Source of the DNA: Candidatus Pacearchaeota archaeon | GTDB lineage: Archaea > Nanobdellota > Nanobdellia > Pacearchaeales > GW2011-AR1 | NCBI GenBank assembly: GCA_038869895.1 | Contig: JAWCQE010000001.1 | Coordinates: 121,879-185,878, forward strand | DNA length: 64,000 nucleotides | Reading direction: 5' to 3' | Shown: positions 1 through 64,000 of the stretch, piece by piece | Layout of the letters: each line of letters starts with the position of its first letter | Position numbering within the stretch: position 1 is the first letter of the stretch | Program-made: the position numbers and the translations under genes | The notes under the pieces: model-generated | What the model was told of the DNA's origin: nothing | Database searches by the model: none | What the model saw: only the letters and a program-made list of their open reading frames with translations

Positions 1-330
1 CGAAGGGTTCTTTGGCAATTGAGTAATGGCATGAGAGCTGGAAGTGATATTAGTGTTGTTGTAAAAGAAGAGATAAAAAATCTTGGAGAGGAACAGGCAA
101 TACAGATACAAAGTTATGGAGGTAAATTAAATCCTTTGGTTATGTTTTTTATGATTATCGCAGTAATTCTTCCGACTCTGGGAACAACATTCTTAATAAT
201 AATTGCTTCAATTATTGGCATTTCCGGAAATATGGTGAAATTAATGTTTATATCAATATTCATTTTTATATTGTTTGTCCAAATAATGTTTCTTGGACTA
301 ATTAAATCTAGGAGGCCAAGCTTAATATGA
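1..330 (+). CDS. C-terminal part of a type II secretion system F-domain (TadC/FlaJ-like) membrane protein; 5'-truncated by the window edge or a separate upstream ORF
   Basis: The frame is open from the window start. The tail contains a T2SSF-domain-like hydrophobic helix pair. It overlaps the next T2SSF ORF by 4 nt (ATGA). Confidence 0.45.
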   Translation, partial: RRVLWQLSNGMRAGSDISVVVKEEIKNLGEEQAIQIQSYGGKLNPLVMFFMIIAVILPTLGTTFLIIIASIIGISGNMVKLMFISIFIFILFVQIMFLGLIKSRRPSLI

Positions 331-1289
331 ATACTTTGAGATTTTATCCGGAATCTGTAAGGATAATTTACGAGAAAAATATAAAAAATTCTGGAATTAA
401 AATTTCTCCTGAAAAATTCCACAATAGGGTAATTTTAATTTCATTTTTAGCTATGGTTATTGCATCAACAATATTTTATTTTTTTAACATTAATATGTTT
501 TATTCAGTCATTATTTTTATATTACTAAATATTTTTTTCTATTTTAACATAAGTTTAAGAGCAAGCACAAGAATAAGGAAGATGGAGGAAGTTTTTCCTG
601 ACGTAATTTCTTTAACTGCAAGCAATTTGAGATCTGGGATTACTATTGATAGAGCATTTTTACTTTCCTCAAGGCCGGAATTTTCTCCTTTAGATGAAGA
701 GATTCTTAAAACTGGAAAAGATATAGCAACAGGAAAAGACATTTCATATTCTCTAAAAAAAATGAGTGAAAGAATAAATTCAGAAAAAATATCAAAAGTG
801 GTTACATTAATAACTTCTGGATTAAAATCTGGAGGGAATATTGCAGATTTGCTTGAACAGACTTCAAGTAATATGAAAGAAAAAGAATTTATAGAAAAAA
901 GAGTTGCCTCAAATATTTTAATGTACGTCATATTCATATTTTTTGCCATTGGTATTGGGGCACCAGTATTATTTGCGCTTAGTTCTGTCCTCGTTGATGT
1001 AATGCTTAATATAACTTCCAAAATTCCCGAGATACCATCCTCTCAACTTCAATTGCCTTTAACATTTAAACAAATTCCAGTTTCGCCAAATTTTGTTATG
1101 TATTTTGGTATACTTTTTATGTTAGTTACTGATTTAATATCAAGTCTTGTGATAGGATTTGTAAATAAAGGAGATGGAAAATCAGGACTTAAGTATTTTA
1201 TTCCACTTGTAACTTTTTCTTTATTAGTTTACTTTTTTGTTAAAAAAATAATCTCGAAATTTGTTATAGATTCTATCTCGGGAATCTAG
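327..1289 (+). CDS. Type II secretion system F-domain polytopic membrane protein (TadC/FlaJ-like pilus assembly platform)
   Basis: 320-aa ORF. A soluble T2SSF-like helical domain (RASTRIRKMEEVFPDVISLTASNLRSGITIDRAF...) is flanked by N- and C-terminal TM segments. Confidence 0.6.
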   Translation: MNTLRFYPESVRIIYEKNIKNSGIKISPEKFHNRVILISFLAMVIASTIFYFFNINMFYSVIIFILLNIFFYFNISLRASTRIRKMEEVFPDVISLTASNLRSGITIDRAFLLSSRPEFSPLDEEILKTGKDIATGKDISYSLKKMSERINSEKISKVVTLITSGLKSGGNIADLLEQTSSNMKEKEFIEKRVASNILMYVIFIFFAIGIGAPVLFALSSVLVDVMLNITSKIPEIPSSQLQLPLTFKQIPVSPNFVMYFGILFMLVTDLISSLVIGFVNKGDGKSGLKYFIPLVTFSLLVYFFVKKIISKFVIDSISGI

Positions 1290-1341
1290 CTTTGTTTAAA
1301 AGGAGAGATATGTTTAAAAATGACTTTTATTTTAAATTAAT

Positions 1342-2127
1342 ATGAAATTAAGAAAAAAGAGAAGTAATTCTAAGGTAAAAATTGGTAAGAAATTAAATAA
1401 AAAAAAGCAAAGTGAAAAAAATAAAAAAATAGATGAAAAATTAAAGAGAGTGTCAAGTGGGATTAAAAAATTTGACAAAATGACTTCTGGAGGTTTTGAA
1501 GAGAATTCAACGAATCTTGTTATTGGAGGAGATGGAAGCGGGAAAACCATCTTTGCCATGAGTTTTTTAATAGAAGGGATAAAAAGAGGAGAAAATGTCC
1601 TATATATAAATTTTGAGGAATCAAAGGAAAATTTTTTTAGAAATATGTTAGGACTTGGATGGGATTTAAGCAAGTTTGAAAGTTCTGGGAGATTCACTTT
1701 TCTTGAATATTCTCCTGAAAAAATAAAAATGATGATTGATGAAGGTGGAGGGGTTGTTGAGGAGATAATATTAAAAAATAAAATAAAAAGACTCGTAATT
1801 GATAGCTTGACAAGTTTTTTGATTTTATTTCCTTCAAAGCAACTTAAAAGACAAGCTATTTCATCTTTGTTTAATCTTATAGAAAAATGGGATTGTACAA
1901 GCATTTTGACTTTGCAGGAATTTTCAGAAGAAATTAAGAACAAAAGAGATTCTGAAGCAGAAAGCCAGGCAGATAGTATAATTCTTCTCTATCTTATAAA
2001 GGTAAAAAATGAAAGAAAAAGATTTATTGAAGTCTTAAAGATGAGGGGAACAAGACATTCAACAGGAACTTATGAATTCAAAATTAAAAAAGGAATTGAA
2101 ATAGGAAATAAGAAAATAATAAAATAA
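1342..2127 (+). CDS. KaiC/RecA-superfamily ATPase (FlaH-like accessory ATPase of archaeal type IV pilus or archaellum systems)
   Basis: Walker A GGDGSGKT and a KaiC-like fold signature. It lies immediately downstream of the TadC/FlaJ-like gene. The N-terminus is Lys-rich, so the true start may be further downstream. Confidence 0.6.
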   Translation: MKLRKKRSNSKVKIGKKLNKKKQSEKNKKIDEKLKRVSSGIKKFDKMTSGGFEENSTNLVIGGDGSGKTIFAMSFLIEGIKRGENVLYINFEESKENFFRNMLGLGWDLSKFESSGRFTFLEYSPEKIKMMIDEGGGVVEEIILKNKIKRLVIDSLTSFLILFPSKQLKRQAISSLFNLIEKWDCTSILTLQEFSEEIKNKRDSEAESQADSIILLYLIKVKNERKRFIEVLKMRGTRHSTGTYEFKIKKGIEIGNKKIIK

Positions 2128-2137
2128 TTAAACGTAA

Positions 2138-2569
2138 TTAAACTGCATCAACTAGGTTTCCAGTCGATGTTAAATTAAGGGCACTTCCTTGCTTTTTGTA
2201 TGTTATCTTTATGTCTCCTTGGAATTTTTGTCCTGCAGTTAGCGTGCATGGAACAGTAAATGTTGTTAAATTTCCATTATTTATGTCTTGTGGAAGAGTT
2301 GGACTTACAGTTCCTGTACATCCTGCAACAGTTATATCTGTTATAGACAATTGTTCTCCAGCTCCATGTATTAATTCTAATTGTATACCAGACGTTTCGG
2401 CAACCCCATTACATGAAAAAGGGGGGCTAAGACTACATCTATTTGGTACATAAGTTTTTGGATTGAAAACTCCAAAAAATGCAAGAGCTGCAATGACTAT
2501 AACTGCTGCTAAAATAGCCCAGCCATACGTCATCAAAAATTCCATCGCGGCCTGTCCTCTTTTTTTCAT
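2138..2569 (-). CDS. Archaeal type IV pilin-like protein (class III signal peptide), with its own upstream AT-rich intergenic region
   Basis: N-terminus MKKRG|QAAMEFLMTYGWAILAAVIVIAALAFF is a canonical class III signal peptide with a hydrophobic helix. 143 aa. Confidence 0.7.
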   Translation of the reverse strand: MKKRGQAAMEFLMTYGWAILAAVIVIAALAFFGVFNPKTYVPNRCSLSPPFSCNGVAETSGIQLELIHGAGEQLSITDITVAGCTGTVSPTLPQDINNGNLTTFTVPCTLTAGQKFQGDIKITYKKQGSALNLTSTGNLVDAV

Positions 2570-2826
2570 AAGTAACCTCCTTTGTATTAAGATAATAAAA
2601 TTATGTTAAATTCGTTTATAAACATTTCTGTTAGTTGACTCTTTTATTATTAGTTAGTAGAAGATAATAAAGAGAGAAACCTTTGTCTTTTTTATAAAAG
2701 TTAATAGTGTAAAAACTGCTAATTTTTTGAATTTTACTTTTTCAAATCTTTATTAATACTTTTATTCTTTCAAATTAATCTTTGATAGATTTTTTTAATT
2801 GACAATATCCTTTTGAAATTATTGTT

Positions 2827-3744
2827 TTAAGAGGCTGTTGCGTTGTAAATTTCTAAATGTCCTGAATCGAGCTTAAACCATGATGGCATTCCTTGTATTT
2901 GATGTGGTTGTGGATTGAGTGATGAAAAGTATATATAGTCGACGATAGATTTTTGCTTTACTTGAATCCCTTGATTTTCTAATTTTGGTAAATATACAAG
3001 AGATTCAATCCCATATTGGTTTGGAGTAATTTTTCCTTCTATTCTGTCAAGAAAACTCGGAGATAAATTCGAGGAGATATAATATGAATTTTTAGTATGT
3101 TCAATAAGTACCGAGGTATTGTTGCTTGGAAAGGCATCGTATATTGTTTTATTTATTTTATTTGAAATCTTTCCATTAGTATTTATAAAATATATTGGAT
3201 CTTCAAATCCTTCAATTGGGATTGTTGCAGTTATATTTTGGATTTTATTCCATCTTGCAAGATTAGATTTATCCTCCATAATAAAATTTGAAATGAAGGT
3301 GATTTTGACATTCCAAGGGTCACTTTGGTATACATAAATTGAAGAATTTGACATGTTAATTATAACATTAATTTTTCCAGCCTTCTCATTTATTGAGTCA
3401 ATTAAATCTCTATATCTTGCCCCAAGTAAGATGTCATTCTCTTCACCATTAACCGTTCCATTAAAAAAAGATTCATTAAAAAAATAATTTATGTCATTGA
3501 TGTAATTGCCAGATTTTATTATCTCATCTTCAGCAATGAAAATTATTCTAAATCCAGAAATAAAAATCTGTCTTTCAAGATTTAATTCAATAGAATTAAG
3601 AAAATTTTCCATTGTTGAGATTCTTGTCGCAGTTGAGTACCTTTGTTGAGATATTGAAAATACTTCAAATGTAATAAAAATAAGTATAATTAAAAATATT
3701 GCTATTAAAGTCATTACTTGTGCTTTTTTATTTTTTATTTTCAT
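2827..3744 (-). CDS. Pilin-like protein with class III-type signal (KKAQ-V plus hydrophobic helix)
   Basis: N-terminus MKIKNKKAQVMTLIAIFLIILIFITF. It is the last gene of the minus-strand pilin-like operon, 2 nt from the upstream gene. Confidence 0.5.
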   Translation of the reverse strand: MKIKNKKAQVMTLIAIFLIILIFITFEVFSISQQRYSTATRISTMENFLNSIELNLERQIFISGFRIIFIAEDEIIKSGNYINDINYFFNESFFNGTVNGEENDILLGARYRDLIDSINEKAGKINVIINMSNSSIYVYQSDPWNVKITFISNFIMEDKSNLARWNKIQNITATIPIEGFEDPIYFINTNGKISNKINKTIYDAFPSNNTSVLIEHTKNSYYISSNLSPSFLDRIEGKITPNQYGIESLVYLPKLENQGIQVKQKSIVDYIYFSSLNPQPHQIQGMPSWFKLDSGHLEIYNATAS

Positions 3745-3745
3745 T

Positions 3746-6208
3746 TTATCTCCAAACTCTTACTTGTACTTCTGTATCCCATGTGAAAGGTATGCCTTGT
3801 ATTTCCGAAGTGGTTAATGAAATGTCATTCTCTGTAAATTTAGTTTCAATTTTATTGTTTGAATTTAAATCAAGGTTTGTTAGAAGTCTATAAATTGCGA
3901 GATTTATTGCATCATTATTATTATATGCTATTGAATGAGAAGTATAGGAGCATTCATTTTGGCCAGAGTAGTTTGACGGAACTAATATTGTTGAATTCTC
4001 TCCATTTTCAAATTCAATATTCCATGCACATCCTTCGGCACTTGCTACTATTGGGGAGAATGATAACATTTTTTTGACTACTCTGTAAATTATTTTATTG
4101 TGTTCAGAACCCCCTGTTGAATTGTTTGGATTTAGCGCTGTTGATATTCTTATTTTATTTTCTCCGCTTAATATTTTTTCTGAAGGAATATTGACTGCAA
4201 ATGGATCTCCTAAAAATATATATGGAAGATTAAATTTTGACAAGTCGAAAATTTCTTCCCAGATACTTAAATTATAATTGTAAATTTGGACTTTATCTGT
4301 CCATTTTGAGCCAGAATATGAGATTGCAATAATTTCATATGGAGTTACATCTTCTGGAATAAATAATTCTCCTTCTGAAATTGTATTCCCGAACTCTTCA
4401 GTTTCGGCACTTATTATTAATCCATAAGGTGTTGAATCGCTATAATTTAGTTTAATGTATGAATCTGGATAGAGTGTTGATTTTATATTTTCAGAAATAA
4501 TTGTCTGCTCAAAATAAAGTGAATTTAGGATATCTTCCGCTATTTCAGAATATACAGATATTAATTCTTCAATATTTGAATGATAATAATTACCATTCCC
4601 ACATGATGCCATTGATTGAAGTGTTGTTTCATCCGCATTATCTCCAAAACCAACTGTATGTATTGTAATATTATGGTTATTGTATGCTTCACAAGCTGCT
4701 CTTATTGCATCTGCTGTAGCGCTGTTACTTCCAGGATAACATGTTCCTTGCATATTTCCGTCAGTCATTACAATCATAAATTTTTTTCTTGATTGCATTG
4801 ACTGAGCGACGAAACTTCCTGTGGCATTTATTACCCCACAACATACACAATTTCCAGCTTTTGTAGTCCATGAATTTATTGTATTATTTAATGAAATTAT
4901 GTTATTTGAAAGAGGATGATAATTGTTTGGATTTACTCCGCTGTTGTATCCAACTAAACCAACTCTATTTAAATCTAATTCTAAAACTATCTCTATAAGT
5001 CTTCTATTGGCATTTCTTGCTAAATCTATCATTTTTATTCCAAGAGAAGGAATATTACTATTCATGCTTGAGGATAAATCAGTCACTGAAAAAATATCCG
5101 CCCCTATATTTTGAGTTATTTGATAAGAAACATTTTCAAGTCCGAGCCTCAAAGGGATTGTTTTTCTGCTTAATTTTGAATAATCAAACATTTGTGTTAA
5201 ATTTGAATTTGGTATGATAATCTCAAAATCCCTCCCTCCGCTATTTCCATTATAAATTGTTATATTTCCAATTGTCATAAAAATATTTTGTGAACTATTG
5301 TAATGCAGAAAAATTTCCATTGATGTAAGATTTCCTAAAATGTAAAAGCTATCATAAATATTAATTAGTCCATCTATTCCCGGTAAATTTTTTTTTGATT
5401 CAAGTGTAGTAAGTTCTTCTTCATTATAAATTATCTTAACAAATCCCCCTCCGATGAATAAATTTCCGTTTTTCCCAACAAAAGTTAATTTATTTTTTTC
5501 GTTGTTAACTTGTGATAGATTTCCGAGTATGACGAATTTGTAAATTTCATTTGATTGAATATCGTGTTCTCCTACAAACTGGTTATTTATATATAAATAA
5601 AAGTCTTCAGAGAATATAGCTTCAACATATATACTCTCTATTTTACCATCACTTTCGAGAGTTATATTGCCATCACCAACATAACCCCCAAAATAAATAT
5701 ATTTTACTTTACTTGAAGATGATAAAAAGGCTCTTGAAGAATATCCTTTAACAGATTCTCCTTGTTTTATCCCAGATATTATTTGACGAGATGTCCAAAC
5801 ATCTTCTGCTTCTGATATTTCTTTTGATGAATTTTCTGCAATTAAAACATTACTAAAATAAATGGCTATATTATCATTTAAATTTATTTCATTTAAAATC
5901 TCTTGAGTCATAAGTGTTGCTTCAGGTTTTGACAACGCATAAAATTCTCCAATTTGTTCGAGAACTGATTGATTCAAATCTTTTATTTTTCCTTCAGAGA
6001 TTAATTGATTCACATAATCATTATCAATTTTTCCTATTTCAAGAGATGAAAGAGAATTTAATAAATCTTGTTGGACATATTTTTGTGTTATTTTTTGGTT
6101 GGTAGGAGGAGTTACACTTAGAATCACGATAATTATAATTATTAGGGCTATAAGTGCATCTAAACTAAAATAATATCCTTTCTTCCCATTTATAAGGTTA
6201 AATTTCAT
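3746..6208 (-). CDS. Large pilin-like protein with a von Willebrand factor A (vWA) domain; putative pilus-associated adhesin
   Basis: N-terminal class III-like signal (NGKKGYYFSLDALIALIIIIIVIL). The MIDAS motif DLSSSM (DxSxS) is followed by ...MIVMTDGN... and ...HTVGFGDNAD..., typical of a vWA fold. 820 aa. It overlaps the neighbours on both sides (6205/6208 and 3744/3746). Confidence 0.65.
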   Translation of the reverse strand: MKFNLINGKKGYYFSLDALIALIIIIIVILSVTPPTNQKITQKYVQQDLLNSLSSLEIGKIDNDYVNQLISEGKIKDLNQSVLEQIGEFYALSKPEATLMTQEILNEINLNDNIAIYFSNVLIAENSSKEISEAEDVWTSRQIISGIKQGESVKGYSSRAFLSSSSKVKYIYFGGYVGDGNITLESDGKIESIYVEAIFSEDFYLYINNQFVGEHDIQSNEIYKFVILGNLSQVNNEKNKLTFVGKNGNLFIGGGFVKIIYNEEELTTLESKKNLPGIDGLINIYDSFYILGNLTSMEIFLHYNSSQNIFMTIGNITIYNGNSGGRDFEIIIPNSNLTQMFDYSKLSRKTIPLRLGLENVSYQITQNIGADIFSVTDLSSSMNSNIPSLGIKMIDLARNANRRLIEIVLELDLNRVGLVGYNSGVNPNNYHPLSNNIISLNNTINSWTTKAGNCVCCGVINATGSFVAQSMQSRKKFMIVMTDGNMQGTCYPGSNSATADAIRAACEAYNNHNITIHTVGFGDNADETTLQSMASCGNGNYYHSNIEELISVYSEIAEDILNSLYFEQTIISENIKSTLYPDSYIKLNYSDSTPYGLIISAETEEFGNTISEGELFIPEDVTPYEIIAISYSGSKWTDKVQIYNYNLSIWEEIFDLSKFNLPYIFLGDPFAVNIPSEKILSGENKIRISTALNPNNSTGGSEHNKIIYRVVKKMLSFSPIVASAEGCAWNIEFENGENSTILVPSNYSGQNECSYTSHSIAYNNNDAINLAIYRLLTNLDLNSNNKIETKFTENDISLTTSEIQGIPFTWDTEVQVRVWR

Positions 6209-6672
6209 TTCCAGACATAAAGATTAAATTTAATTAGTTTATTTTTATAGACGCTGATTCTTTCTATTTTTATTAAATTCTCAATTTTGGTTGAATTTAT
6301 TCTTCCAATATATTCTTTTTGAGTTCCATTGATTTCAAGATTGTCTATTGTAAAATAGAAATCGTCTTTGACTCCAAGACGTCTCTTTAGTAATTCATAA
6401 TTTGAATTGTAGAAGTTTTCTAATTTAGTTTGATTTATTATATTATCTGATAGAATTCCGCTTTCATCATTATTTAATATCAATTCTGAAGCAGTTCTTC
6501 CTTGATTAAGTAAGTCGTCAAGTTGATTCCCTGCTTGATTTGCATAGTTGATTGTAAATATAAAAAGCATGATTATGCCAGATGTAAATATAATCATTGC
6601 AATAATTATATCCAGACTCCATGCCTGTGCTTTCTTTTTATTTCCTTTATTGATTAAGATAAACTTCACCAT
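6205..6672 (-). CDS. Pilin-like protein (class III signal peptide)
   Basis: N-terminus ...NKGNKKKAQAWSLDIIIAMIIFTSGIIMLFIF. Overlaps the upstream and downstream genes. Confidence 0.55.
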   Translation of the reverse strand: MVKFILINKGNKKKAQAWSLDIIIAMIIFTSGIIMLFIFTINYANQAGNQLDDLLNQGRTASELILNNDESGILSDNIINQTKLENFYNSNYELLKRRLGVKDDFYFTIDNLEINGTQKEYIGRINSTKIENLIKIERISVYKNKLIKFNLYVWK

Positions 6673-7036
6673 TTTCTTTCTTTATAATATTTTCTCCTTT
6701 TAGTATCTCTCCGTTTACAGGAACAATATTATAAAGAACTCCAGTATCTTCAGTATACACATATATGCTGTTGTTTACAATTTTTACTTCATAGTTTTTT
6801 CCAATTATAGTTTGAGGGAGATTAAATTTTCGGGAATAACCATTTGATGATTTTGATGCAAGAGCTATTTCCTCTCTGACATTAAGAGCTATATTTTGGA
6901 CAATTATGTTTTCTTTTTCTTTGTTCTTTTCATTTATATTTCCAGATATCACTCCAAGGAATAAAACAAAGAAGAAAAGTATAGCTCCAAAAATAACAAT
7001 GAATTCTATAATCCCTTGTCCTCTTTTATTTTTCAT
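6647..7036 (-). CDS. Pilin-like protein (class III signal peptide); first gene of the minus-strand pilin operon
   Basis: N-terminus MKNKRG|QGIIEFIVIFGAILFFFVLFLGVI. Confidence 0.6.
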   Translation of the reverse strand: MKNKRGQGIIEFIVIFGAILFFFVLFLGVISGNINEKNKEKENIIVQNIALNVREEIALASKSSNGYSRKFNLPQTIIGKNYEVKIVNNSIYVYTEDTGVLYNIVPVNGEILKGENIIKKENGEVYLNQ

Positions 7037-7090
7037 TTAATATATTAAGATAACAGTTGATATGATTATATAAAAATTGCCTTAATAGAA

Positions 7091-8221
7091 TTACTTTAGT
7101 CCAAGATTAGCGAGAAGTTCTTCTTTTGAAAATTTTTCTAAATTTTTGTAATCTTGCCCTGTCCCTAGGAATAAGATTGGTTTTCCAGTTATATACCCTA
7201 TTGAGATTGCAGTTCCCCCTTTTTCATCTATGTCTGCTTTGGTTAAAATAGAACCATTAATTTCAAATAATTCATTGAATGATTTTGCCTGTTCAACAGC
7301 ATCATTACCTGTTATTGACTCAGCTATAAAAAGTTTTATATCAGGTTTGCAGACTCTTATTATCTTCTCCATCTCTTTCATTAGATTACTCTTAGTGTGC
7401 ATTCTTCCTGCAGTATCTATCATAACCACTTTTATCCCGTGTGATTTTGCATAAGAAATTGCGTCAAATGCAACTGCTGCTGGATCAGAACCATACTCAT
7501 GACTTATAACTTTAATCCCGAGGTTGTCACCATGCTTTTTTAGTTGTTCTATTGATGCTGCTCTGAAAGTATCTGAAGCTGCAAACACACACGAGATTTT
7601 GTGTTCATTGAGATAATATGCAAGTTTTGAAATAGTTGTTGTTTTGCCACTTCCGTTTATCCCAAAAAATAAAATAACAAAAGGGCCTTCTTTTTTCTCT
7701 CTTATTTTTTCAATAATATCAAATGGTTCTACAAGAATTCTTTTTATAGATTCTTTCAAAGAATTTTTGATTTCACTTTCAATTTCAGATTTTTTAATTT
7801 CAATATTCACAATATCCTTTTCCATATCTTCTTTTATTTTATCAACAACATTTAATGCTACATTATTCTCCAATAAAAGTGATTCCAATTCTTCAAAGAA
7901 TTCATCAAATATTTCCTTTGTTAAGCGCGATGTTGTAAATCTTCTTTTAATTCTTTCAAAAAATCCTTGTTCTTTTTCTAATTCAGGCTCTCCGATTTTT
8001 TCTTCAACTTGTTCTATTGAGTGTTCAAGTTTAATTGCGTTATCTTCTTTTAGTTTCTCTAAATCCTTTTTTTGTTTTTCAACACCTTCATATTTTTTTT
8101 CAGGTTCCTTTTCAATTTTTTCTTTTTTCTTGTCTTTTTCGTACTCTTCAGATTTTTCATCTTCTTTTTTTCCAAAGAATTTTGAAAGCTTTTCCTTTAA
8201 TGATTTGAACATTTTCTTCAA
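7091..8221 (-). CDS. ftsY: Signal recognition particle receptor FtsY
   Basis: SRP-GTPase NG domain with GINGSGKTTT (G1), DTAGR (G3) and TKADID (G4). It has an N-terminal acidic/Lys-rich domain and no M domain, so it is FtsY rather than SRP54. Confidence 0.9.
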   Translation of the reverse strand: MKKMFKSLKEKLSKFFGKKEDEKSEEYEKDKKKEKIEKEPEKKYEGVEKQKKDLEKLKEDNAIKLEHSIEQVEEKIGEPELEKEQGFFERIKRRFTTSRLTKEIFDEFFEELESLLLENNVALNVVDKIKEDMEKDIVNIEIKKSEIESEIKNSLKESIKRILVEPFDIIEKIREKKEGPFVILFFGINGSGKTTTISKLAYYLNEHKISCVFAASDTFRAASIEQLKKHGDNLGIKVISHEYGSDPAAVAFDAISYAKSHGIKVVMIDTAGRMHTKSNLMKEMEKIIRVCKPDIKLFIAESITGNDAVEQAKSFNELFEINGSILTKADIDEKGGTAISIGYITGKPILFLGTGQDYKNLEKFSKEELLANLGLK

Positions 8222-8336
8222 TATTGTATCTCCGAAAGATATATATATATTTCCATTGAATTAATATAAACGTTAGTACGAGTATAACCGGAAATATAAT
8301 CAGACAGAGTGATAATCCACAAGGAACTTATCAGAT

Positions 8337-8372
8337 TTATACTAAGTCTGAGGTTTATACTAAGTCTGAGGT
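8337..8372. repeat. 18-bp perfect tandem duplication TTATACTAAGTCTGAGGT x2
   Basis: Read directly from the sequence. Confidence 0.8.
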
Positions 8373-8466
8373 AGATACGATTGTTCGGAACACTAAAAAT
8401 AATCTGTCTGCTTTCAACGATAGAATAGATCAAAAGATAAATTCATTAGATTATTATATCAGAGAA

Positions 8467-8757
8467 ATGGATTCCAAAATATATTCATGTGGTGCAAATT
8501 CGCCACAAGACTTTAATTTCAGAAGTGGAGAGAGTGTTTTTACCTCAGATGGAAAAGAAATCTCTGTTATTACTAAATATAATAATGGGACCGTGGTTTT
8601 TAAAGTTTCGGCACAGGATATTAATGAGACAATAGTTTCCATGGAAAAAAAGGGAACTTCTGCTTTAATCGACGGTAGTAAAATACAGCTTCATTCAGTC
8701 CAAACAGTAACCTCTCCTTATCGAATTTCTTATTACGATAAGTCTTGTAACATATAA
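8467..8757 (+). CDS. Hypothetical small protein. The frame is open upstream to 8260 without an ATG, and the upstream part encodes a duplicated YTKSEV from an 18-bp tandem repeat
   Basis: The frame was translated manually. There is no in-frame ATG upstream of 8467. Confidence 0.25.
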   Translation: MDSKIYSCGANSPQDFNFRSGESVFTSDGKEISVITKYNNGTVVFKVSAQDINETIVSMEKKGTSALIDGSKIQLHSVQTVTSPYRISYYDKSCNI

Positions 8758-8875
8758 TTTCCCTTTGACTAATCTATTTATTTTTTTCTTCTTTTTCTTT
8801 TTTAAATAAACCTTCCAGTTCTATTTAAATTGCAAACAAATTTAAACCCTAGAACACTTTATTTTAAAAGAGGGA

Positions 8876-9307
8876 ATGAATGATATGGCTCCAAATAATC
8901 CAGTTGATATCTCATATGATTTTGCACTAAAACTTAGAGATTTAGAAGAATCGCAGAAATTATCAAAAGAAAGACTTTTGCTTATAGGACAGAATCTAAT
9001 TGAAGCACAAGAGAAAAATATATCTGACATAACAGAGATTAAGAAGGCTATACAGAGTTTAAATGATGAATTAAAGAGAATAAAAAGTATTGTTTCAAAT
9101 TTGAGCGAGGAGATTTCAAAATCAGCGAGAAAAGAAGAACTTTCTATGGTTATAAAGCAGTGGAAAATGTTTGAACCTTTAGAGTTTGTTAGAATAAAAG
9201 ATTTGGATAGAGAAATAGATAAAAGATTAAAACACCATGGTAAGGAAACTTCGAAAGAAGAAACAAAAGAAAATGAAAAATATAAGTTTTGGTCAGGAAA
9301 ATTATAA
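8876..9307 (+). CDS. Hypothetical coiled-coil protein
   Basis: 143-aa ORF with heptad-like charged and hydrophobic periodicity. No recognisable motif. Confidence 0.4.
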   Translation: MNDMAPNNPVDISYDFALKLRDLEESQKLSKERLLLIGQNLIEAQEKNISDITEIKKAIQSLNDELKRIKSIVSNLSEEISKSARKEELSMVIKQWKMFEPLEFVRIKDLDREIDKRLKHHGKETSKEETKENEKYKFWSGKL

Positions 9308-9332
9308 AATGGAAATTCTTAGGAATTGGTAA

Positions 9333-10091
9333 ATGGCAGTGATAGATCAAGTCCGTCAGTTGAAGAGTCAAGGGATGGGAGATTCAGAGATAATAGGAAT
9401 TTTGCAAGAACAAGGAATTTCTCCGAGGGAGATAAATGATGCACTAACACGTTCAAAAATAAAAGAGGCAGTTTATACAAATTCATTTGATGATGAATCA
9501 GAACAAGGAATGCAAGAAGGAATGGAGCCTTCAGTATTAAGTGAATATCAAGAAGCTCCTCTTGAGCCGCTTCCACAAGAAGGCCCCTATGCTCAGGAAA
9601 TTGGGTATGGTGGAAATTTAAATGCACCAATTCCCGGGCAAGCAGATTACTCACATTCTTCAGAAAAGTATCCTCAGGAATTTCAAGGTTATGGATATCC
9701 TGATGAAAATATTAGTCAATATCCTGCACAAAGTCAGGGATATTCTTCTCAAGATATGATTAGTGAGATTGCTGATCAAATGATTTCTGAAAAAACAAAA
9801 GATATTTTGAAAAAAATATCAGAACTATCTGAGATTAAAACACTTCTTTCTTCAAAAGTTGATAAAATAGACCAGAGGCTTACAAGAATAGAATCAATAA
9901 TAGACCAACTACAGGCTTCGCTTTTGAGAAATTCGACACAGCAAGAACAGACACTTTCAGACATAAAAACAGAGATGGAAATGATGCAAGAGAGTTTTTC
10001 AAAAGTACTTAATCCTTTAATTGATATTGAAAGAGAAATTGAAAGACCTAAAGTAAAGTCTAAAACTTACAAGAAACATACAAAAAAATAG
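9333..10091 (+). CDS. Hypothetical protein with an N-terminal small helical domain, a Q/E/Y/G-rich low-complexity middle and a C-terminal coiled coil
   Basis: N-terminus ...SQGMGDSEIIGILQEQGISPREINDAL resembles the N-terminus of the ORF at 62481..62870. The middle region QEFQGYGYPDENISQYPAQSQGYSSQ is likely disordered. Confidence 0.4.
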   Translation: MAVIDQVRQLKSQGMGDSEIIGILQEQGISPREINDALTRSKIKEAVYTNSFDDESEQGMQEGMEPSVLSEYQEAPLEPLPQEGPYAQEIGYGGNLNAPIPGQADYSHSSEKYPQEFQGYGYPDENISQYPAQSQGYSSQDMISEIADQMISEKTKDILKKISELSEIKTLLSSKVDKIDQRLTRIESIIDQLQASLLRNSTQQEQTLSDIKTEMEMMQESFSKVLNPLIDIEREIERPKVKSKTYKKHTKK

Positions 10092-10631
10092 TTATGGTTT
10101 TTTCCATGAAATCTCGTAATATGTCACATCCCCCTCGCTGTCAACAACTCCAATCAAGAGATTTTTATTTGTTGAATGCGCTACCCTATTCTTTGCTGAA
10201 AATTCATGCCATGTAAGTTCGTCACTTTCACTTACAGAATATAAAATCCATTTTGCATGTTCATTTTTAGGTTTTAAACCTTTGTCATAAACTCTGAAAT
10301 CAGCACCAAATTTTAAGGCAGTTTTCAATAAATATCCTTTATCTCTTAAGTCTTTGTAAGTAATATATTTTACAGAAATTTTCCTGTCAACTTTTTTACA
10401 TTTTTCCATTAATTGATTAAAATTGAGTTTTTTAGTATTTGTATAGACTTCCATTTTTTTCTTTTCAACTAAATATAGTGCTTCTGGTAATGAATAGTGG
10501 ATTTTTCCTGAAATATGTTCTCCAAAAAGCCTGTTTCCATAAAGTTCTTTTGCTTCTTTTGAACTTGAAACAATATATTCCTCACTGAAGAGTCCCCTTA
10601 TTAATTTTCTTTTAGTATTTTTTGCTGGCAT
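10092..10631 (-). CDS. endA: tRNA-splicing (tRNA-intron) endonuclease
   Basis: Catalytic-domain motifs KFGADFRVY and HAKWILYSV...NKNLLIGVVD match the archaeal EndA C-terminal domain. Confidence 0.8.
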   Translation of the reverse strand: MPAKNTKRKLIRGLFSEEYIVSSSKEAKELYGNRLFGEHISGKIHYSLPEALYLVEKKKMEVYTNTKKLNFNQLMEKCKKVDRKISVKYITYKDLRDKGYLLKTALKFGADFRVYDKGLKPKNEHAKWILYSVSESDELTWHEFSAKNRVAHSTNKNLLIGVVDSEGDVTYYEISWKKP

Positions 10632-10722
10632 AAAATTAAGAGAGAAATAAATTATTTAAATCTTAACTACATATTTACTATACTATCAAAAAATTTAAAT
10701 ACTATTAAAAGGAAACAAAATT

Positions 10723-10923
10723 ATGGGAAGGATAAAATCTATTGCAATAAAAAAAGCTGCAAAAGTCCTTATTTTGCGTGAACAGGGATTAACTCATAGT
10801 TTTGCAAAGAATAAAGAAATACTTAAAAAGTATGAATTCCCTGATAAAGGAACTAGGAATAAAATTGCCGGGTATATTTCAAGAGTAAAAAGATATGAAG
10901 AGCAGAAGAACATAAAGGGATAA
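10723..10923 (+). CDS. rps17e: 30S ribosomal protein S17e
   Basis: MGRIKSIAIKKAAKVLI... is the typical S17e N-terminus. 66 aa. Confidence 0.8.
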   Translation: MGRIKSIAIKKAAKVLILREQGLTHSFAKNKEILKKYEFPDKGTRNKIAGYISRVKRYEEQKNIKG

Positions 10924-10924
10924 C

Positions 10925-11224
10925 ATGGATAAAGAGAATAACAAAAGAAGTGAAACGAATGAAATTTTCATAGGAAACAAACCTTTTATAAAATATGTTA
11001 TTGCGACAATGATGCAATTAAAGGATAATAATTCTGCTATAATTAAAGCTCGCGGGAAATTTATCTCAAGAGGAGTTGATGTTGCAGAAGTTGTAAAAAA
11101 ACGCCTTAAGGAAACAGAATCAATTGAATTGAAAAACCAGATAAAAACAGGAACAGAGGAATTTAAAAATACTGATGGCAAACAAATTAATATTTCTACA
11201 ATAGATATAATTTTAAGCAAATAA
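10925..11224 (+). CDS. albA: DNA/RNA-binding protein Alba
   Basis: ...NEIFIGNKPFIKYVIATMMQLKDNNSAIIKARGKFISRGVDVAEVVKKRL... is an Alba-fold signature. 99 aa. Confidence 0.85.
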   Translation: MDKENNKRSETNEIFIGNKPFIKYVIATMMQLKDNNSAIIKARGKFISRGVDVAEVVKKRLKETESIELKNQIKTGTEEFKNTDGKQINISTIDIILSK

Positions 11225-11455
11225 TTATTTTTTGTTTAGAAGTTTATCCAATTTTTTATTTGTTATATCAATTCCATCTTTGATGTTTTTCAGAAGCTTG
11301 AATCTTTTTAACTCTATTAAAAAATTGACTATCCATAGGATTACGTAAATTGCAATAACCCCTCCTAAAATCTGGAGAATTCTTGTTAATGTTTTAATAC
11401 TCTCTTCAAGAGGAGGAACATTGTTTATTAATCCTTGAATTACATTCTCTTCCAT
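11225..11455 (-). CDS. Hypothetical small membrane protein
   Basis: 76 aa with one TM segment (ILGGVIAIYVILWIVNFLI). Confidence 0.3.
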   Translation of the reverse strand: MEENVIQGLINNVPPLEESIKTLTRILQILGGVIAIYVILWIVNFLIELKRFKLLKNIKDGIDITNKKLDKLLNKK

Positions 11456-11525
11456 GGTATATTCTAAATAGGAAAAGCAATTTAAATAACTTTTTAAATT
11501 ATCTAAACAAGTTATAATAGCTTAC

Positions 11526-11597
11526 GGCTGCTTAGCTTAGTGGTAAAGCGCCGCTCTCATGAGGCGGAGATCCTGGGTTCAATCCCCAGAGCAGCCA
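11526..11597 (+). tRNA. tRNA-Met (anticodon CAT); G1:C72, so elongator Met or an Ile2-type rather than initiator
   Basis: Manual fold. Acceptor GGCTGCT/AGCAGCC, D arm GCTT..AAGC, anticodon stem CCGCT/GGCGG with loop CTCATGA, T arm CTGGG-TTCAATC-CCCAG, discriminator A, no encoded CCA. Confidence 0.8.
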
Positions 11598-11652
11598 TTT
11601 TAGATAATATTTTAATGTTCTCTTTTGTTCCATAAAAATAAGTTAAAAATCA

Positions 11653-12003
11653 TTATCCAATAATTTTGATGCCATCGTTTTTCCTTCTTGGAAGAAAGTG
11701 AAAATGAGCATGCATTATTACTTGTCCTGCAATGGGAAAATTATTTTGTAAGATATTAAATCCTTCAATGTCTTTTTCTTTCAATTTTTTTTCAGCAATT
11801 ATCTTAATAGTTTCAATAATCTCGTTGCCTAAACTTGTAGGCATATCCAATGAATTTGTAAAATGTTTTTTAGAAATTATTAAAGTGTGTCCTTTTGTTT
11901 TTGGATTAGCATCAGGAAAAGCAAGGAAATTCTTATTTTCATATATAATTTCTGTTTTTATTTCCTTATTTGCAATTTTACAGAAAATACAATCTTTCTC
12001 CAT
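11653..12003 (-). CDS. HIT-family (histidine triad) nucleotide hydrolase
   Basis: C-terminal HAHFHFLPR histidine triad motif. 116 aa. Confidence 0.85.
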   Translation of the reverse strand: MEKDCIFCKIANKEIKTEIIYENKNFLAFPDANPKTKGHTLIISKKHFTNSLDMPTSLGNEIIETIKIIAEKKLKEKDIEGFNILQNNFPIAGQVIMHAHFHFLPRRKNDGIKIIG

Positions 12004-12057
12004 TTTTAATTAAAGAAAAGATTAAACTTTAAAAAAGTTGCTGTAATTAGTATTTAA

Positions 12058-12128
12058 GGGCACTTAGTTTAATGGTAAAACATTCGGCTGGCAGTCGAGT
12101 AATCCGCGTTCGATTCGCGGAGTGTCCA
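12058..12128 (+). tRNA. tRNA-Ala (anticodon GGC)
   Basis: Manual fold. Acceptor GGGCACT/AGTGTCC with the G3:U70 Ala identity pair, anticodon loop CTGGCAG, T arm CCGCG-TTCGATT-CGCGG, discriminator A. Confidence 0.8.
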
Positions 12129-12256
12129 TTTTAAATTTTATAAAAGTATGAGAATAAAGATGTAAAATTATGTAAATCTATTCGCTAGGTTAGCATTTAT
12201 GACAAGTCACTTTTTTTAACAAGGATATTTTTAAACCTATTTGATATATTTATATT

Positions 12257-12487
12257 ATGAGAACTCATTCATTAAATTCTATTTTGATTGTTCTTGGAAT
12301 TTTCTTATCTATTTTTATTCTTGCTTCTCTGACTAATTTTTCTCCCCCAAACAAAAAAGATGTAAGGTTAAGTGAAGATGATAGAGGAACTACAACTTAT
12401 GAGGCAACTGCCACAGGAATGACTTTAATCTCTTCATTGCAATCTTCAGCATCATCTAGTGGTGATAGTCAAATCAACCAGTTATAG
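12257..12487 (+). CDS. Hypothetical small membrane or secreted protein
   Basis: N-terminal hydrophobic segment ILIVLGIFLSIFILASL and a Ser/Thr-rich tail. Confidence 0.3.
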   Translation: MRTHSLNSILIVLGIFLSIFILASLTNFSPPNKKDVRLSEDDRGTTTYEATATGMTLISSLQSSASSSGDSQINQL

Positions 12488-12537
12488 ATTCTCCTAAGAG
12501 TGGTGATTTATGTTGTGGTGAAAGAAAACCTAAGGAA

Positions 12538-12834
12538 GTGTGGTGTGAGGACAATATATTTCACATATGTAAATCTGATTGTTTGATAGCAAAGGTAAAT
12601 TGTAGTGAATATGGAAAAATCTGCGGGATTAGTCCTCTTGATAAGGAATTATATGGTTCAGAAGAAATAAAATGCTGCTCTCCATGTCCTTATCCGGAAG
12701 GAACCAAAGTGTGTTCTTATGATAAAACTAAAATTTATGAGTGTGTTAAAGATTATCAATTAAAGCTAGCGGAAACTTGTCCTGATGGAAAAATATGTTT
12801 TGTTGATATAAATAATAATGCAGTTTGTATTTAA
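12538..12834 (+). CDS. Small cysteine-rich protein (12 Cys in 98 aa); the start is uncertain (GTG)
   Basis: Regularly spaced Cys (CKSDC...NCSEYGKICG...CCSPCPYPEGTKVC...). The frame is open from 12499 and no ATG is present. Confidence 0.35.
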   Translation: MWCEDNIFHICKSDCLIAKVNCSEYGKICGISPLDKELYGSEEIKCCSPCPYPEGTKVCSYDKTKIYECVKDYQLKLAETCPDGKICFVDINNNAVCI

Positions 12835-12918
12835 AGCCTTATTTTCTTATCAATCATATCTAAATAAAAACCCTTATAAAGCAGAATTCTTTTAATTATG
12901 TGTTAACATATTATTAGG

Positions 12919-12972
12919 AATATGTAAAATAATATGTTAAATAATATGTAAAATAATATGTTAAATAATATG
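12919..12972. repeat. Tandem 12-nt repeat AATATGTWAAAT in 4.5 copies, overlapping the start of the HTH gene
   Basis: Read directly from the sequence: aatatgtaaaat aatatgttaaat aatatgtaaaat aatatgttaaat aatatgaat. Confidence 0.8.
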
Positions 12973-13155
12973 AATATTAATAATAAAGAGATATTAGATT
13001 TTGTAAAAAGTAAAAAGATAGTTACAAGTTCAGAAGTTGCGAAAAAATTTAATATTTCATGGAATACTGCAGATAAATATCTTCTTGAACTCGCATTTAA
13101 TGATAAAATCGAAAGAATTAAAAAAGAAGGGGTGAATTTATGGATTTTAAAATAA
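12958..13155 (+). CDS. Small winged-helix/HTH DNA-binding protein (putative transcriptional regulator)
   Basis: 65 aa: ...SSEVAKKFNISWNTADKYLLELAFNDKIERIKKEGVNLWILK is an HTH pattern. The start lies inside a 12-mer tandem repeat, and the alternative ATG at 12970 is in frame. Confidence 0.45.
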   Translation: MLNNMNINNKEILDFVKSKKIVTSSEVAKKFNISWNTADKYLLELAFNDKIERIKKEGVNLWILK

Positions 13156-13970
13156 AAAGTCAGATAAGTAAAAAATCAGCTTGCAAGAAAGGACAGGTGA
13201 CAATTTTTGTTATTATCTCTCTTCTTCTTGTTGTTGCAATAATCCTATTATTTATCCTTTACAAAAATCAGCAGATTCCTGGAGTAAGAGTCGAAAAAAC
13301 TTCTGGCGAGGAACTCGAGTCTTGTATTAAATCTTATCTTGAAGAAGCAGTCGATTTAATTTTTGAAAATTCTGGGTATATTGAACTGCCGGAATTAACT
13401 TATCAAATAAGAAATATTTATGGATATTACAAACAAGAAAATGAAAAGAAAATCCCTTATTTGTGTTATACTGCAATTAATTATGTAAGATGCATTCCGC
13501 AAGAGCCTTTTTTTGTAAACCATATAGAAGATGAAATAAAAAATTTCATAATTCCAAAAGTTGAGATATGTTTTGAGAATTTAAGGAATAGATTGCAAGA
13601 AAGAAATTATGAAACAATGTTTGGTATAACAAAAAATTTAGATGTTGAATTAAATGAAAGAGGAGTCCAAATTTATATTGAAAAAGAAATTTCGCAAACA
13701 AAAGCAGAGAAAGAAGAACGTTTTAGCGAATTTAAGTCTAATTATAAGACAAGATTGTATGATGTAGCAAAAATATCTGAAAAAATTATCACAGAGGAGG
13801 TTAAATTTTGCAATTCTGATTATGTTGAAGTGATGAGAAATAATAAATTAATTGAAATAACAAAATTTCAGACAGGAGATGATGTTAAAGTTTATTCTGT
13901 TAAGGATTTACCTTCAAAGAAAGAATTTAAATTTGCTGTAAGGAACTGTGTCCTTGCAACTCCATCTTAA
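13140..13970 (+). CDS. Class III signal peptide (pilin-like) protein, cassette copy 1 partner; paralog of 17934..18734
   Basis: N-terminus ...KKSACKKG|QVTIFVIISLLLVVAIILLFIL. The C-terminus FKFAVRNCVLATPS matches FNFAVRSLALPIGYGL in the paralog. Confidence 0.6.
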   Translation: MDFKIKSQISKKSACKKGQVTIFVIISLLLVVAIILLFILYKNQQIPGVRVEKTSGEELESCIKSYLEEAVDLIFENSGYIELPELTYQIRNIYGYYKQENEKKIPYLCYTAINYVRCIPQEPFFVNHIEDEIKNFIIPKVEICFENLRNRLQERNYETMFGITKNLDVELNERGVQIYIEKEISQTKAEKEERFSEFKSNYKTRLYDVAKISEKIITEEVKFCNSDYVEVMRNNKLIEITKFQTGDDVKVYSVKDLPSKKEFKFAVRNCVLATPS

Positions 13971-13971
13971 A

Positions 13972-16900
13972 ATGAATAAAAAGTTTATCGCAGGAATTGA
14001 AATTTTTCTTGTCATAAGCATGGCTGTTTCATTTTCATGGATTCTAGGAAATATTTATGGGACTTCTCCAGATATAAAAAGTTTATTAGAATTTATAACA
14101 ATAATTCCAAGTGTTTCTGCCCAAACAACTACATCATGTTGTCTTAATTTGAAAAGCGGAGCCAGTTGTACTGACATTCCATCTGATTCATGTTCTGATA
14201 TTTGTGATGGAAATTGTGTTTCAGGGACAACATGTTCTCAACTAAGGGAATGCAATCTTGGATGTGGATTTAATTCTGATGAAGGAACATGCACTCCAAA
14301 TACTCCAAGGGTACTATGTGAAGGAGATGAGGGCTGTGAATTTCTTGATGACCCTTTTTGCAACAATCAAAAATGTGAAATTGGATGTTGTGTTCTTGGA
14401 TTGAGTGCGAATTTGGAGACGAGAACTGGATGTGAAATACAATCTTTAAGAAGAGGAGTATCATTTGAATTTGACAGTTCAATAAAAGATGGCGTTCAAT
14501 GTTTGAATAAGGGTAAAACAAGTGAGGGAGCTTGTGTTGTAAATTTTGGAGAAGAAAAAAATAACTGCATTTTTACAACACAAAGTGAGTGTGTCAACAA
14601 TATAAAAGGAGTTTTTTATGAAGGCTATCTTTGTTCTCATCCAGAACTTAAAACAATATGTGTGAAGCAGTCAAGAGTAAGTTGTTTTGACAATAGGGAT
14701 GAGGTATATTGGTATGATTCATGTGGGAATAGAGAAAATATTTATTCATCAAATAGGGCAAGTTCATGGAATAATGGATTCGTCTTATCGAAAGAGAAAT
14801 CATGCAATCCTAATTCTTCAAATGAAAATTCAGGAAGCTGTGGAAATTGTAATTATAATCTTGGAAGTATATGCGGAGAGTTTAGGCCTGGAGTTGATTC
14901 TGGAAATATGGAAGGTTATACTTGTAGAAATTTAAACTGCATTGATTCAAAAGGAAAACAAAGAACAAACGGAGAATCATGGTGTGTTTATGATGGAACT
15001 ATAGGCGGAGGAAGTATACTTGAAGGGAAGAGTGGGGGATTATTATCAAAAATAGCTGGAGGATTATTGGAGGGAGAGGTTGCATTATTAAGCACTGATT
15101 TAGTAGGGAGCAGACATTTTAGGCAGGTATGTGTTAATGGAAAAGTAGAGGTAGAACCATGCGCTGATTATAGGAAGGAGATATGTGTCCAGAATGATAA
15201 ATCCCTTGATAATGGAAGAAAGATTGATAATGCAATATGTAGGATGAATTTATGGGAACAATGTATTTCATACAATCAAGGAAATGAGGGATGTGGGCCA
15301 GGATGTTTAACCAAATGTGTGAAAAATCCAGATTGTAGGATTCATCCTGTTTTTGTTGACTCTCGTTTTAAATTTAATGCTTGTGTCCCAAAATATCCTC
15401 CTGGATTTGATTTAGGAAGTACAAGCGGAGTAGATAGTTTTGTAAGAAATTATGTATCAAGTTCTATTAGTGATTTGGATGGAGGTGGGGTTCTTTCAAA
15501 ATTATCAGGAAGTTTAAGTTCTGAGAATTCTGCAGGAAGCATTTGTTCTTTAGCATCGCAAAAATGCACTAGTATATGGACTAAGACATGCGGACTATCA
15601 GGAATTCATTGGGAATGCACGAAAAACTGCAAATGCCATACTGAATCTTTTACAATTCAGATGAATAATCTTTGTGTTTCTCTTGGAGATTGTGGAGTTT
15701 ATGCAAATTATGAAGGAAAGGTTACTCCTGGTGGAGCTTATGTAACAAAGAAAGGAGGACATGGAAGGACCCCTCTACAACCATTTATTTTGATTCCAGT
15801 TTATGCTGTTTTAGTTAAAATATTAAAACCAACTCCTCCAAGTGGTGGATTTTTTCGAGATGAGAAAGACATAGTGAATTTTCCAACTGAAATTATTGAT
15901 CCATTCTTAGGAGGGTATAATAGAATAGATGTAGGGAAACTGCCAAGTCAGTTGGATAATATGCTTGGAAGCCAGTTAGGAACAACTATCGGAGCAGGAG
16001 TTGCTGGAGGACTTGTAGGAGGGGTAGTTGCAGGACTAGGAGGAGTTACAGCTGCAGGTCTTGGAGTTATTGGGGCTGCTACACAAGGAATATTATGGGC
16101 ACCAATTATTTTTCCAACAGGGGGGGTGGGTATGTTACAAATACCAGTTACTTTTTATGCTCCCACTAACAATATCCTTTCAACTGTATTTCACGGACAT
16201 TATTTAGGTAAACCATTTTTCGGATTTGATCCTTTATCAATTGCAATTGGAATCGCAGTTGGAATCGCGATTACTTATCTTATTGGATGTGGAAAAGTTA
16301 AGACAGTTGATATCAAATTTCAGTGTTTACCTTGGCAAAGGCCAAAAGGCGGGACTGATTGTGAGAAATGTGATGATGACCCTTTGAAACCATGTTCAAG
16401 GTATAGGTGTGAATCTCTTGGAGCAAGATGCACTTTGATAAATGAAGGAAAAGGAGATGTATGCGTAAGTGTTTCTGGGGAAAGTTCTATACCAGTAATT
16501 AGTCCATGGGAAGAGATACTCAATACCTCTTTTTATAGGTATGAAGACATAAGTCCTAATGGATTTAAAATAAGAACAAAAGATGGACAGTGTATACAGG
16601 CATTTACTTATTTAGTTTTTGGAGTTGAAACAGATGTTTATTCGGAGTGTTTCTGGAGTTTAGAACCATTTGCATATGAAAATAAATCAGAGGCAAATTT
16701 ATTTTTAGAAGGAAATCTTTTAACTAAAAATCATACAATGCTAACTTTATTGCCAAGTGTTGAAAGTTTATTGGCTAATGAAATTAATAACCAAGAAGAA
16801 TTGGGACAGGCATTGGAAACAACAACAGAACAGGACATCAGCGCCAGGCAATACATATTAAATCGATTAGGAGATTTAAATATCTATGTAAAATGCGCAA

Positions 16901-17898
16901 ACCTTGATGGAAAAGCCAACGACCAGGATTATAAAATAAACTTCTGTGTGTCTCCTGGGCCAGATATACAAGAACCGGTAATAATTGCGTCTTCTCCTCC
17001 GCAGAACAACTTCACAAAATTTGATGCAACAGAACAAGAAGCTTTCTTTTTTATTTCAGAACCAGCTGAATGTAGATGGGATAGTACGAGGCAAGTTATA
17101 TCAAATGAATTAGAATCATATAATTCATTGAGAAATGAAATGGAATGTAGTGTTGATTTAGATGAAAGTACAATACTTGGATGGCCGTGCAATGCAACTC
17201 TTCCAATAACAGGCGAGGAAAATAGATTTTTTATTCAATGTCGAGACCAGCCGTGGCTTGGAAATAATAACTCAAGAAACATAGGAGACATTTTTGAATA
17301 TTCGTTAAAAAGAAGTAATTCTGAATTAAAAATAACTTCTATTAAACCTAATGAAAAAGTCTTTGCAGGAAGTGAACCTATTATGATTGAATTGGAAGTT
17401 GAGACATCAGGAGGAGTTGAAAATGGAAACGCTTTCTGCAAATATAGTTTTGACAATAATCAATTTGTAAATTTCAGAATTACAGGCGAGAAAGTTCATA
17501 GCCAAATTCTAAATCAGATGAGAAAAGGAGATTATAAAGTTTATATTCAGTGTAATGATTTTGCAGGAAATGTTGCAGAAGGCATTGGGGAGTTCTCATT
17601 AGAACTTGATACTAAAGCCCCTGTTATAACAAGAGTTTTTAGTAATGCTAACACTTTATTCATTACAACAGATGAAGAGGCAAAGTGTTTTTATAAGAAT
17701 GAATCTGATGTAGGATGTAATTTTCCGTTAAATAATGTTACTGAATTTAATATTACTGAATTTACAAAGAATGGAAATATTCACTCAACTCCTTTAATAA
17801 AAGGAAAGAGTTACTATATAAAATGCGAAGATATTTGGAGCAATAGAGCTGAGAGTTGTTCTATTGTTGTAAGGAGTTTTGAAAATTTTGCAAGTTAA
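13972..17898 (+). CDS. Giant cysteine-rich secreted or surface protein (cassette copy 1, fused form, ~1308 aa)
   Basis: N-terminal hydrophobic signal ending SVSA|QTTTSCC. More than 90 Cys in repeated CxxC and CxC patterns. A central Gly-zipper TM-like segment (GAGVAGGLVGGVVAGLGGVTAAGLGVIG). The C-terminal half is homologous to ORF 20608..22692 and the N-terminal half to ORF 18751..20607. The ORF track begins at 13948, but the ATG at 13972 directly follows the upstream stop. Confidence 0.7.
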   Translation: MNKKFIAGIEIFLVISMAVSFSWILGNIYGTSPDIKSLLEFITIIPSVSAQTTTSCCLNLKSGASCTDIPSDSCSDICDGNCVSGTTCSQLRECNLGCGFNSDEGTCTPNTPRVLCEGDEGCEFLDDPFCNNQKCEIGCCVLGLSANLETRTGCEIQSLRRGVSFEFDSSIKDGVQCLNKGKTSEGACVVNFGEEKNNCIFTTQSECVNNIKGVFYEGYLCSHPELKTICVKQSRVSCFDNRDEVYWYDSCGNRENIYSSNRASSWNNGFVLSKEKSCNPNSSNENSGSCGNCNYNLGSICGEFRPGVDSGNMEGYTCRNLNCIDSKGKQRTNGESWCVYDGTIGGGSILEGKSGGLLSKIAGGLLEGEVALLSTDLVGSRHFRQVCVNGKVEVEPCADYRKEICVQNDKSLDNGRKIDNAICRMNLWEQCISYNQGNEGCGPGCLTKCVKNPDCRIHPVFVDSRFKFNACVPKYPPGFDLGSTSGVDSFVRNYVSSSISDLDGGGVLSKLSGSLSSENSAGSICSLASQKCTSIWTKTCGLSGIHWECTKNCKCHTESFTIQMNNLCVSLGDCGVYANYEGKVTPGGAYVTKKGGHGRTPLQPFILIPVYAVLVKILKPTPPSGGFFRDEKDIVNFPTEIIDPFLGGYNRIDVGKLPSQLDNMLGSQLGTTIGAGVAGGLVGGVVAGLGGVTAAGLGVIGAATQGILWAPIIFPTGGVGMLQIPVTFYAPTNNILSTVFHGHYLGKPFFGFDPLSIAIGIAVGIAITYLIGCGKVKTVDIKFQCLPWQRPKGGTDCEKCDDDPLKPCSRYRCESLGARCTLINEGKGDVCVSVSGESSIPVISPWEEILNTSFYRYEDISPNGFKIRTKDGQCIQAFTYLVFGVETDVYSECFWSLEPFAYENKSEANLFLEGNLLTKNHTMLTLLPSVESLLANEINNQEELGQALETTTEQDISARQYILNRLGDLNIYVKCANLDGKANDQDYKINFCVSPGPDIQEPVIIASSPPQNNFTKFDATEQEAFFFISEPAECRWDSTRQVISNELESYNSLRNEMECSVDLDESTILGWPCNATLPITGEENRFFIQCRDQPWLGNNNSRNIGDIFEYSLKRSNSELKITSIKPNEKVFAGSEPIMIELEVETSGGVENGNAFCKYSFDNNQFVNFRITGEKVHSQILNQMRKGDYKVYIQCNDFAGNVAEGIGEFSLELDTKAPVITRVFSNANTLFITTDEEAKCFYKNESDVGCNFPLNNVTEFNITEFTKNGNIHSTPLIKGKSYYIKCEDIWSNRAESCSIVVRSFENFAS

Positions 17899-17933
17899 AT
17901 TTATAAAGAAATTTGTTTTTAGAAGGTAATAGA

Positions 17934-18734
17934 ATGATTAAATCAAAAAACAAAAGAGGACAGACAACAATCTTTGTTATCTTAGCAGTAGTTATTGTTG
18001 CAGTCATAGTGATTTTTTTTGCAGTTACGGATATAGGGAGAGAAACTTTTGAAAAAATCTCTAATATTGTTGGCAGTGATGAGATTAATGTTAAAGAAGA
18101 ATTGAATAAATGTTTTATTGATAACAGCGAAATCAATAAAAAAATAAATCTAATTATGTCACAGGGAGGAAGTATTGAACCTTCTTTATTTTTTCTTCAT
18201 AATGGAACGAAATTAAGTTATTTATGTTATACTAATGAATTTTATAAGACATGTGTAAATCAGCAGCCTTTAATATTACAACATACAAAGAATGAGATAA
18301 ATAGGGCAATTCTTCCAGAAATAGATAAATGTATTTCTTCATTAAAAGCCAATTTTGAAAAAAGAGGATATCAAATAAGAGGACAGAATTTCGAGAGTTC
18401 AATAGATATAATTCACAACAACATAATTATTAAAATAAATTTCCCTCTAACTATCAAAAAGGGGGATTTAACACAGACATTTGAAAATTTTGAAATAAAA
18501 AAACATAGCCAGTATTATCAATTATTAAGTGTTGCAACATCAATTGTAAATTTTGAATCCCAATATGGCGATAGTGATCCAGTTTTATATATGTCTCTTT
18601 ATCCGAATACAAGAGTTGAAAAATTAAAACAAGGAGATGGGACAACAATTTATAAGATTAGTGATAGGGAAACAATGGAAACTTTTAACTTTGCTGTAAG
18701 AAGTTTGGCTTTGCCTATAGGATATGGATTATAA
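17934..18734 (+). CDS. Class III signal peptide (pilin-like) protein, cassette copy 2 partner
   Basis: N-terminus MIKSKNKRG|QTTIFVILAVVIVAVIVIFF. Paralog of 13140..13970 with a shared C-terminal FxFAVR motif. Confidence 0.6.
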   Translation: MIKSKNKRGQTTIFVILAVVIVAVIVIFFAVTDIGRETFEKISNIVGSDEINVKEELNKCFIDNSEINKKINLIMSQGGSIEPSLFFLHNGTKLSYLCYTNEFYKTCVNQQPLILQHTKNEINRAILPEIDKCISSLKANFEKRGYQIRGQNFESSIDIIHNNIIIKINFPLTIKKGDLTQTFENFEIKKHSQYYQLLSVATSIVNFESQYGDSDPVLYMSLYPNTRVEKLKQGDGTTIYKISDRETMETFNFAVRSLALPIGYGL

Positions 18735-18750
18735 ATTCAAATAGTTAAAA

Positions 18751-20607
18751 ATGGTGATTGAAAAAAAAGAAGAAAAATTGAAGAGAAAATTTACAAGTAA
18801 TTACTTTTTAGGTTTTAGTCTGTTTATTTTTTTTATTTTATTTTTTTCATCTTATGTCACGGCGCAGACAACGACAGTATGCTGTGAAAAAACTTTAAAT
18901 GGAGCTTACTGCCAGAATTCCATTCAAAGCCAGTGTGATTCAAGATTTTTAAGTTCACAAACAAGCTGTGATGCGACTTCTTTCTGTCAATTAGGAGTTT
19001 GTTATGATAGTGATGATGGATTATGTATGAATAATGTTCCTCAAAGGGCATGTGAAGAAGCAAACGGATTGTGGACAAGTGATGCAAATCCTCCCCAATG
19101 CAATTTAGGATGTTGTATTCTTGGGCAGCAGGCTTCTTTTACAACTCTTCAAAGATGTAAGAAATTATCTGGAACTTACGGACTTCAAGTGGATTTCAGA
19201 ACAGACATCAAAGACGAAGTTTCTTGTATTGCAGTTGCAAATGCACAAGACATTGGAGCTTGTGTTTTTGAGTCAGAATTTACAAGAACCTGTAAATTTG
19301 TTACAAGAGCTGAATGTGGCACTTCAATGAACTCAACAAATTCAGGAGTAGTTCCTAATACGCAATTTTTCAAGGATTTTTTATGTACTTCAGAACAGCT
19401 TAATACAAACTGCCAGAGAACCTCAAAAACTTCTTGTTTTGAAGGAGAGGATGAAGTTTATTTTATTGATAGCTGTGGGAATAAGGCTAATATTTATGAT
19501 GCTTCAAGAATAAATGATAAAAATTATTGGGAAAAAAGAGTTCCTAAAAGTCAGAGCTGCACTGCCTCTAGGAATTCTAGAAGTTGTGGAAACTGCGATT
19601 ATCTTGAAGGAAGTATTTGTTCTAAAGCTAAAGATTCTGGTGTTAAGCCAGCTTATGGCGAATTTATCTGTAGGGATATAAATTGTTATAGTACTTCAAA
19701 TGGAAAAAATTACAAAAATGGGGAGTCATGGTGTTTTTACGACAATAATAATAAAGGGGATGATAGGGTTGGAAGTAGACATTTTAGGCATATTTGTTTT
19801 ATGGGAGAGGAAATTGTAGAACCATGCGCTGATTATAGGCAAGAAACATGCATTGAAGATTCGATAAATGTTGAGGGCGGTGGAACTTTTCTACAAGCAG
19901 GATGTGTTGTGAATAGGTGGCATGATTGTTTGTTGCAGAAAAGAATTGAAGATTGCCAAAATACTGATTTAAGAGATTGTAAATGGATTCCGGTTTCTGA
20001 AGAACCTGAAGAGATAGCAAAAGGGATAATTGATGCATCTTTAAATAAAATTACAAATGGATTTTCTGGATTATTAATGAATGTTATTGAAAAAGATGAA
20101 AGAGATAAAGGGGCTTGTGTTCCAGATATTGCTCCAGGACTTGAATTTTGGGGGGAGTCGGCGGCATCTCAGTGTGACTTAGTAAGTTCAAGTTGTGTTA
20201 TAACTTATGAAAAGACGTTAATTGGAGGAAAAAAGTGTGTTAAGAATTGCTTTTGTGATATAAAAGAAAACCCACAAACAGCAATTCAGGCATTGAATAT
20301 ATGTTCCTCTATAGGAGACTGCGGACCAGGAGCAAATTATATAGGAAAATTTGTTAATAATGGTTATGAACTAAGAATAGATGACAAAAAAATAGGTCCT
20401 GAACTTAATTTAGGAATTTTTACTGCTTCTCCTGTTCAAAGTGGAAGTCCTGCAAATCCCTCTACAAATCCCTCTTTTGAACAAAGAAGAGAATTTTCAA
20501 CAGCAACACAACAGACATTTCAAACTCAAACCTCAACTGCAACTTCAACAACAGGAAATATTATCAAAGATATAATAACTGAAACATATAAACAACTTGG
20601 AAAATAA
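18751..20607 (+). CDS. Cysteine-rich secreted protein, homolog of the N-terminal half of the giant protein (cassette copy 2, module 1)
   Basis: Signal peptide ...SSYVTA|QTTTVCC. Matches copy 1 motifs SRHFRHICFMGEEIVEPCADYRQETC and IGDCGPGANYIGK. It ends at a TAA immediately followed by the ATG of the next ORF. Confidence 0.65.
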   Translation: MVIEKKEEKLKRKFTSNYFLGFSLFIFFILFFSSYVTAQTTTVCCEKTLNGAYCQNSIQSQCDSRFLSSQTSCDATSFCQLGVCYDSDDGLCMNNVPQRACEEANGLWTSDANPPQCNLGCCILGQQASFTTLQRCKKLSGTYGLQVDFRTDIKDEVSCIAVANAQDIGACVFESEFTRTCKFVTRAECGTSMNSTNSGVVPNTQFFKDFLCTSEQLNTNCQRTSKTSCFEGEDEVYFIDSCGNKANIYDASRINDKNYWEKRVPKSQSCTASRNSRSCGNCDYLEGSICSKAKDSGVKPAYGEFICRDINCYSTSNGKNYKNGESWCFYDNNNKGDDRVGSRHFRHICFMGEEIVEPCADYRQETCIEDSINVEGGGTFLQAGCVVNRWHDCLLQKRIEDCQNTDLRDCKWIPVSEEPEEIAKGIIDASLNKITNGFSGLLMNVIEKDERDKGACVPDIAPGLEFWGESAASQCDLVSSSCVITYEKTLIGGKKCVKNCFCDIKENPQTAIQALNICSSIGDCGPGANYIGKFVNNGYELRIDDKKIGPELNLGIFTASPVQSGSPANPSTNPSFEQRREFSTATQQTFQTQTSTATSTTGNIIKDIITETYKQLGK

Positions 20608-22692
20608 ATGGAGAATAAAAAGTTAAGAAGAATGAAAAAAAAGGGAATAAAAAAAAGTGAAGGATTATTTTTAATAGCGAATATTCTTTTAGGGATTTTT
20701 GCCTTTGCGTTTATTATGAACGTTGAAGTTGTTAGAGGGCAGGCGGACGGAGTAGGTTCTAATGGAGATGAGGAGGGGAAAGTTGAGGACCAGAATGGGA
20801 TTGGCAATAAGGGGGGGAAAACAGGGGAAGAAAAAGGATCTAAAAAATTTAAAATAGGTAATTTCACAAAATCAGCAAGTTATATAACAGGAGGACTTGC
20901 GTTAGGACAAATTATAAAAGAACTTGCTGGTGATGAACCATGGGGGGATGCATTAGGGAATGCGTTGGGAGTTGCTGGAGGAGTTTCAGGTTTTTCTAGT
21001 TTATTTCCTGAAAAAACCTTTTTAGGAGGTAATGCTCATTTATTAGGGGTAGGGGCAGGAATACTAACTTTTATTTTAACATACAAGAAAATTGAATATG
21101 AAACTGTTTTTTTTACATGTCAACCATGGGAAGCTCCTATTGGAGGGAATGACTGTGAGAAATGTAATGATGGAGTCCATCCATGTTCTGAATATAGGTG
21201 CAAGAGTTTAGGACAGGCTTGTGATTTAGTTAATAAAGGAACTGAAAAGGAACTCTGCGTCTGGACAAATCCAAGAGATGTAAATAGTCCTTCAATAAGG
21301 CCACTTGAAAGCGCTTTAAGTCCAGGATATAGATATGTTCCTTTAGGGGCAAGGCCTCCTAATTGGGGAACTCAAATAAAACCTTTGGGAGACGATTGTA
21401 TTCCTCCATTTACTCCAATACAATTTGGAATACAAACAGACAAACCTTCTCAATGTAAGATTGACTTTTTAATTCTTGGAGGAGCGGGAGATGTTGATGT
21501 AAAACCAAAAGGATACGATGATATGAAATTCTTTTTTGGCATGAGTAATTTATATGATTATAATCATATTCAATCTTTGAGCTTGCCAAGTCCTAATACT
21601 ATAAATAAAGTTGATGAATTAAGGCAGAATGAAACAGGAGGTTTAGAAATACAAAATGATGGCATATATAACTTATATGTGCGATGTAGAAGTGCGAATG
21701 GATTTTATAATGCAGACCCTTATAAAATAAATTTCTGTGTTCAGAAAGGGCCAGACTTAACTCCTCCAGAAATTGTTGAAACAAGCATAAGAAACGGACA
21801 GCCTATAAACTTTGAAGCGGATAATGTAACTTTAAGTGTATTTACAAACGAACCTGTAAATTGCAAATGGTCAAGAGATAATGATTTAAGTTTTGAGAGT
21901 ATGAATAATGAAATGATATGCGCTAATAACCTTCAGGATATAAGAAATAATATGCTTTATGAGTGTAGAACTAGATTGACTGGAATAAAAGATAGGCAGG
22001 ATAATTTATTTTATTTCAGATGTGAAGACCAGCCTTGGGAATCTCCAAGCAATAGAAATAAAATGTCTAGAGGATATCAATTTGTCTTAAAAGGAACACA
22101 GCCTTTGAATATTAAACAAGATTCAATAAAGCCAATATCAGGGAGCATTTTAACAGGAGCGACTTCAACAATTCCTATAACTCTGGAAGTTGAAACTCAA
22201 AATGGATTTAATGAGGGAGAATCTGTTTGTCTTTATAGTTTGAATAATGAAACTTTCATAAGATTTTTTGAAACAAATTCATTTAAGCACAAGCAGACTC
22301 AAGATTTAACTCAGGGAGAATATACTTATTATATAAGATGTGTGGATTTAGGAGGAAATCAAGATTATGGTATTACAACTTTCAGTGTTTTTGTTGACAC
22401 TCAAGCACCATTAATTACAAGAGTCCTAAATGATAATAATAAACTTAAGATAATTACAGATGAGGAAGCAGTATGTAGATATACAAATGATATAAATACA
22501 AGATGCAATTTTGACATTAACGAGGGAGAGGGAAATCCAATGCAATATCCTTCTCAAAATCAGAGAAAAGAACATCTTGCAATGTGGAATACAAAAGAGA
22601 CTTATTATATCAAATGTATGGATATTAACAATAGACAACCGAATCCGACAGAATGTTCAATAATTGTTCGTCCTGTTGAGTTAAGAGAATAA
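20608..22692 (+). CDS. Cysteine-containing surface protein, homolog of the C-terminal half of the giant protein (cassette copy 2, module 2)
   Basis: Own N-terminal Lys-rich plus TM segment, then a Gly-rich stretch. TCQPWEAPIGGNDCEKCNDGVHPCSEYRCKSLGQACDLVNKG aligns to QCLPWQRPKGGTDCEKCDDDPLKPCSRYRCESLGARCTLINEG of copy 1. YKINFCVQKGPD and TQAPLITRVLNDNNKLKIITDEEAVCRY are also shared. Confidence 0.65.
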   Translation: MENKKLRRMKKKGIKKSEGLFLIANILLGIFAFAFIMNVEVVRGQADGVGSNGDEEGKVEDQNGIGNKGGKTGEEKGSKKFKIGNFTKSASYITGGLALGQIIKELAGDEPWGDALGNALGVAGGVSGFSSLFPEKTFLGGNAHLLGVGAGILTFILTYKKIEYETVFFTCQPWEAPIGGNDCEKCNDGVHPCSEYRCKSLGQACDLVNKGTEKELCVWTNPRDVNSPSIRPLESALSPGYRYVPLGARPPNWGTQIKPLGDDCIPPFTPIQFGIQTDKPSQCKIDFLILGGAGDVDVKPKGYDDMKFFFGMSNLYDYNHIQSLSLPSPNTINKVDELRQNETGGLEIQNDGIYNLYVRCRSANGFYNADPYKINFCVQKGPDLTPPEIVETSIRNGQPINFEADNVTLSVFTNEPVNCKWSRDNDLSFESMNNEMICANNLQDIRNNMLYECRTRLTGIKDRQDNLFYFRCEDQPWESPSNRNKMSRGYQFVLKGTQPLNIKQDSIKPISGSILTGATSTIPITLEVETQNGFNEGESVCLYSLNNETFIRFFETNSFKHKQTQDLTQGEYTYYIRCVDLGGNQDYGITTFSVFVDTQAPLITRVLNDNNKLKIITDEEAVCRYTNDINTRCNFDINEGEGNPMQYPSQNQRKEHLAMWNTKETYYIKCMDINNRQPNPTECSIIVRPVELRE

Positions 22693-22848
22693 GATTAAAA
22701 GTCCATATTATAAAGAGAAATCTGATGAAGTCAAGTTTTGTTTGTTATAATTTATAATTGAACGAAGTTCCTTCTTATACGAACTAATTAAGTGGCAATA
22801 TTATAAAAAATATATAAAGGATTACAATATTTTCATTTGTGAGAATAA

Positions 22849-23541
22849 TCAAGCAAGATAATCTATAGTTAGTTTTGGTGCTATATCTAGTAAGCCAGTT
22901 CTTTGGGCAAGTTCCCTAGAAATAAATCCCACTCCGTGGTCATCGCCGCCATACCCATCATCAATGTCTCTCCCTTTAATAGTGAATCCGTAATTTGGTT
23001 CTCCAGCAACCCAACCTCGGACAGCTTGTTTAACATCCCAGTTATGGACTCTTCCATCTAAAATAATTCTTGAAGAAGAAATAAATTCCATATGATTAAA
23101 AGAAGAATTATGAGTTAAACCTCCTTCTTGCCAAGGATTTAAGGTAAGTTTATCAATATCTACTGTAGCTATTGGTTGTATACGGGACGCTGTTATTACA
23201 GAACTCATGGAAAAAATTGCACTATCAATCCTTGCATTTCTTGGGATACTTGAAACGTCAAATTTTACATACCCTCTAAAACTTGCACTACGTTGTGGAG
23301 TGTGGATTTCACCAGTTTGTATAATATCTTCTCTTCCGTAATTTGTTGCAGGATTTTCAGAACTTGTATAAGTATCTCCAATGGCATATAAAACAATGGA
23401 ATGGAACTCTCCGTTTCCACCTCCTCCTCCGCCTCCGTCTCCCCCTCCAGGGTTGCTAGAAGGACAACCTGCTATTATCCAGTAGCCTGCTAATCCTAAA
23501 GTTTTTAAAATTTCCCTTCTTGTAATTATATCCCCCTTCAT
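22849..23541 (-). CDS. Tat-signal lipoprotein-like secreted protein with a Gly-rich linker and a DNRLRE/CBM96-like beta-sandwich domain
   Basis: Twin-arginine motif TRREILKTLGLAG followed by AGC (lipobox-like), then GGGDGGGGGGGNG. The domain pattern IGDTYTSSENPATNYG...YVKFDVSSIP...IDSAIFSMS resembles DNRLRE-type domains. Confidence 0.45.
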   Translation of the reverse strand: MKGDIITRREILKTLGLAGYWIIAGCPSSNPGGGDGGGGGGGNGEFHSIVLYAIGDTYTSSENPATNYGREDIIQTGEIHTPQRSASFRGYVKFDVSSIPRNARIDSAIFSMSSVITASRIQPIATVDIDKLTLNPWQEGGLTHNSSFNHMEFISSSRIILDGRVHNWDVKQAVRGWVAGEPNYGFTIKGRDIDDGYGGDDHGVGFISRELAQRTGLLDIAPKLTIDYLA

Positions 23542-23838
23542 TTTTTTATTTAAAATTAAGAGTTTAAATATTTTTCCTTTTGATGTGGTTTGTAAAGTAA
23601 ATCCTTAAATCAAGTTACTTTTTTTACAAAGGGTAATTATTTTACGAAACTTATTCAGATGAATTGTAAATGAATCTTCAAATTTGATTTTATTTATAGG
23701 GCAATATCGATATCTTACAAATAGCAAGATTAGATAAGGTATTTTTATCAATATTAAATTTATTTATATATTATAGAAATTACAAATTTTACTATTTATT
23801 TTATACTTTTAAGTATAATTAATTATTATAAATAGAAT

Positions 23839-24969
23839 CTATTCTGTTCTAAAATGATGTTCTATATATTCAACCATCTCGCGAGCTGAAAGTTTAACAC
23901 TTGCTGGCCCATTTCTTATGTAAAATTCCTCTTCATTTTGAAATTTTACAAAAACAGGCTTTTTTGATTTTTGACATTCAATCTTTAGAACATGTTTATC
24001 ATCTACTGGAAAGAGTTCAAATTCAATAAAATGGAGATATTCATTTCCTATGTATTTTTTAAGAAGATTTGTGAAATGAAGATTTAGCGAATCATTATCT
24101 TTGAAATTATCCTTTTCCAATCCACATATTTTTCCATTGTCATTTACTCCTATTAATAATGTTCCTCCTTCTGTATTGAGAAAAGCAGAAATAGTTTTTA
24201 TTGTAGAATATTCGATTTTGCTATCAATCTCATTTGTATGAAGATTTGTCCTTAATGTTGATTTAAATTCGAGATTTTTTGATTCTCCAACACTTATTAT
24301 TTTTTTTATTTCATCAGAAGATTCTTCCAAAGTATTTCTAATTCTAAAAAATCGCTTATATCTCTCAATTTGTTTTGAAACAAACTTAGAGATTATTTTT
24401 ATTTCTCCATTTTGTATATATGAATATCCGATTAGTGATATTATAAACGCCCCGAATGTGTTTGTTATAATGTCTTTCATTGTGTCAATATTGGACTTTT
24501 GCATTTTGAATCCAAAGAGATTGTCAATTGAAAATTCAATTATTTCCCATAATACCCCTACAGCAATTGTAAAACAGAAAGTCAGGAATGAAATAATCAA
24601 TGGATTTGCTTTTATTTTCCTATCCCTATACAGAGCATATAATATAATAAGTCCGACAATTCCAAGAACGCTTGCTGCAATAAGATTAAGGGCAATATCC
24701 CACCACCAAAACTCAGCAAAAAATCCTCTCACTTCACTTAGAAAAAGGATTCCATAAATTGATAGTATGATTATTATTTCATAAATCGCAGGAAAATTAA
24801 CTCCAAGCGTTTTCAATACTTTTGGAACAAATGTTGCAACAAATCCTATTAACGAAAAGACCATTACAAGATTTCTTCCATAATAAATTGAACTTATGAA
24901 GGCTAAAGCAAGGAGCCCTCTTATTAAATTAATCACCAAAAATTTAACTTTCTCTCTTTCCTCTCCCAT
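23839..24969 (-). CDS. Polytopic membrane protein with a C-terminal Schlafen/AlbA_2-type (divergent AAA-4-like) putative nucleic-acid-binding domain
   Basis: About six N-terminal TM helices. The C-terminal ...VGESKNLEFKSTL...ISAFLNTEGGTLLIGVNDNGKICGLEKD... matches the AlbA_2/Schlafen core (ExxxLEFK ... NxxGGxLxxGVxDxGxxxG). Confidence 0.55.
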   Translation of the reverse strand: MGEEREKVKFLVINLIRGLLALAFISSIYYGRNLVMVFSLIGFVATFVPKVLKTLGVNFPAIYEIIIILSIYGILFLSEVRGFFAEFWWWDIALNLIAASVLGIVGLIILYALYRDRKIKANPLIISFLTFCFTIAVGVLWEIIEFSIDNLFGFKMQKSNIDTMKDIITNTFGAFIISLIGYSYIQNGEIKIISKFVSKQIERYKRFFRIRNTLEESSDEIKKIISVGESKNLEFKSTLRTNLHTNEIDSKIEYSTIKTISAFLNTEGGTLLIGVNDNGKICGLEKDNFKDNDSLNLHFTNLLKKYIGNEYLHFIEFELFPVDDKHVLKIECQKSKKPVFVKFQNEEEFYIRNGPASVKLSAREMVEYIEHHFRTE

Positions 24970-25159
24970 CTTTTTTTAAAAATTTTTTAGTATAAATAAA
25001 TATTGGAATTGATAAAATGGTGCAATCAATAATTTTTTTAAATGCCCCTAATTTTTTTATAAATTAATCTATGAAATTTGATATGCAGGCTTAAATCTAA
25101 TATTTAATGATATATAAGATAAAAAGGTTTAATAATATGATTTTATTTTAGAATAATTA

Positions 25160-25648
25160 ATGAAAAGAGGACAATTTCAACTTGGATTTGGAATGATTTT
25201 CTCTATTATATTGATAATTGCATTTATAATTGTTGCATTTATTGCTTTCAAAGCTTTTTTTGGAGTGAGGTGTTCTACTGAACAAGGAAGATTTATTTAT
25301 GAACTTCAGAATGAAATTGACAGGATATGGAAAGGCTCGGGCGAGGATAGGATTAAGGAATTTAAAATTTTAGGATGTGATTTTGATTATGTTTGTTTTT
25401 GGGATCCAAATGTTCCTTCAAGAGGAAATTTCAGAACTTTTGAAGACGATTTCAGTATTTTTACAGGAGATGAAGGAAACCATAATTTATATTTTTATCC
25501 AAGAAAAAAAGTAGAAATTTCTTCAACCTTGATAAAGCATATTAATATGGATTTTAGAGAGAATCCTGTATGTTTTAGAAACGAGGAGAATTCTGTTAAA
25601 ATAAGACTCAGCAAAAACATTGACGAAGATTTAGTAAGAGTCTCATAA
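25160..25648 (+). CDS. Pilin-like protein (class III signal peptide); first gene of the plus-strand pilin-like operon
   Basis: N-terminus MKRG|QFQLGFGMIFSIILIIAFIIVAFIAF. Confidence 0.6.
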   Translation: MKRGQFQLGFGMIFSIILIIAFIIVAFIAFKAFFGVRCSTEQGRFIYELQNEIDRIWKGSGEDRIKEFKILGCDFDYVCFWDPNVPSRGNFRTFEDDFSIFTGDEGNHNLYFYPRKKVEISSTLIKHINMDFRENPVCFRNEENSVKIRLSKNIDEDLVRVS

Positions 25649-25649
25649 A

Positions 25650-26600
25650 ATGAATAAAAATGGTTTTGAGTTCAGCTTTGCATGGCTGTTTGCGATAATT
25701 GCTGGTGCAGCTGTGCTTTTTCTTGCAATTTTTTTTGCAACAAAATATGTTTCAACAAGCGAATTTGAAATTAATACAAAAATTGCAGCCGAATTTGTAA
25801 ATGTTCTTAATCCTTTGCAAACAAGTGTTTATGATTCATCTGCAATAAATGTATTTCTCCCATCTGAAGCGAGAATTTTTACTTCATGCGATAGTGGAGG
25901 AAATTTTGGAAGAAGTATTGTAACTTTTTCCGAAAAAATAGGTTTTGGTGAAAAATTTTCAAGGGCAGGCAATCCAATCTCAACTGAAAATTCATATTTA
26001 TTTGCTGAAAATATTATTGAAGGAAAAAAGATTAATTTTCTTGTTTTCTCTTTAAAAATGCCTTACAAAATTGGGGATATTCTTATAGCTTATTCTGATT
26101 CTTACTGCTTTGTAAATGCCCCAAGAAATATTGAGAGAGAACTTGGAGATTTAACAGAAGGAAATAGTTTTGATGTCATATTCACTTCAAATAAAAATGC
26201 CTGTCCTGAAAGTAAGCCTGTGTGTTTTGGAGGTTTTGAATGTGATATAAATGTAAGATGCAACGACAATGAATGTTTAAGTGGATTTGTAAGAAAGGAT
26301 GGAATGGATAATTATTTTACTGGAAAACTTTTATACGGAGCGATATTTTCGTCAAGGGAAAATTATGAGTGTAATGTTAAGAGATTAATGAAGAGGCTTG
26401 AATCAGTTAGCACTATTTATTCTAAAAAATCCCAGTTTATAGCTTCAAGAGGATGCACTAATACAAATTTGCTTCCATTAATTGAATCTCTTAGAGAATC
26501 TTCTGGAGAATTTGAAAGGCTTGAAAACCTCCCACAAATTTCCTCTATTGCAGACGAAGTAAATGAAAAAAATAAATATCTTGAATGCCAGTTATTTTAA
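25650..26600 (+). CDS. Pilin-like protein (class III signal peptide), Cys-containing
   Basis: N-terminus MNKNG|FEFSFAWLFAIIAGAAVLFLAIFF. It starts 2 nt after the upstream stop. Confidence 0.55.
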   Translation: MNKNGFEFSFAWLFAIIAGAAVLFLAIFFATKYVSTSEFEINTKIAAEFVNVLNPLQTSVYDSSAINVFLPSEARIFTSCDSGGNFGRSIVTFSEKIGFGEKFSRAGNPISTENSYLFAENIIEGKKINFLVFSLKMPYKIGDILIAYSDSYCFVNAPRNIERELGDLTEGNSFDVIFTSNKNACPESKPVCFGGFECDINVRCNDNECLSGFVRKDGMDNYFTGKLLYGAIFSSRENYECNVKRLMKRLESVSTIYSKKSQFIASRGCTNTNLLPLIESLRESSGEFERLENLPQISSIADEVNEKNKYLECQLF

Positions 26601-27125
26601 ATGAAAGATAAAAAAGCCCAATTAAAGATAAAGCAGATGATTTTTATGCTTCTAGCTCTAACTATTTTTTTTGTTCTTGTTGCTTTGTTTTTTATCTCAA
26701 TAAAATCAATTAACCTTGAGAAAGAGGTTGTTGAATTAAAAAGAGATAGAGCTTCTAACTTAGTTGAAAAACTTTCTTCAACTCCGGAATTTATATTTGA
26801 AAACAAACCAAATTCAATTGATGCAGATAAACTTATTATCCTTCAAAGTGAAAGTATATATAGAACGAGAACGGATTCGACTTTTTGGGGAGTTGAGGGG
26901 ATAATAGTAAGAAGAATTTATCCGAAAGAAAGAGAGATTGAATGCACTAAATTTAACTATCCTGAATGTAATATTATCAAACTTTTTACAGAAAAAAATA
27001 CAAGTCCAACTTCAAGTTTCGTTTCATGGTGTAGAAAACAAAGTCTTGAAGGAAGGACGTATGATAAATGCGAACTTGCAGAACTTATGATAATTGAGGA
27101 AAAAATAAATGAAGCTCAAGACTAA
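26601..27125 (+). CDS. Pilin-like protein (class III signal peptide)
   Basis: N-terminus MKDKKAQLKIKQMIFMLLALTIFFVLVALFFI. Start abuts the upstream stop. Confidence 0.55.
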   Translation: MKDKKAQLKIKQMIFMLLALTIFFVLVALFFISIKSINLEKEVVELKRDRASNLVEKLSSTPEFIFENKPNSIDADKLIILQSESIYRTRTDSTFWGVEGIIVRRIYPKEREIECTKFNYPECNIIKLFTEKNTSPTSSFVSWCRKQSLEGRTYDKCELAELMIIEEKINEAQD

Positions 27126-27609
27126 AAAATCGCAGGAAGAAATAGTCGGGTTTGTTTTAATAGTTGTCCTTATTGCTATTATCGGAGTTATATTTTTAGG
27201 GATATCCTTAAGAAAGGATTCAGGTAAGGTTAATGAAAGCCAAAAAATTGCAAGCCTTATAACTTCAATATCTCATTTGACAACTCAGTGTCAGATAAAT
27301 TCAAATTTCCAAGATGTAAGTGATTTAATAAATGGGTGTGCTAATAGAAGAATTTGCGATGATTCAAAGCCTACTTGTGAAGTCTTAAAAACCACTCTTG
27401 ATGAGGTTATGAAAGCAAGTTATGTTGTAACTGATAAAAGCTTTACAACACATTATAATTTAACAATAAATAATAAATTTGATAATACTATTTTAATAGA
27501 GCCGGTAATTTCAGGAAAAGTTGAAAGATGTCTTGGAAGAAAACTCGTAAATGAAAAAAATTTTGGCAGAGATTTATCAATGAGGATTGAAGTCTGTTTT
27601 AATGAATAA
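27109..27609 (+). CDS. Pilin-like protein (class III signal peptide)
   Basis: N-terminus MKLKTKKSQEEIVGFVLIVVLIAIIGVIFLGI. Overlaps the upstream gene by 17 nt. Confidence 0.55.
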   Translation: MKLKTKKSQEEIVGFVLIVVLIAIIGVIFLGISLRKDSGKVNESQKIASLITSISHLTTQCQINSNFQDVSDLINGCANRRICDDSKPTCEVLKTTLDEVMKASYVVTDKSFTTHYNLTINNKFDNTILIEPVISGKVERCLGRKLVNEKNFGRDLSMRIEVCFNE

Positions 27610-27661
27610 TTCATTAAACTTGAAATGTTGCTGGAACTCTAAGAAACCCGCTGGAGGTTTG

Positions 27662-28015
27662 TTAAATTCGCACAATAATGTTAATAGTATTGGCAGTCAA
27701 CACTGGCTTATGAGTTATCCTTCCGTTATGTTGTTCTGCTACTAAATCAATTAAGCCAAATTTTCTTAATAAAAGGACATCCTCTCTTAATGTTTTGAAA
27801 TCTCTATTTAATATTTTTGCTAAAGAGTAAAGGGATTTTGGTTGTTTCATTTTGATTGTATGTAATAATCTTGCTTTTTCATTACTTAGTAACTTCCTCA
27901 ATATTGATAAATCTTTAATGTTATAATCTTCTTTACTTCCTGTGAATTTTCTAAACACAGAGGCAAATGTCCCAGCTTTCTCGTATATATCTATTATCCT
28001 TGTTTTGTCAACCAT
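27662..28015 (-). CDS. Winged-helix transcriptional regulator (MarR/TrmB-like small HTH protein), divergent from the S-layer-like gene
   Basis: ...DLSILRKLLSNEKARLLHTIKMKQPKSLYSLAKILNRDFKTLREDVLLLRKFGLIDL... has a wHTH pattern. 117 aa. Confidence 0.45.
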   Translation of the reverse strand: MVDKTRIIDIYEKAGTFASVFRKFTGSKEDYNIKDLSILRKLLSNEKARLLHTIKMKQPKSLYSLAKILNRDFKTLREDVLLLRKFGLIDLVAEQHNGRITHKPVLTANTINIIVRI

Positions 28016-28084
28016 TTTTTTTGCCTTGTATTTCCATTTTTATTTTCTTTGGCTAAATTTTTTCACCAATAAATTTAATTATTT

Positions 28085-28111
28085 TATATATGGTTTTCTT
28101 TGCCATATATA
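28085..28111. promoter_or_regulatory. Palindrome TATATATGG-N9-CCATATATA in the divergent intergenic region
   Basis: Perfect 9-bp arms read from the sequence (28085-28093 and 28103-28111). Confidence 0.5.
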
Positions 28112-28147
28112 TTTAATTTCTTTATAAATTAAATTATTATTTTATTA

Positions 28148-28170
28148 TATATGGTTACAAAAACCATATA
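28148..28170. promoter_or_regulatory. Second palindrome TATATGGTT-ACAAA-AACCATATA sharing the ATATGG/CCATAT core
   Basis: Perfect 9-bp arms, 28148-28156 and 28162-28170. Confidence 0.5.
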
Positions 28171-28449
28171 CCTATATAAATGTTTCTTTTTATTTATTGA
28201 AAAATCTGTCTTCTTATATAATAGTAACATAATATTTATAAATAACTGGCTAAAAAGAGGGGACTTTAGAATATTTTAGAGAAAAACTTTATAAATGGGT
28301 TTTTCTTGTATCTTTTGTCGTGCCGATGACAAGCTTTGGCTTTTGCTTTAGCTTATAATTGCTCAAGGTAATTGAACAATGAGAAAATAAAATTGCCTTG
28401 GGGATGCCGATACCTAAATTGGTATTGACAAATGATTAAAATAATGAAA

Positions 28450-28454
28450 GGAGG
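28450..28454 (+). promoter_or_regulatory. Shine-Dalgarno GGAGG 6 nt upstream of the S-layer-like gene ATG
   Basis: aaaGGAGGtttaatATG. Confidence 0.5.
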
Positions 28455-28460
28455 TTTAAT

Positions 28461-31115
28461 ATGAAAATTAATTTTAGAAAAGTCGGTTCAGTTATTGCGA
28501 GTGCAGCTATGCTTGGAAGCACAATGGGAATTGCTGTTGCAGCCTCTTATCCTGGTGCGTTTACTGCAGGAGGGGCTGGAGGAGTAGCAATAGTTACAGG
28601 AAGTATTGCAGCTTCAAGTGATTTTGTTGCAGCAACAGAGATAGGTTCAAATTTAAACAGTGCGATTGCTGCAGGTATAATTACTACTGGTGGAAGTGTT
28701 ACAACTAGTGGAGAAACAAAAGCACTTTTTACAGGTTCCTCAAAAATATATATGAATGATAGTATAAGCATAAATAAAGCTACTTTAACGAAAACTGATT
28801 TGCCAACTATTCTTGCAGATGGTGAATTTAATGGAAATGTTGATTCTGAATATACACAAAGAATTATTCTTGGTTCTTATCCAAGAGTTATTTTTGGAAA
28901 AATGCCAACAACTGAGAATGATCCTTTAACAGGAATCAACCTTGGCACAACAGTTACAACACAATATTTATATAATATGACAGTTACATTTGACGAAGCA
29001 GTTAACTTTACCCACTCTGATTCAAAAACAAAAGGGACTGAAATTACTTTATTTGGACAGAAATTTACAGTGGCTGGAGCTACAGATTCTAGTAAATTGG
29101 TATTATTGAAGTCAGCTCAAAAAATTACTTTGGGTCTTGGAGGAAACAATCCTAATCCAGTTCAATCTGTAACAGTTAATGATAGGACGTATACAGTAGA
29201 ACTTACAAATGTTCAAGATGATGAGGCCATAATTAAAGTAACTGATAGTAATGGACAAAGTTCAACAGCAAGAATTAGTGAAGGGGCTTCAAGAAAAGTT
29301 CAAGGATTAGAAGTTGCAGTTAACATAGCTACAGAATCAACTGCATTGAGTAGTGCATGGGCAGATATTATTGTTGGAACCTCAAAAGTTACTCTTCAAG
29401 ATGGAGAGCCTGTGAAAGTAGGTTCTGAGGATAAGATAATTGATGGTACTCAAGTTGATTTTGTTGATACCACATATACTGGGAATATAACTAGACTTGT
29501 TGTCCAAGTTGCAGCACCTGAAAGTGATAAAGATGCGATAACTCCTGCAATGTCATTTGTTGACCCTGTTTTTGGAGGTTTCAAAGTTGATTTTCCTGGA
29601 TTAAATATTGCAAATGAAGATGAAACTGCCAGAGAAATGATTGAAGTCAAGAATTCAGGAAGTGACAAAATGACTGTAAAATTTACAGACTATAATAAAG
29701 GTGAGATAACCTTTAATTGGGTCTATAACAGATCTAATTCACAGGGAGGAATTATGAGATTAGCAGATTCAAACAACAGAAGGATAATTGTTGCTGAAAT
29801 GTCTCCTATAAATAAATCAGAATATGTTATGGTTGGAAATGAAGATGAAGGAGGATTGTACCAAGTTGTAACAATCACAAATTCTTCGGGATTTTCAGAT
29901 GATTCAGTTGAATTAAGAGATGTTATTACAGGAAAAACTGAAAAAGCTTCTATTACTGCTGAAGGTTCTGGAACTATTGTCCTTAATGGAAAGACATATG
30001 AGGTAAGTTATTTTGCACCAAACACTTTAACTGACACAGCAAGAACCATAAGATTAAATTATCCTGACAGTTCAGGCAATAGTGTAATCTTATATCCTAC
30101 AATTGAAACGTCAAAAGGAGCAAAAATTGCTTTCTATGAACCATTAACTATAGATCTGATGACTCAACATGCTGGAGGCAATTTATCTGGACATAATATA
30201 AAATTTCCAGATGGAGATGGTTATACTGACGCCGCAGTTGTTATTGTAAATACAACTACTGGAATGGTGACTATAGATGGGAACAATCTTAATACAGGTG
30301 CTTCAGATGGAGCAAGTTCTACAACTAAAACTGTCGGAAGATTAACTTACAATTTCACAAGTACAGGTGTTGGTAACAATACGAAGGTCTATCTTCAAGC
30401 AATTCCAGGAGTAAATATTGTAAGGCCTGCAATAATCCTTTTTGAAGAAAAAGATGACCAAAATAATTACGAGGCTGTAGTTATTACATTAGATTCAGGT
30501 TATGACGGAGATAGTGCAGGAATCGGAGTCCAAAATGTTATAAGAACATGGGGGCTTGATGGTTCTAATGGAGATTCAGATGCATGGAATGATGTAAGAC
30601 TTGAAAGCAATGATGACTTGTATCAAGACATGGATAGATGGGGAACAATAATCACTGCTGATAAATCTGATAGTGATCAAACAAGGGCTGTAATAAGCTA
30701 CCCAGATGAACAAGTATATGCACAAGTCTATGTATCTTCATCAAATGCAGTCGTGTCTTCAGGAAATGGAGGAGCAGGAACCGTAATGGTTGTGAGAGAT
30801 AATGAAGTTGACAACATTGCAAACAAGAATCTGATTGTTGTTGGGGGTAGCTGTGTAAATACATTAGCTGCTGAATTGCTTGGAAGTTCAAATCCTTTAT
30901 GTGGAAGGGATTTCACTGCAAGAACAAATGTCGGTGTTGGAGAATACCTAATTGAAACTTTCTCACGAACTGACGGAAAAATTGCTACCTTAGTCGCAGG
31001 ATATGAAGCTGATGATACAAGGGCTGCAGCAAGGTCTTTGGTAACAAATAATCCAGAGATTGCTTCTGGTGTCAAGTATAAAGGTTCGACTTCAGGCTCA
31101 TTCACAAGAGCGTAA
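28461..31115 (+). CDS. Large secreted surface protein, putative S-layer or major cell-surface protein
   Basis: Sec signal peptide MKINFRKVGSVIASAAMLGSTMGIAVAAS. 884 aa, Thr/Ser/Gly/Asn/Val-rich with almost no Cys, and many N-x-S/T sequons. Strong SD upstream and a T-rich tract downstream. Confidence 0.6.
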   Translation: MKINFRKVGSVIASAAMLGSTMGIAVAASYPGAFTAGGAGGVAIVTGSIAASSDFVAATEIGSNLNSAIAAGIITTGGSVTTSGETKALFTGSSKIYMNDSISINKATLTKTDLPTILADGEFNGNVDSEYTQRIILGSYPRVIFGKMPTTENDPLTGINLGTTVTTQYLYNMTVTFDEAVNFTHSDSKTKGTEITLFGQKFTVAGATDSSKLVLLKSAQKITLGLGGNNPNPVQSVTVNDRTYTVELTNVQDDEAIIKVTDSNGQSSTARISEGASRKVQGLEVAVNIATESTALSSAWADIIVGTSKVTLQDGEPVKVGSEDKIIDGTQVDFVDTTYTGNITRLVVQVAAPESDKDAITPAMSFVDPVFGGFKVDFPGLNIANEDETAREMIEVKNSGSDKMTVKFTDYNKGEITFNWVYNRSNSQGGIMRLADSNNRRIIVAEMSPINKSEYVMVGNEDEGGLYQVVTITNSSGFSDDSVELRDVITGKTEKASITAEGSGTIVLNGKTYEVSYFAPNTLTDTARTIRLNYPDSSGNSVILYPTIETSKGAKIAFYEPLTIDLMTQHAGGNLSGHNIKFPDGDGYTDAAVVIVNTTTGMVTIDGNNLNTGASDGASSTTKTVGRLTYNFTSTGVGNNTKVYLQAIPGVNIVRPAIILFEEKDDQNNYEAVVITLDSGYDGDSAGIGVQNVIRTWGLDGSNGDSDAWNDVRLESNDDLYQDMDRWGTIITADKSDSDQTRAVISYPDEQVYAQVYVSSSNAVVSSGNGGAGTVMVVRDNEVDNIANKNLIVVGGSCVNTLAAELLGSSNPLCGRDFTARTNVGVGEYLIETFSRTDGKIATLVAGYEADDTRAAARSLVTNNPEIASGVKYKGSTSGSFTRA

Positions 31116-31118
31116 AAA

Positions 31119-31150
31119 CAATTTATTTTTACTTTTTCTTTTATTTTTTA
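31119..31150 (+). terminator. T-rich tract after the S-layer-like gene (archaeal oligo-T termination signal)
   Basis: aaaaacaatttatttttactttttcttttatttttt immediately after the stop. Confidence 0.3.
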
Positions 31151-31240
31151 TTTATAAAATAATTATATATTAATTAAATTATAAAAAGTCAATAAACTAA
31201 TGTATCGTTCATTTAAAAAATAAAACTTGTTAAGAGATTA

Positions 31241-31885
31241 TTGAATAATTTTATTAATAAACTTTTTAAACAAGATTTGATATTTTATAAAATGAGAAGA
31301 ATTGAGACAAAAGAAGATGCTGAAAAGAGGAAGAGAAGAAACCAGATAATTATTGCATTTGTTTTTATTAGTATTCTTACAAGTAGCACTATAGGATTTG
31401 TTTTTGTATTTAAAAATCCAGAATTTGATTCAAGTGAAAATAAGGAAAGTATAGATTATAATGGAATTAATTTTGTAAGAAACCAGCGAGGATATTGGCA
31501 ATTTAATTCTCACAATAGTACCTTTTTTACTTTATTTAATCCAAAAGAAACAGAAAATATTTCTTTTGAAGGAGAGGTAAATGTTAACGATTTTGTTAAT
31601 AAACCTCTTTATTATTCATCTGGAAATATGACTGCAGCACTTTCAGAACTAATGAGAAACATTGGAAGTTTCTCACTTAGGTATCAAGAAGTATGTGTTG
31701 AGAATTATGAATGTAAGAATGAAGGACTGCCTATAAAAGACTGTTCAAATGATATTATTATATTAAAATTATCAGATGAAATAAAAGCTTATAAACAGGA
31801 AAAATGTATTTTCCTTGAAGGAACTGAGGAAGAATTAATTTTGCTTGCAGATAAATTAATCTATAAATCTTTAGGTATTCAATAA
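31241..31885 (+). CDS. Hypothetical membrane-anchored secreted protein (tandem paralog 1)
   Basis: N-terminal Lys/Arg-rich region then TM (IIIAFVFISILTSSTIGFVFVF). Weak similarity to the next ORF (GEVNVNDFVNKPLYYSS versus GEVDFVIGKPIYLSLN). Confidence 0.4.
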   Translation: MNNFINKLFKQDLIFYKMRRIETKEDAEKRKRRNQIIIAFVFISILTSSTIGFVFVFKNPEFDSSENKESIDYNGINFVRNQRGYWQFNSHNSTFFTLFNPKETENISFEGEVNVNDFVNKPLYYSSGNMTAALSELMRNIGSFSLRYQEVCVENYECKNEGLPIKDCSNDIIILKLSDEIKAYKQEKCIFLEGTEEELILLADKLIYKSLGIQ

Positions 31886-32562
31886 TGAAAGAACAAAAAG
31901 AGATTAAAAAGGAATCTTTAGAAAATAGAACAAAGGAAGAAGATAAAGACTCTTATCAGGAAGTAGGAGTTAAATGGCTCTTTATAATCCTTGCGTTTTT
32001 AGTTACTTCATTGATTATTGTTGGATGGATTTTATCAGAATCAAAGAAATCTGATTATATTGGACTGACTTTTAAAAAAGAGAATTTTGGTGAAATTCCA
32101 ATTTATACAACTTCTCTTACAGGATATGGTGTTAATGGAAAACCAATTGATTTTAAATTAATATTGAGAAATAATCCTAAAGAATCAAAAATACCAGTAA
32201 TTGGAGAAGTTGATTTTGTAATTGGTAAACCCATATATCTTTCTCTTAACATGGAAGGAGAATTATACAAATGTGGTTCTACTCCTTTAGTTGCCTTTGG
32301 CCAGTTTATGGATGCAATGGGTTTTAATATACAAACTGGAATAAGCACAGAAGATAAGGCAAATGAATTTCAAAGAGAATATATAACATGCCTTAATACT
32401 CCAGATGCTACGGTTTTATATCTTACTGAAGGCAATGAAAGTAAAATAGAAAGAGTTGACGATAAGTGCTATGTTTTAAGTGTAAATAATTGCGAACTTA
32501 CAGAAGTTCTTGAGAGGTTTGAGATAGCAACACTTTCAACATTAACAGGAAAATCGCTTTAA
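31885..32562 (+). CDS. Hypothetical membrane-anchored secreted protein (tandem paralog 2)
   Basis: TM helix WLFIILAFLVTSLIIVGWIL. It starts at the stop of the upstream paralog. Confidence 0.4.
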   Translation: MKEQKEIKKESLENRTKEEDKDSYQEVGVKWLFIILAFLVTSLIIVGWILSESKKSDYIGLTFKKENFGEIPIYTTSLTGYGVNGKPIDFKLILRNNPKESKIPVIGEVDFVIGKPIYLSLNMEGELYKCGSTPLVAFGQFMDAMGFNIQTGISTEDKANEFQREYITCLNTPDATVLYLTEGNESKIERVDDKCYVLSVNNCELTEVLERFEIATLSTLTGKSL

Positions 32563-32679
32563 AAATTAATTACAAAAATCATTGGAGTTTTTTATTAATG
32601 AGAATTTGATTGCTGAAACAAGTGAAATAAAAATAATCTCCCAGATTATTTTTCACAAAATTAATGAGAAATTTTCTTA

Positions 32680-33219
32680 TCATTTATTTTTTATATATTT
32701 CATAAAATAATTTACATCAGAATAAATAGGAATTTCCTTTATTTCAAAAATATAAATTGCTGAAAACCATATTATGACAACAAAAATCGTGCTTAATCCA
32801 TACCAAAAAAATTTATGTGTTATATCAAAGAATTGATAATTCGATAAAAAGAGGGATGAAAGGACAATAATTCTTATAATGTTAAATCCAAGAAAAACTG
32901 CGAATAGATAAATAAGTGAGTAAAGTCTTTTTTTATTTTCCATAGGTGTTGAGAGGTTTAGAATTAAAATAAGATAATATGCAGAGCCCGCGATACATGA
33001 TTCTATTAAGTTAATTGTTACGTTGTCTACAATTATACTTATTCCAGAAATATTTGTTGAGTAAAATAATTTTAATACATAAAAAACTGGATAAATTGTA
33101 AGAGGAGTTAACACTTTGTAGATTATCCAAAGATTTCCAATCCCAATAACAGCAAGAAAAATATATCTAAAGAGAATATTATAATAATTATAATTATTTG
33201 GCACCTTTCTTTTTTTCAT
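32680..33219 (-). CDS. Small exosortase/archaeosortase-family protein (putative archaeosortase)
   Basis: Polytopic membrane protein. A conserved Cys in IESCIAGSAYY is followed about 45 aa later by the N-x-x-R motif GFNIIRII, matching the Cys/Asn/Arg catalytic residues of exosortase-family transpeptidases. 179 aa. Confidence 0.5.
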   Translation of the reverse strand: MKKRKVPNNYNYYNILFRYIFLAVIGIGNLWIIYKVLTPLTIYPVFYVLKLFYSTNISGISIIVDNVTINLIESCIAGSAYYLILILNLSTPMENKKRLYSLIYLFAVFLGFNIIRIIVLSSLFLSNYQFFDITHKFFWYGLSTIFVVIIWFSAIYIFEIKEIPIYSDVNYFMKYIKNK

Positions 33220-33259
33220 TTAATACTATATTAAGATTAACTAGTTTAAAAACCTTATA

Positions 33260-34897
33260 TTATCTTTTTGCTATCCTTATGGCAACGATAATTATTAATA
33301 TTATTAATACAACATTAATAATAGCTATTAGCCAGATAATCCAATTTTCCCTTATATTGTTGGCAATTGAACTTCCTGTGAGTCCTTTTATTCCACTCCA
33401 ACCAACTTTTGGCTGAATGTTTGGAACACTTATTTTTTTTTCAGTTACTCTTCCATTGTGAGATACTTGGAGTGTAAAATCGTTATTTCCTGAGACGTCG
33501 CTATTTGGAGTTAAGGAAATTACAACCTCTCTTGAACTTCCTGCATCCAATGTTATTGTTCTTGGCTCAATTGAATTTAATGATGCCCATGTATCGTAAT
33601 TTAGGGCTGAAATTTGATATAATGTCTGTTCAGTTCCTGTGTTTGTTATTGTTGTTTTTATTATAAGATTTTGTCCTGCTACAGCACCAGACTCAAGTCT
33701 TGCTGAAATCCCCACAGAACTCTGTGAAGTTGTTGTAGTGGATCCCTGGCAATTTCCTTTGATTGTGAGAGGAATTGTAAATATTGATTCTTTTTCATCA
33801 GCATCTTCAAAATAATTTCCGTCTTCGTCATAAACCTCAAATCTCAAATTATATGTGCCTTCCCTAATATTTTTTGGAATTTCAAGAAGGAATGAAGTTC
33901 TTTTATCATCTAATGAATCTATATCCCCAAGTTCAATTATTTTCTGAAATCCAAATTCATTTACACTAACTTTTAATTCTACATCATCTTGGTTATCACT
34001 TCCAATATTCCAAAATGTTGCAGCAGTTACATCTACACTTGAACCACATTGCAAAGTTTCTGGCAGACTTAATTTATTGAAGTCCAAAATTATGAAATCT
34101 TCATCTATAAGTTCTGCTTCTTTTGTTTCATAAGCACATTGGACGTTTTCTCCAACATCATCACTAAATGCTTTTACAATGAGCATTAAGTTATCTCCTA
34201 AATCATCTTCACTGAAATCGTCAGGGTCTAGTTTAATTTTGATTGTTAGAATTTTGTTTTTTCCGTCGCTTAAATCAAATTCTTCTTCATCATTTTCATC
34301 AATTATTTTCCCTGTATTTTTATTAATAAGCATCCATTCAACAATTATGTCCCTTATTTTTTCATCATCTCTATTATCAACTTTAACTTCAAGTTCAATT
34401 TCATCTAATAAATACCATTCATCATCTTTTCCGTGTCCATTGTTATTTATGTGAAGTCTTACTCTTAAATCCCCCACATTGCCAACACTACAGAAAGTAT
34501 TTGTAAATGATACTGAAACATTTATTTTTTTTGTATTATTTGGACTTGCAACTTCCACAGCTTCAATTTCAATATTTTTTGTCTGTTGGATAAATGAAAA
34601 TCCATCCTCAATATTTAATACTGAAATTTTAAATCTTGCTGTTTTGACGTCTGTTATTGATGTTTCATTTATTATGGAAAGAGTAGCTTTTTTATCATTA
34701 TTATCTGTTATTTGCACTGATGAAGGGAAATTAAAATTTACAGACACATTATTTGTCACTGAAATTGTAAAAGTAGTAGTTGATGATTTGCTTACTATAG
34801 GTGATGGAGTTGTAGAACTTAAAACAGGTTCTACTGCGGATACAAATGAAATTATAAAAATGCTTGCCAAAAAAATTGATAGTACTTTTGATTTCAT
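33260..34897 (-). CDS. Secreted multi-domain surface protein with a C-terminal TM plus basic-tail sorting signal; probable archaeosortase substrate
   Basis: N-terminal signal MKSKVLSIFLASIFIISFVSA. Thr/Ser/Asn-rich beta-rich body. The C-terminus ...GSSIANNIRENWIIWLIAIINVVLIILIIIVAIRIAKR is a hydrophobic helix plus RIAKR, a tripartite C-terminal sorting-signal architecture. Confidence 0.55.
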   Translation of the reverse strand: MKSKVLSIFLASIFIISFVSAVEPVLSSTTPSPIVSKSSTTTFTISVTNNVSVNFNFPSSVQITDNNDKKATLSIINETSITDVKTARFKISVLNIEDGFSFIQQTKNIEIEAVEVASPNNTKKINVSVSFTNTFCSVGNVGDLRVRLHINNNGHGKDDEWYLLDEIELEVKVDNRDDEKIRDIIVEWMLINKNTGKIIDENDEEEFDLSDGKNKILTIKIKLDPDDFSEDDLGDNLMLIVKAFSDDVGENVQCAYETKEAELIDEDFIILDFNKLSLPETLQCGSSVDVTAATFWNIGSDNQDDVELKVSVNEFGFQKIIELGDIDSLDDKRTSFLLEIPKNIREGTYNLRFEVYDEDGNYFEDADEKESIFTIPLTIKGNCQGSTTTTSQSSVGISARLESGAVAGQNLIIKTTITNTGTEQTLYQISALNYDTWASLNSIEPRTITLDAGSSREVVISLTPNSDVSGNNDFTLQVSHNGRVTEKKISVPNIQPKVGWSGIKGLTGSSIANNIRENWIIWLIAIINVVLIILIIIVAIRIAKR

Positions 34898-35137
34898 TTT
34901 GTTGTAATTTTATAATTACACCTATTTATAAATGTTTCGATTTTTATAAACTCTATTGAAATTAAACTCAAATTTATCGATGATAAATTAAGACTTGTGT
35001 TTTTTGTGAAAAATTGAAAAATTTTGAATTAAAGTTTTACAGACAGACTAAACATAACTTTAATATAGTTTTGTTTTAAAAGAAATTTAATATTTTTAGA
35101 TAGTAAGATTTATAATATTAGCAGATTTAGATATTTT

Positions 35138-35506
35138 GTGAAATCAAAAGAGAATTTATTTGGTGCTTATGTTCTCCTTTCGGGAGTTATTATAGCGCTT
35201 GTTTTAGGTTTTTTTCAGGCAAGTATTCTTTCAGGATATAAGCCATGGATATATTTGCTTCTTGCTATTTTAGGAATTATTGTTGGAGCTGCGAGCGTTC
35301 GTGCGGATTCAAGAGAAGCAACAACTTTTCTATTAGCTTCGATTTCAATAGTTATTGTAAGTTCAATAGGACAGGTTAATTTAATCTTAGTTGGGAATAT
35401 TGGTGTAAAAATAGTTGTTATCCTTAATGCATTATTAACAATGTTTATTCCTGCAACTATTGTTGTTGCATTAAAAACAGTTTTTTCTGTAGCAAGTGTA
35501 AAATGA
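35138..35506 (+). CDS. Hypothetical small polytopic membrane protein
   Basis: 122 aa with 3-4 predicted TM helices. Confidence 0.35.
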   Translation: MKSKENLFGAYVLLSGVIIALVLGFFQASILSGYKPWIYLLLAILGIIVGAASVRADSREATTFLLASISIVIVSSIGQVNLILVGNIGVKIVVILNALLTMFIPATIVVALKTVFSVASVK

Positions 35507-35641
35507 CAAAGATACTAAGGTTTCTTTGTTGAATCTTTCTATTTTTAACTATCATTTTTTATTTTAAAATATAAAATTTGATATTTATCTCATAATTTTA
35601 TATAATATCTCTTTTAATTTTAAGATAGAATTCTTTCTTAA

Positions 35642-36019
35642 TTAGTTATTTCGTGGAGAATCTTGGATAAATCCACTAGATGTATTAATTTCCGCGAATT
35701 GTGGGGTAGCAATTATTATATTTTCTCCAAATCCCGTAATGTTTCCTTCAAGAGCTTCTGTCGTTTTTTTTAACTTTGCAACAGCTCTTTTAAGTTCAAT
35801 TACATCTTTTTTCCTTAATGCTTGAATATCTATAACAGCGATTGTATATCCTTCTCTTAGAGAATTTAATACTTCATTAATGTCTTCAAATTTTCTAAGA
35901 ACAAAAGGCCTTACACTTACTTTAGATCTTTTCTCTTCATTTCCAATGTCAATTTCAACATAATCTTCATCTGATGAACTATCTCCTCCAACCAATTTTT
36001 TTAATTTATTTAAGACCAT
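35642..36019 (-). CDS. sepF: SepF-like (DUF552) cell-division protein
   Basis: ...VSVRPFVLRKFEDINEVLNSLREGYTIAVIDIQALRKKDVIELKRAVAKL...GENIIIATPQFAEI fits the SepF fold pattern. FtsZ is present in the window. Confidence 0.55.
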   Translation of the reverse strand: MVLNKLKKLVGGDSSSDEDYVEIDIGNEEKRSKVSVRPFVLRKFEDINEVLNSLREGYTIAVIDIQALRKKDVIELKRAVAKLKKTTEALEGNITGFGENIIIATPQFAEINTSSGFIQDSPRNN

Positions 36020-36063
36020 AGAAAATTTAATTTGAATGAGTTTATAAAGATTTCTGTATTATA

Positions 36064-36393
36064 TCATTTAAGTTTGTTCATAATTTCTGCTCTTAGTCTT
36101 TCTATCTCTTCCTTCATTTCAAGTTCTTGTTTCTCAACAGATTTAACCTTTAAATCAAGGATTTTCTTTTTTTCACCAAGTTCTTTATTTAATGACGCCT
36201 TATCTGATTTTACCATTATCTGTCCAATAACTCTAAATACATCAGATTTTGTTTTTCCTATTTCGTTTATGGCTGTAAGAATTTCATTTATTTCTATTTG
36301 AAATGTCTGCTTCTGAAGAATAATATTCTGAAAATTTTGTTCCAATATTTGTAGGCTTTGTATTTTTTTTCCAGTTTCTTGATCAACTTCCAT
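36064..36393 (-). CDS. pfdB: Prefoldin beta subunit
   Basis: 109-aa coiled-coil protein. ...LQILEQNFQNIILQKQTFQIEINEI...GQIMVKSDKASLNKELGEKKKILDLKVKSVEKQELEMKEEIERLR is typical of PfdB. It clusters with rpl37ae and rpoP as in many archaea. Confidence 0.75.
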   Translation of the reverse strand: MEVDQETGKKIQSLQILEQNFQNIILQKQTFQIEINEILTAINEIGKTKSDVFRVIGQIMVKSDKASLNKELGEKKKILDLKVKSVEKQELEMKEEIERLRAEIMNKLK

Positions 36394-36421
36394 TTTATTG
36401 ATATAATCTTTTATATTTTAT

Positions 36422-36559
36422 TTAAATCGCTTTTATTTTTGTAATTGATAATCTTGGTTTATAAAAAATTCTTGAATTACAAAATGGACAAGTGAATCTT
36501 TTGTCAAGTTTTTTATATGAAATTGATTTTCCACATTTGAAACATTTATATTCTACCAT
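36422..36559 (-). CDS. rpoP: DNA-directed RNA polymerase subunit P (Rpo12/RpoP); not in the supplied ORF track
   Basis: Manual translation gives MVEYKCFKCGKSISYKKLDKRFTCPFCNSRIFYKPRLSITKIKAI, a C4 zinc ribbon (YKCxKCGK...CPFCxSRI). It lies between rpl37ae and pfdB. Confidence 0.7.
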   Translation of the reverse strand: MVEYKCFKCGKSISYKKLDKRFTCPFCNSRIFYKPRLSITKIKAI

Positions 36560-36591
36560 TTGTTTTATAGAACTTATTTAGTATTTAAATT

Positions 36592-36804
36592 TTATTCTAA
36601 ATAATAAGCTCCTCCGGCGAATGTTTTTCCGCATTTTTTACATTTCCATATCCCAAACGATTTTCTCTTTGCTGTTTTTTTACAGAATGGACAAATTTGT
36701 TTTTTCCTTTGTTTTGATTCAACCAAAATAAGTCTTTCTCTAACTCTTGTTCCATACCCTATTTTATATTTTCCAGATGCCTTTACTTTTTTTGTTCTAG
36801 ACAT
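36592..36804 (-). CDS. rpl37ae: 50S ribosomal protein L37Ae (L43e)
   Basis: MSRTKKVKASGKYKIGYGTRVRERL...CPFCKKTAKRKSFGIWKCKKCGKTFAGGAY has the zinc-ribbon L37ae signature. Confidence 0.85.
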   Translation of the reverse strand: MSRTKKVKASGKYKIGYGTRVRERLILVESKQRKKQICPFCKKTAKRKSFGIWKCKKCGKTFAGGAYYLE

Positions 36805-37149
36805 TTTGTATTTATATTAAGGAAAAACCACATTTTTAAATTTATGGTTATCTCGGCTCTGAATAAATCTCATTTAAGTGTTACAAAGTAAAAAGAATAT
36901 TATAAATTATATTTAGGTATAATACTTATTTTAACAAAACTGAACAAATAAATTAAAAATATTTTAAGTAACCTGCCATTTTTTAATTAAGGATATAATT
37001 ATAGAAAAAAATTTGTAAAATTCCATAATTAAAATTAAGTGATTGTTAATTATTTATTATTTATGATGGCTGTTGTATGATTTTCTTTTTTTTAATACAA
37101 GAAAATTTACTTTGAGAGTTAACTCTTTTCTATAAATAATTTTAAAACA

Positions 37150-40050
<2,901 letters not shown>

Positions 40051-41116
40051 TTGCTAAATATTATCCTAGTTTTGAAACATAGGTGTTCTTTTGCTCCACT
40101 CCCCCCAATTTACATGAAAAAGAGGTTCATATAATTTTTACGATGATAAATCAGAATTAATTTTCCATAAACAAAGATTTCTCTATGTTTATAGCATTAA
40201 ATATTAATTGACTGATTACCATCTAATAATCTTGAGATAAATCAAGTTTTTAAATGTTTTTGTTAATTTTGGTTTTGTAAAATAAGATATAAATAGTTTA
40301 ATTTTTTAAATAAAATTTAGTTTAAAGAAAATTTAATCTATCTGCTTTTGGGCAATTCATTTTAACTTAAACAAAATTTATAAGTCAGCTCCTACCTTTT
40401 TTCTATATACTCTTACTAAAATATGAGATTTTTTATCTGGTTTGTAAAATAATTTGGTTCTTGGTTTTACATTCTGTGCAAGTCATCTTTTCATACTACC
40501 TTTTGTTTTCTTTCATATCCAATTTAATCAAAATGCTTTTTACAAAATTACTTAATTTACAAAGCCGTTATTTTATATCGAAAATTTTTTTAACACTAAA
40601 TAATAGATTTATCAAAGATTTAATTACGAATAAGATAAATAATATTTACTTTTCTTTAATAAATAAACTTAACTATTTTTATATTCTATAATTCATTTGG
40701 TATTTAATAAAACCTTAAAGTGAATTTTGAATATGAAAAATTTAATCATTGTTATTTTTCATTGATAAATTAAATTATTGCCTTTTTAGAAAAATAAGAG
40801 AACTTTAAAATAAAATAATCAATATATTTATGTGCATTTTGTAGATATTTTTAGTAAGAAATTTAGAAAATATATATTAGAAATTTAAATGACTAAAAGT
40901 TATTTTTACTATAATAAACAAAATTACATAGATTATTTATTATAAATATAAATATTTTTTTAAAAAAATAAAATCTGAAATTGCAAGACAAATTGGACTA
41001 TATAAAAAAATGCGAAGTAAATTTACGTTCTGGATTTTTTTTAGAAATTCTTTATTTTAATTTAATGATTTTAGTAATTTTAACTATTTCTATTTTAATT
41101 ATATTTCTTCCATTCT

Positions 41117-41198
41117 ACGCCGACGCCCGGAATCGAACCGGGGGGCCCCGTAGGGCACTGGTCTCAAGCCAGTTGCAATACCACTATGCGACGTCGGC
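41117..41198 (-). tRNA. tRNA-Ser (anticodon TGA), class II with a long variable arm
   Basis: Manual fold of the reverse complement. Acceptor GCCGACG/CGTCGGC, anticodon stem ACTGG/CCAGT with loop CTTGAGA, 14-nt variable arm, T arm CCCGG-TTCGATT-CCGGG, discriminator G. Confidence 0.8.
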
Positions 41199-41468
41199 TT
41201 TATTTAATTCAACGACGCATAGTAAGGATTTTTATCCGTCCTATGCGATGTCCACTTCTATTTCTTAAAAAATATTTGTTAGTTTTTAAATATTAGGTTA
41301 ATTTTAACTAATTACTTATTTTTAGATTAATAATTTTTCTTAAAAATCGCTTTCCTATTAACTATTGTCTTCAATCTATTCAAATATATTGGTGAAAAAA
41401 TTTTCTTTACTCATTCCAAGTGTAACTAAAGAGATTTGTGTCTTTACTTAGTTTAGCAAAATAAAATA

Positions 41469-41765
41469 TTATCCAAATAAAGACGACAAACCTTCTGCTG
41501 CCGCGGATGCTTCTTCTTTCTTTTCTTCTTTCTTTTGCTCTTCTTTTACAATTCCGCTACTTGCTTGTGGCGTTGGAGCAACTGCTAACATCGAAGATTT
41601 TTCAAGTTCTTCATCTATATTAATGTCTTTTAAACTGCTGACAAGGAGTTTCACTTTTCCCTCGTCAACTTTAACTTCAATTGATGAAATAACTTTTTTT
41701 AAATTCTCTTCATTTATTTCTTTTCCAAGTTTGTGCAGTAAAAGAGCTGCATATACATATTCCAT
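41469..41765 (-). CDS. rpl12: 50S ribosomal stalk protein P1 (L12)
   Basis: [25 protein letters not shown]... with an acidic C-terminal tail ending ...GLSSLFG. Confidence 0.85.
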
Positions 41766-42581
41766 TTATTTTTCCTCCCCGGAATTTATTTGACTATTTT
41801 TTAAAAATTTTTCTAATACTTCTTTGTGGTTTGCAGCTTTTCTTAATAAAAATGGGATAGTATCTTTTGATATATAGTTTATATTAACAGCAAGATTTTG
41901 AGCTTTAATATAATTTTCTCGTATTTCATTTAATAATTCTTCTTTGTCAATGGTTAATGTTGTATAAATTTTTCCTGATTTTACATCAAATCCTACTAAA
42001 GGGATAAATCCGACGCTAAAAGGATTAATATCCAGTTTTCCCAATACACTTGCTACATTTTCACTTATTAATTCTCCTTTTTTCACAATAGTTTTTGATT
42101 TCATTATTTCAATCTTTCCACTAGTAACTTTTACCTGCAATCCGAGATTTCCAAATTCACTTACTGCAGGGCCTGCTGGAATTTCAGTTACTCCTGCTTT
42201 AATTTCAATATCTTGATTCGATATTTGCCCTGCCTTTGCTTTTATAGGACTTTTATTTTTATTAATGATACTTGCAAGTTCAAATACATCAAGATCAGAT
42301 ATTAATATAGAACTATCTTCATTAAAATATTCTTTAATTTTTTTTATTTCATTATTATTAGATGCGTCTAATACCCTAAAAAAAGTTCTTTTTTTCAGAA
42401 TTTTTATTATTGATTTATCATTCAAAGATTTTTTTATTTTCTGAAAATTTTTTGCGGGCAACCCTTTAATAGATGCGATTAAAACAGAATTTTTTGAAGA
42501 GATAAGCTCTGCTAATTCTTTTACTTGTTTTAATTTGTAATCTGGAATTTTACGCTTTCTTTTTATCATTTTATATTTCAA
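41766..42581 (-). CDS. rpl10: 50S ribosomal stalk protein P0 (L10)
   Basis: P0-like N-terminus (RKIPDYKLKQVKELAELISSKNSVLIASIKGLPAKNFQKIKKSL). Sits between L1 and P1. Confidence 0.85.
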   Translation of the reverse strand: MKYKMIKRKRKIPDYKLKQVKELAELISSKNSVLIASIKGLPAKNFQKIKKSLNDKSIIKILKKRTFFRVLDASNNNEIKKIKEYFNEDSSILISDLDVFELASIINKNKSPIKAKAGQISNQDIEIKAGVTEIPAGPAVSEFGNLGLQVKVTSGKIEIMKSKTIVKKGELISENVASVLGKLDINPFSVGFIPLVGFDVKSGKIYTTLTIDKEELLNEIRENYIKAQNLAVNINYISKDTIPFLLRKAANHKEVLEKFLKNSQINSGEEK

Positions 42582-43194
42582 TTTTTATTGGTTTTCCCAT
42601 AGTTAATTTAACCATTATATTTTTTACATTCTCTTTCCCATTTGGAAGTTCATTTAAAATTGAAATATAAGCTGATTTAATGTTATCAATTATTTTTTGC
42701 CTCTCCATAGAATACTTTCCAATAGGTATTTTTACTGATGAATCTTTTGTATTTATCTTTATTGACCTATTTATTTTATCTAATATTTTCTTTATTTCAT
42801 CATCATTTTCATTTATTATTATTCCGAGTTTAGGAGAAGGCATCTTTCCTGCAGGGCCTAGGACTCTACCAAAAGTTGTTGCAACAGAAGTCATATTCTT
42901 TTCTGAAGCAATAAAAAAATCATAGTTTTTTACAAGATTTTTTAAATCTTTCTTGTCCTTATATTTTTGAAAAGCGGCTTTAGGTATTGTATCAACAATA
43001 TTACTTTGAGAATCTATAAATGCACATATTTTTTTATCTTTTATTTTATGGGGGAGGATTATAAAGACATTTATAGAATTCTTTTTTAAATCAAATTTCT
43101 TTAAATTTACAATTAATTCAATCGTCTGATCAAATTTTCTCTTTTTTTCTTTACTGAAAAATTCAAAAGCCTGTTCTAACTTCATAACTTCCAT
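42571..43194 (-). CDS. rpl1: 50S ribosomal protein L1
   Basis: L1 fold motifs (FDQTIELIVNLKKFDLKK...GRVLGPAGKMPSPK). Part of the L1-P0-P1 operon. Confidence 0.85.
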   Translation of the reverse strand: MEVMKLEQAFEFFSKEKKRKFDQTIELIVNLKKFDLKKNSINVFIILPHKIKDKKICAFIDSQSNIVDTIPKAAFQKYKDKKDLKNLVKNYDFFIASEKNMTSVATTFGRVLGPAGKMPSPKLGIIINENDDEIKKILDKINRSIKINTKDSSVKIPIGKYSMERQKIIDNIKSAYISILNELPNGKENVKNIMVKLTMGKPIKIEI

Positions 43195-43499
43195 TTTAAA
43201 TGTTTACCAAACTTTTATCTCCTACCTATGCATCCAACACTTACAGAATTTTTTTTAATTCAAATGTGAATGATGTAGTCCGACATTTTATTCCAATATC
43301 CTAACTTTATAAACCTTTCTTGGATTGTATTAATTAATAAAATTATGCATTTTTTGAGTTATTAACCAGTTTAAAATTTAATGTATTTCATATTATAAAA
43401 ATATTATTTTTATGAAATTTTTTTCAAATCCGAAAATATATCTAATAGAATGATTAACTATTAGTAAACACCACTTTCTTATCAAATTTTATATCGTTT

Positions 43500-43946
43500 T
43501 TATCTTTCAAGTTCTTTTAAATATTCTTTTATTCTTTCAATATTTGGTTGTATAATAAATTTCTCAATTTTATCGTTGAATATTTTGTCCAATGATTCGA
43601 ATTCATTTAAATTATAAAGGTTATTGTTTTTTTCAACTATCATTAAATCTCTTAATCTTTTTAACTGCCTCCTTATATTACTTTCTGCAAGTCCTTTAAG
43701 TTCAAGCTTATAATTTTTTCTTAATTCTTCAACTTTAACCCTTATTTCATTTGAGTCAATTTTTTTCTTTTCTTTTTTCTGTTCAATTAAAATATATAAT
43801 ATATCAACGATAGTGTCTCTTGAATCTCCTGGTTGAAGTAATCCAATTGAAAGGCAGATTTTCTTTACTAAATCTCTTTTTTCAAGATTGTATGGTTTTT
43901 CATATTTCCTCAATATGATTTCATTTATGGGAATATCTTTAAACAT
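43500..43946 (-). CDS. Hypothetical winged-helix-like protein
   Basis: 148 aa, charged, with possible wHTH ...DLVKKICLSIGLLQPGDSRDTIVDILYILIEQ.... No firm motif. Confidence 0.3.
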   Translation of the reverse strand: MFKDIPINEIILRKYEKPYNLEKRDLVKKICLSIGLLQPGDSRDTIVDILYILIEQKKEKKKIDSNEIRVKVEELRKNYKLELKGLAESNIRRQLKRLRDLMIVEKNNNLYNLNEFESLDKIFNDKIEKFIIQPNIERIKEYLKELER

Positions 43947-43998
43947 TTTATTATTTTTAGATATAAATACTTATAAACATAGCGATATTTCATAAATT

Positions 43999-44349
43999 AT
44001 GGAATTAGTTGCTTTGTTAAGTTCAGGTAAAGGGACATGGGGACAAGTGTCTGGACTGATTAAACGTGGAGAGTGGGATAAAATAATTATCCTTGGCAAT
44101 GATTTTGCGAAGAATTTTTCATGCGAAAAGAAATTCGAATTTATTAATTTAAATCTTGATAAGAAAATAATTGAGTTGAAGAAGGAAATTTTTGATAAAT
44201 TGAGAGGAAAACTTGATGGAACAGAAGTTGCGTTGACAATTGCATCTGGAAATGGAAAAGAACATATGGCGATTATTTCTGCCTTACTTTCTTTGCCTGT
44301 GGGAGTAAGATTTGTTGTGTTAACAAAAGAAGGAATAATTTATTTGTAA
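43999..44349 (+). CDS. Hypothetical protein
   Basis: 116-aa ORF with no recognisable motif. Confidence 0.3.
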   Translation: MELVALLSSGKGTWGQVSGLIKRGEWDKIIILGNDFAKNFSCEKKFEFINLNLDKKIIELKKEIFDKLRGKLDGTEVALTIASGNGKEHMAIISALLSLPVGVRFVVLTKEGIIYL

Positions 44350-44621
44350 AAAATAAAAAAGAAATAGACCCAATATCAAAAATAAAAAATAATTTATTTT
44401 AAGAAGATTTATCTTCTTTTTTTCTTTGCTGCCTTTTTTTTTGCCATTTTCAAAAACCTCTTTTTAAATTAATTATATTTAATAACGAATTATTATTTAA
44501 ATATCTTTCTATATTAAAAGATTTTTTTCTTAAGGTAATCTTTTTCGTCGATAAAATTTAAAAATTAATTAATAAAAAATAATTTTTTCTACAATTTTTT
44601 AGTAGATTTTATTAAAAACTT

Positions 44622-46043
44622 TTAAAGTGCAATTATCCAACTTAATAAAAGTGCAAAGAGTATGAACAATAATATTATAACTATCCATTTATAAACTGCT
44701 TTTGATATTTTTTCTGATTTCGTCAAGCTTAAAATTGCAAGATAAAAAAATCTCCCTCCATCTAAAATTCCGACTGGAAGCATATTGAATAAAGCAACAA
44801 AAAAATTTATTACTACTATCCACCAAATTAGATAATATATAAAGACGAGAAAATTATTTTTTTCACTATAATATATCGCAGGTTCTTTGAAGAAAAGGGT
44901 ATTTGAAACAATTCTTCTAAATCCCTTAGAATCTACGGCATTTATATTTATTCCAAGGAAAGCTTTTTCTTTATTTATTGGATTTTCTACTAATATAATT
45001 TCATATGTATTTACTTTATTTTTTTCTATAGTTTCTATTATTATATTATCTCCTGGTTTTTTTACGGATAAAATTAAATTCAAATCTTCAATTGATTTTA
45101 TTTTATTGCCGTCGATTTTTGAAATTGCCCCACTGAGGTTATTTTTTAATGCAGGAGAATCAAAATAGAGTCTTAAAATACCTAGGTTATTTTGTTCATT
45201 GTATTTAATTTGCTCCCGCAGAATTTTTGGAGGGATTAAATAATTTTTATCATTTGAATTTATACTTACAAAATTTTCGTTGTCATCAAATATAAAGTTT
45301 CCATCAAATTCTATACCATTGATGCTTTTTATCTCATTTATTGGAACTAAAGACGAAGCGTATGAATATATTATGATACCAGAAGGTTCAAAGGCAAAAA
45401 CGAACACGCCCCATAAAAAAAGAAAAAAAATTCCAGCAGTTATTATATTTGCAAAAACTCCTGCTGAGAGTATCGACATTTGTTCAAAATTTTTTTTCTT
45501 TGCCATTTTTATTTCATCCGGTTCAACGAATGCGCCGAGAATAGGACCTAAAAATGCAAAACCTGTACTTTTTATTTTTACATTATGGTATTTAGCAAAA
45601 ATTCCGTGTGAAAATTCATGAACTACTGCCACTACTAATATTGCTATTATCCAATATGTGAAATATAATGGAGGGAAAAAACTTTGCAATCCAAATATCG
45701 ATGGAAAATATGGTATTAAGGGAAGTAGTGGAGGTGCTTTTACAATATCTGTTATTTGTGGAAATTTTACATATGTATATAAAGTCATAAGAAATAAGAA
45801 TAAAATTGAAATCATAAGTATAAATCCTGTTGCTACTGAGAGATATTTAGAAATTTTTATTGTCTTTCTATATTTTTTCCCGACGTAATTAATAAATTTT
45901 ATCCCAAGTTTTGTCCTATATAGGTAGATTATTCCTTCTCTTTTTAAATTATGCTTTCTCGTATAAAGAAACCAGATAACCCAGATTGTAAATATTATGA
46001 GAAACAAAATATCATAGAATAAAAAATTATTTAAAATACTCAT
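44622..46043 (-). CDS. Site-2 protease family (M50) intramembrane zinc metalloprotease with a PDZ domain
   Basis: HEFSHGIFAK (HExxH) in a TM helix, the C-terminal ...NMLPVGILDGGRFFY LDG motif, and a PDZ-like soluble middle region. Confidence 0.8.
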   Translation of the reverse strand: MSILNNFLFYDILFLIIFTIWVIWFLYTRKHNLKREGIIYLYRTKLGIKFINYVGKKYRKTIKISKYLSVATGFILMISILFLFLMTLYTYVKFPQITDIVKAPPLLPLIPYFPSIFGLQSFFPPLYFTYWIIAILVVAVVHEFSHGIFAKYHNVKIKSTGFAFLGPILGAFVEPDEIKMAKKKNFEQMSILSAGVFANIITAGIFFLFLWGVFVFAFEPSGIIIYSYASSLVPINEIKSINGIEFDGNFIFDDNENFVSINSNDKNYLIPPKILREQIKYNEQNNLGILRLYFDSPALKNNLSGAISKIDGNKIKSIEDLNLILSVKKPGDNIIIETIEKNKVNTYEIILVENPINKEKAFLGININAVDSKGFRRIVSNTLFFKEPAIYYSEKNNFLVFIYYLIWWIVVINFFVALFNMLPVGILDGGRFFYLAILSLTKSEKISKAVYKWIVIILLFILFALLLSWIIAL

Positions 46044-46044
46044 T

Positions 46045-46206
46045 TTAGTGCTTTTTCATTGCTCTGAATGCTTTTCCAGAACATCTCCTGCATTTAATTT
46101 TACCACTAAGTATTTTTTTTGAATCTAATCTAACCTTTAATCCACATTTTTTACATAAAAATACATTCTTAAACAATCTTTGCTGGGCCGCCATTAGTTT
46201 TGCCAT
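46045..46206 (-). CDS. rpl40e: 50S ribosomal protein L40e; not in the supplied ORF track
   Basis: Manual translation gives MAKLMAAQQRLFKNVFLCKKCGLKVRLDSKKILSGKIKCRRCSGKAFRAMKKH, the C4 zinc-ribbon L40e pattern (QQRxF...CxKC...CRRC). Its stop is 1 nt from the S2P start and its start overlaps the aIF5A stop (TAATG). Confidence 0.6.
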   Translation of the reverse strand: MAKLMAAQQRLFKNVFLCKKCGLKVRLDSKKILSGKIKCRRCSGKAFRAMKKH

Positions 46207-46595
46207 TATAATCTTCTCTTTATTATTTTTTTACCATCTATTTCCCAGTATTCGATTTCATCTCCTTCATTTATTCCTTCTTCAATTTCACTATCTAATG
46301 TTAAGTCGAAATTCTCGTAGCTCTCTATGTCCATTACATTTATATCATTGTTTTTTATCGAAAGAACTTGAGCTTTTCTTTTGTTGATTAACGGAACTTC
46401 AAACCTTTCATGTCCGGGTCTTGCAATGACTCTTTTTTTTCCATCTATAATTCCTGTGGCTTCTATTCTTGCTTTTGCATGTCCATGTTTTCCAGTCTTG
46501 CTTATATCAATACTTTTGACAATGCATGGCTCTCCGTCAATAATTATGGCGCTTCCACTTCTTACACTAGTTGCATCAATAATTTTATAAGCCAT
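46206..46595 (-). CDS. eif5a: Translation initiation factor 5A (aIF5A)
   Basis: Hypusine loop SKTGKHGHAKARI. The start is set at the internal MAYKIIDA rather than the longer ORF-track start at 46655. Confidence 0.85.
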   Translation of the reverse strand: MAYKIIDATSVRSGSAIIIDGEPCIVKSIDISKTGKHGHAKARIEATGIIDGKKRVIARPGHERFEVPLINKRKAQVLSIKNNDINVMDIESYENFDLTLDSEIEEGINEGDEIEYWEIDGKKIIKRRL

Positions 46596-46645
46596 GATAG
46601 TTTTGGGAAAAATATATTTATAAATATTGCCTTTCATAATGAAAA

Positions 46646-47290
46646 ATGGAAACAATAAAAAAAGATGATTTTGTTGAAATTAAATTCACTGGAAGAGTTA
46701 GAGATAGTGAAATATTTGACACAAATATAGAAGAAGATGCTGAAAAAATTGGACTTAAAATAGAAAAAAAACCATTTATAATATGCATAGGACAGAGAAT
46801 GGTTATTGAAGGACTTGATAAAGAACTCGATGGAAAAGAAATAGGAAAAAAATATAATGTAATATTAACTCCGAAGGAATCTTTTGGCGAAAGAAGAAGA
46901 GAATTAATTAATTTAATCCCAATGAAAGCATTTGCTGAAAAGAATGTTTTTCCAAAACCTGGAATGACACTTACTTTAGATAATCATTTAGTACGTATTG
47001 TGAGCGTTTCTGGTGGGAGGGTTTTAGTAGATTTTAATAATCCTTTAGCTGGAAAAGAAATTGTTTATGATTTTATAATTAAAAGGAAAATTGATAACTT
47101 AAATGAGAAAATAGATTCTTTGCTTAATTATTTTATATATAAAAATTTTATGAAGGAGAAGATTGATTTTAAATTAATTGATGGAAAAGTAGTTTTTGAG
47201 ACAGATAAATTTTTCACTCCATTGATAGAAATGATTGGAAAAAAATTTAGTGATATCCTTGGAGTAGAATTTTCAATTACAGAGATTTAA
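46646..47290 (+). CDS. FKBP-type peptidyl-prolyl cis-trans isomerase (long-type archaeal FKBP/SlyD-like)
   Basis: ...DDFVEIKFTGRVRDSEIFDTN... is an FKBP fold pattern, with an insert-in-flap region and a C-terminal domain. Confidence 0.75.
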   Translation: METIKKDDFVEIKFTGRVRDSEIFDTNIEEDAEKIGLKIEKKPFIICIGQRMVIEGLDKELDGKEIGKKYNVILTPKESFGERRRELINLIPMKAFAEKNVFPKPGMTLTLDNHLVRIVSVSGGRVLVDFNNPLAGKEIVYDFIIKRKIDNLNEKIDSLLNYFIYKNFMKEKIDFKLIDGKVVFETDKFFTPLIEMIGKKFSDILGVEFSITEI

Positions 47291-47364
47291 GAAACTGAAA
47301 AACCTGTGAAAAGTCTTTGAAATTTAACCACAATAAACCTTATAAATTAATCGCTTTTAACTAA

Positions 47365-48495
47365 ATGATGGATGAAGAAAAAGAGGAATTATCCTACTCT
47401 AGCAAAGGTTTCCAGCATTATTCTTCAAGTAACGAAGAACTTGCTTCAATTGATAGGGAATTAGAAGAACTTATTAAAAAACAAAATGCAAAAATTAAAG
47501 TTGTCGGTATAGGTGGTGGCGGGAATAATACTTTGAGTAGGATATATGAGATAGGTGTAAAAGGAGGAGAGATGATAGCGATGAATACAGACGCTCAAGA
47601 TTTGCTTTATACTAACTCTGATAAAAAAATTCTTTTAGGGAGAGAGTTAACGCGGGGATTAGGGGCCGGAAGCAATCCACAAATAGGAGAAGAAGCTGCA
47701 AAAGAAACGGAACATGAAATAAAAAAGAAACTTGAAGGGGCAGATATGGTTTTTATAACCTGTGGATTGGGGGGGGGAACAGGAACTGGTGCTGCGCCGA
47801 TAGTTGCTGATATAGCTAAAAAACAAGGTTCTCTCGTTATAGGAGTTGTTACAATGCCATTTACAATTGAAGGAGAAAAGAGAATAGAAAATGCGCTAAT
47901 GGGCCTTGAAAAACTTGAGAATATTGTTGATACATTAATAGTAATTCCAAATGATAAACTTCTCGAAATAGTGCCAGATCTTCCACTTCAGACTGCATTT
48001 AAAGTTGCAGATGAGATTCTTACAAATGCGGTTAAAGGAATAGCTGAGATGGTTACAAAAGCGGGATTAGTCAATCTTGATTTTGCTGATATTAAAACAA
48101 TAATGTCAAATGGAGGAGTTTCATTAATAGGAGTCGGTGAGTCAGATTCAGAGAGGAGAGCATTTGAGGCTGTTGACAAAGCACTTAATAATCCTTTACT
48201 TGATGTTGATATTTCAAATTCAAAAGGAGCCCTTGTAAATATCGTCGGAGGGCCTGACTTGAGTTTAGAAGAATCAAAAATTGTTATGGAAGAAGTTGGA
48301 AAAAATTTGGGGGACAATGCAAGAATGATTTGGGGGGCCCAAATATCTCAGGATATGGAAAAGACTGTAAGAGTGACAGTTATAATAACAGGAGTAAAAA
48401 GTCCGCAGATTTTGGGATATAGACGCGAAACTACAAAAGAAGAACGTATGAAATCAGAACTTTCAAATGAACTCGGCATTAAATTTCTTAAGTGA
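47365..48495 (+). CDS. ftsZ: Cell division GTPase FtsZ
   Basis: Tubulin signature [19 protein letters not shown], the T7 loop and the overall length all fit. Confidence 0.9.
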
Positions 48496-48692
48496 TTTAA
48501 ATAGATAATTTATTCATATTTTTTATTTTATTATAGGTTAATATATTTGTAATTAATTAAGAATGCAAAAATGGGTGTAATTTACTTATTATATTAATAT
48601 TAAAATTAACAATAGTTTGTATCGTAGGTTGTTTATGATAATATCATCCAAAATTTAAAAATCTTTAAATACTCCTCATGATTTAATTTTTC

Positions 48693-48869
48693 ATGACATT
48701 TGATTTCAAATCATTTTTCAATAAATGCATCAGAGTATGGCACCTTTTGAAAAAACCCACAAGAGAAGAATTTATTTTAATAGCCAAAATTTCAGCAGTT
48801 GGCATAGTAATCATGGGGTTGGCAGGATTTTTAATTTCAACTGTAGTAAGATCAATCCTTCCAAGATAA
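48693..48869 (+). CDS. secE: Protein translocase subunit SecE/Sec61-gamma; not in the supplied ORF track
   Basis: Manual translation gives ...KKPTREEFILIAKISAVGIVIMGLAGFLISTVVRSILPR, the conserved SecE C-terminal TM clamp. It is upstream of spt5-rpl11 as in the conserved secE-spt5-L11 cluster. The precise start is uncertain. Confidence 0.6.
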   Translation: MTFDFKSFFNKCIRVWHLLKKPTREEFILIAKISAVGIVIMGLAGFLISTVVRSILPR

Positions 48870-49037
48870 CATTAATTTATTATATTAATGAGTTGTTTTA
48901 ACCAATAATAAGTTATTGATTCTCCAAATAAATAATTTTTTTTACAATGTTCACCAAAAGTTTAATAAATACTACTAAACATTTAAAAATACTACTTCTA
49001 ATCTATTGGAAGTAGAGATAGATTTACTGGAGTTTAA

Positions 49038-49508
49038 ATGATTTTTGTTGTTAAAGTAACCACAAACAAAGAAGATAAAATAGTTGAAATGATAGCTTCG
49101 CAAGTTATGAAGAAGAGGCTTTATGTTTATGCAGTTGTTAGGCCAAAGGGACTTAGAGGATATGTATTACTTGAAGCAAGAGATAGGGATAGTGCAGAAG
49201 AAGCATGCTTTAATCTCCCTTATGTAAAGGGAATTATAGGGAAAACAGTCGAATATGATGAGATAAAAAATATGGTTGAGCCAAAAATAAGCGTAATTAA
49301 TATTGAGAAAGAAGATATTGTTGAAATTTTGTCAGACCCCTTTAAAAAAGAGAAAGCCAAAGTTGTTAGGATTGATAAACAGAAGGGAGAAGTAGTGGTA
49401 AGTCTTCTCGGAGCTGTTGTACAAATTCCTTTAACCCTCCCAATAGAGAATGTGAAAGTAATAAGAAGAAACATTGATAAAGCAGAGGAGATAAAAAATG
49501 ATAGTTAA
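49038..49508 (+). CDS. spt5: Transcription elongation factor Spt5 (NusG homolog)
   Basis: NGN domain MIFVVKVTTNKEDKIVEMIASQ... plus the KOW motif GEVVVSLLGAVVQIPL. Confidence 0.85.
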   Translation: MIFVVKVTTNKEDKIVEMIASQVMKKRLYVYAVVRPKGLRGYVLLEARDRDSAEEACFNLPYVKGIIGKTVEYDEIKNMVEPKISVINIEKEDIVEILSDPFKKEKAKVVRIDKQKGEVVVSLLGAVVQIPLTLPIENVKVIRRNIDKAEEIKNDS

Positions 49509-50169
49509 ACTTCTTATAGAAGGGGGAAATATGGCTCCCTCTCCTGTAATTGCACAGCAATTAGGTCCTATTGGAATAAATATCGGACAATTAATTTCAA
49601 AAGTTAATGAGGCTACAAAGGAGTTTAAGGGAATTAAAGTTCCAGTTGAATTAGATATTGATCCAGGAAAGAAAAATTTTACTATAAATATTAAATCCCC
49701 TCCTGTTGCAGAATTAATTAAAAAAGAGTTGGGTTTGGAAAAAGGTTCTGGAGACCATAAAAATCTTAAGGTAGGCAATATTGCTATTGAACAAATTATT
49801 AAAATAGCAAAAATGAAGCTTCCTGAAATGCTTGAAAGAGATTTGAAGGCAATGGTTAAAACAATTGTAGGGTGTTGTGTAAGTTTAGGAGTTTTAATTG
49901 ACAATAAAAATCCTATTGATGTTGAAAGAGAAATTTCAGAAGGCAGATATGATAGAGAAATAAAGAGTGAAAAGACAGAAGTGGATGATAAAAAGAAGAA
50001 AGAACTTGATAGATTCTTTTCTGATATAAAAAGAAAGCAAGATGCCAGACTAAAAGCTGAAGAAGAGGCGAAAGCGGCTAAAGAATCTAAAGAGACTACT
50101 ACAAAAGTAGAAAAAGATAATATGGATAAAACAAAAGTAAAGACAATAACAGAAACAAAGAAAAAATAG
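49498..50169 (+). CDS. rpl11: 50S ribosomal protein L11 with a ~60-aa Lys/Glu-rich C-terminal extension
   Basis: MIVKLLIEGGNMAPSPVIAQQLGPIGINIGQL is the L11 N-terminal domain. The charged low-complexity tail KKKKELDRFF...KAEEEAKAAKESK... is unusual for L11. Confidence 0.85.
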   Translation: MIVKLLIEGGNMAPSPVIAQQLGPIGINIGQLISKVNEATKEFKGIKVPVELDIDPGKKNFTINIKSPPVAELIKKELGLEKGSGDHKNLKVGNIAIEQIIKIAKMKLPEMLERDLKAMVKTIVGCCVSLGVLIDNKNPIDVEREISEGRYDREIKSEKTEVDDKKKKELDRFFSDIKRKQDARLKAEEEAKAAKESKETTTKVEKDNMDKTKVKTITETKKK

Positions 50170-50338
50170 ATTTTTTACAATATTTTATCTAACGGAAATA
50201 AATTTGTTAAATAAGAATTGACAGATTAATTTAAAATAATTTATGTGGGGGAATTACTTTTGATAATTTGTAATTAAATCCATTAAATCCTACAGCAAGA
50301 TTTATTAATGAAATAAAATCATAGAAATTATATATTTG

Positions 50339-50412
50339 GGGCCATGGGCTAGTCTGGTTATGCTTCGAGGTTTGGGACTTCGCGACCCCGGTTCAAATCC
50401 GGGTGGCCCCAT
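50339..50412 (+). tRNA. tRNA-Pro (anticodon TGG)
   Basis: Manual fold. Acceptor GGGGCCA/TGGCCCC, anticodon stem CGAGG/CTTCG (one G-U) with loop TTTGGGA, T arm CCCGG-TTCAAAT-CCGGG, discriminator A. The D stem is imperfect. Confidence 0.7.
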
Positions 50413-50440
50413 TTTCAGAGCCAATCATTTAAAAAATTTA

Positions 50441-50989
50441 TTAGTTAATAGATTTTCTTTTTTCAAGTATTTTTTTTAACTTCAACCATTTATCTTTGCT
50501 TACAATATATCCTATACAATTTTCAGCTTTGCAATAGCATGGGTGTTTCTCAAAATCATCAATATTATATCCATAGTCATAACTTAATTCTTCGCCATTT
50601 TTTATATTCCTTAGTGATTTAATCCAGATTTTTCCGTTAATAATTTCTGCTTCGCAGTTTGGATTGCATGAATGATTTATAAATCTGGCAGAGTTATATG
50701 GAACATTGCCATCTATATCATATTTTTTATTAAGTTCAAAAATATAAACCGCCCCTTTATTTTTATCAGATTTATTTTTTTTAAAATCCCTTTTTGCGAT
50801 TTTTTCAGACGCTTTTTTTGTAATTTTTCTGCCGATATATTCTATAATTTTCGTTCCTTTTGGAATGTCTTTAACTGCAAAAACTCCAAAATTATGTATG
50901 GAAGAATTTTTTATTTCAATAAATTCATTTGTTGTTCGAATTTCTTTATTTTTAATCTCGTTATTTTTTTGTATATTTATTTGTTTCAT
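50441..50989 (-). CDS. SET-domain protein lysine methyltransferase
   Basis: NHSCNPNCEAEII...ELSYDY plus the post-SET Cys cluster CYCKAENC. Confidence 0.75.
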   Translation of the reverse strand: MKQINIQKNNEIKNKEIRTTNEFIEIKNSSIHNFGVFAVKDIPKGTKIIEYIGRKITKKASEKIAKRDFKKNKSDKNKGAVYIFELNKKYDIDGNVPYNSARFINHSCNPNCEAEIINGKIWIKSLRNIKNGEELSYDYGYNIDDFEKHPCYCKAENCIGYIVSKDKWLKLKKILEKRKSIN

Positions 50990-51070
50990 ATTTAAATTTA
51001 AAAAATTTTATTATTAATCAGAAATTTTTTATTTAAAAAGTTTTATAAATATTCTATAAATATTTAATTT

Positions 51071-51994
51071 ATGAATAAAGTTCATATTTTGCTGTTTTAT
51101 AAGTTTGTAGATATAAAATATCCCGAAACATTTAGAAAAAGACATTTAAAATTACTAAATATCCTTGGTGTTAAAGGAAGGGTTCTAATCGCTAAAGAAG
51201 GGATAAATGGAAGCATTTCTGGGAGCAGGGAACAGATTGAAAAATACAAAGAAGAATTAAAAAAGGATAAAAGATTTGAAGATATAACTTTTAAGGAAGA
51301 AGTAGGATTAGAACATCCTTTTAGAAGAACGAAAGTCTTAGTAAGGAAGGAAATTGTTGCAATAGGAAAAAAAATTGATTTGAACAATAAGGCTCCTTAT
51401 ATTTCTGCAGAGGAACTTAAACAATTATATGGTTCTGGCGCGGACTTTGTAATTTTAGATGCAAGGAATTATTATGAATATGAAGTTGGTAAATTTGAAA
51501 GTGCAATTCACCTTAATATTAAAACATTTCGCGAATTTCCACAAGCTATTAGAAAAATTGAAAATTTAAAAGATAAAAAAATAATAACTTATTGCACAGG
51601 CGGTATTAGATGCGAGAAAGCCAGTGCTGTTTTAAAATTGAATGGTTTTAAAGAGGTTTATCAATTGAAGGACGGGATAATTAACTTTGCACAAAAATTT
51701 CCAAATACCTATTGGGTAGGGAAATGTTTCGTTTTTGATAAGAGGCTCGTGAGTGATGTCAATAATACTGGGGAGACGATAAGTAATTGTCTTACTTGCA
51801 ATGTTTCAAGTGATTTATATAGAAACTGCAGAAATATTCATTGTGACAGACTATTTATTCAGTGCAAAAAATGTCAAGAAAGTTTTAGTGGTTGTTGTTC
51901 AAAAGAATGTCTTGAAGTATTTAAAATCCAATGCTTAGTTAAAAGTATTAAGAATCAAGGAAGAAAAATAAAGGAGAATGAAACATTAGAATAA
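51071..51994 (+). CDS. trhO: Rhodanese-domain protein of the UPF0176/TrhO family (tRNA U34 hydroxylase-like) with a C-terminal Cys-rich extension
   Basis: N-terminal ...GVKGRVLIAKEGINGSISG..., a rhodanese active-site loop YCTGGIRCEKAS, and a C-terminal cluster CLTCN...CRNIHCDR...CKKCQESFSGCCSKEC. Confidence 0.7.
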   Translation: MNKVHILLFYKFVDIKYPETFRKRHLKLLNILGVKGRVLIAKEGINGSISGSREQIEKYKEELKKDKRFEDITFKEEVGLEHPFRRTKVLVRKEIVAIGKKIDLNNKAPYISAEELKQLYGSGADFVILDARNYYEYEVGKFESAIHLNIKTFREFPQAIRKIENLKDKKIITYCTGGIRCEKASAVLKLNGFKEVYQLKDGIINFAQKFPNTYWVGKCFVFDKRLVSDVNNTGETISNCLTCNVSSDLYRNCRNIHCDRLFIQCKKCQESFSGCCSKECLEVFKIQCLVKSIKNQGRKIKENETLE

Positions 51995-52449
51995 ATTTTT
52001 AATTATTTGGTTATTTTTTATGTATTTTATAAGAAGAATAGTTCTTTATTTTACCTCACTCTTAGGGTTCTTATTTAAAGAACATTTCCTATTCGTAGGC
52101 AAGGCATCATTTTAAAATTTTTTATCTTCATTAACCACGATTATACTTTTGTTTCCATACTTAAAACAATTCTAATATTGCTAAATTATATATGACTTAT
52201 CTATATAAAGCAGAACAATATTTATCAATAATTCTGGCTGGTAAAAGATGAGATACTCTTTCTAATCTCCCTTAACAATTTTAGTTTTATATTATGGTAT
52301 TAGTTTTAATTATCTATTCTTCTGATGCACCTATATCAAACTTCACGAAAATTGTGTGGAATAAATGTTCACATCCACTGCAGTTGCCTCTGTCTGAGAA
52401 CTAATCTTTTTTAAGACAAATTCCTAATTCTTCTTTTGAAACTTTTATT

Positions 52450-53238
52450 TTACTTTGTATTTTTTATTGCCTTATCGAATAAGTCTGTAAAAGATTGAAC
52501 AAAAAAAGGAGATGAAAACCATACAGCCATTTGTTCATTGTTATCGTCGCTGTCATTAAGCATGAAAAGAACATTATTTCTGTCAGAAATATAGAATGAG
52601 GAATTTATACCCACTTTTTTAGCTTTTATCCCGAGTTTTTCATTTATTGATTTTATTTCGTCATCTACTCCATTGAGAGCAACAATAAGTTTTACATTTG
52701 ATTTTGAAATCTGTTTAAGGATTGGTTCAAGAAGTTTTATCCTTTTTTTTATTTCTGTAACAGGCCCGCATATAATTATTTCTTTGCTTCCAGATGTTAT
52801 CAAATCAGAAATATGTGAGTTTATATTTGTTCTTCCTTTTATTGTTCCAGACACGTCCTGTTTTTTTATAAGATTAGTCGTAGTTGAATGAAGCATTTCA
52901 AGTTCTTTGTATTCATTCGTATCTTTTATATTTGAGAGCATATCAAGTTTTTCATTCATTTCATCAAGAGCATTTTTCTTAAGTTTTTCTATGACAATAG
53001 TTGGTTTCACTGCAAAATACTTTACTGGTTTACCTATTTTTTGCATTGCAAATCCTTGCTTTTCCAATGATTCCAAAACATCATAAGTTCTGCTTCTTGG
53101 CACTCCTGAGAGTTCTGCGATTTCTCCCGCAGAGGCCATACCTTTTGAAAGCAAAGCAAGCCAAACTTTAGTTTCATAAATATTAAGATTAAAATAATTT
53201 TTCACTTTATTTACTAGTTCTTGTTTTATTATTGTCAT
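52450..53238 (-). CDS. TrmB-family transcriptional regulator
   Basis: N-terminal wHTH NIYETKVWLALLSKGMASAGEIAELSGVPRSRTYDVLESLEKQGF, typical of TrmB, plus a C-terminal effector-like domain. Confidence 0.75.
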   Translation of the reverse strand: MTIIKQELVNKVKNYFNLNIYETKVWLALLSKGMASAGEIAELSGVPRSRTYDVLESLEKQGFAMQKIGKPVKYFAVKPTIVIEKLKKNALDEMNEKLDMLSNIKDTNEYKELEMLHSTTTNLIKKQDVSGTIKGRTNINSHISDLITSGSKEIIICGPVTEIKKRIKLLEPILKQISKSNVKLIVALNGVDDEIKSINEKLGIKAKKVGINSSFYISDRNNVLFMLNDSDDNNEQMAVWFSSPFFVQSFTDLFDKAIKNTK

Positions 53239-53747
53239 TTTATCACACCTAGTCTATTTAATCCCTCTAAATAGTTTTCTTCAATGTCCCTAGGATTCAT
53301 TAAGATTATTTTTTCATTGTCTGTTTCAATCATTCCTACATAAAAAACAGGAATTTCATGATTTCCTAATTTACCATAAAATCCAATTTCACCCATGCCA
53401 TAAAATTTAATTGGACTTTTATTTTCCAATGAAAAAACTTTTTTTAAATTAGAAAATAAATCCATTTTTCCTTGACTTATACAATAAATTGGTTTGTCTT
53501 TGTTATAAATTAACCATGAAATAATTCCATCTTCATTATAATTTAATGCTATTGGGGCCCCATCAATCATTTCTTTATATGAGTTTTTGTCAATTCCATT
53601 GCACCCCCAAATAATTCTTGCTAATCCTAGTATTCCCATTGCCTTAAGAAAATGTCTCCTATCCATAGGTTTTTTTGTCATACCTTTCAAGTGAAAAATA
53701 GTATTTATAAATCTTTCCATTTTGTTACTTTTTATAAGTAAAGACAA
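53235..53747 (-). CDS. Hypothetical secreted protein with a twin-arginine (Tat) signal
   Basis: ...KKPMDRRHFLKAMGILGLARIIWG. The start is probably at the internal MTKKPMDRRHF. Confidence 0.4.
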   Translation of the reverse strand: MSLLIKSNKMERFINTIFHLKGMTKKPMDRRHFLKAMGILGLARIIWGCNGIDKNSYKEMIDGAPIALNYNEDGIISWLIYNKDKPIYCISQGKMDLFSNLKKVFSLENKSPIKFYGMGEIGFYGKLGNHEIPVFYVGMIETDNEKIILMNPRDIEENYLEGLNRLGVIK

Positions 53748-53894
53748 GCTTAAAAAGCTAAAAAATTATAAATGTTTAATGCAAATAAAATATATAGGAT
53801 TTTTAAATTTAAATGAACAAAAGAGAGAAAGTTATAAAATTGGGGTATTTTTAATTTGAAAATAAAAAAATCGATTTATTATTAGAATAATAAG

Positions 53895-54245
53895 ATGAAT
53901 CTGAGAGAATCTTTAAAGACTTTAATTTTAAGTGAATATAGAAATACAATTTTAGAGCTAAAGTTATTAAAATATTTAGAAGATTCAATAGAGTTTTATA
54001 ATGAAATAGTAGAAGAAAAAGTAGATAATACGCAAAATTATGGGCAGATTTATGATAATATTTATTATATGAAAGAAAAAGTAGAGTTGTATGCAAGAAA
54101 AAGTTGGAGACTGAAATATAAAAATGATGGTGAGAGAAGAAATAAAATTATATCTATACAGCAACTATATTTTATTGCCTCAAATATTTTGCAGGATATT
54201 CAAAATGAAATTAAGAGTATGAAAAATATCCAGAAAAATAGCTAG
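53895..54245 (+). CDS. Hypothetical protein
   Basis: 116-aa charged helical ORF with no motif. It is followed by a ~660-bp region lacking a credible ORF. Confidence 0.3.
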   Translation: MNLRESLKTLILSEYRNTILELKLLKYLEDSIEFYNEIVEEKVDNTQNYGQIYDNIYYMKEKVELYARKSWRLKYKNDGERRNKIISIQQLYFIASNILQDIQNEIKSMKNIQKNS

Positions 54246-54904
54246 ATACAATAAAAACTATTTGAAAATAGTTAAAAATAAAATTTATAAAATTGTGTTT
54301 AGGTATGGTAAAATGAGAAAGGCAATGTTAATTTTGTCAATATTTTTATTATCTCTTTTTTTTATTTTTTTATAATTTTAGTTTCATCCAAATTAAACAT
54401 AAATGAATAATGGATAAATGAAATTGGATGTGAAGGATTGGGATTAATAGTATAGGAGATTTAATAACGAAAATAGAACATGTAAACATATTTTTAGAAG
54501 AATGTAAAATTTTTCTGCCGAAAAAATTGCAAAATTTGTTGGATATGGAGATATAGAAATAAAAATGACTGACGACTCGACAGAATGTTATATGCAAACC
54601 TTGATGACAATCAGATTAAAAGCGTAAATCTTGAAAATATATCAAAGGAAGGATACTCAATTTTAATTGAGCAAGAAATTGCAAATTCAATTATAAAACA
54701 AGAAAACATGCCAATCACAAAATTTTGATGGTATATAAAGAGAAAAAAACTATTAATGGGAGCACTTTTATTAATAAAACGAAGATATTAATCATTAAAT
54801 TTTTTATCTGAATTATAAGTTAATAATTATTGCTAATCTTCTTCATAGAGTATCTCTAATTTATTTTGTTATTACCTAAATTAGAAAAATTAATTTATCT
54901 AAAA

Positions 54905-55873
54905 TTAAATTAGATATGCGACAATCATCCCCGCAAATAATCCGCCAGTTATAAACGGCATTGCAGGATAAAATTTACCTTTTTGTGAGTAAATAAATAA
55001 AAGCAACAATGCTATAGTAGCTCCAAGAACGACTACTAAAGCATGAAAAATTCCGAGAGAACGTAAAATAATGCCTGCAGTTATTATTGGAAAGACAACA
55101 TCTCCCCCACCAAGTATTGCGAGATTAATTCTTATTTTTTTCTCGTCTATTTTTTTACCTTTTTTCATTTCCTTTTTTGCCTCTCTAATTTTTTCCCTTT
55201 GTTTTTTGTTTAAATAAGGAATAAAAAACCCTCCAAAAATTTTTAGTTCATTAATCTGAAATTTTGCCATTTTCTGCATAAATCCAGAATGCCATACTGC
55301 CCATGCATCATATAAAGAGATTAAAATTAAAAGGATAATTATTGTCCAAACAGAAAGCAAAGGAACGAAAACCGCTGCGATTCCTGGATAAATTAAAAGT
55401 TCTGTAAAGTTATGGACTAAAATATTTCTTTTGAAAATTTTGTAAATTGCAAGGGGGAGTGCAATAACTAGGGCTAGTAAGGCCGAAATAGAATAGTTAT
55501 AGTTGCCTATTAAAAATGAATTTGGAATAATCTGTATAAGGAAAGCATTAAAAGTTATTCCTAATACTAAAGTTACGATGATAAAAAACCATGCCTTAAT
55601 GAATATTGCTGCCTTGAATTTCATAAGAATTAGAATTATAAATATTGCAATTACAAATGCTATAATAATTGAAGTTAAAGAAGTTTTTTTATTTATTTCT
55701 TCAGGCGGCTCTAAATTGTATGGTAGCGGATTTGTTGTTACATTGACAATATTTCCATCAACTTCCACTTGTTTTACATTTGGAGTATATGCATAAATAA
55801 CAGCCAACCCTATTAACTGGGTTATTAAAAACATTAAAATTAAAATAAATGTTATTTTAATATTGTGTTTCAT
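54905..55873 (-). CDS. Presenilin/signal-peptide-peptidase-like (A22 family) intramembrane aspartyl protease
   Basis: About nine TM helices. YD (LISLYDAWAVW), then a long charged cytosolic loop, then the GxGD motif (LAILGGGDVVFP), then a PAL-like PAMPF near the C-terminus. Confidence 0.55.
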   Translation of the reverse strand: MKHNIKITFILILMFLITQLIGLAVIYAYTPNVKQVEVDGNIVNVTTNPLPYNLEPPEEINKKTSLTSIIIAFVIAIFIILILMKFKAAIFIKAWFFIIVTLVLGITFNAFLIQIIPNSFLIGNYNYSISALLALVIALPLAIYKIFKRNILVHNFTELLIYPGIAAVFVPLLSVWTIIILLILISLYDAWAVWHSGFMQKMAKFQINELKIFGGFFIPYLNKKQREKIREAKKEMKKGKKIDEKKIRINLAILGGGDVVFPIITAGIILRSLGIFHALVVVLGATIALLLLFIYSQKGKFYPAMPFITGGLFAGMIVAYLI

Positions 55874-56022
55874 TTTTTACTCACAATAAAAACAAGGAAA
55901 AGTTAGTTTTTAAAGTTTGGCGAGATTTATTTAGTATGTTAAACATTATTGTTTAAACAAAATTTAATTTTTGCATTAAATAGATTTTAATTACTTATTA
56001 AATAATTTTGGTTTTTAATCAT

Positions 56023-57897
56023 TTATTTTAATCTTAACGTTTCTAAATTTCTCGGAACATTTGTTTCAATTCTTTCTATCTTGTAGATAGAACTTGCTAA
56101 GTCTAAGCATTTTGAAGCCTCTCCATGATTTATTATGACTCTTTTTGGTTTTGGGCGACAATTTTTAATAAAGTTTAGAAGTTCTGTTCTTCCTGCATGG
56201 GCGGAAAATCCAGAAATTGTGTAAGGTTCAAGATTTATTGGAATAACTTCTCCTTCATCTGTTTTCCATTCTTTTAGCCCTTCTTGTATTTGCCTTCCTA
56301 GAGAGCCAACTCCTTGATAGCAGACAAAAACAAGAGAATTATTTTTGTTTGATGCAAAATTTTTGAGGTATTCAACACTTGCGCCTCCAACAAGCATTCC
56401 ACTTGTCGCAAGGACAATACAAGGGCCGCCTTCAATCACTTCTTTTCTTTCTTGTGAAGAGCCAACTCTCTTAAATATATCTGATACAAATGGATTTTTA
56501 TCTTGGAAAACTAAATTCTTTACGCTATTGGATAAAAAATCTGGATAAGCTGTATGAATTGCATTAATATCCCAAATCATGCCATCAATATAAACAGGAA
56601 TTTCTTGGAGTTTTCCTGAACGTATAGCGTCTTCTAAAATAAGCATTGTTTCTTGAGCCCTTCCTAATCCTAGTTCTGGAATTAAAATTTTTCCTCCGCG
56701 ATCAATTGTTTTTTTGATAATTTCAAGAAGATAGTTTTCTGATTCAATTCTTGAAGGCATCACATCATTTTTTCCGCCATAAGTCGATTCTATAATTATT
56801 GTTTCTACCCTAGGAAAATTTGTTACAGCTTGGTCTAAGAGCCTTGTTTTTTGGTATTTTATATCAGCTCCATAAATTAAATTATGTGCCCCATTACCTA
56901 TATTTATATGTGTCATTGCGCTTCCAAGAGCATGTCCTGCATTATAAAATGTTATTCTTATGTCTGGAGTTACATCTGTTACTTCATTGTAATTTAACAC
57001 TATTGAGTGTTTTACCATTTCTTTTATATCTGTTGAACTGAAAAGGGGAGTAGTGGCCTGCTTGTAAGCAACACCAATAAAATCTAATCCCAATAGGGCT
57101 GCAATATCTCTCGTTGGATGAGTCATATAAGTTGGGCCCTTATAACCCATCTTGTAAAGATATGGTATTAAAGCGCAATGATCAAGGTGGGCATGACTTA
57201 AGATTACAGCATCAATCGTTGAAATGTCAAATTCAGGAATGTCAAAATAAGGAAATTTTTCTTTCCCATATGCAGCAACATCAATTCCACAATCTAAAAG
57301 TATTTTTGACATTTGTGTCTGCAAAAGCAAACAACTTCTTCCAACCTGCCTTCCACTTCCAAGAAAAGTAAGTCTTATCCAACATTCTTTTTTTTCAGAA
57401 TTCCAATCTTTGTAGATTTTTTTACCTATTTCATCAAGAAATTTTCTTCTATAGTTATTGTTTGCATATAAAACACTCCTTATATTATCAGTAATTTTGC
57501 TTGGTATTGAAGAACTTCTTTGAACATAAGGGGACCAATAAGTTTTTTCTTTTATCTCTTGAAGGACAGTTCCCTGCTTTCCTATAACCAGTCCAGGTTT
57601 TTTTGCTTCTATGACAACAACAGCCCTTTTTGAATCAAAAAGAATATTCATTACTTCTGCTTCTTCGGGAATTGTTTTTTTGATAATTTCTTCGGTTTTT
57701 TCTTGTGATTCAAGAATTTTTTCATCTGCCCTAAGTTCTATTCTTTTTTTAAATTTGTTGACGAGTTCTTTTATTTTAGCTTCTCCAGTACGAAAAAATT
57801 CTGCATTGTCAGTATATAATACAATATTTGCAGCTTCAAATCCAGCGTCAACAATAACTTTTGGAAGTGAGTCAGTTATTTCTTTTAAAATATCCAT
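56023..57897 (-). CDS. fttA: Archaeal CPSF1/FttA: KH-domain plus metallo-beta-lactamase/beta-CASP ribonuclease (transcription termination factor)
   Basis: N-terminal KH-like domains, HxHxDH (LSHAHLDHCA) and beta-CASP motifs. 624 aa, as expected for aCPSF1. Confidence 0.9.
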   Translation of the reverse strand: MDILKEITDSLPKVIVDAGFEAANIVLYTDNAEFFRTGEAKIKELVNKFKKRIELRADEKILESQEKTEEIIKKTIPEEAEVMNILFDSKRAVVVIEAKKPGLVIGKQGTVLQEIKEKTYWSPYVQRSSSIPSKITDNIRSVLYANNNYRRKFLDEIGKKIYKDWNSEKKECWIRLTFLGSGRQVGRSCLLLQTQMSKILLDCGIDVAAYGKEKFPYFDIPEFDISTIDAVILSHAHLDHCALIPYLYKMGYKGPTYMTHPTRDIAALLGLDFIGVAYKQATTPLFSSTDIKEMVKHSIVLNYNEVTDVTPDIRITFYNAGHALGSAMTHINIGNGAHNLIYGADIKYQKTRLLDQAVTNFPRVETIIIESTYGGKNDVMPSRIESENYLLEIIKKTIDRGGKILIPELGLGRAQETMLILEDAIRSGKLQEIPVYIDGMIWDINAIHTAYPDFLSNSVKNLVFQDKNPFVSDIFKRVGSSQERKEVIEGGPCIVLATSGMLVGGASVEYLKNFASNKNNSLVFVCYQGVGSLGRQIQEGLKEWKTDEGEVIPINLEPYTISGFSAHAGRTELLNFIKNCRPKPKRVIINHGEASKCLDLASSIYKIERIETNVPRNLETLRLK

Positions 57898-57911
57898 TTT
57901 ATCTTAGAATA

Positions 57912-58571
57912 TTATTTCCTTTCTACAAAAGCTGACTGAATGTCTTGCGCAATAACGTGGGTTATCCCATCTTTTGTTATTGTAAATACGTCTATTCCGT
58001 TTCCAGAGCCAGTATCTCTTTCCATAGAAGATTTTATACATTCTTGGGCAAGTTCGATTCCTTCTTTTACACTCATATCTTTTTTATATCTTCTTTCCAA
58101 TAACCCAAGAATATATGGCATTCCACTTGAGAAATTTGCATCATAATCCTCAACAGGATAAACCCCTCCAGCAGGTTCAACAGTATAAAGTGCAGTAGAA
58201 CCATCTGGATTAATACCAGCAACAAGAAGTCCAACAATACTTGGCACCATTGATGGAGTCCTTATATTTCTATATATTATCATGCCCGCCAACGAAGCTG
58301 ATTCTTTTACATTAGGACGTTGTCTTGACCTTAATTCTTTTAACTTAAGTTCAGCAGCGAGAACTCTTTGATTCATGTCAATATCTGATGCTATTCCAGT
58401 TCCTGAGATGACTATATATTCATTAATTTTCACAACTTTTGGAGAACGTTTAGAGAGAACTATTCCTCCAGCAGTAGAACGCCTGTCTCCTGCCATAACT
58501 ATTCCATCTTTACATACAATTCCTACAATACTTGTTCCAGATTTTAGAACAGATTTTTTAATATCATCCAT
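57912..58571 (-). CDS. psmB: Proteasome subunit beta
   Basis: Propeptide ...LKSG|TSIVGIVCKDGIVMAGDRRST with the catalytic Thr after the Gly. Classic beta-subunit. Confidence 0.9.
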   Translation of the reverse strand: MDDIKKSVLKSGTSIVGIVCKDGIVMAGDRRSTAGGIVLSKRSPKVVKINEYIVISGTGIASDIDMNQRVLAAELKLKELRSRQRPNVKESASLAGMIIYRNIRTPSMVPSIVGLLVAGINPDGSTALYTVEPAGGVYPVEDYDANFSSGMPYILGLLERRYKKDMSVKEGIELAQECIKSSMERDTGSGNGIDVFTITKDGITHVIAQDIQSAFVERK

Positions 58572-58702
58572 TTTATTATTTTGCTCAATAAAACACTGAG
58601 AATTTATATTAGTATATATAAGATATTTATAAATCTTTCGTTTATGGATTCTGAGTTTTATACGTATTTATAATTTAATCACCTTATACAATTTAAGGAA
58701 AA

Positions 58703-60745
58703 TTATGAGATAACTTTTGTTGTCAGATTGTCTTTTTTTAATTTTATAATATGGTCTACGAAGGATTCCATTTTTTGGTCATGGGAAACTATAATTAATT
58801 GATTAACGTCAAGTTGTTTAAGAACATCCCTCATTTTATCAAGTTGTTGCTGAGAAAATCCTTCTGTCGGCTCATCTAAAATTACAATTCCTTTTGTTTT
58901 TATCTCACTTAACATTGAGTTTATTGTTTGATTTAATGCAAGCCTATATGCAAGAGCAATTGCTGTTCTTTCTCCTCCAGAGAGATAGGAGTAATCAAGT
59001 TCATAATCTTGTTGTTCAATTATCGGAGTAAAAGAATCATCAAGTTTTACATTGAAAATATCCGGTACTAAAATACTAAACCAATCATTGAACAATTTTG
59101 AAAATTCGTTCTTTAATTTTATCATTACTCTTTTTTCAATAGATGAAATAAGTTCTAAGAAATCGTTTGAAAGCCAGTTTTCAAGTTCATTTAAATATAT
59201 AATTTTTTCCTTTATTTTATCTTTTTCGAAAATTTCCCTTTCAATCTTTTCAATCTCTATTTTTCCAATCTCAATCTCTTTTAATATTTTAGCCTTATTT
59301 ATTTCTAATTCCTTTTCCTTAGATAAAATCTCATTAAATTCGTTTAATTTTATTTCCATTGAAGCGTCAAATTTCTTCATTGAACTTACCATTTCTTTAA
59401 GAGTTTTAATTTGTTCTTCAAGAATTAAAATATCTTTTTTAAGCAATTCAATTTGTTTTTCAATTTCATTTTTTTTAATTTTATCCTCTTCAATTGATTG
59501 GATTTTTATTTTTATCTCATGGAGTATTAACTTTTTATTCTCGAGTTTTTTAAGTTCCTCTGATATTGCTAAAAATTCATTTTCGTATTTATTCCTTTCA
59601 TTTTCAAAATTTGCTTTTTCCAAATCAATATTTAAAATTTCATTTTCGATTTTTGATAAAATAGATTTTTTATGTTTTTCAGAAACTTCTTGAAGGCATG
59701 TCGGGCAAGTTTTAAGATGAGATATTCTTTCTTTAAGCGATGAAAGTTCTTTGATTTTTGATGATATTAATGATATTTTAAGCAATATTTCATTCAAATT
59801 TATGCTAACTTTATCTTTTGAGTTTTTGATTTTTTCAATTTCATTGTTCAGTAAATTAAATCCAATATTGTCGAAATAAGAAGCACTTTTTATTTTTTCG
59901 TTAATCGAATAACTCTCTTTTTGTAGTCTTAAAAGATTTTCTTTTTTAGTTCCAAGAAGTATAGTTGTCTTTTCTATTTCATTGTCATACTTTCTTTTTT
60001 CTTCAATTTTCTCTTTAATTTCGTTTATTTCTGATTGCTTGTCTAATTTTTTTAATAAAATATCTGCGAGACTTTTTTCAATCAAAGGAATAGATTCTTT
60101 TATTTTTTCTAGAATTTTTTTTCTTTCATCTATTTTTAATTTCATTATTTCTAAATCAGAAACCTCTGCTTGTTTAAATCTTATTTTTTCCCTCAATTTT
60201 GATATTAATATCTCGTTGTTTTCTTTTATCCTTTTATATTTATTAATTCCGAAAACATGTCTTAATGTATTAAGCCTAGATTCAGGATCTTCAAGTATTA
60301 TTTGTTTCATATTTTCTTGCGGAGTATAAACTGTAAATCTATAAAGCATATTTGTTCTTTTTGCAAATTCCAAAGGATAGTTTAATTTTTGTAATACAAA
60401 GTTTTTCATTTCTGTTATTGACTTTTCTTCAGATTTTCCATTGACAATTACAAAAGAATATTCTTGAGATACTGTTTTTTTTCTTTTTAGGGCCCTTTTT
60501 AAAATTATCTTTTCTCCTTCTATTTCGATTTCAAGTTCTACAAAACCTTCGTCAGAATCTTTCCTTAACAATGACGCTCCTTTTTGTCCTGGTTGGAGCC
60601 CAAAGAGAGCAAATTCTATGGCAAGTAAAATAGACGTCTTTCCAACACCAATATCTCCGGATAGTAAGACACTTCCCATTGGAAAAGTTATTTCTTCATT
60701 TTCATAACTTCTTATATTTCTCATTTTTATTTTTTTAAAAATCAT
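58703..60745 (-). CDS. rad50: DNA double-strand break repair ATPase Rad50
   Basis: Walker A GDIGVGKTS, zinc hook CPTC in the coiled-coil middle, ABC signature LSGGERTAIALAYRLAL, and Walker B VILDEPTEGF. Confidence 0.85.
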   Translation of the reverse strand: MIFKKIKMRNIRSYENEEITFPMGSVLLSGDIGVGKTSILLAIEFALFGLQPGQKGASLLRKDSDEGFVELEIEIEGEKIILKRALKRKKTVSQEYSFVIVNGKSEEKSITEMKNFVLQKLNYPLEFAKRTNMLYRFTVYTPQENMKQIILEDPESRLNTLRHVFGINKYKRIKENNEILISKLREKIRFKQAEVSDLEIMKLKIDERKKILEKIKESIPLIEKSLADILLKKLDKQSEINEIKEKIEEKRKYDNEIEKTTILLGTKKENLLRLQKESYSINEKIKSASYFDNIGFNLLNNEIEKIKNSKDKVSINLNEILLKISLISSKIKELSSLKERISHLKTCPTCLQEVSEKHKKSILSKIENEILNIDLEKANFENERNKYENEFLAISEELKKLENKKLILHEIKIKIQSIEEDKIKKNEIEKQIELLKKDILILEEQIKTLKEMVSSMKKFDASMEIKLNEFNEILSKEKELEINKAKILKEIEIGKIEIEKIEREIFEKDKIKEKIIYLNELENWLSNDFLELISSIEKRVMIKLKNEFSKLFNDWFSILVPDIFNVKLDDSFTPIIEQQDYELDYSYLSGGERTAIALAYRLALNQTINSMLSEIKTKGIVILDEPTEGFSQQQLDKMRDVLKQLDVNQLIIVSHDQKMESFVDHIIKLKKDNLTTKVIS

Positions 60746-60747
60746 TT

Positions 60748-61908
60748 TTAAAAATCAATTATAGTTTTAACTTCTTCTAAAAGTCTTTCCTCAAAAATCT
60801 GATTTTTTTCATCTTCATTTTTTTCAATAGCGAGGGCTTTTAATATCAATAGAGCTTTTTCAGAAAATTTAGATTTATTTTTCTCAAAATATTCTTTAAT
60901 TAAAACATTTTCAACTTTATTCATGTCTATATCAATAAATTCTATATTTGATTCTTCTGTCATAAGTTTTGATGTATTTCTCACTACAACGTAGGCTCCA
61001 TTTTCTTTTATAAACGACTCAATTTCATTAAATTTTATGTCTGAAATCCTACCATTTTGCAGATTTCCCTCGAGTCTTAATAGAATTATTTTATCTTTTA
61101 AATCATATTTTGAAATTTCTGAAATTATTTTCTCAGTGCCTTTAACCGAATTTTCAATTTTAATATTGATGGTTAAAACTTCTTTTAATTTTATAGGAAT
61201 TGTTTTCCTTTTTACAATTCCTCCCAAAACTTCAACTACCTGAAACCTTCCATACCTTAGTTCCTCAAGTTCTTCAAAATTGTTTGGAAATAATGGTCCT
61301 GAGTAAGCGATGTTTGTTTTTCCAAAGTCAACATGCAAATGGCCTAATGCATAATAATCTGCTTTTGGAAGTTCATCTAAAGATATTGAATTCATTTCAA
61401 TATCCCCAATTGCTTCTTTTAAAGCAGTATGTAACATAAATATTTTGAAGAAACCTGGAGAATCTTGAAGTTTAACTCTTTTTAATCCATTAATTTCAAG
61501 TCCAGATTTCATTCCGGGATATCCATAAAGAGAATAATTTTTGTATATTGTTGGATGAAGAATTATTTTGTTGTCTCTTTCCTCACCGGAGAATACATTT
61601 TTGCAGAATCCAGCATGTTCAAGCACATCGAGAAATGTCTTTCCTGAAACGCTGTAATCATGACTTCCAGCAATTATGAAACAAGGAATGTTTGCATCGT
61701 GTAATTTTTTGAATTCCTTAAAAACTCTTTTTAATATTTCTATTGGTGGGTAAGCTGAATCAAAAATATCTCCAGCCATTAAAACCATGTCGACTTTTTC
61801 CTTTATAGCAAAATCAAGAGCTATTGAGAAAGATTGCATATTTATTTCTTGAAGTTCTGGATAGCGCCAGCTTCCTAAGTGGCAGTCTCCTGTATGCAAG
61901 AATTTCAT
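60748..61908 (-). CDS. mre11: DNA double-strand break repair nuclease Mre11
   Basis: Calcineurin-like phosphoesterase motifs (GDCHLG, MAGDIFD, GSHD, GHLH). Immediately upstream of rad50. Confidence 0.85.
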   Translation of the reverse strand: MKFLHTGDCHLGSWRYPELQEINMQSFSIALDFAIKEKVDMVLMAGDIFDSAYPPIEILKRVFKEFKKLHDANIPCFIIAGSHDYSVSGKTFLDVLEHAGFCKNVFSGEERDNKIILHPTIYKNYSLYGYPGMKSGLEINGLKRVKLQDSPGFFKIFMLHTALKEAIGDIEMNSISLDELPKADYYALGHLHVDFGKTNIAYSGPLFPNNFEELEELRYGRFQVVEVLGGIVKRKTIPIKLKEVLTINIKIENSVKGTEKIISEISKYDLKDKIILLRLEGNLQNGRISDIKFNEIESFIKENGAYVVVRNTSKLMTEESNIEFIDIDMNKVENVLIKEYFEKNKSKFSEKALLILKALAIEKNEDEKNQIFEERLLEEVKTIIDF

Positions 61909-61930
61909 ATTCGCAGAAGATAGTTAAATT

Positions 61931-62488
61931 TTATAAAGATTGTTGCATTATTTCCCAAACAAATAATTCCTCAAAAAACAATTTTTTGCTGGAAATTTTA
62001 TTAACTTTCAAGTTTTTTTGTTTTGCTATTTTAATCCACTTGTTATTTGGGGTATGGGAAGATGTGATTAATAATGAAAATCCTTTTGGAGTTAAATGTT
62101 CTTTTAAATCTTGAATGAAATTTATTATTGTTTCGTCTCCAATTTTCCCACCAGTTATATCTAATTCTTTGTCAAATTTATGTTCAGGAAGGTATGGCGG
62201 ATTAAAAATAATCAAATCATATTTTTCATAAATTTTTTCGAACAAATTTGATTTTCTTGTCTTGATTCCTAACTTTTTGACTTCATTTAATGCTTCTTGA
62301 TTTATATCGCTTGCAGTTATATTATTTTTTTTTATTCCATTCTCTAATAGGGTTTTTGACTGAATTCCAGAACCTGTCCCTAAATCTAGTATTTTAATGT
62401 TTTTATTTTTTATTTTTTTTATAACCGCATCTGCAAGAATAAATGAATCATCTGAAGGGATGTAAAAAGTATCTTGCATGTTATCCAA
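61931..62488 (-). CDS. HemK/PrmC-family N5-glutamine methyltransferase (Mtq2-like)
   Basis: SAM-binding ILDLGTGSGIQS and the catalytic NPPY motif (FNPPYLPE). 185 aa. Confidence 0.65.
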   Translation of the reverse strand: MDNMQDTFYIPSDDSFILADAVIKKIKNKNIKILDLGTGSGIQSKTLLENGIKKNNITASDINQEALNEVKKLGIKTRKSNLFEKIYEKYDLIIFNPPYLPEHKFDKELDITGGKIGDETIINFIQDLKEHLTPKGFSLLITSSHTPNNKWIKIAKQKNLKVNKISSKKLFFEELFVWEIMQQSL

Positions 62489-62870
62489 TTATATTTTTAA
62501 AAAAATCAACTAGTTGTTCTTTAAATAATATAGAAATAATTAAAAAACCAACAAGAACAAGAAGAATAAATATTAGGAAAACTAATAAAAAAGGAAATTT
62601 TTTTTCTTTATTTATTTTATGAGATTGATTTTGAGCAGGCGTTCTAATATTTTGAAGATTTTGTTGTTGCGGATTTACTTGCAGATAATTTTGAATGTTC
62701 TGCCTAATATTAGGTGTTCCAAGTAGGTAGTTTGTAGCTTCATCGATATCGTTTTGAGAATACCCCGAATTTAAGAGAGTTTGTTTTGCCTGTTGTAAAG
62801 AATATCCTCTTTCAACGGCATTTTTTAATCCAGCAATAATATCTATTCTTACCATTTTATTTAATAACAA
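62481..62870 (-). CDS. Hypothetical protein with an N-terminal small helical domain, a Gln/Asn-rich linker and a C-terminal TM anchor
   Basis: The N-terminus ...ERGYSLQQAKQTLLNSGYSQNDIDEAT resembles the N-terminus of ORF 9333..10091. C-terminal TM FPFLLVFLIFILLVLVGFLIISILF. Confidence 0.35.
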   Translation of the reverse strand: MLLNKMVRIDIIAGLKNAVERGYSLQQAKQTLLNSGYSQNDIDEATNYLLGTPNIRQNIQNYLQVNPQQQNLQNIRTPAQNQSHKINKEKKFPFLLVFLIFILLVLVGFLIISILFKEQLVDFFKNIIG

Positions 62871-62942
62871 GTGTAGTTAATAAAGTTTGTTTTTATAGAA
62901 CCAAAGCGCAATGGTTAAAAATACGGCAATCTTAAAGAAAAT

Positions 62943-64000
62943 ATGACAAAAATAGGACTTGAAATTCATGGTTATTTAAATACAAAAGAGAAATTATTTT
63001 GTCAATGTAGGAATTTTCAAAGTGAAAAAGAAAATGTAGCTATTTGTCCTATTTGCACGGGCCAGCCAGGAAGCAAACCAATGTTGCCAAATTCAGAAGC
63101 GATTAAAAAATCCATTCAGATAGCTCTTATGGTAGATGCAAAAATAAATACTATAGAAAATGGAAAAAAACTTGTATGGCAAAGAAAGCATTATGACTGG
63201 CCGGATTTGCCAAAAGGATATCAGAATACTCTTTCTGGGACTTATGCATTTCCCATTGGTGAAAATGGGAGATTTTTAGGTATAAAAATTAAAGAATTAC
63301 ATTTAGAGGAAGACCCGGCTGCGTGGAATCCAGAGACAGGATTTATTGATTACAACCGGAGTGGGAGTCCTTTAATTGAAATTGTGACAGAGCCTGATTT
63401 TAAATCAAGTGATGAAGTTAAGGAATGGATAAAAAAATTGATAATAACTTTCTCTTATATAAAAGCAATAAATAAAAAAGCCGGTATAAAAGCTGATGTC
63501 AATATAAGCTTTGAGGATACTAAAATAAAAACAGAAAGAACAGAAGTAAAAAATATTAATTCAATAAAAGAAATAAGCAAAGTAATAGATTATGAGATTA
63601 GAAGGCATAAAAGAGAATTTCCAAAATTAAGAGAAACAAGAAGATGGAATGTTGAAGAAGGAAAAACAGAACTTATGAGACAGAAAGAAAGCCATGCTGA
63701 TTATCGTTTCATAAATGATCCTGATCTCCCAATTATTAAAATAACTAACATTAAAGTTGAAAAGATAAAAAGTTCACTTCCTGAAACTCCGCAGGAAAAA
63801 TTAAGTAAATTAATAAAAAAATATAAAATTTCAAGAGAACACGCAGAAACCTTATCAAAAAATCTTGATATTGTAGAATTTTTTGAAGGAGTTGCGAAAA
63901 AAATAAACCCAGAATTCGCACTTCCTTGGATAAACGTTGAACTCCTTAGAGTTTTAAATTACAATAAAAAAACTCTTGACGAAGTTTCAATAGAAATAAA
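62943..64000 (+). CDS. Aspartyl/glutamyl-tRNA amidotransferase subunit B/E family (GatB/GatE), 3'-truncated by the window end
   Basis: N-terminus MTKIGLEIHGYLNTKEKLFCQC is the GatB/E signature (GLE.H.QL.T..KLFC.C). No stop occurs before the window end. Confidence 0.7.
   Translation, partial: MTKIGLEIHGYLNTKEKLFCQCRNFQSEKENVAICPICTGQPGSKPMLPNSEAIKKSIQIALMVDAKINTIENGKKLVWQRKHYDWPDLPKGYQNTLSGTYAFPIGENGRFLGIKIKELHLEEDPAAWNPETGFIDYNRSGSPLIEIVTEPDFKSSDEVKEWIKKLIITFSYIKAINKKAGIKADVNISFEDTKIKTERTEVKNINSIKEISKVIDYEIRRHKREFPKLRETRRWNVEEGKTELMRQKESHADYRFINDPDLPIIKITNIKVEKIKSSLPETPQEKLSKLIKKYKISREHAETLSKNLDIVEFFEGVAKKINPEFALPWINVELLRVLNYNKKTLDEVSIEI

Follow-up and report, generated by a model that had tools for sequence, protein, structure and literature searches.

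The first 7,036 nucleotides of the 64-kb stretch analysed here (the window) belong to a genuine type IV pilus locus of an archaeon, one with two platform genes. They make up the downstream two-thirds of a gene cluster (~12 genes, ~10.4 kb) whose very probable product is an adhesive type IV pilus, or type IV filament, of a tiny and probably host-dependent member of the Pacearchaeota (DPANN), assembled along the lines of the mechanism proposed below. Of two half-size T2SSF genes, this span carries the 3' end of the first and the whole of the second; a KaiC-family ATPase gene and a solo pilin gene follow, and then an operon of four genes for class-III-signal proteins, one of them an 820-aa vWA/MIDAS protein. 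The locus is a well-preserved example of a known machine and does not reveal a new kind of machine; the filament itself is a product predicted from the genes. The window is archaeal by its 23S rRNA, and the MAG of a ‘Candidatus Pacearchaeota archaeon’ encodes proteins 100% identical to the KaiC-like, vWA and pilin proteins of the window. The cluster is kept in 80 species-representative genomes; in a GTDB scan for relatives the best match was 66% identical. The central reading of the original prediction (a type IV pilus-like locus in which a platform and a KaiC-family ATPase accompany a solo pilin and a minor-pilin operon that includes a vWA adhesin) was upheld gene for gene, with correct coordinates and matching domains; the likeness of the ATPase to FlaH holds as an analogy.

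The membrane platform is encoded by two genes, designated Fa and Fb. Fa, which is TadB-like, enters the window as its 3' end (1..330, + strand; 109 codons; T2SSF E 5e-4 on the fragment) and is complete on the public contig L085, which is 100% identical to window positions 1-1420 across the 1420-bp overlap and extends the locus 9.7 kb upstream. There Fa encodes 292 aa with PF00482, and the window fragment is identical to its residues 184-292. The TadC-like Fb (327..1289, + strand; 320 aa; PF00482 E 6e-16) begins in a 4-nt overlap with the stop of Fa. In the ArlJ and UpsF models the L001 orthologue of Fa aligns with the N-terminal half, and Fb matches positions 269-553 of the 555-position ArlJ model, i.e., the C-terminal half. 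The two genes are paralogous: L085 Fa matches the L001 orthologue of Fb at E 1e-10 and the window Fb at E 2e-9 (20% identity). The TadC/FlaJ-like platform that had been predicted is therefore present as T2SSF membrane proteins, but as two separate half-size genes instead of one FlaJ.

A FlaI/PilB-type secretion ATPase had been expected upstream of the window. Extension onto L085, which carries a T2SSE ATPase gene, Fa, a pilin gene and a wHTH gene, located a FlaI/GspE-type T2SSE ATPase gene immediately upstream, in the same place as in 56 of 61 related genomes. The ATPase, whose gene is split by an in-frame TAA in this organism, is 76% identical to its L001 orthologue, which is closest to archaeal GspE 2OAP (E 2e-69), FlaI (E 7e-58) and CpaF (E 1e-47) and scores 300 bits against the NCBIfam FlaI model and 147 bits against the bindosome BasE model (cutoff 1000). 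Also upstream of the window on L085 are a gene for a membrane-anchored wHTH protein, directly upstream of the ATPase gene, and a gene for a sixth class-III-signal pilin (135 aa). In the family of this pilin 10 of 40 members match PF04021 (the second family with such a match being that of the 129-aa protein described below), and one of 40 has a weak TadE match.

The KaiC-like gene (1342..2127, + strand; 261 aa; PF06745 E 6e-54) is the last of the ATPase-platform operon, directly after Fb, and encodes a single-domain ATPase with a Lys-rich N-terminal tail of ~35 residues; Walker A residues G65/K68, the pair E92-E93 and D154 do not vary among 30 orthologues. Of the solved structures, KaiC, PH0186 and PH0284 come closest. 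NCBIfam scores were 150 bits for KaiC and 123 bits for KaiC_arch_3, as against 57.6 bits for ArlH (cutoff 215) and 60.7 bits for FlaH (cutoff 194); scores so far under the cutoffs rule out an ArlH/FlaH orthologue. A RadA/RadB recombinase was likewise rejected (23-29 bits versus 150 for KaiC), as was a circadian KaiC oscillator, since the protein is a single domain aligning to CI and the oscillator has a duplicated CI+CII of ~500 aa with KaiA/KaiB partners; no kaiB-like neighbour of the gene was found in the annotated loci. Of 61 species-representative genomes from Pace-, Woese- and Nanoarchaeota, 56 keep the order T2SSE-Fa-Fb-KaiC, and in three more the gene is adjacent and inverted. In the reciprocal test, on metagenome loci found from the platform gene Fb, the KaiC-like gene stood beside Fb in 42 of 46. 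Linkage was absent at L032 and L067 in the first test, and at L145, L146 and L165 in the reciprocal one. With linkage in both directions, the concern that the ATPase might be a KaiC paralogue unrelated to pili does not hold. Thus, of the predicted KaiC/FlaH-like ATPase in J-then-H order, the KaiC family and the link to pili stand. Because the protein is not an ArlH orthologue and the order is I-J-J-KaiC rather than the H-I-J of the archaellum, its likeness to FlaH is one of functional analogy alone.

The candidate major pilin (2138..2569, − strand; 143 aa) carries the class III signal MKKRG/QAAMEFLMTYGWAIL (beginning MKKRG/QAAMEF, the slash marking the predicted cleavage site), and its N-terminus is nearly invariant in ~40 species. 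Its family comprises 4192 protein clusters, some members of which are named UPF0333 by JGI; Pfam and NCBIfam gave no family for this protein or for the 155- and 305-aa operon products. The AlphaFold model (pLDDT 91) places a helix at residues 3-31 and then a beta-sandwich head at residues 44-142. In Foldseek the model matched Ig-like domains and archaeal pilins only weakly (E about 4e-3), over the full length in the case of archaeal T4P and Aap pilins, and pointed to no specific pilin family; it supports an archaeal pilin architecture of helix plus beta-sandwich. Upstream of the gene, an AT-rich spacer of 257 nt (2570..2826, − strand), read from the sequence, contains a TATA-like TTTATAAA box ~50 nt before the ATG and a GGAGGT Shine-Dalgarno, and is a putative promoter. 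Both the motif and the separate AT-rich intergenic region predicted for this canonical class III pilin were therefore recovered.

On the same strand, four genes form an operon in the order 6647-7036, 6205-6672, 3746-6208 and 2827-3744, joined by a 26-nt overlap, a 4-nt overlap and a 1-nt gap. It is preceded by a 54-nt spacer that reaches to the FtsY stop codon (7037..7090, − strand; read from the sequence) and holds a TTTTTATATAA box ~35 nt before the ATG, which may act as its promoter. The first gene (6647..7036, − strand; 129 aa) has the N-terminus KRG/QGIIEFIVIFG and a DUF7266 match (E 7e-6); among 39 orthologues DUF7266 was found in 17 and Class_IIIsignal PF04021 in 12, with Q7 and E11 invariant. 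The second (6205..6672, − strand; 155 aa) has the N-terminus KKA/QAWSLDIIIAMIIF by motif scan, and Q16, W18 and D21 are nearly invariant in 40 orthologues. The fourth (2827..3744, − strand; 305 aa; no Pfam match) has the N-terminus KKA/QVMTLIAIFLIIL by motif scan; its family of 36 orthologues conserves a KKG-(I/M/V)FFT N-terminus and always lies beside the vWA gene.

The third gene (3746..6208, − strand; VWA E 4e-11) encodes the 820-aa protein, a modular pilin-like adhesin. Its class-III-like N-terminal helix leads into a helical domain and a beta-sandwich; the vWA/MIDAS domain (~370-565) comes next, and a conserved beta domain follows at the C-terminus. The DLSSSM motif occupies residues 377-382. 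In 78 sequences of the family the MIDAS residues D377, S379, S381 and D483 are invariant, and T453 is present in 75; the window protein has Asn there, a change of the MIDAS Thr that may affect its metal binding. The protein had no match at E <= 1 when the PDB was searched by sequence, leaving the fold search alone informative. The AlphaFold model (pLDDT 86.8) and Foldseek confirmed the vWA/MIDAS fold with its DxSxS...T...D motif (Thr to Asn), the matches including ITIH1, BatB, the S. sanguinis PilB minor pilin and the tip adhesins PitA, SpaC and Mfa5, which supports a resemblance of the modelled vWA domain to those of pilus tip adhesins. In some orthologues LamG is added to, or stands in place of, the central module, a swap that fits an exchangeable binding module. 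The four-gene class-III-signal operon with its DLSSSM-bearing vWA member is thus as predicted in genes, overlaps and VWA domain.

A FlaFind-style scan of the 94 ATG-started ORFs of at least 60 aa in the whole window gave ten matches in nine ORFs, six of them on the five pilus-locus proteins (the 820-aa one at two offsets), so all five class III signals originally predicted carry the motif. The N-terminal motifs are kept in 36-51 orthologues per family, and this conservation puts the matches far beyond chance. At 13140-18734, 6 kb from the pilus locus, further class-III-signal proteins form a second cluster, in which giant Cys-rich proteins accompany them. The prepilin peptidase, on the other hand, does not lie just upstream, where the original prediction had thought it probable: no class III signal peptidase (PibD/FlaK/EppA, Peptidase_A24) was detected in the 64-kb window, the 9.7-kb extension or ~160 related-locus flanks. 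A motif search for GxGDxK, or for GxGD with at least 4-5 transmembrane segments, turned up only a presenilin/SPP homologue, which is encoded at 54905-55873 and is the one GxGD protease of the window. With no Peptidase_A24 found in the sequence searched, the cleavage of the pilins is a prediction from their signals.

Among the closest known systems are the archaeal two-platform-gene type IV pili, which include Clade 1/‘System 1’ Epd (Methanococcus maripaludis), the euryarchaeal Clade 2 and subsystem 4A of some DPANN (Makarova, Koonin & Albers 2016; Sivabalasarma & Albers 2026); the ATPase is placed in no Makarova clade (1, 2 or 4A). Two-platform-gene TFF systems have been catalogued in DPANN, and two platform genes beside one ATPase, as found here, are a criterion for Epd ‘System 1’ (bioRxiv 10.64898/2026.04.22.720090). 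KaiC-family ATPases and paired tadC genes recur in archaeal type IV pilus loci (PMC4858521), and KaiC-family ATPases have been reported near Clade 2 and 4B loci. Shared features are: i) a FlaI/GspE-type ATPase gene followed by two tadC-like genes; ii) a stand-alone major pilin gene; iii) several class-III-signal minor pilins with a large adhesin-like protein. Moreover, EppA substrates have Gln at +1, as do the pilins here. On the other hand, the Epd major pilin has no globular domain whereas the 143-aa pilin has a beta-sandwich head, Epd-type clusters contain a dedicated EppA/EpdA peptidase whereas none lies in or near this one, the KaiC-like gene is a near-constant operon member here, and the adhesin carries vWA (or LamG) in place of DUF2341/PilY-like domains.

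The cluster also recalls the ArlH-ArlI-ArlJ set of the archaellum, in that genes for a FlaI-type ATPase and a FlaJ-type platform are joined by one for a RecA/KaiC-superfamily ATPase, and by this analogy the KaiC-like protein could plausibly form a ring modulating the motor ATPase. An archaellum is nevertheless ruled out: ArlH and archaellins are absent, the platform is split into two genes, and no archaellin or ArlF/G family matched the five class-III-signal proteins of the window in Pfam and NCBIfam at E <= 0.1. With bacterial Tad/Flp it shares a split platform (TadB, TadC), a CpaF/TadA-related ATPase and minor pilins (TadE/F) encoded beside a large vWA protein (TadG), but it is an archaeal system with archaeal class III signals and without secretin, TadZ or the short Flp-type pilin; no Flp pilin, TadZ or RcpA secretin was detected in the window or L085. 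Streptococcus sanguinis PilB is a modular type IV minor pilin onto which a vWA module is grafted (PDB 7B7P/7BA2; PMC8179133). The 820-aa protein resembles it (Foldseek E 1e-9) in combining a pilin-type N-terminus with a MIDAS-bearing vWA domain, presumably for direct adhesion from the pilus. Yet it is twice as long, has extra helical, beta-sandwich and C-terminal beta domains and is only 14% identical; the two are likely of independent origin.

In the mechanism we propose, the six class-III-signal proteins (the 143-aa major pilin, the four operon products and the 135-aa pilin encoded upstream of the window) would enter the membrane and, as their observed signals suggest, be cut after [KR]-[GA], leaving Gln at +1. 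A hexameric FlaI/GspE-type ATPase acting on the Fa+Fb platform would then lift pilins from the membrane into the filament, a step for which the genes are observed and the mechanism is drawn from the established biology of the family. By analogy with GspH-K, PilVWX-PilY1, TadE/F/G and the vWA pilin PilB of S. sanguinis, the four co-translated operon proteins may constitute a priming or tip complex that shows the vWA/MIDAS domain for metal-dependent binding to surfaces or host cells. The co-transcribed KaiC-family ATPase would most likely sit as a ring on the ATPase-platform complex, gating or timing assembly via nucleotide binding or autophosphorylation and so playing for this motor the part of ArlH for ArlI without being its orthologue, a role suggested by gene linkage alone. 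The membrane-anchored wHTH protein might couple expression to the envelope state.

A short pseudopilus or bindosome-like scaffold, showing the vWA/LamG protein and perhaps the class-III proteins of 13140-18734 on the cell surface with no long pilus, would also be compatible with six class-III-signal proteins that include one abundant pilin and with the second such cluster and its giant Cys-rich partners nearby; the ATPase matches the BasE model too, and TFF machines are reported to serve widely in a bindosome-type role (bioRxiv 10.64898/2026.04.22.720090). However, the BasE score is well under its cutoff and lower than the FlaI score, no substrate-binding protein or ABC transporter gene is linked to the cluster, and the near-invariant helix, strong Shine-Dalgarno and promoter-like region of the 143-aa pilin fit a polymerising major subunit; we consider such a scaffold improbable. 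Only slightly less so is a decaying remnant, non-functional in this organism through a split ATPase and the MIDAS Thr-to-Asn change at N453. The ATPase gene on L085 is split by an in-frame TAA at 7727-7729 into pieces of ~110 aa and 459 aa, whereas 60 of 64 relatives have one uninterrupted ORF (515-751 aa); the TAA may impair the system in this organism, or it may be a single-base error of the MAG assembly. Against decay, all 11 other genes are intact, with conserved motifs and overlapping starts; the 459-aa piece has an ATG start 15 nt past the stop and keeps the whole FlaI/GspE-aligning region, and one other genome, L045, also has a two-piece ATPase. An adhesive pilus remains the preferred reading.

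The KaiC-like protein might instead be a general signalling or regulatory ATPase (transcriptional, post-translational or DNA-related) housed in the pilus operon and not a motor part, to which we give serious credence without expecting it to be right. It is nearer to KaiC and KaiC_arch_3 than to ArlH, keeps both catalytic glutamates like active KaiC domains, has a Lys-rich tail that could bind nucleic acid and lacks the linkage at the five loci named above, and Makarova et al. treat KaiC-family proteins at type IV pilus loci as regulators (PMC4858521). Yet linkage exceeds 90% in both directions across lineages 47-66% identical, with a fixed place after Fb; linkage this tight typically marks a subunit or dedicated partner. 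This question touches the KaiC step of the model alone and leaves the pilus assignment unaffected. Returning to the KaiC-like protein as a motor partner, a stronger form of the proposal, which we advance tentatively and regard as rather doubtful, is that Pace- and Woesearchaeal type IV pili independently took on a KaiC-type ring ATPase, which became an obligatory third part of the motor, convergent with ArlH. If so, a pilus without a retraction ATPase may gain a nucleotide- or phosphorylation-timed switch (of extension, retraction or rotation) in host attachment, and host specificity would be determined by the exchangeable vWA/LamG tip module.

Pacearchaeota, like other DPANN archaea, have tiny genomes and presumably live attached to other cells. 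Type IV pili are a candidate attachment organelle also in the episymbiotic Saccharibacteria. Because few multi-gene systems are kept so intact across Pace-, Woese- and Nanoarchaeota, the cluster is a strong candidate for such an organelle, and for experimental work it supplies a list of parts, namely the major pilin, a putative tip set of four proteins whose vWA/LamG module can be swapped, the split platform, a KaiC-type partner present in nearly all cases and a putative membrane-bound regulator.

The forward strand of the pilus locus (window 1-7036) opens with the 3' end of Fa (1-330, the last 109 residues), one of two half-size T2SSF platform genes, followed by the second, Fb (327-1289; 320 aa; PF00482, E 6e-16), and by a 261-aa KaiC-family ATPase (1342-2127; PF06745, E 6e-54), here called the KaiC-like protein. 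On the reverse strand lie the solo gene of a 143-aa pilin (2138-2569; start MKKRG|QAAMEFLMTYGWAIL) and a four-gene operon encoding, in order, p129 (129 aa; 6647-7036), p155 (155 aa; 6205-6672; 26-nt overlap with the preceding gene), an 820-aa vWA protein (3746-6208; 4-nt overlap; vWA domain, E 4e-11) and p305 (305 aa; 2827-3744; 1-nt gap), which is a single translationally coupled unit. The ftsY gene (7091-8221, -) adjoins the locus, and the 54-nt spacer between it and the operon holds a TATA-like box; a separate AT-rich stretch of 257 nt precedes the 143-aa pilin gene and contains a TTTATAAA box as well as a GGAGGT ribosome-binding site. Every gene listed in the original prediction was found where it had been placed. 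A FlaFind-style scan of the whole window yielded 10 class III signal matches in nine of the 94 ATG-started ORFs of at least 60 aa; six of the 10 fell on the five class-III-signal proteins of the locus, all of which were matched.

The window has a G+C content of ~28%; its 23S rRNA gene is archaeal, as are housekeeping genes for FttA, a proteasome subunit, Mre11/Rad50, FtsZ and a tRNA intron endonuclease. Moreover, proteins 100% identical to its KaiC-like, vWA and pilin products occur on a 221-kb contig of a "Candidatus Pacearchaeota archaeon" MAG; thus the source organism is a DPANN archaeon. The 23S gene is complete (37181-40015, -); since neither a 16S nor a 5S rRNA gene was detected in any part of the 64-kb window, the rRNA genes appear unlinked.

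The assembly ATPase had been predicted to lie just upstream of the window. Via an exact-protein look-up with Fb, we located contig JAWCSC010000008.1 (assembly GCA_038868955.1; locus L085), whose last 1420 bp were 100% identical to window 1-1420, extending the window upstream by 9.7 kb. Toward the window, L085 encodes a 135-aa class-III-signal protein (start MRKGG|QAGIEYLIIIGF, on the strand opposite to the ATPase), a 212-aa membrane-anchored winged-helix (TM-wHTH) protein (6820-7458), a T2SSE secretion ATPase (7367-9124), the complete 292-aa Fa, and Fb: the ATPase gene indeed stands there, directly before the two platform genes. Its product was 76% identical to the orthologue of the related locus L001, which was closest to Archaeoglobus GspE (2OAP, E 2e-69), followed by FlaI (E 7e-58) and CpaF (E 1e-47). 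An in-frame TAA (L085 7727-7729) splits the L085 gene into pieces of ~110 and 459 aa, for which a nonsense mutation, a genuine gene fission or an error in MAG assembly could account; the gene is a single ORF (515-751 aa) in 60 of 64 relatives, one other genome (L045) also has it split, and, according to a preprint describing TFF systems with two platform genes (bioRxiv 10.64898/2026.04.22.720090), there is no known case of ATPase fission. Of 34 loci having 9 kb on both sides, 33 contained the TM-wHTH gene, which lies directly upstream of T2SSE; its L001 orthologue (5917-6294) weakly matched Lrs14-type regulators (E 6e-5). As for the platform, the L001 Fa orthologue matched the N-terminal half of the ArlJ model and of the UpsF model, Fb aligned to positions 269-553 of the 555 in ArlJ, and Fa and Fb were paralogous (E 1e-10 to 2e-9, 20-25% identity). 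Thus the platform is a FlaJ divided between two genes, an arrangement shared with Epd (EpdJ/K) and Tad (TadB/C); two tadC genes occur in many euryarchaeal systems (Makarova et al., PMC4858521).

We then used an alignment of KaiC-like orthologues to scan GTDB, at one genome per species, and mapped the window proteins and their L001 counterparts onto the best 80 loci of 571 confirmed relatives; these 80 were all from MAGs labelled Pace-, Woese- or Nanoarchaeota, or plain "archaeon". A recurrent cluster emerged: i) on one strand, p129 and a second small pilin; ii) on the other, TM-wHTH, T2SSE, Fa, Fb and KaiC-like; iii) next, p155, vWA and p305, in some loci a 200-aa membrane-anchored protein, and lastly the 143-aa pilin. 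The minor-pilin block lies on either side of the cluster depending on lineage, and in the window it is inverted, downstream of the KaiC-like gene. Where a locus extended 4.5 kb or more beyond the KaiC-like gene on its upstream side (61 loci), T2SSE-Fa-Fb directly preceded this gene on the same strand in 56 cases and was adjacent but inverted in three more. In the reciprocal test, metagenome contigs were searched with an Fb alignment, and the KaiC-like gene directly followed Fb in 42 of the 46 loci that reached far enough downstream (at 4.2 kb in one more). Thus the KaiC-like gene is a near-constant member of the operon, and this two-way linkage answers the alternative, raised with the original prediction, that the ATPase is a KaiC paralogue unrelated to pili.

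The KaiC-like protein has a single RecA-type domain, preceded by a Lys-rich tail of ~35 residues that is Lys-rich in the orthologues too. Its closest solved structures were KaiC (both halves), PH0186, PH0284 and SSO2452, with RadA/RecA matching far more weakly. Orthology to ArlH/FlaH was rejected, since its NCBIfam scores fell below the cutoffs (ArlH 57.6 bits vs 215; FlaH 60.7 vs 194); KaiC and KaiC_arch_3 scored 150 and 123 bits respectively. As Walker A G65 and K68, the paired glutamates E92-E93 and D154 were invariant in 30 orthologues, catalysis is probably retained. Archaeal T4P operons often encode KaiC-family ATPases (Makarova et al., PMC4858521).

N-termini were strongly conserved within each class-III-signal family. 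In the 143-aa family, which is very large (4192 protein clusters, some members labelled UPF0333 by JGI), the N-terminus reads K-G-Q-AAMEFLMTYGWAILAA, with 15 consecutive positions invariant in 72 sequences. Q7 and E11 were invariant in the p129 family (DUF7266 matching 17/39 and Class_IIIsignal 12/39), Q, W and D nearly so in the p155 family, and the p305 family shared the motif KKG-(I/M/V)FFT; Class_IIIsignal matched 10 of 40 members of the upstream 135-aa family. The AlphaFold model of the 143-aa pilin (pLDDT 91) consisted of a beta-sandwich head (residues 44-142) preceded by a long helix at the N-terminus (3-31), and its Foldseek matches were all weak, including full-length Pyrobaculum T4P and Sulfolobus Aap pilins (E ~4e-3). 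We take this pilin to be the major subunit on account of its solo gene, strong ribosome-binding site, own promoter-like region and invariant assembly helix.

The vWA protein carries DLSSSM at residues 377-382. Among 78 orthologues, D377, S379, S381 and D483 were invariant and T453 was found in 75, with Asn taking its place in the window protein (N453). Its AlphaFold model (pLDDT 86.8) runs from a hydrophobic helix through a small helical domain, a large beta-sandwich (~113-357) and the vWA domain (~370-565) to a C-terminal beta domain, whose residues showed stronger conservation than the vWA module. Foldseek matches were due to the vWA domain and included ITIH1, BatB, the pilus tip adhesins PitA, SpaC and Mfa5, and the modular vWA pilin PilB of S. 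sanguinis (E 1e-9). Some orthologues of 1000-1130 aa have LamG domains, with or without vWA, which suggests an exchangeable binding module.

Other surface and secretion genes lie nearby. A second class-III-signal cluster (13140-22692, +) encodes two paralogues of 276 aa (KKG|QVTIFVI) and 273 aa (KRG|QTTIFVI), with very large Cys-rich proteins, secreted or membrane-bound, encoded after each: one of 1316 aa, the other a 618-aa and 694-aa pair resembling the halves of a 1316-aa paralogue. Pfam matched none of the proteins of this cluster; the pilus machinery described above may handle them as substrates too. Cell-surface genes encode a CBM96-domain protein (22849-23541, -) and an 884-aa S-layer-like protein (PF05124; 28461-31115, +). 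Within L085 1-2604, ~5 kb upstream of the pilus cluster, are a second, larger T2SSE gene (746 aa, truncated where the locus ends) and a secreted 759-aa fn3/LamG protein; another type IV filament system may be present in this organism. SRP GTPase genes bracket the pilus cluster, SRP54/Ffh upstream (L085 3055-4431, -) and FtsY downstream. SRP targets pilins to the membrane, and the bracketing may be coincidence. A Peptidase_A24 prepilin peptidase was not found in the 64-kb window, L085 or the flanks of related loci; the window encodes a single intramembrane protease of the GxGD type, a presenilin/signal-peptide-peptidase homologue (54905-55873, -; PF06550, E 2e-14; nine predicted TM; GGGD at residue 254).

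Beyond the gene set, linkage, signal motifs and folds shown here, a working order can be proposed. Following established type IV filament biology, a class III peptidase would process the prepilins, and the T2SSE ATPase would polymerise the major pilin on the Fa/Fb platform. By analogy with GspH-K, PilVWX-PilY1, TadE/F/G and S. sanguinis PilA/B/C, the four co-translated operon proteins may prime the filament, occupy its tip and display the vWA module. A KaiC-like ring, judging from linkage only, might modulate the motor as ArlH acts on ArlI in the archaellum.

Type IV pilus islands (PMC6393860) and TFF systems with two platform genes (bioRxiv 10.64898/2026.04.22.720090) have already been described in DPANN genomes, the latter preprint making no mention of KaiC or vWA. 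With the KaiC-T4P association published as well, the locus is a well-resolved further case of a known kind of system. Slightly beyond the searched literature go its near-obligatory KaiC-like gene, its vWA/LamG modular pilin-like adhesin and its membrane-bound wHTH gene.

What the first reader, a model, noticed from the sequence alone, without database searches (positions are those of the whole stretch)
13140..22692. Tandemly duplicated two-gene cassette: a class-III-signal (pilin-like) ~275-aa protein plus a giant cysteine-rich secreted protein
Two consecutive copies of the same module are present. Each copy pairs a ~275-aa protein carrying an archaeal class III signal peptide with a ~1300-aa secreted protein. 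The small partners (KKG|QVTIF... and KRG|QTTIF...) share the C-terminal FxFAVR motif. The large proteins have a Sec-type signal (VSA|QTTT / VTA|QTTT), roughly 90 cysteines in CxxC/CxC arrays, an internal Gly-zipper hydrophobic segment, and conserved blocks such as SRHFRQVC..EPCADYR, CLPWQRPKGGTDCEKCDD..CSRYRCESLG and YKINFCV..GPD. Nothing in the sequence matches a named adhesin, toxin or S-layer family that I recognise. Pairing with a pilin-like protein, duplication and divergence of the pair, and the surrounding type IV pilus-like genes all suggest a pilus-presented adhesin or host-attachment module. Such a module would be plausible for an episymbiotic DPANN archaeon and appears undescribed.
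Basis: partly seen in the sequence, partly recalled or inferred. Interest (0 to 1): 0.85.

Follow-up and report, generated by a model that had tools for sequence, protein, structure and literature searches.

The report
Conserved pilin-plus-giant surface protein operon
Two ancient sister copies of a gene pair, a pilin-like membrane protein plus a giant cysteine-rich surface protein, form the front of a surface-gene cluster found across Pacearchaeota and Woesearchaeota (tiny, probably symbiotic DPANN archaea); no component matches a described family, so it is a strong but untested candidate for how these cells attach to partners.

Summary
At 13140-22692 (+) there are two paralogous cassettes. 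Cassette 1 is A1 (276 aa) plus B1 (1308-1316 aa). In cassette 2 the giant gene is two genes, B2n (618 aa) and B2c (694 aa), split by TAA|ATG at 20605-20610. This is not a local duplication or a pseudogene. In 65 of 67 informative loci from other species a second cassette follows the first, and it is split in 53 of them. All labelled records are Pacearchaeota, Woesearchaeota or Nanoarchaeota. The usual order is regulator, A, B, A, Bn, Bc, four further pilin-like genes, S-layer gene. The giant family is large (2,259 clusters at E<=1e-30) and has no significant Pfam, NCBIfam or PDB sequence match. AlphaFold models are confident. The only fold matches are generic Ig-like domains in the C-terminal half of B. 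The A fold and the B N-domain are unmatched. A carries a conserved class III (prepilin) signal. B carries its own conserved membrane helices, which argues against a pilus-tip adhesin. Best reading: a membrane-anchored surface or envelope complex, probably for attachment. Function is inferred, not shown.

The parts
12958..13155 (+). Small winged-helix DNA-binding protein (65 aa), probable operon regulator. It overlaps the A1 start by 16 nt.
   Evidence: ORF. Weak wHTH matches (Sso10a/DeoR-type HTH). A homologous ~61-aa ORF sits in the same overlapping position upstream of the first A in about 27 related loci. A ~47-aa RHH protein replaces it in about 14.
13140..13970 (+). A1: 276-aa class-III-signal (prepilin-like) protein. 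Leader M1-G18, predicted cleavage KKG|Q19, hydrophobic helix to about residue 43, then an alpha/beta globular domain with 4 conserved Cys and C-terminal FKFAVR.
13972..17898 (+). B1: fused giant protein (1308 aa from ATG 13972; the mechanical ORF starts at GTG 13948). Segments: N-terminal helix with conserved Glu (13975-14049); Cys-rich N domain (14125-15894); Gly/Ala-rich hydrophobic region (15907-16236); strong TM helix (16234-16284); Cys knot (16297-16500); beta domain (16498-16956); three Ig-like domains (16981-17871).
17913..18734 (+). A2: paralogue of A1 (273 aa from TTG; 266 aa from ATG 17934). Predicted cleavage KRG|Q; C-terminal FNFAVR.
   Evidence: 69 of 70 A genes that precede a split Bn in other species score closer to A2 than to A1. 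Its N-terminus gives a sub-threshold Pfam Tad (TadE/G-like) match of 17.7 bits against a cut-off of 22.3.
18751..20607 (+). B2n: N-terminal half of the second giant as a separate gene (618 aa, 43 Cys). It has an ordinary Sec-type signal (cleavage VTA|Q39), no membrane helix after it, and a Thr/Gln/Ser-rich tail.
   Evidence: All 71 split Bn in relatives score closer to B2n than to the B1 N domain. Bn genes carry plain signal peptides.
20608..22692 (+). B2c: C-terminal half as a separate gene (694 aa, 21 Cys). Segments: Lys-rich N-terminus; membrane helix (residues ~16-46, polar Asn inside); Gly-rich linker; TM helix 138-158; Cys knot (FFTCQPWEAPIGGNDCEKCND...); beta/Ig-like domains to the end.
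   Evidence: Weak Pfam Big_13 match at 554-598.
25160..27609 (+). Context: four consecutive small class-III-signal-like ORFs (162, 316, 174, 166 aa; KRG|QFQ, KNG|FEF, KKA|QLK, KKS|QEE). They follow Bc directly in related loci.
   Evidence: Synteny. No Pfam or NCBIfam match. No detectable homology to A.
28461..31115 (+). Context: 884-aa S-layer-type protein at the end of the conserved cluster.
   Evidence: Pfam S_layer_C, E=5.5e-8. It follows pil4 in 10 of 13 related loci with enough flank.

Best explanation
The region is the front of a conserved, lineage-specific cell-surface operon of Pacearchaeota/Woesearchaeota. It encodes two paralogous units that probably work together.

Each unit pairs two proteins:
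- (i) A protein with a class III (prepilin-type) signal. After cleavage behind K/R-G it keeps a ~23-residue hydrophobic N-helix in the membrane, or in the base of a short pseudopilus, and exposes a ~210-aa disulfide-stabilised globular domain.
- (ii) A giant membrane-anchored surface protein. This is either one chain (B1) or two (secreted B2n plus membrane-anchored B2c).

The giant protein is built from a densely disulfide-bonded N-terminal head of unmatched fold, a membrane-embedded segment, and a cysteine knot followed by a stalk of beta-sandwich/Ig-like domains. The membrane segment consists of an N-terminal helix with a buried polar residue, a Gly/Ala-rich 'zipper' and a strong TM helix.

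Proposed mechanism (inferred): the A helix and the B/Bc helices pack in the membrane. The ectodomains form a fixed, non-retractile complex beside or through the S-layer. The unglycosylated Cys-rich head acts as the binding surface for a partner cell or substrate. The four downstream pilin-like proteins and the nearby type IV filament motor build or prime the associated filament or pseudopilus.

Shown here: paralogy, gene order, conservation, signal motifs, hydrophobic helices, confident models, Ig-like C-terminal domains.
Inferred: processing, A-B contact, topology, surface exposure, adhesion.
For: Paralogy.

Conserved pairing and tight coupling:
- A abuts 131 of 157 B/Bn genes. The commonest spacings are +1, -25 and -4 nt.
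- In the window the spacers are 1, 14-35, 16 and 0 nt on one strand.

Ancient two-cassette design:
- A second cassette is present in 65 of 67 informative loci; it is split in 53 and fused in 12.
- The two cassettes form separate orthologous groups.

Cluster context:
- The order A-B-A-Bn-Bc-pil1-4-S-layer recurs.
- A small regulator sits in front.
- A T2SSE ATPase, two T2SSF genes and a KaiC-like ATPase lie about 12 kb upstream.

Class III motif on A:
- Gln at +1 is invariant; Thr at +3 and Phe at +5 are invariant or nearly so.
- A strict regex matches 102 of 163 A ORFs.

Membrane helices of B:
-.
- The special polar-residue helix is shared by fused B (48/92) and Bc (29/49) but not Bn (5/72).

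Extracellular character:
- 56 alignment columns are >92% Cys, and optional Cys come and go in pairs.
- The summed Cys count of the N part, the juxtamembrane residues and the C domain is even in 56 of 63 sequences. The N part and the C domain are each odd in 41 of those.
- pTM 0.65 for the whole 1165-aa model suggests the N and C halves pack together.
- The C half matches extracellular-type Ig/FN3/PKD domains (weak Big_13/Y_Y_Y matches).
- N-glycosylation sequons are strongly depleted in the N domain only: observed/expected 0.28, against 1.11 for the C domain and 0.78 for cytoplasmic proteins of the window.

Family size: 2,259 / 3,747 / 6,934 representatives at E<=1e-30 / 1e-10 / 1e-3.

Cellular, not viral.
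Against: - No experiment or expression data; no paper found describes the family.
- Class III status rests on the motif only. Pfam Class_IIIsignal and Tad models are below threshold. No prepilin peptidase gene is in the window.
- The A fold is not recognisably a pilin.
- Topology is unresolved. K+R averages 2.6 in the 15 residues after the last TM against 0.27 before it. By the positive-inside rule this would put the C domain in the cytoplasm. Some members show only one strongly hydrophobic segment between the two domains.
- The cysteine co-variation is not corrected for phylogeny.
- Ig-like domains are generic and do not prove adhesion.
Confidence: 0.5

Rival explanations
1. Pilus-presented adhesin. 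A is a minor pilin that carries B to the tip or shaft of a type IV pilus, as minor pilins carry PilY1 in bacteria.
For: - Class III motif on A.
- One large non-pilin protein plus several pilin-like genes in one cluster.
- Filament motor genes nearby.
- B2n is a soluble secreted protein that could be displayed.
Against: - All fused B and all Bc keep a strongly hydrophobic helix before the C domain and a conserved N-terminal membrane helix. That would tether them to the cell membrane.
- The window already has a separate VWA-domain 820-aa protein next to pilin-like genes and the motor, at 2827-7036. That is a better tip-adhesin candidate.
Confidence: 0.15
2. S-layer accessory. B (with A) is a structural envelope element. 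It could be an anchor or stalk under the S-layer, or a collar that locally opens the lattice so that filaments can pass. It would not be an adhesin.
For: - Constant synteny with the S_layer_C gene.
- Near-universal presence in the loci examined.
- Ig-like domain arrays.
- Published proposals that Ig-fold, S-layer-like, Cys-bearing proteins in archaeal type IV filament loci prime the S-layer for filament passage (10.64898/2026.04.22.720090; PMC4858521).
Against: - No sequence match to S-layer families, while the neighbouring gene does match.
- The membrane helices are central, not a C-terminal anchor.
- The sequon-depleted Cys-rich head looks more like a binding module than a lattice unit.
- Two diverged paralogues with fast-evolving A partners (only 28 word-based hits) suggest a diversifying interaction surface.
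Confidence: 0.2
3. Membrane-active contact or exchange device. The Gly/Ala-rich zipper segments oligomerise into a pore, or act like fusion peptides, so that B links the symbiont membrane to a partner cell.
For: - Long Gly/Ala/Ser-rich semi-hydrophobic segments next to the TM helix in all members inspected.
- Split into a soluble head and a membrane subunit in most species.
- Large envelope complexes of unknown identity exist in another DPANN archaeon (PMC11329633).
Against: - Purely architectural analogy.
- The Gly-rich region is low-confidence in the model.
- The hosts and lifestyle of these lineages are unknown.
Confidence: 0.08
4. Decaying duplicate. The second copy is a pseudogene broken by a nonsense mutation or an assembly error.
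For: An in-frame TAA lies inside what aligns as one protein.
Against: - The same split occurs in 53 of 65 species that have a second cassette.
- Other genes are often inserted between the halves.
- The halves share a frame only at chance level.
- Bc has its own start codon and N-terminal helix.
- Both halves keep all conserved Cys.
Confidence: 0.01

Closest known systems
Bacterial type IVa pilus priming/tip complex (minor pilins FimU-PilVWX plus the ~1,100-aa PilY1), and the T2SS GspHIJK tip (own knowledge; tip complex mentioned in PMC13190605)
   Same: One operon-like cluster combines several small class-III-signal proteins, one of them clearly larger (pil2, 316 aa), with very large non-pilin surface proteins. 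A filament ATPase and platform genes are encoded elsewhere.
   Different: - B has no PilY1/PilC beta-propeller or VWA module and no sequence or fold match.
- B is membrane-anchored by its own helices.
- There are two paralogous A-B units.
- The giant gene is split in most species.
Large Cys-bearing S-layer-like or adhesin proteins in archaeal type IV filament loci (Makarova et al. 2016, PMC4858521; 2026 TFF preprint 10.64898/2026.04.22.720090)
   Same: Archaeal filament-associated loci that hold large proteins with conserved cysteines, Ig-like folds, and sometimes an S-layer-like gene. These proteins are proposed to be adhesins, minor pilins or S-layer primers.
   Different: - Those systems are described in Thermoproteales, Methanococcales, Thermococcales and Halobacteria, and are defined by arCOGs.
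- Neither paper describes this cassette or Pace/Woesearchaeota.
- The anchor in those proteins is C-terminal, not central.
Modular type IV pilins with grafted adhesive modules (e.g. Streptococcus sanguinis PilB/PilC; own knowledge) and the Sulfolobus bindosome (class III signals on non-pilin surface proteins)
   Same: A class III signal is used to anchor or assemble a sizeable globular surface domain rather than a plain filament subunit. Many Bc N-termini also look class-III-like ([KR]G, then E/Q 5-6 residues later).
   Different: - The globular domain of A has no recognised functional module.
- A is always coupled to a separate giant partner.
'Module 98' of Castelle et al. 2021 (PMC8204110): 51 protein families specific to Pacearchaeota plus Woesearchaeota
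   Same: Same lineage restriction. The families mostly have unknown function, and many lineage-specific families are predicted membrane-bound or extracellular.
   Different: Only a bulk statistical listing. Membership of A and B could not be checked because the table is not held. No operon, structure or function is described there.

Membership tests
Archaeal class III signal (prepilin / type IV pilin-like) proteins - for A1/A2 | Short basic leader ending [KR]-[GAS], then about 20 or more hydrophobic residues | tested here: met
   A1 has KKG|QVTIFVIISLLLVVAIILLFILY and A2 has KRG|QTTIFVILAVVIVAVIVIFFAV. Gln +1 is invariant; Thr +3 and Phe +5 are invariant or nearly so. A strict regex matches 102 of 163 A ORFs.
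Archaeal class III signal (prepilin / type IV pilin-like) proteins - for A1/A2 | Match to a curated model (Pfam Class_IIIsignal PF04021, Tad PF13400) | tested here: inconclusive
   A2 N-terminus vs Tad: 17.7 bits against a cut-off of 22.3. A1: E=3. No PF04021 hit. These are very short models.
Archaeal class III signal (prepilin / type IV pilin-like) proteins - for A1/A2 | Cleavage by a prepilin peptidase (PibD/FlaK/EppA) encoded in the genome | not testable with these tools
   No Peptidase_A24 gene among the window ORFs scanned. The rest of the genome was not examined. Cleavage needs an experiment.
Archaeal class III signal (prepilin / type IV pilin-like) proteins - for A1/A2 | Pilin fold: long N-terminal helix packed on an antiparallel sheet | tested here: inconclusive
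Archaeal class III signal (prepilin / type IV pilin-like) proteins - for A1/A2 | Genomic link to a type IV filament ATPase and platform protein | tested here: met
   T2SSF x2 at 1-1286 and a KaiC-like ATPase at 1342-2124. A T2SSE ATPase lies directly upstream of the window. These are about 12 kb away, not adjacent.
PilY1/PilC-type pilus tip adhesins - for B | PilY1/PilC C-terminal beta-propeller (and often an N-terminal VWA domain) | tested here: not met
PilY1/PilC-type pilus tip adhesins - for B | Soluble after export (no membrane anchor), so that it can travel with the pilus | tested here: not met
   A conserved strong hydrophobic helix precedes the C domain, and there is an N-terminal helix. 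Only B2n is anchor-free.
Archaeal S-layer proteins (S_layer_N/S_layer_C, SlaA/SlaB) - for B | Sequence match to an S-layer family | tested here: not met
   None for B. The neighbour 28461-31115 matches S_layer_C.
Archaeal S-layer proteins (S_layer_N/S_layer_C, SlaA/SlaB) - for B | Arrays of Ig-like beta-sandwich domains with a C-terminal anchor | tested here: inconclusive
   Ig-like domains are present in the C half. The protein ends in an Ig-like domain and the anchor is central.
Class II fusogens (HAP2 / archaeal fusexins) - for B | Three-domain class II fusion fold with a C-terminal TM | tested here: not met

The most novel reading that the evidence does not exclude
The two A-B units, with the four pilin-like proteins, form an envelope-spanning docking or exchange machine specific to Pacearchaeota/Woesearchaeota. 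The glycine-zipper helices of B/Bc and the pilin-like helices of A would oligomerise into a membrane conduit or membrane-active element. The unglycosylated disulfide-rich heads would recognise the partner cell. This would be a previously unknown apparatus through which these reduced-genome archaea contact and draw on a host.
Probability: 0.12. Interest if true: 0.95.

Novelty: new variant of a known kind. Interest (0 to 1): 0.66.

Why it matters
Pacearchaeota and Woesearchaeota are among the most widespread DPANN archaea. None is described in culture in the papers searched, and neither their hosts nor their means of attachment are known. This cluster is:
- present in nearly every informative locus examined;
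- very large as a family, with thousands of 50%-identity clusters;
- confidently foldable;
- completely unannotated.

It therefore gives concrete, testable candidates for the contact surface of these cells.
- The Cys-rich head could be expressed as a probe to fish for hosts or ligands.
- The proteins could serve as antigens for cell sorting or immuno-EM.
- The unmatched N-domain and A folds are targets for structure determination.
- The fused/split pair offers a natural experiment on how a giant surface protein is divided into a secreted head and a membrane base.

Tried and rejected
- **Known-family searches found nothing significant.** Pfam and NCBIfam on all five proteins and on 31 homologues gave only weak Big_13, Y_Y_Y and DUF4625 hits. 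PDB sequence searches with the B and A profiles found nothing.
- **Pseudogene or read-through of the TAA at 20605: rejected**.
- **Viral or mobile origin: rejected.** No relatives in the viral contigs, and the locus has conserved chromosomal synteny.
- **A homologous to the downstream pilin-like proteins: not detected** (hhalign probability 0.4% and 17%).
- **Sigma-70 promoter and terminator scan:** uninformative for an archaeon, and counts were near the shuffled expectation.
- **Literature.** Six full-text searches and eight papers read; none describes the cassette. Supplementary Table 3 of PMC8204110, which might list the families, is not held.
- **Sequon counts** for A1 and B2n used out-of-frame coordinates and are disregarded.
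- **Topology** could not be settled with hydropathy, charge bias and cysteine parity alone.


Full report
**What is in the window**

The window is archaeal and AT-rich: it has an archaeal LSU rRNA at 37181-40015 and 25-35% GC apart from the rRNA. A1 is identical to a protein of an NCBI MAG named Candidatus Pacearchaeota archaeon.

The + strand carries an unbroken run of genes:

| Gene | Coordinates | Length | Notes |
|---|---|---|---|
| wHTH ORF | 12958-13155 | 65 aa | Overlaps the A1 start |
| A1 | 13140-13970 | 276 aa | |
| B1 | ATG 13972 to 17898 | 1308 aa | The mechanical ORF starts at GTG 13948 |
| A2 | 17913/17934-18734 | 273/266 aa | |
| B2n | 18751-20607 | 618 aa | |
| B2c | 20608-22692 | 694 aa | |

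The two copies are real paralogues.
- A1 vs A2: 26% identity, E=6e-21.
- B1 vs B2n: 33% identity, E=5e-68.
- B1 vs B2c: 35% identity, E=6e-80.

Three points need correcting.
- The second giant is two genes in the same frame, separated by TAA followed directly by ATG.
- The cysteine counts are 72 and 43+21, not about 90.
- The giant proteins are not simply secreted (see the protein section below).

**Conservation**

A word-based search with B1 found 582 relatives. Nearly all are 1,100-1,400 aa. None has a functional name from its source apart from one spurious label (P0054, noted below), and the organism labels are Pacearchaeota or Nanoarchaeota.

A full HMMER scan of 1.84 billion representatives gave 2,259 proteins at E<=1e-30, 3,747 at E<=1e-10 and 6,934 at E<=1e-3. 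The weakest tier may include unrelated Ig-domain proteins.

A scan of one genome per GTDB species found 373 coding stretches. The best 80 loci are all Pacearchaeota, Woesearchaeota or Nanoarchaeota MAGs, apart from records labelled only 'archaeon' or 'uncultured archaeon' and one labelled only 'bacterium'.

I called ORFs in these loci and classified them with phmmer. The recurrent order is A, B, A, Bn, Bc, pil1, pil2, pil3, pil4, S-layer protein.
- Of 67 loci with at least 3 kb after the first B, 65 have a second cassette. It is split in 53 and fused in 12.
- Four loci have three cassettes.
- An A gene abuts 131 of 157 B/Bn genes, usually with +1, -4 or about -25 nt spacing. Most of the other 26 have an A gene 0.4-2.8 kb upstream. 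Three are B-B junctions, and two are fragments of one broken gene in L053.

The split halves are independent genes.
- They share a frame in only 17 of 48 loci.
- In many species, lipobox-type small genes or toxin-antitoxin-like pairs sit between them.

The two cassettes are separate orthologous lineages.
- All 71 split Bn are closer to the window's B2n.
- 77 of 96 fused B are closer to the B1 N domain.
- 69 of 70 A genes that precede a Bn are closer to A2.

So the duplication predates the divergence of the species sampled here.

A small DNA-binding protein precedes the first A in most loci where one was found. It is a wHTH like the window's in about 27 loci and an RHH in about 14.

No relative was found in viral contigs.

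**What the proteins look like: A**

- A has a conserved N-terminus. A basic leader is followed by [KR]-[GAS], an invariant Gln, Thr at +3, Phe at +5 and about 23 hydrophobic residues. This is the pattern of archaeal class III signals cleaved by prepilin peptidases (established knowledge of PibD/FlaK/EppA substrates).
- Curated Pfam models are only approached, not reached: Tad scores 17.7 bits against a cut-off of 22.3 for A2.
- The AlphaFold2 model of A1 is confident (pLDDT 89.5). It shows a membrane helix, a flexible linker and an alpha/beta domain.

**What the proteins look like: B**

B was modelled through a full-length homologue that fits the size limit: P0015, 1165 aa, 42% identical to B1, built with an 85-sequence alignment. 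The model has pLDDT 82.4 and pTM 0.65. Along the chain it shows:
- a long N-terminal helix;
- a mixed alpha/beta Cys-rich N domain of about 520 aa;
- a low-confidence Gly-rich stretch;
- one clear membrane helix;
- an all-beta C-terminal half.

56 alignment columns are more than 92% Cys.

**Membrane parts and topology**

Fused B and split Bc share a distinctive N-terminal helix with a buried polar residue.
- The residue is E or Q in most. It is E in B1 and N in the window's B2c.
- The helix carries an AF[AS][FY] motif, and in many Bc it follows [KR]G.
- Bn instead have plain Sec signals.

So when the gene split, the special helix stayed with the membrane half.

Directly before the C domain every member has a strong hydrophobic helix. 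It is preceded by long Gly/Ala/Ser-rich semi-hydrophobic segments.

Whether the C domain is outside or inside the cell is not settled.
- For inside: Lys and Arg cluster after the last helix (2.6 against 0.27 per 15 residues).
- For outside:
  - Ig-like folds with conserved cysteines spaced at short intervals within each domain.
  - A whole-chain pTM that implies the N and C halves pack together.
  - A Gly/Ala-rich segment that could form a hairpin with the last helix.
  - Cysteine parity. The N part and the C domain each have an odd number of Cys in 41 of 63 sequences. A clade that gains one Cys in the N domain also gains one right after the last helix (r=0.98). The summed count of the N part, the juxtamembrane residues and the C domain is even in 56 of 63.

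I lean towards both domains being outside, at roughly 60:40. The parity argument is not corrected for phylogeny.

N-glycosylation sequons are strongly depleted in the N domain (84 observed against 304 expected). They are not depleted in the C domain (396 against 357) or in cytoplasmic proteins of the window (20 against 25.7). This fits an exposed head kept free of glycans.

**Context in the window**

- Bc is followed by two minus-strand genes that are absent from the other loci mapped. One is a CBM96 protein with a Tat/lipobox-like N-terminus (22849-23541). The other is a Schlafen/AlbA_2 protein (23839-24969).
- Next come the four class-III-like ORFs (25160-27609) and an S_layer_C protein (28461-31115).
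- About 6-12 kb upstream lie pilin-like ORFs including a DUF7266 member, a VWA-domain 820-aa protein, a KaiC-like ATPase and two T2SSF platform genes.
- On the source contig a T2SSE ATPase sits directly before the window.
- No prepilin peptidase gene was found among the window ORFs scanned.

**Interpretation**

The data best fit a conserved, membrane-anchored surface complex. It would be made of two paralogous units, each a pilin-like subunit plus a giant disulfide-rich protein, operating with the four minor-pilin-like proteins and the S-layer.

The closest functional analogy is the bacterial minor-pilin/PilY1 priming complex. The closest archaeal analogies are the large Cys-bearing, Ig-fold proteins noted in other archaeal type IV filament loci (PMC4858521; 10.64898/2026.04.22.720090).

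Membership in any of those families fails on sequence, fold and anchoring. A strict pilus-tip role is unlikely because B keeps its own membrane helices.

An S-layer accessory role and a membrane-active contact device remain open. Cryo-ET of another DPANN archaeon shows large envelope complexes whose proteins are unknown (PMC11329633).

Castelle et al. 2021 reported 51 families specific to Pacearchaeota plus Woesearchaeota, mostly of unknown function (PMC8204110). A and B plausibly belong to that set, but I could not verify it.

**Verdict**

- The finding is real.
- It is larger than the stated coordinates, reaching from the regulator to the S-layer gene.
- It is undescribed in every resource searched.
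- Its function is inferred only.

Noticed in passing
window 12958-13155 (+): A 65-aa winged-helix protein overlaps the A1 start by 16 nt. The same small gene, or a ~47-aa RHH protein in its place, precedes the first cassette in most related loci. This suggests a dedicated regulator.
   Followed up: partly
L001, L006, L009, L015, L017, L024, L039, L045, L050, L055, L057 and others, between Bn and Bc: One to three small lipobox-type ORFs (N-terminus ...L[AST]GC...) are inserted between the two halves of the split giant gene in many species. Other loci carry nucleotidyltransferase/HEPN-like toxin-antitoxin pairs there. In the window the halves abut.
   Followed up: partly
window 14125-15894 (B1 N domain) and family-wide: N-x-S/T sequons are strongly depleted in the Cys-rich N domain (84 observed against 304 expected over the family; 1 against 7.3 in B1). 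They are not depleted in the C domain or in cytoplasmic proteins of the window.
   Followed up: partly
window 13975-14049 and 20653-20745; related loci: Fused B and split Bc share an N-terminal membrane helix with a conserved buried E/Q/N. In many Bc, [KR]G lies 5-6 residues before it, reminiscent of Glu5 of type IV pilins. Bn have ordinary signal peptides.
   Followed up: partly
window 22849-24969 (-): Two minus-strand genes interrupt the otherwise conserved Bc-to-pil1 junction. One is a CBM96 carbohydrate-binding protein with a Tat/lipobox-like N-terminus. The other is a membrane protein with a Schlafen/AlbA_2 domain. They are not seen at this position in the other loci mapped.
   Followed up: no
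window 1-7036; L084 7745-10963: A separate type IV filament locus holds a T2SSE ATPase (just outside the window), two T2SSF platform genes, a KaiC-like ATPase (1342-2124), an 820-aa VWA-domain protein (3746-6208, -) and small pilin-like ORFs (6205-7036, -; one matches DUF7266 and weakly Class_IIIsignal). The VWA protein is a PilY1-like tip-adhesin candidate.
   Followed up: partly
window 12257-12834 (+): A 76-aa ORF with an N-terminal hydrophobic segment is followed, in another frame, by a 98-aa Cys-rich ORF without a signal. This may be one secreted Cys-rich gene broken by a frameshift. No counterpart was found in the related loci.
   Followed up: no
window 37181-40015 (-): The LSU rRNA gene stands alone. 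No SSU or 5S rRNA was found anywhere in the 64-kb window at Rfam gathering thresholds, so the rRNA genes appear unlinked.
   Followed up: no
P0027, P0054, L065 (public records): Some family members sit in records labelled 'Candidatus Paceibacterota bacterium' or 'MAG: bacterium'. One is annotated by JGI as 'cytochrome c oxidase subunit IV'. These are probably binning or annotation errors.
   Followed up: no
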